NCBI GenBank assembly: GCA_038870455.1
Contig: JAWCPB010000012.1
Coordinates: 1 to 28,433 of the forward strand
Reading direction: 5' to 3'
DNA length: 28,433 nucleotides
Origin: Candidatus Micrarchaeia archaeon
GTDB taxonomy: Archaea > Micrarchaeota > Micrarchaeia > Burarchaeales > JACRGF01
Position numbers and translations under genes: made by a program. Shown piece after piece: positions 1 through 28,433 of the stretch. The notes under the pieces are model-generated. The model did not search any database. It saw only the letters and a program-made list of their open reading frames with translations, and was not told the origin of the DNA. The first letter of the stretch is position 1; every line of letters begins with the position of its first letter.

Positions 1-1
1 C

Positions 2-1024
2 GCTCGCCTTCTTCTCCAGCTCGTCATCGCTCACGCCGCTCTCTGCCTTGAAGAGGACGAGCTTGGCTTTCGGGAATTTTCGTTTTATGTCTGCACGGAT
101 TTTCGGAGCGGGGGCGAGCTCGAGCGTCAGGCCGCCCGCAGAGCTTATCTTTCCCTTTTCCTTCTTCCTCGGAACAAAGTCGCCTGGCGCGCCCGGAATG
201 AGAAAATAATCGGCTGCTTCGGCGAGCACGGCGGCGCGCATCTCCTCCACGCTCGTCACATTCACTCTCTCCACATACCTCGGCACGCCCACATCCACGT
301 GGCCCGCAACCAGCCTCACGCTCGCCCCCCTCAGCCAGGCTTCCCTCGCCAGCGCGACGCCCATCCTCCCGCTTGAAGGATTGCTGATGAATCTCACGTC
401 ATCAAAATGCTCTCTTGTCGCGCCCGCAGTCACAACAACGCGCCTGCCCGCCAGCGATTGTTTGGTGAGTGCGCGTGCAACATGGTCGGCGATTTCTTCT
501 GCATCAGCGATTTTCGCTTTGCCTTCTTCTTCGATTGGAGGAACGAAAACGACTCCGAGCGCCCGCAACCTCTCTTCATTCTCTTTCACAACCGGGTTTT
601 CCATGAGCGCGTCGTGGGCGGCCGGCGCGAGCACGATGGGCTTGCTCGCCAGGGCGGTCGCGAGCACCGTGCTCACAACCGAGTCGCTTATTCCGTGCGC
701 GAGCTTGCTTATGGTGTTCGCGGTGGCGGGCGCGACAAGCACGGCATCACAAATCCCTTTTCTTCCAACAAGCTGGATGTGCTCCAGCTCCCCGCTGAGC
801 CTCGTAATCGCCTCGTTTCCTGTCGCGGCCTGAAACAACTCGGGCGAAACCATTTGCGCGGCGCTTTCGCTGAGGACAGGAAACACTTCTGCGCCGCGCC
901 GCATCAGCTCTCGAGCGGCATCAACAGCCCGGTAGCACGCAACGCTGCCGCACACGCACAGGCAGACTCTCCTGCCCTTGAGTTCGCTGCCGCTCGAGCC
1001 GGCGATTTCTTTCGCGGGGTGCAT
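2..1024 (-). CDS. coaBC: Bifunctional phosphopantothenoylcysteine decarboxylase/ligase CoaBC, 3' end beyond window
   Basis: Not in the ORF track. Manual minus-strand translation from ATG 1024: MHPAKEIAG...VCLCVCGSVACYRA...VAPATANTISKLAHGISD...EEEGKAK...VVVTAGATREHFDDVRFISNPSSGRMG...LVLFKAE. These are CoaC flavoprotein and CoaB motifs, with the archaeal EExKAK segment. Confidence 0.95.
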   Translation of the reverse strand, partial: MHPAKEIAGSSGSELKGRRVCLCVCGSVACYRAVDAARELMRRGAEVFPVLSESAAQMVSPELFQAATGNEAITRLSGELEHIQLVGRKGICDAVLVAPATANTISKLAHGISDSVVSTVLATALASKPIVLAPAAHDALMENPVVKENEERLRALGVVFVPPIEEEGKAKIADAEEIADHVARALTKQSLAGRRVVVTAGATREHFDDVRFISNPSSGRMGVALAREAWLRGASVRLVAGHVDVGVPRYVERVNVTSVEEMRAAVLAEAADYFLIPGAPGDFVPRKKEKGKISSAGGLTLELAPAPKIRADIKRKFPKAKLVLFKAESGVSDDELEKKAS

Positions 1025-1034
1025 GGCAGGCCTC

Positions 1035-2297
1035 TCACGCGCTCTTCCTGATCCAGTAGGCGATGACGTCCTGCAGGCCGTACAGCTTGGCGAACGCGCG
1101 CGCGTCCCGCCTGCTGAAGATGCCTTCAGTGGTGGATGACGCGAGGAAGGCGTCGTACAGCGCGTACTTGCTTTTCCTCGAGGCGACGCTCGCGCTTCCC
1201 TTGAAAAGCTTGAGCACCACGCTGCCGTTCACTTTTTCCTGCGTCTTGTCGATGAACGCGTCGAGCGCCTCCCTCAGGGGGGTGTACCACGCGCCTTCAT
1301 CCACGAGCCTGTTCCAAGCATAGTCAACGCCCGCCTTTGCATCGAGCTCCCTCTTCGTCAGCACGAGCTTCTCGAGCTCCCTGTGCGCGGTGATGATGCA
1401 GTACGCGGCGGGCGCTTCGTACACTTCCCTGACCTTGAGGCCTGCGGCCTTGTCCTCCATGTGGTCTATCCTGCCCACGCCGTGCGCGCCGGCGATCTTG
1501 TTAAGCCTCTCGATGACGCTGCCGGTTTCTTCAACCACTTTCTTTTTCTCATCCAGCACACGCAGCACGCGGGGAATGCCCATGTCGAAAGAGAGCTCGA
1601 CCCACTGTGGCTTGGGCGGCGCTTTCTCCGGCGCAACAGTCCAGGCGAAAGCGTCTTCAGGAACTTCGAGCTCAGGGTGCTCGAGCGGCCCGCTTTTTAT
1701 GCTCCTGCCCCAGATGTTTTCGTCAGTAGAGTACGGCTTTGGCTTTTCCTTGAGCTTGGCGAGCTTCTTTTCCTCAGCGTAGGCGAGCTCCTCGTCTCTC
1801 TTCAAGTCCCAGTCTCTGACAGGAGCGAGGACTTTGAGGTTGGGCGCGATGGCTCGGAGGCTCGCATCAAACCTAATCTGGTCGTTGCCTATGCCGGTGC
1901 TTCCATGCACGACCGCCTGCGCGCCCTCTTTGTCGGCGACTTCGGCGAGGTACTTGCAGAGGAGGGGCCTTGAAAGGCCTTCGCTGTTCAGCTCTCCTTC
2001 CCAGAGGCAATTCGCCTTTATCGCCTTCGCCACGTACTCGTTGATGAACTCGTCGCGCGCGTAGATTGTATAGTGCCTCTCCACGCCCATCGCCTCGGCT
2101 TTCCTTGCGACATCGCGCAGGTCGCGCGCCTGCCCGACATCGAGCGTGACCGTGACGACTTTGACCCCCATTTCCTGAAGCAACGCAACTGCAACGGTCG
2201 TGTCCAGCCCGCCCGTGAAGGCCACCACCGCCTTCTTCACGTCAGCGTGCTCGCTCTTGAACTCGCTTTTTATTCTGGCCAGCTTCTCCGCATCCAT
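1035..2297 (-). CDS. argG: Argininosuccinate synthase paralog (divergent copy 2)
   Basis: AFTGGLDT PP-loop, HGSTGIGNDQIRF, YSTDENIWGRS, REVYEAP. Start set at ATG 2297 (MDAEKLARIK), 11 bp after the copy-1 stop. Confidence 0.85.
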   Translation of the reverse strand: MDAEKLARIKSEFKSEHADVKKAVVAFTGGLDTTVAVALLQEMGVKVVTVTLDVGQARDLRDVARKAEAMGVERHYTIYARDEFINEYVAKAIKANCLWEGELNSEGLSRPLLCKYLAEVADKEGAQAVVHGSTGIGNDQIRFDASLRAIAPNLKVLAPVRDWDLKRDEELAYAEEKKLAKLKEKPKPYSTDENIWGRSIKSGPLEHPELEVPEDAFAWTVAPEKAPPKPQWVELSFDMGIPRVLRVLDEKKKVVEETGSVIERLNKIAGAHGVGRIDHMEDKAAGLKVREVYEAPAAYCIITAHRELEKLVLTKRELDAKAGVDYAWNRLVDEGAWYTPLREALDAFIDKTQEKVNGSVVLKLFKGSASVASRKSKYALYDAFLASSTTEGIFSRRDARAFAKLYGLQDVIAYWIRKSA

Positions 2298-2308
2298 TTT
2301 CTCACGCT

Positions 2309-3580
2309 TCAGCGCTTTTTGCCTTTCTTCCTCAACCGCCATGCCATGGCGTTCTGCAGGCCGAACAGCTTGGTGAAGGCCGCGCCCTCCCTCTGGCTCC
2401 AGGTTGTCGCTTTCTTGTCGTAGCTCGCCAGCGCGAGCGAATACAGGGCGTTGGGGCTTTCCCGCGCAACAACGCGCGCGCTTCCCTTGAAAAGCTTGAC
2501 AGTGGCGCTGCCGCTCACGGGTTCGTTGAGCCGCGCCTCCAGCTCCTGTAGCGTTTCCCTCAGGGGCGTCCACCACTGGCCCCTGTAAACGAGCTCGCTG
2601 AAGGCATGGTCCGCGCCCGCCTTGAACTCGAGCTCGTCCTTGGTTAGCACCGTCTTCTCGAGCTCCCTGTGCGCGGGCAGCAGCACGAGCGCGGCGGGCG
2701 CCTCATAGGCCTCCCTGCTCTTGAAGCCAATGACCCTGTCTTCCATGTGGTCTATTCTTCCCACGCCGTTTTTGCCCGCAACCCTGTTCAGCGCTTCCAC
2801 AATTTCAACGGGCCCGCTCACCCTGCCGCTCTCGCCTCCGCTGAACTCCACGCTCTGCGGCACGCCGTTTTCGAAAAATGTTTTTGCATAAGTCGGCTTG
2901 TCAGGCGCGCGCTCGGGCGCCACGCTCCAGGCAAAAGCATCCTCGGGCACCTCGAGCTCGGGCTTTTCCACGGGCCCCGCCTCGATGCTTCTTCCCCAGA
3001 TGTTTTCATCCACCGAATATTTTTTGCTGACCGTGCTGACCGGAATGCCCCTCTCGCGCGCGTACTCCACTTCCTCGTCGCGCCACAGCTCCCAGTCGCG
3101 CACGGGCGCGATGACCTTGAGCTCGGGCGCGAGCGCGCTCACGCCATTCTCGAAGCGAATCTGGTCGTTTCCCTTGCCCGTTGAGCCGTGCGCGACCGCC
3201 TGGCACTTTTCTTTCCTCGCAACCTCAACGAGGTGCTTTACTATGAGGGGCCTGCCGAGGGCGGTCGCCTCAGGGTACAGACCTTCGTAAAGGCAGTTGG
3301 CCTGCACCGCGGGGAAGATGTAGTCCGCCACGAATTCCTTGAGCGCATTCACGGCATGAATTTTTTTCACGCCCGCGCTCTTGGCTCTCGCCGCTATTTC
3401 CCGCATGTCTTCCTTCTGGCCGATTTCGAGCGTCAGCGCAACGACTTCAATGCCGAGCTCCTGTAGAATGCTGGCGATGACTGTCGTGTCCAGCCCGCCC
3501 GAGTAGGCGAGCACGCACCGCTCTATGCCCTCGTATTCCCCGGCGAAGTTTTCTTTTATCCTCTCAAGCAATCCGGCCAT
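2309..3580 (-). CDS. argG: Argininosuccinate synthase (canonical copy 1)
   Basis: LAYSGGLDT, HGSTGKGNDQIRFE, YSVDENIWGRSIE, EDRVIGFKSREAYEAP. GAGGTG RBS upstream. Confidence 0.96.
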   Translation of the reverse strand: MAGLLERIKENFAGEYEGIERCVLAYSGGLDTTVIASILQELGIEVVALTLEIGQKEDMREIAARAKSAGVKKIHAVNALKEFVADYIFPAVQANCLYEGLYPEATALGRPLIVKHLVEVARKEKCQAVAHGSTGKGNDQIRFENGVSALAPELKVIAPVRDWELWRDEEVEYARERGIPVSTVSKKYSVDENIWGRSIEAGPVEKPELEVPEDAFAWSVAPERAPDKPTYAKTFFENGVPQSVEFSGGESGRVSGPVEIVEALNRVAGKNGVGRIDHMEDRVIGFKSREAYEAPAALVLLPAHRELEKTVLTKDELEFKAGADHAFSELVYRGQWWTPLRETLQELEARLNEPVSGSATVKLFKGSARVVARESPNALYSLALASYDKKATTWSQREGAAFTKLFGLQNAMAWRLRKKGKKR

Positions 3581-3601
3581 GCCGCACCTCGTGCGTGCTT
3601 C

Positions 3602-5320
3602 TCATGCATTCTTTAAACCCTTTTTCCTTCTCGTTCGCCTTCCCGCCAGCCAGGCCAGCAGCGCGAAAGCGAGTATGAAAACCGCGGCCCCGAGCGCGAG
3701 CGCTTTTCCAAGCTCCTCTTTTCCCGCCTCCTGCAGGACAACCGTCTCCTCCCCTCCCTTCATTCTCGCGGTGGCTTGCTCGAGTTCCTGCGCATACCGC
3801 GCGAGCGACAGCGCGTTGAGCGCGCCGCGTTCATCGCCCAACTGATAATAATAGTACGCGTGCGCCTTGTAGATGCCCGCAAGCAGGCCGCTCGCGTTCC
3901 AGGCGAGCGCCCGGCCAGCCGCTTCCTCCACCCTCCCGGGGTTTAGCGCGGCTTCTTTCGCCGCGAGCGCCGAGGCTTTCGCGTACAGCGCGTCAAAAAT
4001 TGCTGCGCCATACTTTTTCTCCGCATGCAGCTCCCGCGCGCTTTCAAGATGCCACTTTTCTTCCTCGAAATTCTCGCCTCCTCCGAGCGCGGCTTCTGCT
4101 TCTGCTATGGCGCTTTCAGCCATTTGCTTCCATCTCCCCTCGTCTATCTCCCCGCCGCTTTCCTCGGCCCTTTGGTTCAGCCTCTCTGCGGTGCGGCACC
4201 ATCCCTCCGCGTATAACGCGTTCTTGAGCGCGCGCAGCAGGCTCTTCTCGCTGTCGGACTCTTCCAGCAGCTCGGCGGCTTCGCCCGCCTTCTTCTCGCT
4301 CCATTCCGCCCTGAGCCGCGCGGCCGCAAGCAGCTCGAAATTTTCTGTCGTGAGCCTTTTCCACGCGATTTTTCCGGAGCAGTCGCGCGTTTTCTCGAGC
4401 CTCTTGGCCACGCTCTGGCGCTCCGCGCCCGCGCTCTGTTCAAGCAGCGCGAGGTCAATGCCTGCCAGGAAGGCGGCGTTGCCGGCGGTGTAGTGATAGT
4501 TGGAGGCGGCCATTCTTCGGGCGAACTCGGCTTCCCCGGCAAAATGCTTTCTCGCCACCGGCGCCTGCTCAGCCTGCCTGTCGAATTCCTCAACCATTTC
4601 TCTCACAACTTCAGCAAATTTTTCCGCCCCGCCGGCCGGCTCGGGCAGCGGCTGGAGTGCAGGGATTTGCCTCACCCCGAGCTCAAGCCTTGTCTCAATC
4701 TTTTTCCAGGGCGCGAAGGCGATTTCCGCAGCTTCCCTCACATCGCCCGCCTCGACTATCGCGAGCCCCTTTCTCAAGGAGAAGGCGAGGAGCTCGACTT
4801 TCGCCTCCGCGCCCGTGGCTTCGGGCACAACGAGCGCTCTGACTCCCTTTGCTTCAGCCGCCTCGGCTTTCTCGAGCAGCCCTCCCACGCTCGCGATTCT
4901 CCCGTCTTCCATGATCCTGCCTGTTATCGCGGCATCGTCGCGCACGCTCCTGTTGAGCAGGCCGGCCAGCGTGAGCACGCTCATGGCCGCGCCGGCGCTC
5001 GGGCCATCCACGCTCCTGGCTGTTCCCGTGTCTTCGATTCTAAACAATACATCACAAGCGCTGCCATCAACGCCTGCCTCCTTGAACGCGACTTCGACCG
5101 CGGTGTTTTCGCTCTGCTGTGTGAGCAGGCCGGCGAACGGCGTTGTCGCCATATAGACGAGCCCGCGCCCTTCCCTCACCTCGCTCTCCACGAGCAGCAC
5201 GAGCCCCCTGCCGTCGTCGGTCACTGCCGGTACGAACATGGCATTGCGCGCGTGCGGGCAGGATGCGGCAACAGCTGATGCGAGCGCGAGCAGGGCGAGT
5301 AATGCGAACACTCTCGGCAT
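3602..5320 (-). CDS. Secreted, membrane-anchored Lon-like S16 serine protease without AAA+ domain (archaeal COG1750-like)
   Basis: Signal peptide MPRVFALLALLALASAVAA; DGPSAG catalytic Ser; ITGRI...VGGLLEK Lys of the dyad; long helical region; C-terminal TM followed by a basic tail. Confidence 0.88.
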   Translation of the reverse strand: MPRVFALLALLALASAVAASCPHARNAMFVPAVTDDGRGLVLLVESEVREGRGLVYMATTPFAGLLTQQSENTAVEVAFKEAGVDGSACDVLFRIEDTGTARSVDGPSAGAAMSVLTLAGLLNRSVRDDAAITGRIMEDGRIASVGGLLEKAEAAEAKGVRALVVPEATGAEAKVELLAFSLRKGLAIVEAGDVREAAEIAFAPWKKIETRLELGVRQIPALQPLPEPAGGAEKFAEVVREMVEEFDRQAEQAPVARKHFAGEAEFARRMAASNYHYTAGNAAFLAGIDLALLEQSAGAERQSVAKRLEKTRDCSGKIAWKRLTTENFELLAAARLRAEWSEKKAGEAAELLEESDSEKSLLRALKNALYAEGWCRTAERLNQRAEESGGEIDEGRWKQMAESAIAEAEAALGGGENFEEEKWHLESARELHAEKKYGAAIFDALYAKASALAAKEAALNPGRVEEAAGRALAWNASGLLAGIYKAHAYYYYQLGDERGALNALSLARYAQELEQATARMKGGEETVVLQEAGKEELGKALALGAAVFILAFALLAWLAGRRTRRKKGLKNA

Positions 5321-5344
5321 GGGCTTATTCGGGGCGGGGCTATC

Positions 5345-5352
5345 TTTAAATA
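5345..5352. promoter_or_regulatory. TATA box centred between divergent protease and NHL genes
   Basis: TTTAAATA lies about 20-25 bp from both start codons (5320 minus, 5372 plus). Confidence 0.6.
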
Positions 5353-5371
5353 TTCTCCCCACCCAAAAGCG

Positions 5372-7366
5372 ATGCGGCTTCGTGATTTCGTGAAAAACCT
5401 ACTGGCGAGCCTCCTCGCTCTGCTGGCGTTTTCCTCTTTCGCGCACGCGCTGTTGAACCTCACTCTCGTGGGCAGCATCACGGGCCTCTCCGATCCATCC
5501 GGAGTTTTCGTGGCGGCCGACGGCATCATCTGGATTACTGACGCGGGCGCGGGCAGGAGGAACTCCACGCTGTGGAGCTTTGACTCCAACCTGTCTTTCA
5601 TCAGCAGGACAGGCACGTGGGGAAGCGACGTCTACCAGTTCGTCATGCCGAGCGCGGTGTTCTTCGACTTGGAGGGCAAGCGCTACGTCGTGGACACGGG
5701 CAACAACCGCGTGCTCATCTACTCCCCGGGCGGCTCCTGGCTCGACACCATCGGCGAGGGCGGCTCCTACACGCTGAACGCCCCGCGCGACGTCTTCGTT
5801 GATGCAGAGCGCATTTATGTCGCGGACTCTTTCAACGACCGCGTGCTGCTTTTCAACCGCTCCACGCGCAGGCTCGAGAGCGTGCTGGGCCTTGAGCAGT
5901 TCGGGGAGGGCAAGCTCACGCGCCCCGCCGCCGTCTTCGTGCATGCCAATCGCCTGTACGTGCTCGACCACAGCCGGACGGGAGGCGACAACTACGGCAG
6001 GGTCGCAGTGTTCTCGCTCGCCAACCTTTCCTTCATCGGCGCGGCCGGCCGCGGCGCGGGCGGCGTTTTCCTGAATTTTCCCGAGGGCCTGGCGGTTGAT
6101 TTCCTGGGCCGCGTCTACGTGGCGGACACGGGCAGCAACAAGGTGAGGATTTTCTGGCCCGACTTCTCGCCCATGCTGTCTCTCGGCGACGCCAACTCGA
6201 CTGAGTTCAACTTCTCTTCCCCGCGCGATGTGTTCGTGGCGCGCGGCAGGCTCTATGTGGTCGATGCGGGCCACGGCCGCGTGCTCATCTACAACATGAG
6301 CGAGATCTCTACCGCCACCCCGGACGAGGCGAGGAACTCGATGCTTTACGCCAACGCCACGCTCGACTACCTGGCCCGCCTGAACTCGTCTGCGGCGCGG
6401 CTGGGCACTACGCTGGCCGGCGCCTCGCTCAACGACTACACGCTCGCGAGCCTGTCGCTCGCCGAGGCGCAGACGCGCTTCGCGGCAAACGACTTCGCCA
6501 GCGCGCTGCAGAAGGCCAACGCCTCGCTCGCCTATGCCGCTTCCTCGCGCGCCGCTCTTGAGGCCGAGGTCGGCGCGAGGCTCGCCCAGAGCGCCGGCAA
6601 CCTCTCGGCCCGCCTTGAGGGGGTGAAGGCCGACCTTCGCGCCTTCGATGTTTCCTTGAACACCTCGTCTGCGGAACAGGCCATAGCGTCCGTCCGCGCC
6701 CTATCTTCGGCGGGCGACTTCGAGGCGGCCATTCAGCAGCTTCAGATTGCGGGCATCGAGCTCCTCAACCTCGAGATCTCCCTCGATGCCCAGACGCGCG
6801 CCACCCGCGCCCTGAGGGAGAGCGCCGAGCAGGACATCGCTTATGTCGTGCTCAACAGCGCAAACCTCTCTTCGCTCGCTGCGGCTTACAAGCAGCCGGT
6901 CGACTTCTCGCGTGCTCTTGCGCTTGCCGGTGCTGCCAACGACTCTCTCTCCTCCTTCGATTTTGTCGCCGCACGCGAGAGGGCATCCTTCGCGCGCGCA
7001 GAGCTCGACGCGCTCAAGGCCGTTCTGCTGGAGCGCGTGGCGAGCATTGACAACGCGAGCGAGCGGATAGGCGAGGCCGAGGATGAGATCGATGCGGTCG
7101 CCTCCACCTCAGCCATACTCTTGAATCCGAACCTCTCGGAGGCCCGCTCGCTGCTCTCCCAAGCCAAATCCTTGCTCTACTCCGACCCCGACGCGGCCTA
7201 CGCGCTCGCAGTGCAGGCGAAGCAGAGCGCGGAGCGCGAGGCTGCCAACATGAGCCTGCTGCGCCCGCTCGTTCTCGGCGGCATCGTGGGCTTCGCCCTG
7301 CTGCTTGTCATTCTCGTGGTCTTCTTCATCCACAGCCAGGGAAAAGGCCAGCCCGCGCAGCCTTAA
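5372..7366 (+). CDS. NHL-repeat beta-propeller cell-surface glycoprotein with helical stalk and C-terminal TM anchor
   Basis: Signal peptide; repeated P...YVxDxxNxRV NHL units; Ala-rich helical region; TM LVLGGIVGFALLLVILVVFFI; about 18 N-x-S/T sequons. Confidence 0.9.
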   Translation: MRLRDFVKNLLASLLALLAFSSFAHALLNLTLVGSITGLSDPSGVFVAADGIIWITDAGAGRRNSTLWSFDSNLSFISRTGTWGSDVYQFVMPSAVFFDLEGKRYVVDTGNNRVLIYSPGGSWLDTIGEGGSYTLNAPRDVFVDAERIYVADSFNDRVLLFNRSTRRLESVLGLEQFGEGKLTRPAAVFVHANRLYVLDHSRTGGDNYGRVAVFSLANLSFIGAAGRGAGGVFLNFPEGLAVDFLGRVYVADTGSNKVRIFWPDFSPMLSLGDANSTEFNFSSPRDVFVARGRLYVVDAGHGRVLIYNMSEISTATPDEARNSMLYANATLDYLARLNSSAARLGTTLAGASLNDYTLASLSLAEAQTRFAANDFASALQKANASLAYAASSRAALEAEVGARLAQSAGNLSARLEGVKADLRAFDVSLNTSSAEQAIASVRALSSAGDFEAAIQQLQIAGIELLNLEISLDAQTRATRALRESAEQDIAYVVLNSANLSSLAAAYKQPVDFSRALALAGAANDSLSSFDFVAARERASFARAELDALKAVLLERVASIDNASERIGEAEDEIDAVASTSAILLNPNLSEARSLLSQAKSLLYSDPDAAYALAVQAKQSAEREAANMSLLRPLVLGGIVGFALLLVILVVFFIHSQGKGQPAQP

Positions 7367-7381
7367 GCGACGGCACGCCAT

Positions 7382-7447
7382 CAGCGCGTCATTCATTAAA
7401 AAACATCAACGCGCCGAACCCAGGGAAGGGGTTCCTCCCCCTAGGTT
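7382..7447 (-). terminator. Two adjacent imperfect hairpins in convergent intergenic region, possible terminator
   Basis: Minus strand AACCTAGGGGGAGG-AAC-CCCTTCCCTGGGTT, then CGGCGCGTT...TTTTTT...GACGCGCTG. Most mismatches become G-U pairs on the minus strand. Confidence 0.4.
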
Positions 7448-7471
7448 TGAGATTCCTCCGCAACCCCCTTC

Positions 7472-8626
7472 TTATCCGAACATCAATGCCTCTGGCTTGA
7501 AGATGAGCAGCACCCCGAGCAGCAGCATGAGCAGCCCTCCAACCAGCTGGCTCGCCCTCGCGTATTTTTTCGAAAGCTCCACGCTGCTCAGCGTCACCAC
7601 TGCTACCGAGAATATTATCATGTCGTCCAGCATGTAGAAAAAGTCATAAAGGAGAATGTACGCTTGGTGCTCCAGCAGGGAAAGGTTGCTCAGCGCCAGA
7701 ATGCCCGTGTAAGTCGCCGGAAAGCCGGCAGAGCAGACCAGCTCAACGCTGTTGACGGTGAAGGCCAGCACGATCACTCCGAGCAGCGTGGCCGGCGTCG
7801 CCCCGCCCGCCGCGAGCTCTTTTGCTCTCTTCACCAGCTTGCTTCTTCCAATCGGATCGGTCACCCTGCACACCGCCTCCGGCAGCGTGATGAACTCCCT
7901 TAACTGAAATCCTCCTGCAACGAGCGCAATGCCCCCCACGGCCAGCCTGGCGATCGCCAGGTAGCCGAGGAACAGGAATACGCTGAGCCACGCTGACAGG
8001 AACAGGTAGTACCACACGCCCGAGGCGAGCACGAAAGTCCCCACAACGAGCCACATCCGCCGCCTGTCGCGCTGCCCCAGCAGCAGGGCTATCAGGTAGG
8101 TGAGCACCCACATGGCGCACGGATTAAAGCCGTCCAACAGCCCGAGCGTGAGCGCGAGCGCGGGCAGCGAAAGCTTGGTCAGCTCCACTTCGCCGAAAAA
8201 CGGCACTCTCGCGACGTACCTCCCGCGGGCCGCCGAAACACTCGCCTCCCTCCCGACAACCTCAGCCGGACTAACACAGCTTTTGCGCGCGCACTCCGCA
8301 ACCGCCGCCTCAATGTCCTTTCCGATTGTTTCCTCATCGAATCCCACCCAGTATTTTTCTCCGATGAAGGTGACCGGCACTCCGCCCAGCGGCACGCCAT
8401 AGGCTTTCGAAAAGTTTTCAAGCGTCCTTGCGTTCCCCACATCATACCACACCTCAAACTCGCGCACGGCCAGCGGGTACCTCCCCCTAAGCTCCTCAAG
8501 GAAAATCCTTTCGCTCGCGCAGTGCGGGCAGCCCGAGCCGTAGAAGAAATACACCTCAACGGCGTCGGCCAGTGCCGTGGCAGGCAGCGAAAGCAGGAGC
8601 GCGAGCGCAGCCAGTCTATAGTTCAT
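7472..8626 (-). CDS. Extracytoplasmic thioredoxin/glutaredoxin (CPHC) fused to DsbD/CcdA-like membrane domain
   Basis: Signal peptide; FFYGSGCPHC; GVPVTFIG (cis-Pro loop); TM domain with DGFNPCAM and ELVCSAGFP cysteines. Start ATG 8626 overlaps the argA stop. Confidence 0.85.
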   Translation of the reverse strand: MNYRLAALALLLSLPATALADAVEVYFFYGSGCPHCASERIFLEELRGRYPLAVREFEVWYDVGNARTLENFSKAYGVPLGGVPVTFIGEKYWVGFDEETIGKDIEAAVAECARKSCVSPAEVVGREASVSAARGRYVARVPFFGEVELTKLSLPALALTLGLLDGFNPCAMWVLTYLIALLLGQRDRRRMWLVVGTFVLASGVWYYLFLSAWLSVFLFLGYLAIARLAVGGIALVAGGFQLREFITLPEAVCRVTDPIGRSKLVKRAKELAAGGATPATLLGVIVLAFTVNSVELVCSAGFPATYTGILALSNLSLLEHQAYILLYDFFYMLDDMIIFSVAVVTLSSVELSKKYARASQLVGGLLMLLLGVLLIFKPEALMFG

Positions 8627-9092
8627 AAACAACCGCCACCTCATCGCATTCGGCGAACTTGGGGCAGCGTATGCAGTCGCTCCATATCTTCATGGGCAGC
8701 GTGTTCCTCTCGACTCTGCGGAAGCCCAGCCTCTCGAAAAAGCCGGGGATGAGCGTGAGCGCGAACACGCGCTTGAGCCTCAGCCTCCGGGCCTCTTGAA
8801 GGCACGCCCTGACGAGCGCGCTGCCTATCCCTCGCCTCTGCCACCGCGGCGCGACCGCGAGCGATCGAATCTCCCCCAAGTCTTTCCAATAGATGTGCAG
8901 CGCGCAGCATCCGACAGGCTTTTCCCCCACGCGCGCGACATAAAAATCCCTTATGTGCTCGTACACTTCGCTGAGCGGGCGCGGGAGCAGCCTGGCCTTC
9001 TTCGTGTACATCTCGACGAGGCGCGAGATTTCCTCAGCGTCGTGAATACGCGCGCGGCCTATTTCCGTGTCCGCGTGCTTTGCCGCGCTCAT
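8616..9092 (-). CDS. argA: Short GNAT-type N-acetylglutamate synthase
   Basis: MSAAKH...LLPRPLSEVYEHIRDF...EIRSLAV...QRRGIG...LPMKIWSDCIRCPKFAECDE. ATGA overlap with the argD stop. Confidence 0.85.
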   Translation of the reverse strand: MSAAKHADTEIGRARIHDAEEISRLVEMYTKKARLLPRPLSEVYEHIRDFYVARVGEKPVGCCALHIYWKDLGEIRSLAVAPRWQRRGIGSALVRACLQEARRLRLKRVFALTLIPGFFERLGFRRVERNTLPMKIWSDCIRCPKFAECDEVAVVYEL

Positions 9093-10255
9093 CCTCCTTT
9101 CCTCACTACCCTCTCGAATTTTTCGGCGACCGTCTCCAGCTCCTTCTCGCTCGCCACCAGCGGCGGAGTGAAGCGGACGACGAAATCGCTCGGGCAGGAT
9201 GACAGCACGCGCGCGGCGGCCAGCCTCTCGCAGTAGGGCCTGGCCCGCTCGCGCAGCTCCACGCCGACAAGCAGGCCTTTTCCCCGCACCTCTTTTATCA
9301 GCCCGCTCTTTATCTCCCCGAGCCTGCGCAGGAACCTCGCCCCATTTTTCGCCGCTTTTTCCGCGAGCCTCTCCCTCCTTATCACCCTGATGCTGGCGAG
9401 CGCGGCCGCGCATGCGAGCGAGTTTCCCCCGAAAGTGCTGCCGTGGTCTCCCTTCTCGAACTTTTCCGCCACATCCCCTCGTGCGAGCATTCCCCCCATG
9501 GGGAACCCGCCGGCGATGCCTTTCGCCACGCATACGATGTCCGGCTCCACCCCATAGAGCTGGCTGGCGAACATCCGCCCGCATCTTCCGAAGCCCGTCT
9601 GCACTTCGTCGGCGATAAGCAGCACATCCCGCTCGCTGCAGAGCTCGCGCAGCTCGCGCAGGTACCCCTCGCTCGGCACATTCACCCCGCCTTCCCCTTG
9701 AATCGGCTCGACAATCACCGCAGCCGTTTCCTCGTTTATCGCTTTCCTCACCGCGCCCGCGTTGTTGAACGGCACCCTCCGCACGCCGGGCACGAGGGGC
9801 TCGAACGGCTGCCTGTACTTGGGCTTCCAGGTGAGCGAAAGCGCGCCCATCGTCCTGCCGTGAAAGCCGTCCTCCATCGTAATAATCTCCTTCTTTTTCG
9901 TCGCCTTTCGGGCAAGCTTGAAAGCCGCCTCCACGGCCTCTGCTCCGGAGTTACACAGGAAGGCGCGCGCCCTCTTCATGGGCGCAATCTTTGCCAGCTC
10001 GGCGCACAGCCCTGCCTGCTCGCTCGTGTAGTACCAGTTGCTGGCCTGCCACAGCCTGCCCGCCTGCTCCCTGAGCGCCCGGACGACTGCGGGATGGCAG
10101 TGCCCGATATTCAGCACAGCAACCCCCCCAGTGCAGTCGATGTATTCTCTTCCGCGGTCGTCCCACACCCGCGCGCCCTCGCCCCTCGCAAGGACGATTT
10201 TGAACCTGTTGTAAACCTGCATGGAATATTTTGCATCCAGTTCTATCGCGTTCAC
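9089..10255 (-). CDS. argD: Acetylornithine aminotransferase
   Basis: Class III PLP motifs NSGAEA, FHGRT, EPIQGEGG, DEVQTG, AKGIAGG. Lies in the arg operon. Confidence 0.93.
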   Translation of the reverse strand: MNAIELDAKYSMQVYNRFKIVLARGEGARVWDDRGREYIDCTGGVAVLNIGHCHPAVVRALREQAGRLWQASNWYYTSEQAGLCAELAKIAPMKRARAFLCNSGAEAVEAAFKLARKATKKKEIITMEDGFHGRTMGALSLTWKPKYRQPFEPLVPGVRRVPFNNAGAVRKAINEETAAVIVEPIQGEGGVNVPSEGYLRELRELCSERDVLLIADEVQTGFGRCGRMFASQLYGVEPDIVCVAKGIAGGFPMGGMLARGDVAEKFEKGDHGSTFGGNSLACAAALASIRVIRRERLAEKAAKNGARFLRRLGEIKSGLIKEVRGKGLLVGVELRERARPYCERLAAARVLSSCPSDFVVRFTPPLVASEKELETVAEKFERVVRKGG

Positions 10256-11070
10256 GCAACCACCATCGTGCCCCCGCCCTTCAGCGCGTTCTCAACCGGC
10301 CTTGCCGTCCTTCCGTCCGCCAGCACTATCCTCCTCGCGCCCGCCTTCCAGGCATCGACGCATGCCTCCAGCTTGGCCACCATGCCCCCGTGCACTTTTT
10401 TCTCAGCCAGCAGCCTCTGTATTTCCCTCACGCTCATTTTTTTCACGACGCTTCTCTCATCCCCCTCGTCCGCCAGAAAACCAGGCACGTCGGTGAGCAG
10501 CACGAGCCAGTCGCACCGCAGCTGCGCCGCGAGCACCCCGGCCAGCTCGTCTCCATTTACGTTCAGGCACTCGTCCTCCTCCCCCTGCGCGATGCACGCG
10601 ACCACGGGGATGAACTTGTTTTTCAGCAGGAAATTGAACAGCTCCTTATTCACCTTTTTCGTCAAGCCCGTGAAGCCAATCCACTCTTTTTTCGTCTCGC
10701 CGCCCTCCTCCCACTCCGTGTACTCCTGCTTTCGCGCGACAATCGCGCTGCTCTCGTTTCCGTTCACCCCAATCGCTTTTCCGCCAAACTTTCCCACCAG
10801 GTAGCAAAGGTGTGCATTCACCCCGCCCGCGATGACGTTTCTCATGAGCTCCATTGTAGCCTTATCGGTCACCCTCCACGGCCTGGGCTTCCCCACCCAC
10901 CGCTGCTTTATCCCGAGCCTCTCCGCAACTCGGTTGACTTCCCTCCCCCCGCCATGCACGAAGATGAGCCGGTTCCTCTCCGCCAGCCTGACGACATCCC
11001 TCACAACACCGGCCACGGTCTCCTCGTTGTCCAGCAGGCTTCCGCCGATCTTCACAACTATCTTCATCAC
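10252..11070 (-). CDS. argB: Acetylglutamate kinase
   Basis: VKIGGS, VHGGG, RVTD, LNVNGDE, LLTDVPG, GGMVAKL. GTGA overlaps on both sides. Confidence 0.92.
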   Translation of the reverse strand: MMKIVVKIGGSLLDNEETVAGVVRDVVRLAERNRLIFVHGGGREVNRVAERLGIKQRWVGKPRPWRVTDKATMELMRNVIAGGVNAHLCYLVGKFGGKAIGVNGNESSAIVARKQEYTEWEEGGETKKEWIGFTGLTKKVNKELFNFLLKNKFIPVVACIAQGEEDECLNVNGDELAGVLAAQLRCDWLVLLTDVPGFLADEGDERSVVKKMSVREIQRLLAEKKVHGGMVAKLEACVDAWKAGARRIVLADGRTARPVENALKGGGTMVVA

Positions 11071-12242
11071 AGCCCCTCGTACGCCGCGTTTTCAGTGATG
11101 TAATCGTAAGTGAGGTCGCACGTCCAGACGAACCCCTTCGCCTTCCCAGCTTTGGCATCCACCTCAATCACAACCCCCTCTTCCTCCAGCCTTTCCCTCG
11201 CAGCATCCTCCCTGCCTGTGGAAACGCCGTTTCTCACCACCTTCACCCCGTTCATTGTTATATCCATTCTCTCACTCACCCTCGCCCCGCTCCTGCCCGC
11301 TGCCGCGGCTATCCTGCCCCAGTTCGCGTCCTCCCCGAAAACCGCCGTCTTAACGAGGTTCGAATTGGCAATCGCTTTCGCAATGCGCTGCGCCTCCTCC
11401 TCGTTCGCCGCGCCATTCACCCTCACCTCGATGAACTTGCTCGCTCCCTCGCCGTCATGCACGATCATCCTCGCCAGCTCCTGGCAGAGGGAGGTTAGTG
11501 TCTTCTCGAATTCCCTATAATCCCCGCCCACGCTGCTTATTTCCCTGTTTCCGGCCCGGCCGTTCGCCAGGATGATGACCGTATCGTTCGTGCTCATGTC
11601 TCCATCCACGCTTATCCTGTTGAAGCTCTGCCCCACAGCAGCGGCGAGCGCCTTCCTCAGCAGGCTTCCCTTTATGAGCGCATCGGTGGCTATGATGCAC
11701 ACCATCGTCGCCATGTTCGGGCATATCATGCCGGCTCCCTTGCAAATTGCGCCTATCCTGACCGCCCGGCCGCCCACCGCCACCTCCCGGTAGGCCGCCT
11801 TCATTCTCGTGTCGGTCGTCATGATGGCCCGCGCGGCGTGCTCCCACCGATTCGCCGGCCTTTTGACAAGCCTCCTTATCCCCTCGCGTATTTTCGCCAT
11901 GGGCAGCCTCTTGCCGATGATGCCCGTGCTCGCACACAGCACGAGCCTCTCGCTTATCCCCAGCTCGCTCGCGACCAGCGCACACATTTTTCTCGCGTCA
12001 GCAATTCCCTGCTTTCCATTGCACGCGTTTGCGTTCCCAGAGTTTATGAGGATGGCCTGCGCCATCCCCTTCCGCAGTTTTTCCTTATCCACTTTTATGT
12101 GCGCGCCCGTCACCTTGTTCGTCGTGAAGACGCCCGCGGCTCTCGCGGGCGAGTCGGAGAAAATCAGCGCGAGGTCCCTATTCCTGTATTTTATGCCGCA
12201 GTGCACGCCGGCCGCGCCGAAACCGCGGACTCTCGTTATCAC
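11067..12242 (-). CDS. argJ: Ornithine acetyltransferase / N-acetylglutamate synthase
   Basis: NSGNANA, STGIIG, IMTTDT, KGAGMICPNMATM (autocleavage Thr), DGDMSTND, DGEGA, WTCDLTYDYITENAAY. Confidence 0.96.
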   Translation of the reverse strand: MITRVRGFGAAGVHCGIKYRNRDLALIFSDSPARAAGVFTTNKVTGAHIKVDKEKLRKGMAQAILINSGNANACNGKQGIADARKMCALVASELGISERLVLCASTGIIGKRLPMAKIREGIRRLVKRPANRWEHAARAIMTTDTRMKAAYREVAVGGRAVRIGAICKGAGMICPNMATMVCIIATDALIKGSLLRKALAAAVGQSFNRISVDGDMSTNDTVIILANGRAGNREISSVGGDYREFEKTLTSLCQELARMIVHDGEGASKFIEVRVNGAANEEEAQRIAKAIANSNLVKTAVFGEDANWGRIAAAAGRSGARVSERMDITMNGVKVVRNGVSTGREDAARERLEEEGVVIEVDAKAGKAKGFVWTCDLTYDYITENAAYEGL

Positions 12243-12263
12243 GCCATGCTTTCATCGCTTCGC

Positions 12264-12270
12264 TTTAAAA
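12264..12270. promoter_or_regulatory. TATA box centred between divergent argJ and dapF
   Basis: TTTAAAA lies about 22 bp from both starts (12242 minus, 12293 plus). Confidence 0.6.
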
Positions 12271-12292
12271 CAATTCCGTGCATAATTTTCTC

Positions 12293-13099
12293 ATGCGGTT
12301 GAAATTCTCGAAGTGGCAGGGCACGGGCAACGACTTCATCATCATAGACGAGTGGGCGGGCGAGCTCGTCCCGGAGAAGGAAAAGAAGCCGCTTGCCGTG
12401 CGGCTGTGCGACCGGCACTTCGGCGTGGGCGCGGACGGCATCCTGTTCGTCTCCAAAAGCACGAAGGCGAGCGCGCGCATGCGCATCATAAACAACGATG
12501 GCAGCGAGGCGGAGATGTGCGGCAACGGGATCAGGTGCGTCGCCCTGTTCCTGAAGCAGAAGCGCTATGTGAAGAAAAGCAAATTCACGATCGAGACGCT
12601 CGCGGGCATCATGGAGCCCGAAATAAAAAACGGCCTCGTGCGCGTCAGGATGGCCACCCCGAGAGTGGAGGGCTTGGATGAAATGCTTTTCATCGAAGAC
12701 CAGATCATACGCTATGCTGCGGTCAACATGGGCAACCCGCACGCAGTCGTTTTCGTTGAGGACGTCTCCAACGCCCCGCTCCTGGCGCTCGGCCCAAAGA
12801 TAGAATCCCATCCGCGTTTTCCGAACCAGACCAACGTGCATTTCGTTCAAGTGCTTTCCCGCACGCAGGTTAAGGCCGTTCATTGGGAGAGGGGAGCGGG
12901 CGCGACGCTCGCGTGCGGCACAGGCGCGTGCGCGGTCGCCACGGCCGCCCACCTGAAAGGAAAAACCGATTCCGCTGTGGAGGTGCTCGTGCCCGGCGGC
13001 TCGCTGCACGTCGAGCTTGAGATGAAAAACGGCAAGCCGACGGCCTGCTTCCTGACCGGCCCTGCGCAGAATGTTTTTGAGGGAAAAGCAGAGATATGA
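12293..13099 (+). CDS. dapF: Diaminopimelate epimerase
   Basis: GTGNDF, GADG, MCGNGIRC, NMGNPH, ERGAGATLACGTGA; both catalytic Cys present. ATG 12293 preferred over GTG 12278. Confidence 0.96.
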   Translation: MRLKFSKWQGTGNDFIIIDEWAGELVPEKEKKPLAVRLCDRHFGVGADGILFVSKSTKASARMRIINNDGSEAEMCGNGIRCVALFLKQKRYVKKSKFTIETLAGIMEPEIKNGLVRVRMATPRVEGLDEMLFIEDQIIRYAAVNMGNPHAVVFVEDVSNAPLLALGPKIESHPRFPNQTNVHFVQVLSRTQVKAVHWERGAGATLACGTGACAVATAAHLKGKTDSAVEVLVPGGSLHVELEMKNGKPTACFLTGPAQNVFEGKAEI

Positions 13100-13100
13100 A

Positions 13101-14405
13101 TCAGAGACCCTTGGGCACTCTCTGGTTTAGCAGGAGCTCCTCGAACGCCTGCCGCTCTCTCACAAGAAATGCCTTCCCCCTCCTCACAAGCACTTCCGCG
13201 GGCAGCGGCCTCATGTTATAGTTGCTGGCCATGGCCATCCCGTACGCGCCCGCGCACAGGAAAGCTATGACATCGCCTTCTTTAACCACCGGAAGGTGCC
13301 GATCCCTCGCCAGCACATCGCCGCTTTCACAGATGTTCCCAACCACATCGGCTTTCTCAGCCTGCCCGCCCGCCACGTTGTTCGCAACCACAGCCTCGTG
13401 CCAGGCGCCGTACATCGCCGGCCTGGCCAGCACGTTGAAGCCGGCATCCACCGCGACGAATTTTTTTGCCGCACCCTCCTTTACTGTCTGCACGCGCGCC
13501 AGCAGCACGCCCGCGTTCCCAACGATGTACCTGCCGGGCTCTATTTTCACCTCAAGGTTTCCCAATCCAAGCCTTTTCGCTTCTTTTTTCACCATCGGCA
13601 TGACCGCTCCCGCAACCGTTTTTGGCTCCAATACCCTTTCTCCCCTCCTGTAGCGAATGCCGATGCCTCCCCCCAGATCAACAAACCGCAGGCGCACGCC
13701 GATATCCTTTAGCTCCCCGCACAGCCGCATCAGCTTGGCCGCGGCCTGCGCGAACGGCCGCGCCTCCAGAATCTGCGAGCCGATGTGCGTGTGAACTCCG
13801 ATGGGTTCTACGAAGTTCGCCGCAAGCGCTTTCTCGTAAGCCTCCACAACCCTGTCCATGGGTATTCCGAACTTGCTTTCTCTTCTGCCCGTCTGCCAGC
13901 CCGCGTGCGTCGCGGCAACAACATCCGGATTCACGCGGAAGCACACGAGCGCTTTCTTCCCCTCCTCGCCGGCAATCTCCTCAACCTGTTCCACTTCGCT
14001 CTCGGCATCCAGCGTGATGATGACGCCATTCTCTATCGCGAATTTTATCTCCTCCCTTGATTTCGTGTTTATCGTGAAAATCATCTTCCTGCCCTTGAAG
14101 CCAGCCCTCAGTGCAAGAAGCATCTCCCCGCCAGAAACACAGTCAACGCCCGCCCCTTCCCTTCTCAGCAGTTCGAGAAGGGCTAGGCTAGCATTGGCTT
14201 TCGCCGCGTAGTGCACGGTGACGTTTGGGTAGAATTTCCTGTACGCATCGCTGATTCTCCTGTAATTCTCAATCACTTTGTCCGCATTCATCACATACAG
14301 CGGCGTTCCGAATCTGTCCGCTAGCCTGCATGCGTCCGCCTCCCTAATGAACAGGCGGTTGCCCTTCACTTCGAGGTGCCCCTTTTCCTCCCACCATTGC
14401 GGCAT
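13101..14405 (-). CDS. lysA: Diaminopimelate decarboxylase
   Basis: YAAKAN, SKFG, HTHIGSQ, DLGGG, EPGRY, CESGD, MASNYN. Confidence 0.97.
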   Translation of the reverse strand: MPQWWEEKGHLEVKGNRLFIREADACRLADRFGTPLYVMNADKVIENYRRISDAYRKFYPNVTVHYAAKANASLALLELLRREGAGVDCVSGGEMLLALRAGFKGRKMIFTINTKSREEIKFAIENGVIITLDAESEVEQVEEIAGEEGKKALVCFRVNPDVVAATHAGWQTGRRESKFGIPMDRVVEAYEKALAANFVEPIGVHTHIGSQILEARPFAQAAAKLMRLCGELKDIGVRLRFVDLGGGIGIRYRRGERVLEPKTVAGAVMPMVKKEAKRLGLGNLEVKIEPGRYIVGNAGVLLARVQTVKEGAAKKFVAVDAGFNVLARPAMYGAWHEAVVANNVAGGQAEKADVVGNICESGDVLARDRHLPVVKEGDVIAFLCAGAYGMAMASNYNMRPLPAEVLVRRGKAFLVRERQAFEELLLNQRVPKGL

Positions 14406-15563
14406 CTAAATCACTCCCGCGAGCCTCTCAACGGCTTCCTTTATGCGCTCCCTCGGCTGCGTGAGCGCAAACCTCACATAGCCCTCGCCCGTTCCGCCGA
14501 AGCCGGCGCCTGGCGTCACCACGACGTTCGCCTGAAGCGCTTTTTTGGCGAACTCGACGCTGTTCCCGCCCGGCGCTCTCGTCCAGACGTAGAAGGTTGC
14601 GAGGGGAAGCCTTGTCTTGAGCCCGATTTTGTTGAGTCCTCTCACAAGAATTTTTCTCCTTCGCGCGAATTCCCTCACCCTCTTCTCCACTTCCTTTGGC
14701 CTCTGGCTTCCCGCATAGCTGTCGAGCGCCTCGGCAGCCATTTTCTGCACGTAAACGGGCGGGCCCGAGTCTATCTGCGATTTTATTCTCCGCAGCCCTT
14801 CGATGAGCTCGGCGTTTCCGACCGCGAACCCTATCCTGTCGCCCGTGACGCAGAACGTTTTCGACAGCGAGTGGAACTCGATGACGTTGCGCGTGAATTC
14901 GAGCATGCTGGGCGCGCGGTAGTCATCAAACGTCAGCTCGCAGTACGCGTTGTCGTAGCAGAGTATCGTTCTCGTTTCTTCACAGTAGTCGACGACTCCT
15001 TCGAGCGTGTCGCGTGCTGCAACCGCGCCCGTGGGGTTGTTGGGGTAGTTGAGGTAGAGCAGGCGCGCGCCCGTGGGCGTGAAGTGCTCCACCCTGGCCT
15101 GGAAATCGTTTTCCTCTAGTAGCGGGAACGCCACGGGCTTGCCGTCGCTCAGCAGCGCCGCGCCCTGGCCATACACTGGATAGGCCGGTTCGGGCACGAG
15201 CACGGCGTCGCCAGAATTCACGAACGCCCTTGCGAGATTGGCCAGCCCCTCCTTGCTGCCGATGAGCGCGATGACCTCCTTCTGCGGATCGACTTCCACC
15301 CCGAACCTCTTTTTCATCCACCGCGCGCACGCTTCTCGGAAAACCGGCTCCCCCTGCGACAGCGAATAGTTGTGATTCTTTGGATTTTTTGCCTCGCGGG
15401 CGAGCGCGCGCAGTATGAACTTGGGCGGGGGCAGATCAGGATCGCCTATCCCAAGGTTTATGATGTCCGCTCCCGCAGCCTTCTTCTCCGCAACCGCCTT
15501 CTCTATTTCCGCGAACAGGTAGGGCGGAAGCCGCCTCACCCTCTCGCTGTACTCAAACGCCAT
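14406..15563 (-). CDS. dapL: LL-diaminopimelate aminotransferase (class I PLP)
   Basis: LPPYLFAEI, LGIGDPD, GSKEG, NYPNNPTG, DNAY, IEFHSLSKT..TG.RIGF. Abuts lysA in a dap cluster with no dapD/dapE in view. Confidence 0.88.
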   Translation of the reverse strand: MAFEYSERVRRLPPYLFAEIEKAVAEKKAAGADIINLGIGDPDLPPPKFILRALAREAKNPKNHNYSLSQGEPVFREACARWMKKRFGVEVDPQKEVIALIGSKEGLANLARAFVNSGDAVLVPEPAYPVYGQGAALLSDGKPVAFPLLEENDFQARVEHFTPTGARLLYLNYPNNPTGAVAARDTLEGVVDYCEETRTILCYDNAYCELTFDDYRAPSMLEFTRNVIEFHSLSKTFCVTGDRIGFAVGNAELIEGLRRIKSQIDSGPPVYVQKMAAEALDSYAGSQRPKEVEKRVREFARRRKILVRGLNKIGLKTRLPLATFYVWTRAPGGNSVEFAKKALQANVVVTPGAGFGGTGEGYVRFALTQPRERIKEAVERLAGVI

Positions 15564-15583
15564 GCCCTCATTTCCTCCAAAGC

Positions 15584-15591
15584 TTTTTAAA
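15584..15591. promoter_or_regulatory. TATA box centred between divergent dapL and membrane-protein gene
   Basis: TTTTTAAA lies about 20-23 bp from both starts. Confidence 0.55.
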
Positions 15592-15613
15592 CAACTTTTC
15601 CTAAACCGTTGCC

Positions 15614-16450
15614 GTGCCCGATGTACTGCGCGCCATCATCGATGCCTTTGAGTTGTGGAAAAATAATTGGCAGAAATTCATCACTGCGTACATCATACTC
15701 TTCGTCATCGGCCTTGTTTTCGGCGTAATCGATTTCCTCATTGGCTTTTTTCAGAATGCGTTGTGCTCTTCGGAAGACCCGGCCGCGTTCCTCGCCTTGT
15801 GCGTTTTTCCCCAGCTTATTCCCTACGTCTTTGGCGCTCTCAAGGGCTTTCTGAGCCTCATCATCGCGCTCGCGGTCATCAGGCCTTTCTACGAGCTTTC
15901 CGAGAGAAAGCCGGTGAGCGACTGGGCGGGCCACTTTCTCCCGCAGCTTTCCAACGCCATTAAGATACTCATACTGCGTTTCGCCGTCTCCCTCGCGGCC
16001 TTCACCCCGATCGGCGTCGTGCTGGCCCTCAACCTCTCGGCGCTCCTCGCGCTGGCCGCAAGCGGGGCCAAAGGCCCCGCATTTCTCTCTGTTCTTCCAA
16101 CTGTTGCCCTCGTCTCCTTCATCGCATCTGCGCTCTTTGGCATTGTCTTCCTTTTCATTGCCAATTTCCTGCTGACTTTCCTGGAAATCGAGGTCGTCCT
16201 CTCGAGGCCGGACGTCATACGGGCCGCTGGGGCAAGCCTCGCGCTCGTAAAGCAAAATCTTCTCGATGTGTTCATCTTCGGCTTGGTCTGGGCAGGCGTT
16301 GGATTTGGCGTTGGCGTGCTCTCGCTTTTCCTCTGCGCCACGATTGTCCTCATTCCGGTTATCTTTCTCATTCAGTCCTTTGTCCTCGCCCCCGTCTATA
16401 CGCTCTCAAGCATTCTGCTCTGGAAGCAGCTGAGGCCGGGCGCGCCTTAG
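15614..16450 (+). CDS. Uncharacterised polytopic membrane protein
   Basis: 278 aa with about 5-6 hydrophobic segments. Fills the dapL-dapA gap and overlaps the dapA stop by 4 bp. Confidence 0.8.
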   Translation: MPDVLRAIIDAFELWKNNWQKFITAYIILFVIGLVFGVIDFLIGFFQNALCSSEDPAAFLALCVFPQLIPYVFGALKGFLSLIIALAVIRPFYELSERKPVSDWAGHFLPQLSNAIKILILRFAVSLAAFTPIGVVLALNLSALLALAASGAKGPAFLSVLPTVALVSFIASALFGIVFLFIANFLLTFLEIEVVLSRPDVIRAAGASLALVKQNLLDVFIFGLVWAGVGFGVGVLSLFLCATIVLIPVIFLIQSFVLAPVYTLSSILLWKQLRPGAP

Positions 16451-17343
16451 GAAACCAGCCCGTACTTCTTGAGCGTCTCGCGAATCCTTATCCTGTTGTC
16501 GTTTGTCGTCTCGCACAGCGGCAGCCTGAACCCCCCGCCAGGCAGGCCCATGATGTTCAGCGCCTCCTTGACGGGCACGGGGTTGGTGTCGATGAACAGC
16601 ACTTCGAACAGCTCCTTGAGCGCGCCGTGCTCCTGCGCCATGTCCTCAAACTTTCCTTCCAGCCCGTACCGCACGAACGCCTTCATTCGCTTGGGCGCGA
16701 TGTTGCTGGCCACGCTGATGACCCCGCGACCGCCGTACTCATGCATGAGAGTGTAAGTGTCGCCATCGTTGCCCGAAAGGATGAGGAAGTTTGGCCCGCA
16801 GGCTTCGCGGATGGCCTTCCACACTTCTGGCTTTCCGCTCGCTTCCTTGACGCCAATGATGTTGCTGTATTCCTTGGCCAGCCTGGCCATGGTCTGCGGG
16901 GCGATCTCCCTGCCTGACCTCGATGGTATGTTATACAGGATGTGCGGTATGTCCACGGCCTCTGCGACCGCCGCGAAGTGCCTGTAAAGCCCCTCTTGGC
17001 TGGGCCTGTTGTAATACGGGCAAACTTGGAGCGTGGCGTGCGCGCCAGCGTCTTTTGCGTGCTTGCTCATGGCGATGGCTTCCCAAGTGCAGTTGCTGCC
17101 CGTTCCTGCAATGACCTTCCCCTTGCAGCCTTCGATGGTCAGGTCGATGAGCCTGTTGTGCTCGGCGTGGCTCGTGGTGGGCGACTCGCCGGTCGTGCCG
17201 CACGGCACGATGCCGTCAACCCCGCCCTCGTTCTGGAACTCGACGAGCCTGCGGAAGCCCTGCCAATCCACCCTGGTCCTGGCACCAGTGCCCTTGTACG
17301 GGGTGACTATCGCGGTAAAGCACCCCTCAAACCCTCCAGCCAT
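16447..17343 (-). CDS. dapA: 4-hydroxy-tetrahydrodipicolinate synthase
   Basis: GTTGES, GTGSN, PYYN, LYNIPSR, GVKEAS, SGND, TNPVPVK. GAGGTGA RBS. Confidence 0.97.
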   Translation of the reverse strand: MAGGFEGCFTAIVTPYKGTGARTRVDWQGFRRLVEFQNEGGVDGIVPCGTTGESPTTSHAEHNRLIDLTIEGCKGKVIAGTGSNCTWEAIAMSKHAKDAGAHATLQVCPYYNRPSQEGLYRHFAAVAEAVDIPHILYNIPSRSGREIAPQTMARLAKEYSNIIGVKEASGKPEVWKAIREACGPNFLILSGNDGDTYTLMHEYGGRGVISVASNIAPKRMKAFVRYGLEGKFEDMAQEHGALKELFEVLFIDTNPVPVKEALNIMGLPGGGFRLPLCETTNDNRIRIRETLKKYGLVS

Positions 17344-17390
17344 ACTCTCACCTCGTGCAAAAAAGCACGCAGTTAGTATATTAACAAGCT

Positions 17391-17429
17391 AATTTAAATA
17401 CTTTTCGTATAAAAAATACGGAATTCGTA
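17391..17429 (-). promoter_or_regulatory. dapA promoter (BRE+TATA) with putative Lrp-family operator
   Basis: Minus strand CGAAAAG-TATTTAAAT; palindrome TACG-GAATT-CGTA at 17417-17429; CGTAT-A5-ATACG at 17406-17420. Confidence 0.65.
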
Positions 17430-17430
17430 A

Positions 17431-18234
17431 TTATTTAAGCCCCATCACGTCTTCCATGCTGAATATCTTTCCAGGTTTCCTGTTTTTCTGGAGCCACAGC
17501 GCGGCCTCGAGCGCCCCCCGGGCGAAGTCGCTGCGGTTGTACATCAGCGTGCCTATAGTGAGCCTGCCGTGCTGCCCGACCACCCTCACCTCGTGCTCGC
17601 CGGCAGTGCCGCCCAGCCTCAGCACGGCCATGTCAAGCTCGCCCTTCACCCTCTCGCGGAGGCCCTCCCCTCTGTAGACGATCTCTCTCGCGGCCCCCAC
17701 CCCAACGATTTCCCTCGCGAGTTTCTTCGCAGTCCCGCTGGGCGCATCTTTCTTCATGACGTGATGCTCTTCGATGATGCCATAGTCATAGCCGTAGGGC
17801 GCGAGTATTTTCGCAGCCTCTCTGGTCAAGTAGAATTGGGCATTCACCAGCGGGGAAAAATTGGGCGCGATCACCGCGCTGGCCCGGCTCCGCCTCACCC
17901 CCTCCTCGATTGCGCGCAGCTGCTCTTCAGCAAATCCCGTCGTGCCGATGACGAGGTCGATGCCTTTTGCCGCGATGCGTGGTGCATAGGCGGCATCTGC
18001 ATTCGGCGCGCTGAATGACACAACGCAATCCACCCCCACCTTCAGCGCTTCCTCCAGCCCCTCGCTGCTCAGTATGATAACGTCGGTTCCCGGTACGCTT
18101 TTTCCCAGCTCGGGCGCGTTGGGCCTCTCGAGCGCGCTGACGATTTTGATTCTGTCGCTGTAGCTCGCCAGCGCCTCGGCTGCCACCGCCCTGCCCATGT
18201 GGCCTCCCGCGCCGAAAACGCATATTCTGAGCAT
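17431..18234 (-). CDS. dapB: 4-hydroxy-tetrahydrodipicolinate reductase
   Basis: GAGGHMG, VIGTTG, APNFS, EEHHVMKKDAPSGTA, GEHEV. Confidence 0.95.
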   Translation of the reverse strand: MLRICVFGAGGHMGRAVAAEALASYSDRIKIVSALERPNAPELGKSVPGTDVIILSSEGLEEALKVGVDCVVSFSAPNADAAYAPRIAAKGIDLVIGTTGFAEEQLRAIEEGVRRSRASAVIAPNFSPLVNAQFYLTREAAKILAPYGYDYGIIEEHHVMKKDAPSGTAKKLAREIVGVGAAREIVYRGEGLRERVKGELDMAVLRLGGTAGEHEVRVVGQHGRLTIGTLMYNRSDFARGALEAALWLQKNRKPGKIFSMEDVMGLK

Positions 18235-18247
18235 GCTTTCACCGGAG

Positions 18248-18676
18248 CTACTTTTTCTCCCACGCCTTTAAAACTATCTTGGTGTCCGTGGCCTTCACCC
18301 GCGGAATCCTCCTTATTTCATCCACGGTCGCATTCACTTCCTCCACGCTCTCGCCTCCCACCACCGCGACCAGGTCGAACTCTCCAGTAATCTCGAGCAC
18401 GCGCCTCACCCCCGGCAGCGAGGCGATGCGCTTGGCCACGCTGCCGGTCTGGGCTCCTGCCGCCACAGAGACAAAGCAAAGGGCGTTTACCATCCCTTCT
18501 TCCGCAGTCTCCACGGTAAATCTCTTTATCACGCCCGCGCTCACGAGGTTCGCAATTCTTTTCCTGACCGCGCCCTCGCTGACCCCGAGCCTTCTTGCTA
18601 TGGCCGAGTTCGAAGTCCGCGCGTTTTCGCGCAGTATTCGGAGCAGTTTCGCATCGAAATCTTCGACTTTCGCCAT
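18248..18676 (-). CDS. Lrp/AsnC-family transcriptional regulator (LysM-like)
   Basis: DAKLLRILRENARTSNSAIARRLGVSEGAVRKRIANL HTH; ITGEFDL RAM-domain motif. Directly upstream of dapB. Confidence 0.93.
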   Translation of the reverse strand: MAKVEDFDAKLLRILRENARTSNSAIARRLGVSEGAVRKRIANLVSAGVIKRFTVETAEEGMVNALCFVSVAAGAQTGSVAKRIASLPGVRRVLEITGEFDLVAVVGGESVEEVNATVDEIRRIPRVKATDTKIVLKAWEKK

Positions 18677-18702
18677 TTTCTCCCAGAAATAGTTGCGGAA
18701 AG

Positions 18703-18711
18703 TTTTTTAAA
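18703..18711. promoter_or_regulatory. TATA box between divergent Lrp and cupredoxin genes
   Basis: CGGAAAG-TTTTTTAAA lies about 22-27 bp from both starts. Confidence 0.55.
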
Positions 18712-18732
18712 CCACTGGGAGGTAATGCCCGC

Positions 18733-19158
18733 GTGGGAGGGCATCCAGCAGTTTTGCTCGCGCTTTTCTTGAGCGGCTGCCCGCAGTACGCGCAGCCGGC
18801 GCAGCCCGCCGCGCCAGCGCCGAATGCGACCCCATCAACCCCCCAGCAGCCAGCGACCGCAATCACGCACACTGTTGAAATCACTTCCTCAGGCTTCTCG
18901 CCCAGCCTCTTGACAATCAACGCCGGCGATACCGTTGTTTTCATCAACAGGGACTCCGCGCCTCACTGGCCTGCGTCCGCCGTTCATCCCACGCATGCGG
19001 CCTACCCCGAGCCGGGCGGCTGCATCGGCAGCAGGTTCGACGCCTGCAAGCCCTTGGGGCAGGGCGAGTCGTTTTCCTTCACTTTCAACCGAAAGGGCTC
19101 GTGGGCCTATCATGACCACTTGAACCTCGGCGCCACCGGAACTGTTGTCGTGCAGTGA
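18733..19158 (+). CDS. Cupredoxin/plastocyanin-fold lipoprotein with atypical metal site
   Basis: LLALFLSGC lipobox; Pro/Ala linker; VEITSSGFSPSLLTINAGDTVVFIN...GESFSFTF..KGSWAYHDHLN..GTVVV. Start uncertain (GTG 18733). Confidence 0.8.
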   Translation: MGGHPAVLLALFLSGCPQYAQPAQPAAPAPNATPSTPQQPATAITHTVEITSSGFSPSLLTINAGDTVVFINRDSAPHWPASAVHPTHAAYPEPGGCIGSRFDACKPLGQGESFSFTFNRKGSWAYHDHLNLGATGTVVVQ

Positions 19159-19167
19159 GGAGAGCGC

Positions 19168-19416
19168 ATGCCTGTCATCGACACTGTGTTGGGCATCAGG
19201 CTCGTGTGGCTTCTCGGCATAACGAACATCATCACTCTCCTGCTCGTCCTGCTTTCCTGCAGGTGCCTGGGCGGGGCGAAGGTCGTCGAGCGGCTGTGGC
19301 GGCACAGCTGGTACCAGAGGTTCTACCGCCTGCACTGCTATTGGTGGTGGTTGTTCCTCCTCTCCGTGCTGCTGCACACCACTCTCGCTTTCCTTGTTTT
19401 CGGGCTTCCGCCCTGA
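19168..19416 (+). CDS. Small 2-TM membrane protein with SCRC and H-x13-H motif
   Basis: 82 aa; GAGGAG RBS; two hydrophobic helices; FYRLH-x13-H. Lies 9 bp after the cupredoxin stop. Confidence 0.75.
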   Translation: MPVIDTVLGIRLVWLLGITNIITLLLVLLSCRCLGGAKVVERLWRHSWYQRFYRLHCYWWWLFLLSVLLHTTLAFLVFGLPP

Positions 19417-19417
19417 G

Positions 19418-21265
19418 CTACATTCTCTCAGGTGCCTCTATTCCCAGCAGCCCCAGCCCGATCGCGAGGACATTCTTGGCCGCCTTGACGAGCGCCAGCC
19501 TCGCCGCCCTCTCGCCCGCCTCCGCCTTGAGCACAGGAGCGGCGTTGTAGAACTTGCTGAAAGCATCCGCCAGCTCAAGCAGGTAATCGCAGATATAATG
19601 CGGCCTGTAATCGCCCGCTGCCCTCGCCGCCTCGAGCGGGAACTTTGCCAGCAGCCGCAGCACGCGCTTTTCCTCGGAAAGCTTCAGCGTCTTGGCATCG
19701 GGCTCCCCTGCTTCCCCACCCGCCTTCTCGAGTATCCTGGCCGCCCGCGCGTGCATGTACTGGATGTACGGCGCGGCGTCTCCCTCGAAGCTCAGCGCCT
19801 CTTCCCATGAGAAGACAAGCTTTTTCTCTGGCGAGAGGCGGACGAACCCGAACTTCACCGCGCCTATCCCCACCGCCCTCGCAATCTCCTCTTTTTCCTG
19901 CTCGCCCATGTCCTTGAACTTCTCCCTCACTTCCTTCCTCGCCCTCTTCACAGCCTCCTCTATAATCTCGTCCGCGGTGTAACCGACCCATGTGCCGGCC
20001 CTCCCGGAAAACCTTTCTTCGGGCAGGGTCGCGTGCTCGTAAGCCAGATGCACCGAGTTCCCTGCCTGTTCGGCGAAGCCTGCAAGCCGCAGCACCGCGG
20101 CGATGACTTTCTGGGGGTAAATCTGCTCCGCTCCGATAACATTCACAACAACATCCGCCTTTCCGAACTCTTTTCTCTCCCCCTCGCCCGCGGTGGTATA
20201 GAGGACCTTGCCATTGGGCTGCTCCATGAATTTTTTGAACTTGAAGTCGGCCTCGAGCAGGCCGAACTTCCACATTTGGAAGGCCGCGTCCTTTCCCGTA
20301 TAGGTCGCCGTGCCGTCCGCCCTCACAAGCACCTTGTCAGGCGACTCCATGCCCGCGAACTCGGGCAGCCTCTCCAGCTTTGCAACAATGCAGCCCGCGT
20401 TTTTTCCTCCCTCTTCCTTCACAGCCGCCCCGCTCTCGAGCATCTTCTCCAGCCCCCTCTCGAACAGCCCGCTCCGGAGTATGTCGCTCTCCCACACGAG
20501 CACATCGTGGTATATCCCGAGGTTGAATGCCGTCTGGCGCTGTGCGGCAACGCACTTCTCGCACAGGCTCCGGGCCTCGCGCGCAATCTCATTCCCCCCC
20601 TCCTCCATGCTCTTGACTATCTCGCGGACAGCTTTTTCCACTCTCGGCTCCTCGCCGAACCTCTTGGCCGCCTCGACGTACTCGGCGCCGAGCCAGTGGT
20701 CAGCCTTTCCCACGATGTTGCGGTTTATCTTGAGGTAGCCCCACACGCTCTGGGCCACCTGCAACCCCAGGTCGTCGATGTAATCCTGTCTCTCCACGGC
20801 ATGGCCGGCGAATGCGAGCAGCCGGGCCACGCAGTCACCGAGCAGCGCGTTCCGAAGGTGCCCAGCGTGCCAGGGCTTGTTGGGATTCACGCTCGGCCAC
20901 TCCACCAGCACCTTCTTGCCTGTCGGCTTTCCCTTCCCGTAATCTTTCTCGCCCGCCTCGTGCAGCACGGCCTCCCAGACTTTTGCGGACAGGAAGAAGT
21001 TGATGTAAGGCCCCTTGCACTCTGCCCTTTCTACGAACTCGTTGGGTGGAATCTTTGCGAGAACGGCCTTCGCAACCTCAACGGGGTTCTTTCCTTCTCT
21101 CTCGGCTATGTCGAACGCAATCGTGCTCGCCAGGTCGCCGAAAGGCTCCTTCGCTTCCTGAACGCTTGCCAGCGCTTCCCTCTCGTAGCCCTCCCAGCCC
21201 GCGCTCGCGCACCCCTCGGCCACCAGCCTGCCGACAGCCTGCTGCGCAGCCTCCAGAGCCCACAT
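19418..21265 (-). CDS. argS: Arginine--tRNA ligase
   Basis: FGDLAS, GPYINF, SVNPNKPWHAGHLRN (HIGH variant), RADGTATY, FSGRAG, PYIQYMHAR, C-terminal ERM. Confidence 0.97.
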   Translation of the reverse strand: MWALEAAQQAVGRLVAEGCASAGWEGYEREALASVQEAKEPFGDLASTIAFDIAEREGKNPVEVAKAVLAKIPPNEFVERAECKGPYINFFLSAKVWEAVLHEAGEKDYGKGKPTGKKVLVEWPSVNPNKPWHAGHLRNALLGDCVARLLAFAGHAVERQDYIDDLGLQVAQSVWGYLKINRNIVGKADHWLGAEYVEAAKRFGEEPRVEKAVREIVKSMEEGGNEIAREARSLCEKCVAAQRQTAFNLGIYHDVLVWESDILRSGLFERGLEKMLESGAAVKEEGGKNAGCIVAKLERLPEFAGMESPDKVLVRADGTATYTGKDAAFQMWKFGLLEADFKFKKFMEQPNGKVLYTTAGEGERKEFGKADVVVNVIGAEQIYPQKVIAAVLRLAGFAEQAGNSVHLAYEHATLPEERFSGRAGTWVGYTADEIIEEAVKRARKEVREKFKDMGEQEKEEIARAVGIGAVKFGFVRLSPEKKLVFSWEEALSFEGDAAPYIQYMHARAARILEKAGGEAGEPDAKTLKLSEEKRVLRLLAKFPLEAARAAGDYRPHYICDYLLELADAFSKFYNAAPVLKAEAGERAARLALVKAAKNVLAIGLGLLGIEAPERM

Positions 21266-21323
21266 GAAATGCTATTAACTATTATCATCTTAAATTACTG
21301 CGTACGGGGCTGTGTGCTAACCT

Positions 21324-21510
21324 GGTAACCCTTTTGCCTTCGGCAAAAGCGTTAACGGAAAAGGGCCAGAGTGCTTCCGGGTTCGGGTAACCCTTTTCTT
21401 TCCCGAAAGAAAAGCGTAACGGAAAAGAAAGGGCGTTTGGAAAAACCCGGCGATCCGAGCGACCCTTTTGCCGGCGCTCCGGCAAAAGCGTCAACGGAAA
21501 AAACGTTGAC
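21324..21510. repeat. Three tandem degenerate hairpin + mirror-repeat units (potential intrastrand triplex elements)
   Basis: Consensus ACC-CTTTT[stem]loop[stem]AAAAG-CGT(Y)AACG-GAAAA, with hairpins starting at 21331, 21393 and 21465. Stems differ in sequence but are perfectly paired. Confidence 0.88.
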
Positions 21511-21575
21511 ATGGTCCGGAACTTCAAATCTCGGCAGCCCCACGTTTTTTATACCAGAAAAGCGTATGCAATGGT

Positions 21576-22823
21576 GTGGGAGTAAACAAAACCATCAGGC
21601 GAGAGGGGGTGCGGCCGGAGCTTCCGACGCACGGGGCTCGGCCCCTCGTGGACAAGCTTCCCCTTGAGAAAATCATAGAGGCTTTCCGGGCTCACGGCGG
21701 AAAGCGCGGCATCAAGCTTATTCGAAAAGCCTATGCCTTTGCCAAAGAGAAACATCGAGACGAATGGCGCGAGGACGGCTCACCCTTCATTTCCCATCCG
21801 GAGTTCGTGGCTTTGCGCGTGGCCGAAATCGGCGGCTCTGCTGAGCAGGTGAGCGCGGCCCTGCTGCACGACATCATGGAAAATCAGGGTGTGGGGTTCG
21901 GCGAGCTGAGAAGGAAGTTCGGAGAAAAAGTAGCCCGCATCGTGGTGCAGCTCAGCAAGCCAAAGTACACCGGCCAAGGGTGGATTTTTGCAAGCCACCC
22001 CCGCTATTCCCGCGTGGAGAACAAAGCCGCCTACAAGGAAAGAAGCGATGTGTATTACGCCTCGCTGCTCAAATCCGATGCATTCGAGGCCATCCCGGTT
22101 AAGATATTTGACAGCCTGCACAACCTGCTCACCATGCAGAGCGTGCCCCAGAGGGAGAGGAAGAGAAGGCTCGACGTGTTCGAGGAGCACATAGCCTGGC
22201 TGACGCAGAGGCTCGACCCCAGCACCTATAATCTCATTGCTGAACAGTTCAGGGCTCTCGGCCGTGACGTGCCTTCGGTGAGCACCGTTCCTGAGGTAAA
22301 GGGAAATCCCATCACAGAGCTGCCGCCGAGGGCGTGGCTGACTGAGCAGGATCTCGCAAAGCTTCCCCTCCCATCTATCGGCATAAGCGTGTACGCCGAG
22401 CTCAACCACCTGCTGGTCACCGACCGGCTGGAAATCGGGTTGCCCAACCCGAGGCTGCTGGCCGGCAAAACTTTCCTGGAGGAGCTGCGCGCTTTTTTTC
22501 CCGATAAGGAGATAACGGAGGGAAAGAGCCTGCTGCCCCCCGGCATGGCTGCCTCGGAACAGATTTATGTGGTCAAGGGCTTCCGCCCTCCGGAGGCAGG
22601 CGCCCTCATATCGCTCCGTGAGGCGATTGCGGAAATTCGCGATAGCTCGGGCGATGAGCCCGCTTGCATTCCCATTAACCGCATTCACCGCTACATTCTT
22701 GTTGAGCCGCTCAGCGAATACCGCCAGAAGACGCTTGAGTCTTATAAGGATTTTGTCCGCAGGCTGATGGTTTTCTTCGACGAGCACGTGCGCCCGCACA
22801 CAGATCCACAAGCACATTTTTAA
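21576..22823 (+). CDS. RelA/SpoT-type HD hydrolase domain fused to unknown C-terminal domain
   Basis: AYAFAKEKH...R.DGSPFISHP..VA...AALLHDIMEN...FGEKVARIV..LSK...VKIFDSLHNL. No synthetase domain. TTTTTTATA at 21545-21553. Confidence 0.85.
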   Translation: MGVNKTIRREGVRPELPTHGARPLVDKLPLEKIIEAFRAHGGKRGIKLIRKAYAFAKEKHRDEWREDGSPFISHPEFVALRVAEIGGSAEQVSAALLHDIMENQGVGFGELRRKFGEKVARIVVQLSKPKYTGQGWIFASHPRYSRVENKAAYKERSDVYYASLLKSDAFEAIPVKIFDSLHNLLTMQSVPQRERKRRLDVFEEHIAWLTQRLDPSTYNLIAEQFRALGRDVPSVSTVPEVKGNPITELPPRAWLTEQDLAKLPLPSIGISVYAELNHLLVTDRLEIGLPNPRLLAGKTFLEELRAFFPDKEITEGKSLLPPGMAASEQIYVVKGFRPPEAGALISLREAIAEIRDSSGDEPACIPINRIHRYILVEPLSEYRQKTLESYKDFVRRLMVFFDEHVRPHTDPQAHF

Positions 22824-22848
22824 TCTGTTCTCGAAAAATATTCAGCAG

Positions 22849-22935
22849 GCGGGGGTGTCAGAGCCTGGTCAAATGAGTAGGCCTCAGGAGCCTATGCCTT
22901 TAGTGGCTGCGAGGGTTCAAATCCCTTCCCCCGCA
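22849..22935 (+). tRNA. tRNA-Leu (anticodon CAG), no encoded CCA, no intron
   Basis: Acceptor GCGGGGG/CCCCCGC+A; anticodon arm TAGGC-CTCAGGA-GCCTA; long variable arm GCC-TTTAGT-GGC; T arm GAGGG-TTCAAAT-CCCTT. Confidence 0.97.
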
Positions 22936-23960
22936 CTGGTCTCGAAAGGATCCGCCAAAGACGAGTAGGGCCGCCCAAACAGATCCATAAAGTATCGCTC
23001 AAGACGCGCTATGCTTATCAGACAATGGCGGAGATTTTCGGTGGCAAACGCATAGCTGGCCAGCGTCGGCCCGTATTCTTCATCGTATTTTAGTCCCCTC
23101 TTTTTGGCTTCTGACTCTGCATTGAGGTAGTCTTCGAGGAGGTGCTGCAGCTCATGCTGAAACGCAGCTCGCGAAGAAAAGAATAACTTGGATTCCCCTT
23201 GCACATAAAAACCTTTGAGAGGAGACTCAGCGCCTACATGCTTGAATTCATAGAGATGCAGGTCAAAGCCAGGAATATCCTGAATGTCTATGCACGCTTT
23301 TTTCTTCAGCCTCAGCAATGTCCTGTATCCCTTATAGTTGTAGATGTAAAGGCCTTGCTTCTCCAGAGCTCGATTCAACGTGTCCAGCGCATCCTGCGGC
23401 TTGCGCGATTTCACGGCTTTGAGGGCGCTTTCTTTCACAAGGTCAGGCCAATCCACCATTTCAATTGCCTTCTCCGCCACCTCTTGGAAAACTTTTTCTT
23501 CAAAAGATGCGCAGAGCTTGCTGCAGGCTTTCAGCAGCTCTTTATCTGGTTTTTTCAAGACCTCCATCTCCAACGGCTTTTCTCTTTTCGCGGCAAGCGA
23601 CAGCGCCAGGTAAGCCGCGTGCGGCATTTTGCGTGAGAGGAGGAACTCGAAGTATGCTGATGGCTCATCCGCCCTGATGCTCACTTCAACGAGCAGCTTC
23701 AGTATTTTCGCATTATACTCCACAACCTCCCGGCCGCAAACATCCAAAAAAGGATTGTCCTTCACCTTCTTCTGGAATGCCTCCTCAAACATCCGTGTCA
23801 ATTTCTCCCTTTCCTCCCCCTTCACTCCCTCTAGAGACCGATAGGTCTCTTGCACGATTTTGTCGACCGCTTCAGTTTTCACGATGCCCTCGACTAGCGG
23901 GACCGGTGGTCTCATTTTTACGTCGGCCTGTTCGCACGCCCGCTTAAACGCCAATCTCAT
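22917..23960 (-). CDS. Hypothetical protein with HExxH (possible zincin-like metallopeptidase) motif
   Basis: GGAGGTGA RBS before ATG 23960; AFQHELQHLLE followed by DEEY. Stop codon lies antisense inside the tRNA T-loop. Confidence 0.7.
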   Translation of the reverse strand: MRLAFKRACEQADVKMRPPVPLVEGIVKTEAVDKIVQETYRSLEGVKGEEREKLTRMFEEAFQKKVKDNPFLDVCGREVVEYNAKILKLLVEVSIRADEPSAYFEFLLSRKMPHAAYLALSLAAKREKPLEMEVLKKPDKELLKACSKLCASFEEKVFQEVAEKAIEMVDWPDLVKESALKAVKSRKPQDALDTLNRALEKQGLYIYNYKGYRTLLRLKKKACIDIQDIPGFDLHLYEFKHVGAESPLKGFYVQGESKLFFSSRAAFQHELQHLLEDYLNAESEAKKRGLKYDEEYGPTLASYAFATENLRHCLISIARLERYFMDLFGRPYSSLADPFETSAGEGI

Positions 23961-23984
23961 TGATATCACCTCCGTGTCGCGCGC

Positions 23985-26279
23985 TTATTCCCTGAGCCAT
24001 GCCAGCTCCCTGATTATTATCTCCCTCTGCCTGATGTGAATCTCGTCGAGCATCGCGGTGATGCGCTCGGCTTCGAGGTACGCCTTCACCCTCTCCTTTT
24101 GTTTCTCAAAGCCTTCCCCCAGCCTCTGCCTGAGGTTTTTCTCGAGCTCGTTTTCCCCCATGAATTTTGGCGGGTTTTCGCCGAAGCGCGTGGTTATGCC
24201 GTTGAGTTCCCTCTGTGCCGAGCATGCGACGAGGAACAGGTCGCTGGCGGGGTTCCTCACTTCCCTCTCAGAATCGAAAATCTCGTCAGCGTGCTCGGAC
24301 ACGTAGTCTGCCAGCAGCGCGTACGCGCTCTTTTCTTCGGCCTCCGGCCGGTGCCTGCTGTTCTCCTCGACTTTCAGCGCCGCGATAACAACGTCGAACT
24401 TCTTGCCGACCGTCGCCTCCTTGATTCCCCCGCTTTTTTTGAACTCGTGCGCGAACTCTACGGGGGCGAGCTCCACTTCAATCGGCTCCCCTGCGCCGTT
24501 CATCCACAGCGAGACGATGCGCCTGCCTCCTACGCTCAGCCTCTCCGAGTACTCGAATACGACCCTGGAGTCGCGCGCTCCCTTCCTGAGGAGGCCATCC
24601 GCGTTTCTGATGTCGTACACCGCGTCGAAAATGTTTTCTGGCACATACCCTATGCTGTCCGCGGCCTCGTTGAGCGCATGGGCGACGCTGTCGCCCGCGT
24701 TGGCGGGTATCTCCTCGCACAGCGCGTATATCCTCTTGTTGTGCTCGAGCAGCCGGCCGTGCAGCTTCCTCACATACTCCTCGTATTCCGTGAGCGGCTT
24801 GCCGAACACGCTGTAGTTCGCGCCTCTTTTTTTCATCGCGTGTATCATCCTCAGTATGACCTCGGCCGTCTTCTCAGGCGTGAGGTATGCCTCGGGTGGA
24901 TAGAGCCAATCGCCGAGCTTGTACCTCACGTGCGACTTTATCTCCAGGTACGCCCTCAGGATAATCTCCCCCTCGACGGGCGCTGCGAGCGCGAGGTCCC
25001 TGATGCTCTCGAGCAGCCTTTTCTCATTTTCCACTCTCTCGGTTTTTTTGGCGTCGAGAATCTTCTTCTGCTCGCTCTCTATAACCGCCGCCTCGGGCAG
25101 CGCCTGTATGCTCTTGAGGTGCCCAATGTACTTCCTGATATTTCTGCGCTGGCTCCGGTCCAGCTCCCTCTTGAACGCGCCGAGAAAGCTCTCCCACAGC
25201 TCCGCCTCTTTCGGCGAGGTGGCCGTGAAGTCGAAGAACAGGCCACTAAGTGAGTATAACACGCACTCGTATCCCTCCGGTTTTTTCTTGCAGCACAGGC
25301 TGCTGAAGTTTTTGATGAACTCCAGGAGGTCGGATCTCAGGCGCGCGAGCTCGCACAGGAGAACGAACTTTATTTCCGGGCAGTCTTTGTTGAGGATTGT
25401 CTTGAGCATCCTGCTTTTCTTTTCTATGCTGTCGATGATTTCTCCCAGTACGGACAGCCTTCCGTGAAGCTCGCGGACGTCCTCCTCGTTTCCCCCGGTT
25501 TCTTCCCTGAGCATGAACGCGTTGATGAGCTCCAGAAACCTCTCGTACAGGCTGTACTCGAGGCTCCCCCTGAGAAGGTTTTTCTTCTCAACTTCCAGGT
25601 ATCCTTCCACGAACCGGCTGAGCTTCGCCCGCTTTTCTCCATCGAGCCTCTTCGTCAGGGCATCCGCCTCGTCCTTCGTCACCGGCCACTTGCGCTCGGC
25701 GAACAGCAGAACCCTATCAACGAACTTGGCGTGGTCTATCCGCCTGTCCTCCGGCGCCGCGTTCTTCACCCAGTACCCCACCTCCCTGAGCAGCCTCGCG
25801 ACCTCCTCGTCAGGAGCTTTCCTGAGGCCGGCCGCGAACTTGAACAGCTCGCTGGCGGTCTCGTCTTTTTCGCCGAGCACATCAACCAGCTCCACGATAA
25901 CCTCTGACCCAAGCTCTTCCGCGGCCTTCCTTATCTGCTTCAGCGCCTCCCCTGCAGCGGCTCCGGCCGGCTTTCTTGCGTTCAGCGCGCCGTCCACCAG
26001 CCTCCTTTTCTTTTCTGCGATTGAAGCGGTGTCCTTCACGCCGTACATCACCACGCCCTTGTCGCGCCTGAGCCTCGCCAGGTCATCAACGAGCGGGGAA
26101 AACACCTTCTTCAATTCTCTCGGGGTGAACTCGATTTTCCATGACACGCTGGCTTCTTTGGCAAACCATCCGGCGTGCAGTCCGCGGGCTATGGCCCTAA
26201 CCGCAGTGAGCCTGTTGGCCTGCTCGATGGCGGCGTTCTTTCTTGCCTCCTGCTCGAGAAGTTGAATGGGCTTTTCCAT
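23985..26279 (-). CDS. Large soluble, charged, probably alpha-helical hypothetical protein (764 aa)
   Basis: Long E/K/R/L-rich ORF; TTTATTTAAG about 25 bp upstream; no motif recognised. Confidence 0.8.
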   Translation of the reverse strand: MEKPIQLLEQEARKNAAIEQANRLTAVRAIARGLHAGWFAKEASVSWKIEFTPRELKKVFSPLVDDLARLRRDKGVVMYGVKDTASIAEKKRRLVDGALNARKPAGAAAGEALKQIRKAAEELGSEVIVELVDVLGEKDETASELFKFAAGLRKAPDEEVARLLREVGYWVKNAAPEDRRIDHAKFVDRVLLFAERKWPVTKDEADALTKRLDGEKRAKLSRFVEGYLEVEKKNLLRGSLEYSLYERFLELINAFMLREETGGNEEDVRELHGRLSVLGEIIDSIEKKSRMLKTILNKDCPEIKFVLLCELARLRSDLLEFIKNFSSLCCKKKPEGYECVLYSLSGLFFDFTATSPKEAELWESFLGAFKRELDRSQRRNIRKYIGHLKSIQALPEAAVIESEQKKILDAKKTERVENEKRLLESIRDLALAAPVEGEIILRAYLEIKSHVRYKLGDWLYPPEAYLTPEKTAEVILRMIHAMKKRGANYSVFGKPLTEYEEYVRKLHGRLLEHNKRIYALCEEIPANAGDSVAHALNEAADSIGYVPENIFDAVYDIRNADGLLRKGARDSRVVFEYSERLSVGGRRIVSLWMNGAGEPIEVELAPVEFAHEFKKSGGIKEATVGKKFDVVIAALKVEENSRHRPEAEEKSAYALLADYVSEHADEIFDSEREVRNPASDLFLVACSAQRELNGITTRFGENPPKFMGENELEKNLRQRLGEGFEKQKERVKAYLEAERITAMLDEIHIRQREIIIRELAWLRE

Positions 26280-26320
26280 TAACTACTATATTACGCTTTT
26301 CTTAAATAAAAAGGCATTGC

Positions 26321-27235
26321 TTACCCTTCCAGCCTTGCTTTGATTTCCTGCACTGCCCATTCCACGCGCTTGTCCTCGGCCGCAAATTTCTCCAAAACCT
26401 CAAGTGAGGCGCGCCCGCCGAGCACAGCTAGCACGTCCACCACGGCATCCCTCACGCGCGCGTCGCCTTCCTTTTCAAACAGTGTGATCAGGCACCTCTC
26501 TTCGTTTTCTCCGAGTCTTTTTCTGATAGTTATGAGCGCATTCGCGGCATACACCCTCGCATAAACTTCCCCATCGCCGCTTAGAACCCTCAGGAGTGCG
26601 GGATGGGCTTCGTTCTCCAAGAGCTTGAGCGTTTTTTCCGCGCTTTCTCCGCCGGGCTTTTCTCGGAGAGCCAGTGCCATATTTCCCAGCGACTCGGCAG
26701 CGTAAGCACCTTCCAGCCCTCCTCTCCCTACTGCCTTGACCAGCGCGCGCACCGCCTCCTCGCTTTTGAATGTCCCGAGGGCCTTCAACGCGCTTATCGA
26801 AACGCTCTTGTCCCTCTCATGCAGGGCCGTCTCGACCAAGTTGGCCTCGCCAGCCCTGGCCACATTGTCGGGCGCATTCTCGCAGAGTTTGGCAAGCGCC
26901 AGGGCGGCGTCTCCCCTTACTGACGGAAGCATGTTGGCGTCCCTCAGCGTTTCGACAAGAGGATGGAAAGACCTGAATTTCCTGTGGTTAATGCTGAGGG
27001 CGTGCGCCGCTCCCCTCGCAGTCCACTCCTCCCCGTGCTTCAGCTGCCGAACGAGTCCGTAAAACTCCGCCGTCTCGTCTCCCCAGCCGAGCACCCTGCG
27101 CCCAATTCTCGTATTAAGGAGCCTGCGCACAACCCTGCTGGAGTAAAACCTCCTCAGGGGCTCATAACCCGCTTTTGTCGAGAGAATTGCGGAAGGCTTT
27201 GGAATCTCGTCCCTCAAGTTAATCACACAAGCCAA
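26321..27235 (-). CDS. HEAT/PBS-lyase repeat protein
   Basis: Repeats such as VRGDAALALAKL, SISALKALG, YAAESLG, ARVYAANAL, VRDAVVDVL. Start uncertain (TTG 27235 after GAGGT). Confidence 0.8.
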   Translation of the reverse strand: MACVINLRDEIPKPSAILSTKAGYEPLRRFYSSRVVRRLLNTRIGRRVLGWGDETAEFYGLVRQLKHGEEWTARGAAHALSINHRKFRSFHPLVETLRDANMLPSVRGDAALALAKLCENAPDNVARAGEANLVETALHERDKSVSISALKALGTFKSEEAVRALVKAVGRGGLEGAYAAESLGNMALALREKPGGESAEKTLKLLENEAHPALLRVLSGDGEVYARVYAANALITIRKRLGENEERCLITLFEKEGDARVRDAVVDVLAVLGGRASLEVLEKFAAEDKRVEWAVQEIKARLEG

Positions 27236-27346
27236 AAGCAGTTACCTCTTATGCCGTTAGCGATATTTATACCTTTGCAAAAAACCGACCGCAAGCCTTT
27301 TATACAACCTGCGCTATAAGCTCTTATCTTATTCTGGAGGTGTTGT

Positions 27347-27670
27347 ATGAAAAGGCGTACCAGCAGAGCCTATATTCGTTACACCAGGCATCCCGTCAGG
27401 CGCGCGCTCAGGCGTGCCGCGCGGCGTGTCCCCGCCCCGGCCGGCGCAGGCGCTTTGCTCAAGCAGCTGCATTCCAAGCTTCTTCTGCTGAGGGCGAGGG
27501 CCTCGAAGACGAACAGGAGGATGGAGCTCGAGCAAATCGAGGTCGAGCTCAGCGCTCTCGGCAGGGAAGTGGATAGGAGGGGCATCGAGCCTCTCTCCAA
27601 CGAGGTCAGGCTGTTCAGAGAGCACCTGTTCCACAAGATAGTGGGCGACGGCACCGTTGCCTATTACTAA
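27347..27670 (+). CDS. Small basic hypothetical protein
   Basis: GGAGGTG RBS; TTTTATA upstream; 11 Arg in the first 27 residues. Confidence 0.7.
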   Translation: MKRRTSRAYIRYTRHPVRRALRRAARRVPAPAGAGALLKQLHSKLLLLRARASKTNRRMELEQIEVELSALGREVDRRGIEPLSNEVRLFREHLFHKIVGDGTVAYY

Positions 27671-27695
27671 ATATTTTTCTTTTCCTATCTTCCAC

Positions 27696-28433
27696 ATGCA
27701 GCTGCCGGACATTTACGCGGGCGATTACAGGCGCCTCCTCCTCGCCCCAGTCTTTCTTCTTCTCATAGCCGCTTTCTTCATTCCCCGCATTCCCCAAGGC
27801 ATCGAGCTAAAGGGAGGCGTGCTCATCACCCTTCAGGCGAACGGCTCGGTGGATGCCGCCGCGCTCGAGAGCGCGCTTTCCCAAGCGGGCGTGCGCGAGG
27901 TGAGCGTGGCGACTTTCCAGAACCCGCTGGGCACGGTTGTCGAGGTGAGCGTGCCGCAGGAGCCCGCGCTCGCCGAGGCCGAGCGCGCCGTGAGGGAGTT
28001 TTACAAGAAGTACGATGAGGTCACCCGCGAGGAGTACGAGGTCACGAGCTGGGAGAACGCGCTGAGGCAGCCGAACCCACCTCCGAACGCTCAGGCTTCG
28101 CTTGAGGCCGTGAGAGCCAAGCTCGAGGCCGCCAGGACAGAACTCTTTGCAGCAGGCGACCGCATCCTCTCGGCGAGCGAGGCCCTCCTCGGCCCCATTC
28201 CGAGGCCAGCAGTCCTTTCTTCGAAAGACTATAGGGAACTCGTCGACTCCTCTTTCTCTAAGGCGAAGGAGGCCTACAGGAACCGCCTGCTGGCCGCCGT
28301 CAGCTCAACCATTTCCTATTCCTCGCTGAGCTTCAAGGACGTCTCGCCCACGCTCAGCGAGTTCTTTCTCCAGAAGGCCGTCGGCGTTGTTCTCTTCTCG
28401 GCGGCCCTCAGCGCCATAGTCGTTTTCCTCGTC
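27696..28433 (+). CDS. secF: Protein translocase subunit SecF, 3' end beyond window
   Basis: Not in the ORF track. Manual translation: MQLPDIYAGDYRRLLLAPVFLLLIAAFFIPRIPQGIELKGGVLIT...KDVSPTLSEFFLQKAVGVVLFSAALSAIVVFLV, matching the GIxxxGG and VxPTL motifs. Confidence 0.88.
   Translation, partial: MQLPDIYAGDYRRLLLAPVFLLLIAAFFIPRIPQGIELKGGVLITLQANGSVDAAALESALSQAGVREVSVATFQNPLGTVVEVSVPQEPALAEAERAVREFYKKYDEVTREEYEVTSWENALRQPNPPPNAQASLEAVRAKLEAARTELFAAGDRILSASEALLGPIPRPAVLSSKDYRELVDSSFSKAKEAYRNRLLAAVSSTISYSSLSFKDVSPTLSEFFLQKAVGVVLFSAALSAIVVFLV

Follow-up and report, generated by a model that had tools for sequence, protein, structure and literature searches.

Argininosuccinate synthase (ArgG/ASS1, EC 6.3.4.5; PDB 4u7j, 1j1z and 2nz2) is the closest described system to the gene pair studied here. 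The enzyme is a tetramer; the loop of residues 375–378 in human ASS completes the active site of the neighbouring subunit, and intragenic complementation has been reported (PMC13289927, accessible part). The contact lists in the accessible part of the same paper name Tyr87, Asn123, Arg127, Ser189, Glu191, Glu270 and Tyr282 for citrulline, and Ala10, Tyr11, Ser12, Gly14, Leu15, Asp16, Thr17, Ala36, Gln40, Arg95, Ile98, Gly117, Thr119, Asp124, Ser180 and Asp182 for ATP. Human ASS variants were scored there in a yeast growth assay (supplementary tables S4 and S5). According to the accessible data, E191K (growth 0.021) is amorphic and is listed as Pathogenic/Likely Pathogenic, and E191D (0.82) is the only change tolerated at this position. 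All six tested replacements of Lys121 (by Glu, Met, Asn, Gln, Arg and Thr) are amorphic, with growth of 0.016–0.044, and Tyr87Phe grows at 0.24. Arg272Lys is absent among the tested variants in this part of the source (PMC13289927).

The model NF038212, “argininosuccinate synthase-related protein” (argG_rel, an exception model), represents a curated non-ArgG relative with the same fold. An ArgG-like nitrile synthetase was reportedly described by Zeng et al. in ACS Catal in 2025. PDB entries 9lei and 9leh, deposited as “nitrile synthetase”, are a precedent for the recruitment of an ArgG-like fold to other adenylation chemistry. Partners of homo-oligomeric enzymes derived from gene duplicates are a general pattern. 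Metabolic reconstructions of reduced-genome, host-dependent archaea use argG calls to judge arginine synthesis, and a comparative study of DPANN archaea found ArgG/ArgH in 13.3% of Micrarchaeota (PMC8407392, accessible part).

The tandem argG locus

The window, i.e., the whole stretch of 28,433 nt that was analysed, belongs to contig JAWCPB010000012.1 of assembly GCA_038870455.1 (Candidatus Micrarchaeia archaeon). The open reading frame listing places two argG genes head to tail on the minus strand at positions 1035–3580. The clade to which the second copy belongs is named ArgG2 here. The features of the locus are as follows.

3602–5362, minus strand: Lon-like S16 peptidase without an AAA+ domain (PF05362 match at residues 53–216)
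2309–3580, minus strand: argG copy 1 (P0001), 423 aa, canonical argininosuccinate synthase
2298–2308, minus strand: 11-nt spacer between the copy 1 stop codon (TGA) and the copy 2 ATG
1035–2297, minus strand: argG copy 2 (P0002), 420 aa, ArgG2 of subclade A, PP-loop enzyme with a remodelled acceptor pocket

The frame of copy 2, taken to begin with the ATG at 2297 and to close with the stop at 1035, is intact and full length, as originally predicted. A longer GTG-initiated frame reaching 2576 was rejected as the start of copy 2; it overlaps copy 1 and is missing from L001, the orthologous locus, in which a spacer of 1 nt separates the genes and copy 2 begins with GTG. The Lon-like peptidase gene is a conserved upstream neighbour, being found ahead of ArgG2 also in L001 and at L002, a distant locus (the window and L002 proteins are 33% identical over 530 aa, E = 2e-77), and its functional tie to ArgG2 is unproven. 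The genome also carries ArgJ, ArgB and ArgD. Domain annotation of the neighbourhood gave no pointer to a substrate in the genes next to copy 2, and PADLOC gave no match for either copy. Promoter and terminator scans, made with bacterial-type models, remained at chance level.

The proteins of the two copies are identical at 212 of 415 positions (51%, E = 4e-149), are similar in size and both contain PF00764 and PF20979, the HUP N-terminal and synthase C-terminal domains (E-values for copy 2 of 1.5e-51 and 1.7e-71, respectively). Both score above the argG cut-offs of NF001770 (334 bits; 477.6 for copy 1 and 436.3 for copy 2) and TIGR00032 (268.2 bits; 451.9 and 411.5). Copy 1 has the canonical residue at each tabulated ATP, aspartate and citrulline contact position. 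The closest solved match of copy 2 is 4u7j (283.3 bits); the nitrile synthetase 9lei/9leh, with 113.5 bits (E = 1e-31), was rejected as an identification on this comparison. NF038212 was rejected as well, with a cut-off of 425 bits, 207.9 bits for copy 2 and 138–221 bits for eight other ArgG2-type proteins, all eight of which pass TIGR00032 with 306–390 bits. Weak matches of copy 2 to QueC, MnmA, LarE and NAD synthase models were recorded. A language-model look-alike search with the ArgG families excluded returned generic PP-loop clusters alone, at 0.78–0.79, the level for more than a mere lead being 0.9.

The dN/dS of copy 2 against its 89%-identical orthologue in L001 is 0.082 (dS 0.67), and that of copy 1 against its L001 counterpart is 0.075 (dS 0.59). 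Copy 2 and the canonical copy are thus under equally strong purifying selection.

The acceptor pocket of copy 2

Residue numbers below are those of human ASS, carried over via the 2nz2 alignment, unless residues of copy 2 are indicated. The motifs of copy 2 that bear on its active site are the following.

2196–2222, minus strand: PP-loop AFTGGLDTT, copy 2 residues 26–34; ATP pyrophosphatase motif retained
1965–2009, minus strand: acceptor loop CLWEGELNSEGLSRP, copy 2 residues 97–111; Tyr83Trp, Tyr87Leu, Pro88 deleted, Thr91Glu
1872–1907, minus strand: HGSTGIGNDQIR, copy 2 residues 131–142; Thr119, Asn123, Asp124 and Arg127 kept, Lys121 replaced by Ile
1689–1709, minus strand: GRSIKSG, copy 2 residues 197–203; Ser189 kept, Glu191 replaced by Lys
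1416–1460, minus strand: MEDKAAGLKVREVYE, copy 2 residues 280–294; Glu270 and Tyr282 kept, Arg272 replaced by Lys, Ser278 by Val
1131–1145, minus strand: LASST, copy 2 residues 385–389, equivalent to the human 375–378 loop; Tyr replaced by Ser at 377

The two-domain architecture, the size and the nucleotide site are common to copy 2 and canonical ArgG. The PP-loop of copy 1 reads AYSGGLDTT, and the SGGxD(S/T)-type motif FTGGLDT of copy 2 (residues 27–33) assigns it to the N-type ATP pyrophosphatase (PP-loop) superfamily. At the listed ATP contacts, in order, copy 2 has A, F, T, G, L, D, T, L, Q, R, L, G, T, D, S and D; judged from this alignment, the ATP contacts are in place, with Tyr11Phe, Ser12Thr and Ile98Leu as conservative changes. 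All three aspartate contacts (Thr119, Asn123 and Asp124) are present. Re-reading of the DNA with residue mapping thus bears out the original prediction that copy 2 keeps both the PP-loop and the Thr/Asn/Asp aspartate loop.

Unlike canonical ArgG, copy 2 has lost Pro88, the sole true deletion among the pocket changes, has Tyr83, Tyr87, Lys121, Glu191 and Arg272 replaced and is changed at 377. The acceptor loop reads CLYEGLYPEATALGRP in copy 1, and that of copy 2 is shorter by one residue and has a new Asn at position 89. The loop around Lys121 is HGSTGKGNDQIR in copy 1, and the region of Arg272 and Ser278 is MEDRVIGFKSREAYE. The Lys at position 191 is Lys201 of copy 2 (codon 1695–1697), within a motif that reads GRSIEAG in copy 1; the loop at 377 reads ALASYD there. 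Every acceptor-side difference between the copies that had been listed beforehand was found again in the DNA. Of the citrulline contacts, Tyr87 is Leu and Glu191 is Lys in copy 2, and Asn123, Arg127, Ser189, Glu270 and Tyr282 are kept. Ser/Thr at 91/92 is presumably also a citrulline contact, in line with the UniProt annotation of human ASS. The earlier claim that the altered Tyr, Ser/Thr and Glu all contact citrulline holds for Tyr87 and Glu191; Ser/Thr 91/92 is absent from the list in the accessible part of PMC13289927.

Copy 2 departs from the canonical residue at 13 of 98 positions whose conservation among 114 canonical sequences is 97% or more, pocket positions among them, and the same changes recur in 88 ArgG2 sequences; by these alignments the pocket changes are therefore more than chance.

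The ArgG2 clade

ArgG2 was defined by deletion of Pro88, absence of Tyr87 and Lys121, a basic residue (Lys or Arg) at 191, Lys at 272 and membership in one clade. Altogether 88 sequences of the clade were found, and copy 2 has all five signature features; those with a source name come from Micrarchaeota, Anstonellales or “uncultured archaeon”. Copy 2 thus belongs to a large clade of Micrarchaeota proteins and is not a local tandem oddity.

In the comparison with the 114 canonical sequences, which span archaea and other lineages, Pro88 is absent from 88/88 ArgG2 and present in 114/114 canonical proteins. Tyr87 occurs in 0/88 and 114/114, and Lys121 in 0/88 and 111/114. Glu191 occurs in 0/88 ArgG2 (Arg 78, Lys 9, Trp 1), in 114/114 canonical sequences and in all five solved ASS sequences with displayed alignments. 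Position 272 is Lys in 86 and Arg in one of the 88, and Arg in 114/114 canonical sequences. The positions replaced in copy 2 are thus conserved in 111–114 of the 114 canonical proteins. Remodelling of the acceptor side, originally predicted from the window, is accordingly seen at Tyr87, Pro88, Lys121 and Glu191 both in copy 2 and throughout the clade, with the signature holding down to about 38–43% identity.

The nucleotide side of ArgG2 is conserved: Gly14 in 86/88, Asp16 in 82/88 (four Glu and two gaps besides), Arg95, Gly117 and Asp182 in 87/88 each, Ser180 in 85/88 and Lys277 in 88/88. Among the aspartate contacts, position 119 is Thr or Ser in 85/88, Asn123 is kept in 86/88 and Asp124 in 68/88, with 11 Glu. 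The seven members of subclade A, to which copy 2 belongs, retain Thr119, Ser180, Asn123 (7/7), Arg127 (7/7), Glu270 (7/7), Tyr282 (6/7), Ser189 (5/7) and Asp124 (4/7). Basic residues have been gained across ArgG2 at position 151 (Arg 48 and Lys 32 of 88), at 191 and at P0002 residue 400 (Arg 83, Lys 4), and in subclade B also at 329, 373 and 377 (Arg in 77–81 of 88). Subclade B has a median net charge of +7 and pI of 9.05 (n = 76), versus −2.5 and 6.4 for Micrarchaeota canonical ArgG (n = 22), and its bulky Tyr83 and Tyr87 give way to Gly/Ala/Ser-rich loops.

ArgG2 is an old, conserved lineage and is monophyletic, with SH-aLRT support from quick searches of 99 (13 of 58 rows, first tree) and 100 (24 of 55 rows, second tree). 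In the 58-row tree it joins beside the Micrarchaeota canonical ArgGs in a clade of 26 rows (support 100, obtained in the same way). The odd paralog P0361 may or may not fall inside ArgG2 (AU test, p = 0.217). ArgG2 would thus be a Micrarchaeota-specific offshoot of argininosuccinate synthase that arose by duplication of the lineage’s own argG. No description of a Micrarchaeota ArgG paralog was found in the literature, and the ArgG and ArgH trees of the DPANN study (Figures S28 and S29 in PMC8407392) may already show the split.

In the protein collection that was searched, ArgG2 outnumbers Micrarchaeota-type canonical ArgG by about 4:1 (88 sequences versus about 21 clusters among the best 120 matches listed). 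Database sources label the ArgG2 proteins “argininosuccinate synthase”, since all eight of those scanned score above NCBI’s argG cut-off. If ArgG2 is not a synthase, inferences of arginine capacity need checking; if its acceptor is indeed other than citrulline, most Micrarchaeota “argininosuccinate synthase” calls would be wrong and the capacity for arginine synthesis would be overstated.

A genome scan with two peptide patterns, one of which also fits bacterial ArgG, gave at least 80 loci from at least 600 matched stretches; among the loci listed, 77 are bacterial at 37–42% identity, and L001–L003 alone are Micrarchaeota. In subclade A, a canonical copy lies on the same contig in all four judgeable contexts of seven in total: the window and L001, where the DNA was seen and the spacers are 1–11 nt, and two recognised by identical longest-contig sizes (4114 and 22711). 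For P0005–P0007, P0122, P0281 and P0361, pairing with canonical copies was deduced solely from identical longest-contig sizes. At L002, no canonical argG adjoins ArgG2, and the roughly 10 kb to each side of it are free of arginine genes. Among the best 120 matches listed, L001 alone of the 13 ArgG2 contigs of at least 40 kb was seen with a Micrarchaeota-type canonical ArgG, and the other 12 (45 kb–1.17 Mb) have no size match to the longest contigs of the 21 canonical clusters. These observations suggest that ArgG2 as a family can do without a canonical partner, and its unpaired members speak against an obligate role in a heterotetramer.

Function of ArgG2

As the ATP site is intact, the citrulline pocket is rebuilt and the same rebuilt copy is widespread in relatives, ArgG2 probably has a different job from ArgG. 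The reading that we tentatively prefer is that copy 2, like ArgG2 in general, is a catalytically active adenylating ligase of the PP-loop type whose acceptor is not citrulline. Such an enzyme would bind Mg-ATP at the PP-loop, as ArgG does, and adenylate a carbonyl (ureido or carboxyl) oxygen of the acceptor, and AMP would be displaced by an amine, most likely still aspartate. Since the part of the pocket for the amino-acid end of citrulline is rebuilt, the acceptor would not be citrulline held in the canonical manner. In subclade A the pocket charges change place and do not disappear (Lys121 to Ile, Glu191 to Lys, Thr91 to Glu), which would fit a related small molecule that is bound in another orientation or bears an extra acidic group. 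The “more acidic or N-acylated acceptor” first proposed is, in view of the Glu to Lys change, a reasonable guess. ArgG2 may, by the same tentative reckoning, be an undescribed family that uses the ArgG adenylation machinery for an uncatalogued reaction on a non-citrulline acceptor, which for subclade B could perhaps be a nucleotide, RNA or an acidic carrier protein.

Pairing and short spacers in subclade A also fit a subunit pair, and we consider it possible, if unlikely, that copy 2 joins copy 1 in a mixed tetramer as its non-catalytic or regulatory partner, lending its C-terminal loop to copy 1 sites or tuning activity, e.g., by sensing ATP or a metabolite. The copies are co-directional, the loop of one ASS subunit completes the site of its neighbour and human ASS is inactivated by single changes such as E191K (PMC13289927, accessible part). 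Like the known duplicate-derived partners, copy 2 is a tandem paralog of a tetrameric enzyme with altered substrate contacts; unlike them, it has a conserved ATP site, and the PP-loop and other ATP contacts kept family-wide would not be needed by a purely structural subunit. The altered loop (Ser at 377) makes copy 2 no obvious donor of the canonical one. The unpaired L002 and, indirectly, the 12 unmatched large contigs also speak against this role.

We regard it as equally unlikely that copy 2 has remained an argininosuccinate synthase, as an isozyme whose pocket has been rewired so that Lys201 (position 191) does the work of Lys121 and Glu106 (position 91) that of Glu191. Subclade A keeps most citrulline contacts, net charge is conserved across the three charge changes, which might compensate one another in a pocket that still binds citrulline, and the scores above the equivalog cut-offs and the presence of ArgJ, ArgB and ArgD in the genome are consistent with such an isozyme. 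Moreover, P0012 and P0024, otherwise canonical Micrarchaeota ArgGs, have Met at 121; Lys121 may therefore be dispensable in Micrarchaeota, which weakens the argument from this residue. However, Glu191, Tyr87, Pro88 and Arg272 are invariant in the canonical set, and the exact change of copy 2, E191K, is amorphic in human ASS, where Asp alone is tolerated at this position (PMC13289927, accessible part), which makes an ordinary synthase role unlikely. Human ASS is about 50% identical to these proteins, and its mutational data need not transfer. A redundant copy would also be unlikely to hold its own signature in 88 sequences and to persist without an adjacent canonical gene.

It is doubtful that ArgG2 acts on polyanionic macromolecules or on phosphorylated substrates, such as a nucleotide, an RNA base or an acidic carrier protein. 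Other PP-loop enzymes, namely TilS, MnmA and GMP synthase, have such substrates. The conserved basic gains, the high charge and pI of subclade B and the small-residue loops in place of its Tyr83 and Tyr87 all point in this direction; copy 2 itself, though, is not basic (net charge −1, pI 6.71) and keeps most amino-acid contacts. In addition, the domain search of copy 2 found no RNA-binding domain, and the look-alike matches to PP-loop families stay under the 0.9 level.

Decay of copy 2 as a duplicate and incipient pseudogene is very improbable and was rejected: residues essential in human ASS are altered (PMC13289927, accessible part), yet the frame is intact, omega is low and the substitutions, which the original prediction took as a sign of decay if unique to this genome with dN/dS near 1, are shared by 88 sequences.

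ArgG2 would be a natural case of a duplicated adenylating enzyme in which the nucleotide half is kept and the acceptor half is rebuilt. The clade offers a graded series from subclade A, with few changes and together with the parent gene, to subclade B, basic and with many changes, and this series singles out residues for swapping. In the one locus examined, subclade B does not adjoin the parent gene.

The argG-type gene pair and its active-site residues

Two adjacent argG-type genes are located on the minus strand of the window:

2309-3580, minus strand: copy 1, argG (P0001), 423 aa, complete
1035-2297, minus strand (ATG at 2297, stop at 1035): copy 2, argG-type gene (P0002), 420 aa, complete

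The spacer between copy 1 and copy 2 is 11 nt long, and base composition is uniform over both genes. An alternative GTG-initiated ORF of copy 2, extending up to 2576, would overlap copy 1. The GTG start is unsupported by the orthologous locus L001 (Micrarchaeia MAG contig JAWAFC010000006), where copy 2 lies one base past the copy 1 stop. At the protein level, 212 of 415 aligned residues are identical (51%, E 4e-149), and both products contain the N-terminal and C-terminal ArgG Pfam domains. With the NCBIfam argG models, copy 1 scored 477.6 and 451.9 bits and copy 2 scored 436.3 and 411.5 bits, all in excess of the curated cut-offs of 334 and 268.2 bits. The best-matching proteins carry the names Candidatus Micrarchaeia or Micrarchaeota (DPANN archaea).

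The numbering of human argininosuccinate synthase (ASS) was transferred via the alignment of copy 1 with PDB 2nz2 (chain index = native number + 1), and copy 2 positions were placed through the alignment of the two copies. The motif differences quoted in the original prediction, which described copy 2 as a tandem argG paralog with a remodelled citrulline pocket, were all found again in the DNA. Relative to copy 1, copy 2 carries the substitutions Tyr83Trp, Tyr87Leu, Thr91Glu, Lys121Ile, Glu191Lys, Arg272Lys, Ser278Val, Tyr322Asp and Tyr377Ser, and Pro88 is deleted. Following the UniProt entry, the Ser/Thr at 91/92 is presumably a citrulline contact. Among the 98 positions conserved in at least 97% of the canonical set, 13 differ in copy 2.

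The available part of a mutational analysis of human ASS1 (PMC13289927) lists Tyr87, Asn123, Arg127, Ser189, Glu191, Glu270 and Tyr282 as citrulline contacts, Thr119, Asn123 and Asp124 as aspartate contacts and sixteen residues as ATP contacts. All ATP and aspartate contacts are kept in copy 2, with conservative changes only (Tyr11Phe, Ser12Thr and Ile98Leu), as are five of the seven citrulline contacts, Tyr87 and Glu191 being lost. According to the same part of that source, human ASS1 E191K, listed as Pathogenic/Likely Pathogenic, supported yeast growth at 0.021 of the wild type and was termed ‘amorphic’, and E191D supported growth at 0.82. The values for Lys121 replaced with Glu, Met, Asn, Gln, Arg or Thr were 0.016-0.044, Tyr87Phe gave 0.24, and Arg272Cys gave 0.08 but Arg272His 0.92 (PMC13289927).

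The ArgG2 clade: conservation, selection and origin

A protein search with copy 2 revealed the near-identical orthologues P0003 (90%) and P0004 (87%) and the remoter proteins P0005-P0007 (53-56%) featuring the same substitutions. A further five proteins, P0122, P0123, P0124, P0127 and P0132, emerged when 1.84 billion representatives were searched exhaustively with a profile. The profile of distant members, used in a word-indexed search, yielded 75 additional clusters with 513-644 bits; below them, canonical ArgGs appeared from 497 bits down, with P0007, a member of subclade A (see below), just ahead of them at 508 bits. This group of diverged Micrarchaeota paralogs is named here ArgG2. The residues of 88 ArgG2 and 114 canonical sequences were tabulated from a single MAFFT alignment.

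Residues distinguishing ArgG2 from canonical ArgG (reference sequence, copy 1)
Pro88: absent in 88/88 ArgG2; present in 114/114 canonical
Tyr87: 0/88 ArgG2, a count hinging on gap placement (the Tyr of P0122, P0127 and P0132 is one position off here and fell into the Tyr87 column in a smaller alignment); 114/114 canonical
Lys121: 0/88 ArgG2; 111/114 canonical
Glu191: 0/88 ArgG2 (Arg 78, Lys 9, Trp 1); 114/114 canonical
Arg272: 1/88 ArgG2 (Lys 86); 114/114 canonical
Tyr83: 4/88 ArgG2; 114/114 canonical

The ATP contacts of ArgG2 are retained at Gly14 (86/88), Asp16 (82/88, plus four Glu), Arg95 (87/88), Gly117 (87/88), Ser180 (85/88), Asp182 (87/88) and Lys277 (88/88). The aspartate site is mostly kept, with Ser/Thr119 in 85/88, Asn123 in 86/88 and Asp124 in 68/88 sequences (plus 11 Glu).

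ArgG2 comprises subclade A (7 sequences, including copy 2 of the window) and subclade B (81 sequences, including the protein of locus L002). Subclade A keeps Arg127 (7/7), Glu270 (7/7), Tyr282 (6/7) and Ser189 (5/7); in subclade B, many of these residues are missing (Arg127 20/81, Glu270 13/81 with Asp in 52, Ser189 18/81), and Arg has been acquired at positions 329, 373 and 377 (77-81 of all 88 sequences). Subclade B is basic, with a median net charge of +7 and a pI of 9.05 (n = 76). The corresponding medians are -1 and 6.66 for subclade A (n = 7), -2.5 and 6.4 for Micrarchaeota canonical ArgG (n = 22) and -8 and 5.64 for other canonical ArgGs (n = 101).

Nei-Gojobori comparison with L001 gave dN 0.044, dS 0.59 and omega 0.075 for copy 1 and dN 0.055, dS 0.67 and omega 0.082 for copy 2. 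An omega far from 1 and a signature conserved in 88 sequences, and so not unique to this genome, rule out copy 2 as a decaying pseudogene; the outcome named as refuting the original prediction on sequence grounds, substitutions unique to this genome with dN/dS near 1, was not observed.

In unrooted maximum-likelihood trees (quick search, LG+C20+F+G4, SH-aLRT support only), ArgG2 formed one clade with a support of 99 (13 of 58 rows) or 100 (24 of 55 rows). It grouped with the canonical ArgGs of Micrarchaeota and not with those of other archaea, the joint 26-row clade having a support of 100. Our reading is that ArgG2 would represent an old duplication of the lineage’s own argG. ArgG/ArgH are annotated in 13.3% of Micrarchaeota and are called laterally acquired in the available part of a DPANN comparison (PMC8407392).

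The canonical-type Micrarchaeota proteins P0012 and P0024 show the canonical residue at each of the tabulated contacts, yet have Met at human Lys121; K121M of human ASS is recorded as amorphic, with growth of 0.044 (PMC13289927, available part). A third kind of paralog, P0361, features Glu191Lys, Arg272Lys, Glu270Gln and Tyr282Cys with Lys121 and Arg127 kept. P0361 and canonical P0010 are presumed neighbours, their longest contigs being of identical size (52055). P0361 groups with P0010 on a long branch (SH-aLRT 92-94), and its placement inside ArgG2 was not rejected by the AU test (p 0.217). It could stem from gene conversion or from a separate duplication accompanied by convergent changes.

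Pairing with canonical argG and the putative function of ArgG2

The minus-strand order in the window is a Lon-like S16 peptidase gene, copy 1, copy 2 and CoaBC (2-1024), separated by 21, 11 and 10 nt. The Lon-like gene was located in three loci:

Window 3602-5362, minus strand: directly upstream of copy 1
L001 6996-8711: directly upstream of copy 1
L002 8209-9987: directly upstream of ArgG2

L001 has the same order of Lon-like gene, copy 1 and copy 2; unlike in the window, copy 2 is followed by PurE, PurC and a UbiA-type prenyltransferase. In L002 (Micrarchaeota MAG contig JAOAJL010000004, subclade B), ArgG2 directly follows the Lon-like gene. Canonical argG is absent at this locus, no arginine genes were found within about 10 kb on each side, and the neighbours are TyrRS, beta-carbonic anhydrase, aRF1 and FtsZ. 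The Lon-like peptidases of the window and L002 are orthologous (33% identity over 530 aa, E 2e-77), and the gene stands just before the ArgG2 locus in all three loci, one pair of which have ArgG2 only about 43% identical. This adjacency may reflect a functional link or merely an inherited gene order. The peptidase consists of the proteolytic domain alone, without an AAA+ module; its N-terminus is hydrophobic and its C-terminal part long and helical.

The opposite case is L003, where a lone canonical argG with no adjoining ArgG2 ends a row of arg genes, apparently argJ-argB-argD-argC-argF-argG (gene names read off the translations). Searching with a profile built from the Micrarchaeota canonical ArgGs gave 20 clusters with at least 687 bits and one at 612, followed by Bathyarchaeia sequences; the nine newly found canonical clusters have the canonical residue at all 21 positions checked. 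ArgG2 and canonical clusters have longest contigs of identical size in four cases: 28433 (the window), 22711 (P0007 and P0024), 4114 and 4680. Among the best 120 matches listed, a canonical copy was seen on 1 of the 13 ArgG2 contigs of at least 40 kb (maximum 1.17 Mb), that of L001; this evidence is indirect, as it covers the longest contig per cluster only and would miss canonical genes of a different type.

Its profile scores would assign ArgG2 to ArgG, as public records do. It lacks two defining features of argininosuccinate synthase, namely the full citrulline-contact set and Lys121/Arg272. Copy 2 is not a member of the NCBIfam ‘argG-related’ exception family (208 bits versus a cut-off of 425), and it resembles the ArgG-like nitrile synthetase 9lei/9leh only distantly (113 bits). 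Defence-system models matched neither copy 1 nor copy 2, and no published account of an ArgG paralog from Micrarchaeota emerged from the literature search. Judged by its sequence, copy 2 is a conserved ArgG offshoot hidden by annotation, with a remodelled acceptor pocket.

We tentatively favour ArgG2 as a working adenylating enzyme, the acceptor of which would no longer be citrulline bound in the standard way, because the nucleotide half is intact and conserved, the aspartate site is mostly conserved and the amino-acid-binding end of the acceptor pocket is systematically rebuilt. Strong purifying selection, the age of the clade and the existence of at least one member not beside a canonical gene point in the same direction. 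Catalysis is putative here, as are the nucleophile and the acceptor.

The tight pairing with the canonical copy in subclade A and the composite nature of the ASS active site (PMC13289927, available part) suit copy 2 in a regulatory or structural role as partner of copy 1, a reading that is nevertheless unlikely given the conserved ATP site and the unpaired relative in L002. It is similarly doubtful that copy 2 is a rewired yet genuine argininosuccinate synthase: Glu191 is invariant in 114/114 canonical and 5/5 displayed solved ASS sequences, and E191K is null in human ASS (PMC13289927, available part), although the joint changes of Lys121 to Ile, Glu191 to Lys and Thr91 to Glu in subclade A leave the net charge unchanged and P0012 and P0024 likewise do without Lys121. 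A polyanion-directed enzyme, which would suit basic subclade B but fits the near-neutral copy 2 of the window less well, seems improbable. The observation behind the original prediction was confirmed, and its interpretation of copy 2 as a new ligase or a regulatory subunit is partly supported, the ligase being the reading preferred here.

Other genes of the window

The remaining features of the window are as follows:

5372-7366, plus strand: 664-aa NHL-repeat protein, weak ScyF-like matches
7472-8644, minus strand: 390-aa membrane protein with a CPHC motif, no match in the family search
8616-12242, minus strand: ArgJ, ArgB, ArgD and a short ArgA-like GNAT acetyltransferase in a row
13101-21265, minus strand: LysA, DapL-type aminotransferase, DapA, DapB and ArgRS
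21576-22823, plus strand: 415-aa HD_4-domain protein
22917-26279, minus strand: two large ORFs of 350 and 764 aa

The arg genes lie 5-9 kb from the pair on the same strand, and past them are the diaminopimelate-lysine cluster and ArgRS; this amino-acid biosynthesis set is fuller than DPANN archaea usually have. The NHL-repeat gene sits between the arg genes and the Lon-like gene. ORF 8616-9584 overlaps ArgD, and its GNAT domain is confined to the last ~150 residues; the true start is probably near 9100. The HD_4 protein weakly matches the RelA/SpoT family (74.5 bits versus a cut-off of 499) and is perhaps an archaeal example of a small alarmone hydrolase-like protein. The 350- and 764-aa ORFs have neither a Pfam nor an NCBIfam match, and the GC-content dips to 0.503 at 23001-24000, compared with about 0.60 elsewhere.

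Follow-up and report, generated by a model that had tools for sequence, protein, structure and literature searches.

A probable tRNA-Pro(CGG) gene with three introns in a Micrarchaeia genome and the shared core of its introns in archaeal RNA genes

Disrupted tRNA genes and the locus under study

A study of intron transposition in Thermoproteales reportedly found related intron sequences at different positions of different tRNA genes. Such transposition is cited by Fujishima et al. (2011, PMC3239211) as evidence for the gain of non-canonical introns. In its accessible portions, the same paper states that archaeal tRNA genes carry at most three introns and describes the tRNAs of ARMAN-2 as heavily interrupted, a single gene having as many as three introns. 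It also reports an ARMAN tRNA-Pro with introns at positions 53/54 and 59/60, and an epsilon2 endonuclease in ARMAN-2 that cuts strict as well as relaxed bulge-helix-bulge (BHB) motifs (PMC3239211).

The locus described here lies in a stretch of DNA of 28,433 nucleotides, referred to as the window in the following. For the ArgRS encoded next to it, a match named "Candidatus Micrarchaeia" shows 87% identity, and nearly all further named matches of this enzyme stem from Micrarchaeota. An array of three hairpin units resides between argS and a gene for a protein with an HD_4 domain. We conclude that this array is very probably the interior of an unannotated tRNA-Pro(CGG) gene with three introns, which occupies positions 21306-21542 on the plus strand. 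The gene is of an ordinary kind and an expected object for Micrarchaeota, and is recognised here for the first time. It resembles the multi-intron tRNAs of ARMAN-1 and ARMAN-2, as far as the accessible text on these describes them (Fujishima et al. 2011, PMC3239211), with respect to the phylum, the varied intron positions, the number of three introns, the insertion of a tRNA-Pro at 53/54 and the co-occurrence of strict and relaxed BHB motifs. It differs from the ARMAN tRNAs as described there in that all three introns carry one shared module; no sequence core common to the introns is mentioned in that text.

The probable tRNA-Pro(CGG) gene and its predicted splice motifs

Three units, each consisting of a hairpin and a linker, are present at 21328-21503, exactly where a preliminary description of this DNA had placed them. 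The reality of the units, of their perfectly paired stems and of the conserved linker was confirmed by a check of the sequence and by counts in shuffled sequences. The hairpins are perfect, with 8 bp and a 3-nt loop in U1, 10 bp and a 2-nt loop in U2 and 10 bp and a 4-nt loop in U3. The order of elements is the same throughout: ACCCTTTT is followed by the hairpin, the 3' arm of which ends with AAAAG, then by a linker of 7-8 nt (CGTTAACG, CGTAACG and CGTCAACG in U1, U2 and U3) and finally by GGAAAA, which comes next to the linker in each case. For the pattern AAAGCGT(N)AACGGAAAA, three matches were found in the 28,433 bases compared with 0.00 expected (100 shuffles), while ACCCTTTT occurs four times in the window compared with an expectation of 0.71, three of the four occurrences being located within the array. 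The inverted repeats exceed the stems originally delimited and span 13-16 nt with 88-93% complementarity and a single C opposite C. The array region folds better than shuffled sequences, with z = -2.76 for the plus strand and z = -3.32 for the minus strand.

At other loci carrying such a unit, the flanks revealed it wedged in tRNA sequence, either after the GG of the D-loop, after the anticodon or inside the T-loop, in which case the remainder of the tRNA came after it. The locus in the window was therefore re-read as a tRNA gene. When 21329-21372, 21388-21444 and 21460-21522 were removed in silico, ARAGORN reported tRNA-Pro(cgg), and it still did so when the border of intron 1 was shifted to the one predicted from the BHB motif (21328-21371). 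In the unspliced DNA of the locus, the same program finds no tRNA. The Rfam search at gathering thresholds gave a single match in the window, the tRNA-Leu at 22849-22935, and none at the tRNA-Pro locus; at an E-value of up to 10, the region 21250-21600 returned a single chance match of 13.9 bits. The spliced cloverleaf has a 7-bp acceptor stem, anticodon and T stems of 5 bp each, the T-loop TTCAAAT, U33, G37 and A73. The anticodon CGG is found at 21384-21386 on the plus strand, and G37 is the next base in exon 2. The feature is thus larger than the array first delimited, its true extent being 21306-21542. It is composed as follows:

21306-21542, plus strand: whole tRNA-Pro(CGG) gene, four exons (73 nt in total) and three introns, with the discriminator base A73 at its end
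21306-21327, plus strand: exon 1, with the 5' acceptor strand, U8, G9, the 5' D-stem strand and the D-loop with GG (ARAGORN cloverleaf, 3' border by the BHB rule)
21328-21371, plus strand: intron 1, 44 nt, in the D-arm at about position 21/22, with module U1 (match to covariance model R1 at 21324-21367, 51.2 bits)
21372-21387, plus strand: exon 2, with the 3' D-stem strand, position 26, CCGGG (5' anticodon-stem strand) and loop positions 32-37 (ARAGORN)
21388-21444, plus strand: intron 2, 57 nt, at the canonical position 37/38, with module U2 (R1 match at 21386-21431, 47.7 bits)
21445-21459, plus strand: exon 3, with A38, CCCGG (3' anticodon-stem strand), a 4-nt variable loop and CCGAG (5' T-stem strand) (ARAGORN)
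21460-21522, plus strand: intron 3, 63 nt, at position 53/54, with module U3 (R1 match at 21458-21506, 52.4 bits)
21523-21542, plus strand: exon 4, with the T-loop TTCAAAT, the 3' T-stem strand, the 3' acceptor strand and A73 (ARAGORN)

The splicing endonuclease of archaea acts on two 3-nt bulges flanking a 4-bp helix and cuts each of them after its second base. All (x,y) pairs in the window were scored for this arrangement, and a motif was defined as strict when it combined all four central pairs and the two 3-nt bulges with an inner helix of 4 bp or more and at least one outer pair, which applied to 424 of the 2,970,765 pairs on the plus strand (1.4 in 10,000). Intron 3 possesses a strict motif exactly at the borders defined by the tRNA, with the central helix TCCG/CGGA, the bulges AG|C and AC|T and the inner helix GACC/GGTC, and this structure coincides with the unconstrained minimum-energy fold (-35.0 kcal/mol). 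A strict motif is also formed by intron 1, with CTGG (21322-25) and CCAG (21366-69) as the central helix, the bulges TA|A and AG|T and a 7-bp inner helix CCCTTTT/AAAAGGG. It is displaced by 1 nt from the border at which the D-stem is best. The motif of intron 2 is relaxed, with three of four central pairs, the bulges GG|T and AA|A and an inner run of two pairs; its outer helix comprises 5 bp and is the anticodon stem. The BHB folds of introns 1 and 2 come within about 3 kcal/mol of the local minimum. While the borders of intron 2 are unique, given the mature anticodon loop, that of intron 1 is uncertain by ±1 nt: the alternative end of exon 1 at 21328 leads to A22 instead of U22 and to a D-stem with three Watson-Crick pairs, but no BHB is formed, whereas the BHB-based border, which we adopted, leaves the D-stem with only two Watson-Crick pairs and two U-U oppositions.

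The preliminary description had listed alternative or enclosing pairings for each unit, namely CTGG/CCAG with CCCTTTT/AAAAGGG for U1, CCGGGTT/AACCCGG around U2 and GTCAACG/CGTTGAC in U3. All of them are present, and they are the helices of the BHB splice motifs together with the anticodon stem, situated at the exon borders of the cloverleaf. The view that the array acts as a DNA element is not supported. The suggestion of a stand-alone ncRNA was right in the sense that the array belongs to a tRNA gene. According to the mechanism that we propose, each intron would pair in the precursor with adjacent exon bases to form a BHB motif, the endonuclease would cut each 3-nt bulge after its second base, and the exons would be joined by a ligase into the 73-nt tRNA-Pro. 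The hairpins of the units would be the structured cores of the introns, and the linker would be conserved since the three introns all descend from one widespread module. Neither a splicing endonuclease nor a ligase gene was detected in Pfam scans of the window. In all three introns the lower stem of the module competes with the inner helix of the BHB motif, which the explanation as tRNA introns leaves unaccounted for.

The surroundings of the gene comprise the following features:

19418-21265, minus strand: argS, with its ATG at 21265 (ORF list and Pfam)
21272-21297, both strands: putative AT-rich divergent promoter region (reading of the sequence)
21545-21553, plus strand: T6 run, two bases after the discriminator base, overlapping the TATA-like TTTTTTATA located about 26 nt before the GTG at 21576
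21576-22823, plus strand: gene with HD_4 domain, GTG start at 21576 (ORF list and Pfam)
22849 to about 22936: tRNA-Leu(CAG) (ARAGORN and Rfam)

On the plus strand, the TATA-like sequences TATTAA/TATTAT lie about 23-29 nt upstream of position 1 of the tRNA, and on the minus strand TTTAAG is found about 28 nt upstream of the argS start codon. As judged from these elements, the AT-rich stretch could serve as a promoter for the tRNA on the plus strand and for argS on the minus strand. We take the T6 run behind tRNA-Pro to be a likely archaeal terminator, and the overlapping TATA-like element to be spaced for the HD gene. Transcription of tRNA-Pro would start at an AT-rich promoter of its own in the spacer that separates argS from the HD gene, and it would end at the T6 run. 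In agreement with what had been claimed before, the units are part of neither of the flanking mRNA leaders.

The weak D-stem and the relaxed BHB motif of intron 2 could also be remnants of a dead gene, i.e., an originally intact tRNA-Pro gene that became a pseudogene after three insertions of a small mobile repeat, none of which is removed from any transcript. We regard this as highly unlikely. The 73 exon bases can still be folded completely into a cloverleaf with the hallmarks of tRNA-Pro, two of the three insertions reside in strict BHB motifs at exon borders despite the low frequency of such motifs in the window, and both the T-run terminator and the AT-rich upstream region have been retained. 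Further observations that bear on such a pseudogene come from other genomes and are given below together with the host sites of the module.

The intron core, its covariation and the triplex question

A pattern scan of genomes for the unit yielded at least 121 loci, mostly in archaeal metagenome-assembled genomes (MAGs). The module was found in at least 92 archaeal loci, in DPANN and other lineages, and these family counts are lower bounds as they stem from a single pattern scan. It comprises about 45 nt. Its hairpin is built from a covarying lower stem of 4 bp, a C opposite C, a C-G pair with U4/A4 and a top that varies; ACGGAAAA comes after the hairpin. Much of the core was preset by the pattern, and the conservation of these parts is not judgeable from the pattern matches alone. 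In an alignment of 96 distinct copies, three from the window and 93 from the loci, the named hairpin is paired in 89.3% of the cells compared with 81.4% after shuffling, a value that none of 500 shuffles reached. Pair 4-52, the only one of the lower stem that was left free by the pattern, is A-U in 67 copies, G-C in 27 and G-U in one, and it is unpaired in none of 95. Divergent copies contain other Watson-Crick types at all four lower-stem pairs, as exemplified by the compensated stems TAAC/GTTA, TGAC/GTCA, CAGC/GCTG, GAAC/GTTC, AAAC/GTTT, AGAC/GTCT, GCAC/GTGC, CAAC/GTTG, TAAG/CTTA and AAGC/GCTT. The C opposite C is unchanged in these divergent haplotypes. Any change in bases 1-3 of the linker is matched by a change in the last three, which keeps the two ends of the 8-mer complementary on either side of a free central dinucleotide (three haplotypes, eight sequences). 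Self-pairing of the linker and formation of the lower stem are mutually exclusive. The units are selected, structured and covarying, just as they had originally been characterized.

As had been proposed, a covariance model was built. This model, R1, was derived from the family and searched over the window and the loci, and it separates archaeal from bacterial loci. In the window it detects the three copies only, with 52.4, 51.2 and 47.7 bits, the next match reaching 12.9 bits. Scores of at least 39.7 bits were obtained for 91 of the 92 archaeal loci, which are training sequences and therefore match by construction, while the 24 bacterial loci searched did not exceed 28.8 bits and are considered chance matches (three more bacterial loci lay outside the search). 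About 27 further copies outside the training set were recovered in the flanks of the loci. A conserved core in tRNA or rRNA introns of DPANN or other archaea was not found described in the open-access literature, where a search with the 10-nt linker string matched primers only. Provisionally, we thus consider the intron family undescribed.

The covariation also bears on the possibility that the units are operator-like sites for a protein that regulates the divergent argS and HD promoters. The position between two divergent genes and the near-palindromic 8-mer of the linker would suit such a function. On the other hand, the stems vary and yet stay paired, unlike operators in double-stranded DNA, the flanks of the palindrome are arranged in mirror and not in inverted order, and the module occurs inside tRNA and rRNA genes of many genomes with unrelated neighbours. 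A protein-binding array of this kind is extremely improbable. Several other identities were tried and rejected. The stems of the three units differ, and tandem arrays elsewhere repeat the "spacer" as well, which is incompatible with a CRISPR array. A replication origin, a terminator array, a C/D or H/ACA RNA and a small ribozyme were dismissed because their defining boxes are absent and there is no Rfam match.

In the preliminary description, the units had been interpreted as a fold-back triplex in which a third tract mirrors the purine arm. They would then have been selected as an intrastrand triple helix, acting as a DNA structural element or an antisense RNA, either of the purine-motif type on the plus strand or of the Y.R-Y type on the minus strand. 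The arrangement does resemble that of the PIT, BoxC and TMECO repeats, as far as the accessible text of Holder et al. (2015, PMC4666352) describes them, in that a Y tract, a loop, an R tract, a second loop and another R tract follow each other in a short, multi-copy repeat. By the stem criteria alone given there, only U2 of the units in the window would qualify as such a repeat (PMC4666352). The same text describes TMECO as a bacterial intergenic repeat that is rich in G/C, its homopurine stems being 9 nt and its second loop 3 nt long. The units analysed here, in contrast, lie inside an RNA gene, their tracts are mostly mixed and the second loop comprises 7-8 nt.

The mirror symmetry itself is exact in U2, where a perfect 10-nt Y-R-R mirror is present (10/10), and nearly so in U1 (7/8), whereas in U3 only five of ten positions agree and these are the conserved GAAAA. 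Three tracts in Y, R, R order, each at least 6-7 nt long, that would form G.G-C and A.A-T triplets with no more than one mismatch are accordingly present in U2 and lacking in U3, while those of U1 are of mixed sequence. The sequences of U1 and U3 are mixed also in their stems and are neither homopurine nor homopyrimidine. In all three units the second loop of 7-8 nt falls outside the 1-6 nt allowed by ITxF but within the 0-10 nt of an older search quoted in the same source (PMC4666352, accessible text).

Across the family, the conserved core AAAAG ... GAAAA stands in mirror order, and the A-runs behind the linker vary in length with the T-run, with (4,4,4) in 39 copies and (5,5,5) in nine, both of which would agree with a triplex; the length relation is expected under either model. 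Beyond the conserved GAAAA, the mirror run extends over at least 4 nt in 12 of 96 copies compared with a shuffle mean of 1.9. In 73 of the 96 copies, however, it is no longer than 1 nt. The 12 mirror copies all belong to one polypurine subfamily, the common descent of which inflates the shuffle test, and an ordinary closing helix with one G-U pair and one bulge also fits them. Uninterrupted pairing of the 5' arm with the third tract was rejected as a general feature in the family (62.6% of the cells paired, 62.4% after shuffling). The transcribed strand would, moreover, need a triplex of the purine-motif type, which is stated not to form in RNA (PMC4666352, accessible text). Every enclosing pairing is covered by the tRNA and its BHB motifs without recourse to a triplex. 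We therefore consider selection for a triple helix very unlikely. The fold-back triplex is not supported as the organising principle, as the mirror holds in a minority of copies only. Failure of the third tract to covary in additional copies had been named beforehand as the observation that would speak against it, and this is what was mostly observed, the polypurine subfamily being the exception. A triplex is thus neither needed nor general, and a true three-strand interaction in the polypurine subfamily is left as an open exception.

Host sites and probable spread of the module

With introns allowed, ARAGORN called 49 tRNAs in the at least 92 archaeal loci. Thirty-six module copies lie inside calls of tRNAs with introns, 34 of them in sense and two in antisense orientation, with the isotypes being unreliable. 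One antisense case (L046) was inspected by hand. ARAGORN proved lenient on this locus and accepted 14,019 of 162,624 excision variants with inconsistent isotypes. Brute-force excision of a single segment combined with ARAGORN returned a tRNA for 27 of 94 blocks, an uncontrolled number to which we attach little weight because thousands of wrong excisions were accepted at L046. A signature of the T-loop was recovered in 28 of 94 cases in sense orientation compared with a control mean of 6.3 (maximum 12), while the antisense value of 7 (control mean 3.1, maximum 7) is borderline; this test is too strict, as the T-loop of many host tRNAs is itself interrupted by a second intron.

The module occupies the same D-loop site as intron 1 of the window in a tRNA from Aenigmatarchaeota, and it resides at position 53/54 in tRNA-Pro genes of a Nanoarchaeota MAG. 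In addition, five copies start no more than 2 nt from the 3' end of an intact tRNA, and five others, all in sense orientation, are contained in two 16S genes and one 23S gene. These rRNA-borne modules belong to Aenigmatarchaeota and one other archaeon, and their introns are short (about 50-60 nt) and free of a reading frame. Hairpin tops that are identical or differ by one mismatch recur at different host sites in 11 clusters, a few of which consist of tandem copies only, and one 11-nt core was encountered in introns of the D-loop, the anticodon loop and the T-loop, two of these in the same genome. In phage and plasmid collections, only chance matches were obtained (E-values 3-9). The loci are distributed over MAGs labelled Aenigmatarchaeota, Micrarchaeota, Woesearchaeota, Iainarchaeum, Nanoarchaeota, Burarchaeum, Thermoplasmata, Hadarchaeota, Methanosarcinales and Methanocellales, with the reservation that taxa were taken from record titles and that the labels outside DPANN may reflect binning errors. 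An L3-loop endonuclease in DPANN and Hadesarchaea has been linked with increased tRNA disruption (PMC5829648, accessible text), and its reported distribution resembles that of the module.

The idea of a dead gene draws further support from these genomes. The module also exists outside RNA genes, as one MAG contains nine dispersed copies of a repeat of about 107 nt that begins with the module and is not located in a tRNA. It is tandemly arranged in some introns, with two to four copies, and the two antisense copies inside tRNAs fit in the same way. The modules inside 16S and 23S rRNA, which cannot be dispensable, argue against it. We maintain the interpretation of the locus in the window as a probable tRNA-Pro gene with three introns.

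The module compares with several known elements. As in the tRNA-intron families of Thermoproteales, the same core is found at differing sites of differing tRNAs, which implies gain by copy-and-paste. Unlike those families, going by their description, the module spans several phyla including DPANN and others, occurs in 16S and 23S rRNA, 3' flanks of tRNAs and intergenic repeats as well, is tandemly amplified and has a defined covarying hairpin core. With MITEs and REP-like repeats it shares its shortness, structure, multiple copies, occurrence in either orientation and occasional dispersal between genes; it differs from them by a strong sense bias in RNA genes (34 of 36 tRNA calls, five of five copies in rRNA). 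The archaeal BHB introns in rRNA, such as those in 16S rRNA of Thermoproteales (PMC4496867, accessible text), are comparable by description because the module likewise resides in rRNA genes. Unlike those introns as described in that text, the introns found here are short, lack a reading frame and have a core in common with tRNA introns (PMC4496867).

Taken together, the contexts point to a copy-and-paste spread of the module. It behaves like a copy-and-paste element, and the intron family looks mobile. The earlier suggestion of a small mobile repeat was hence apt in a sense, in that the intron core constitutes a multi-copy family at many host sites. Tentatively, as a possibility to which we give clearly less than even weight, we put forward that the module of about 45 nt is an undescribed pan-archaeal mobile mini-intron core with possible switch or recognition pairings. 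If it were such an element, DPANN, Hadarchaeota and some MAGs labelled as Euryarchaeota may have received copies of it in tRNA, 16S and 23S genes and in the flanks of these. The module would persist since it can be spliced out, and its survival may relate to its supplying or tolerating a BHB motif. The alternative between two independently covarying pairings, the lower stem next to the conserved C opposite C and the self-complementary 8-mer of the linker, may constitute a conformational switch or a site for recognition by a protein. One possibility is that the module is recognised by a splicing endonuclease of the L3-loop type, by which folding, splicing and spread would be coupled.

The gene described here probably encodes a codon-reading tRNA that is invisible to standard finders and provides a worked example of a disrupted gene. 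Gaps in the tRNA sets of DPANN have been taken as a sign of disrupted genes that escaped identification (PMC5829648, accessible text), and the covariance model of the intron core is a handle for finding further disrupted tRNA genes. When covarying "three-strand" hairpin arrays turn up between archaeal genes, a split RNA gene should be the first possibility to test. For Asgard archaea, the accessible part of a preprint (10.64898/2026.10.13.758758, 2026) reports many hidden introns and gives no general route by which they arrived. The same core at differing sites of differing RNA genes, both in tandem and dispersed, makes the family a concrete candidate for studying intron gain. The intron family is widespread, has a conserved core and appears to be mobile; it deserves follow-up.

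Module copies within and behind tRNA genes

Two of the intron sites in the window tRNA-Pro(CGG) gene recur outside this organism among the loci from our pattern scan of genomes (L-numbers, at least 121 matches). In a Nanoarchaeota MAG, tRNA-Pro genes (L090, L093) carry the module, i.e., the conserved intron core of hairpin and linker, at position 53/54 and a degenerate module in the D-loop. A tRNA in an Aenigmatarchaeota MAG (L064) carries it at a D-loop site identical to that of window intron 1. These matches show that the intron sites are common to several phyla.

Orientation and placement vary at one tRNA gene, L046, where a sense module lies in the D-loop intron, an antisense module makes up the entire anticodon-loop intron and a third, sense copy follows immediately past the 3' end. 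An antisense copy also seems to be present at L073. The trailer position is also seen at L050, L108, L028 and L060; in all five cases the module begins at most 2 nt from the 3' end of an otherwise intact tRNA gene. Four single introns among the matches listed contain the module as a tandem array of two to four units; the repeating segment measures about 46-52 nt and takes in the inter-unit bases.

Module copies in introns and at tRNA and rRNA genes (coordinates local to each locus)
L046, about 1890-2119: tRNA with three copies (sense, antisense, sense)
L030, 1994-2192: tandem array in one intron
L064, 1995-2248: tandem array in one intron
L081, 295-493: tandem array in one intron
L018, 166-410: tandem array in one intron
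L091, 133-182 and 294-349: rRNA-embedded, sense
L017, 270-319: rRNA-embedded, sense
L007, 66-115 and 211-267: rRNA-embedded, sense

rRNA genes, a dispersed repeat and the linker

Among the matches listed, the module is also embedded in archaeal rRNA, namely 16S rRNA of two genomes and 23S rRNA of one, and each of these five copies is sense-oriented. At L017, the spacer tRNA that separates the 16S gene from the 23S gene has a copy as well. One MAG harbors a dispersed repeat of about 107 nt in at least nine copies (L025, L026, L040, L055, L056, L069, L074, L101, L110), which starts with the module, continues with a TTTATATA box and closes with a conserved end. The surroundings of these nine copies are unrelated and none lies within a tRNA gene. 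A related version, L072, has two modules.

In the alignment of module copies (A2), the 8-nt linker, when mutated, keeps its self-complementarity around a free central dinucleotide (CGT..ACG, CGC..GCG, CCT..AGG). This self-pairing and the covarying lower stem at the hairpin base are mutually exclusive.

Neighborhood of the tRNA gene in the window

Reading frames in the window
1035-2576 and 2309-3580, - strand: neighboring argininosuccinate-synthase-like frames, overlapping as listed
9089-18234: ArgJ, amino-acid kinase, class-III aminotransferase, Orn/DAP decarboxylase, DapA, DapB (arginine/lysine cluster)
22917-23969 and 23985-26279, - strand: long frames of 350 and 764 aa

The argininosuccinate-synthase-like frames belong to the arginine/lysine biosynthesis cluster, and the true start of the first is probably later than the listed one. 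The 350-aa and 764-aa frames have no match in Pfam. In the stretch 21545-21576 behind the tRNA, a T6 run coincides in part with a TATA-like box, which lies about 26 nt upstream of the GTG of the HD_4-domain (HD) gene. Judged from sequence, this arrangement suggests that the HD mRNA is leaderless and that tRNA and HD gene share a terminator/promoter element.
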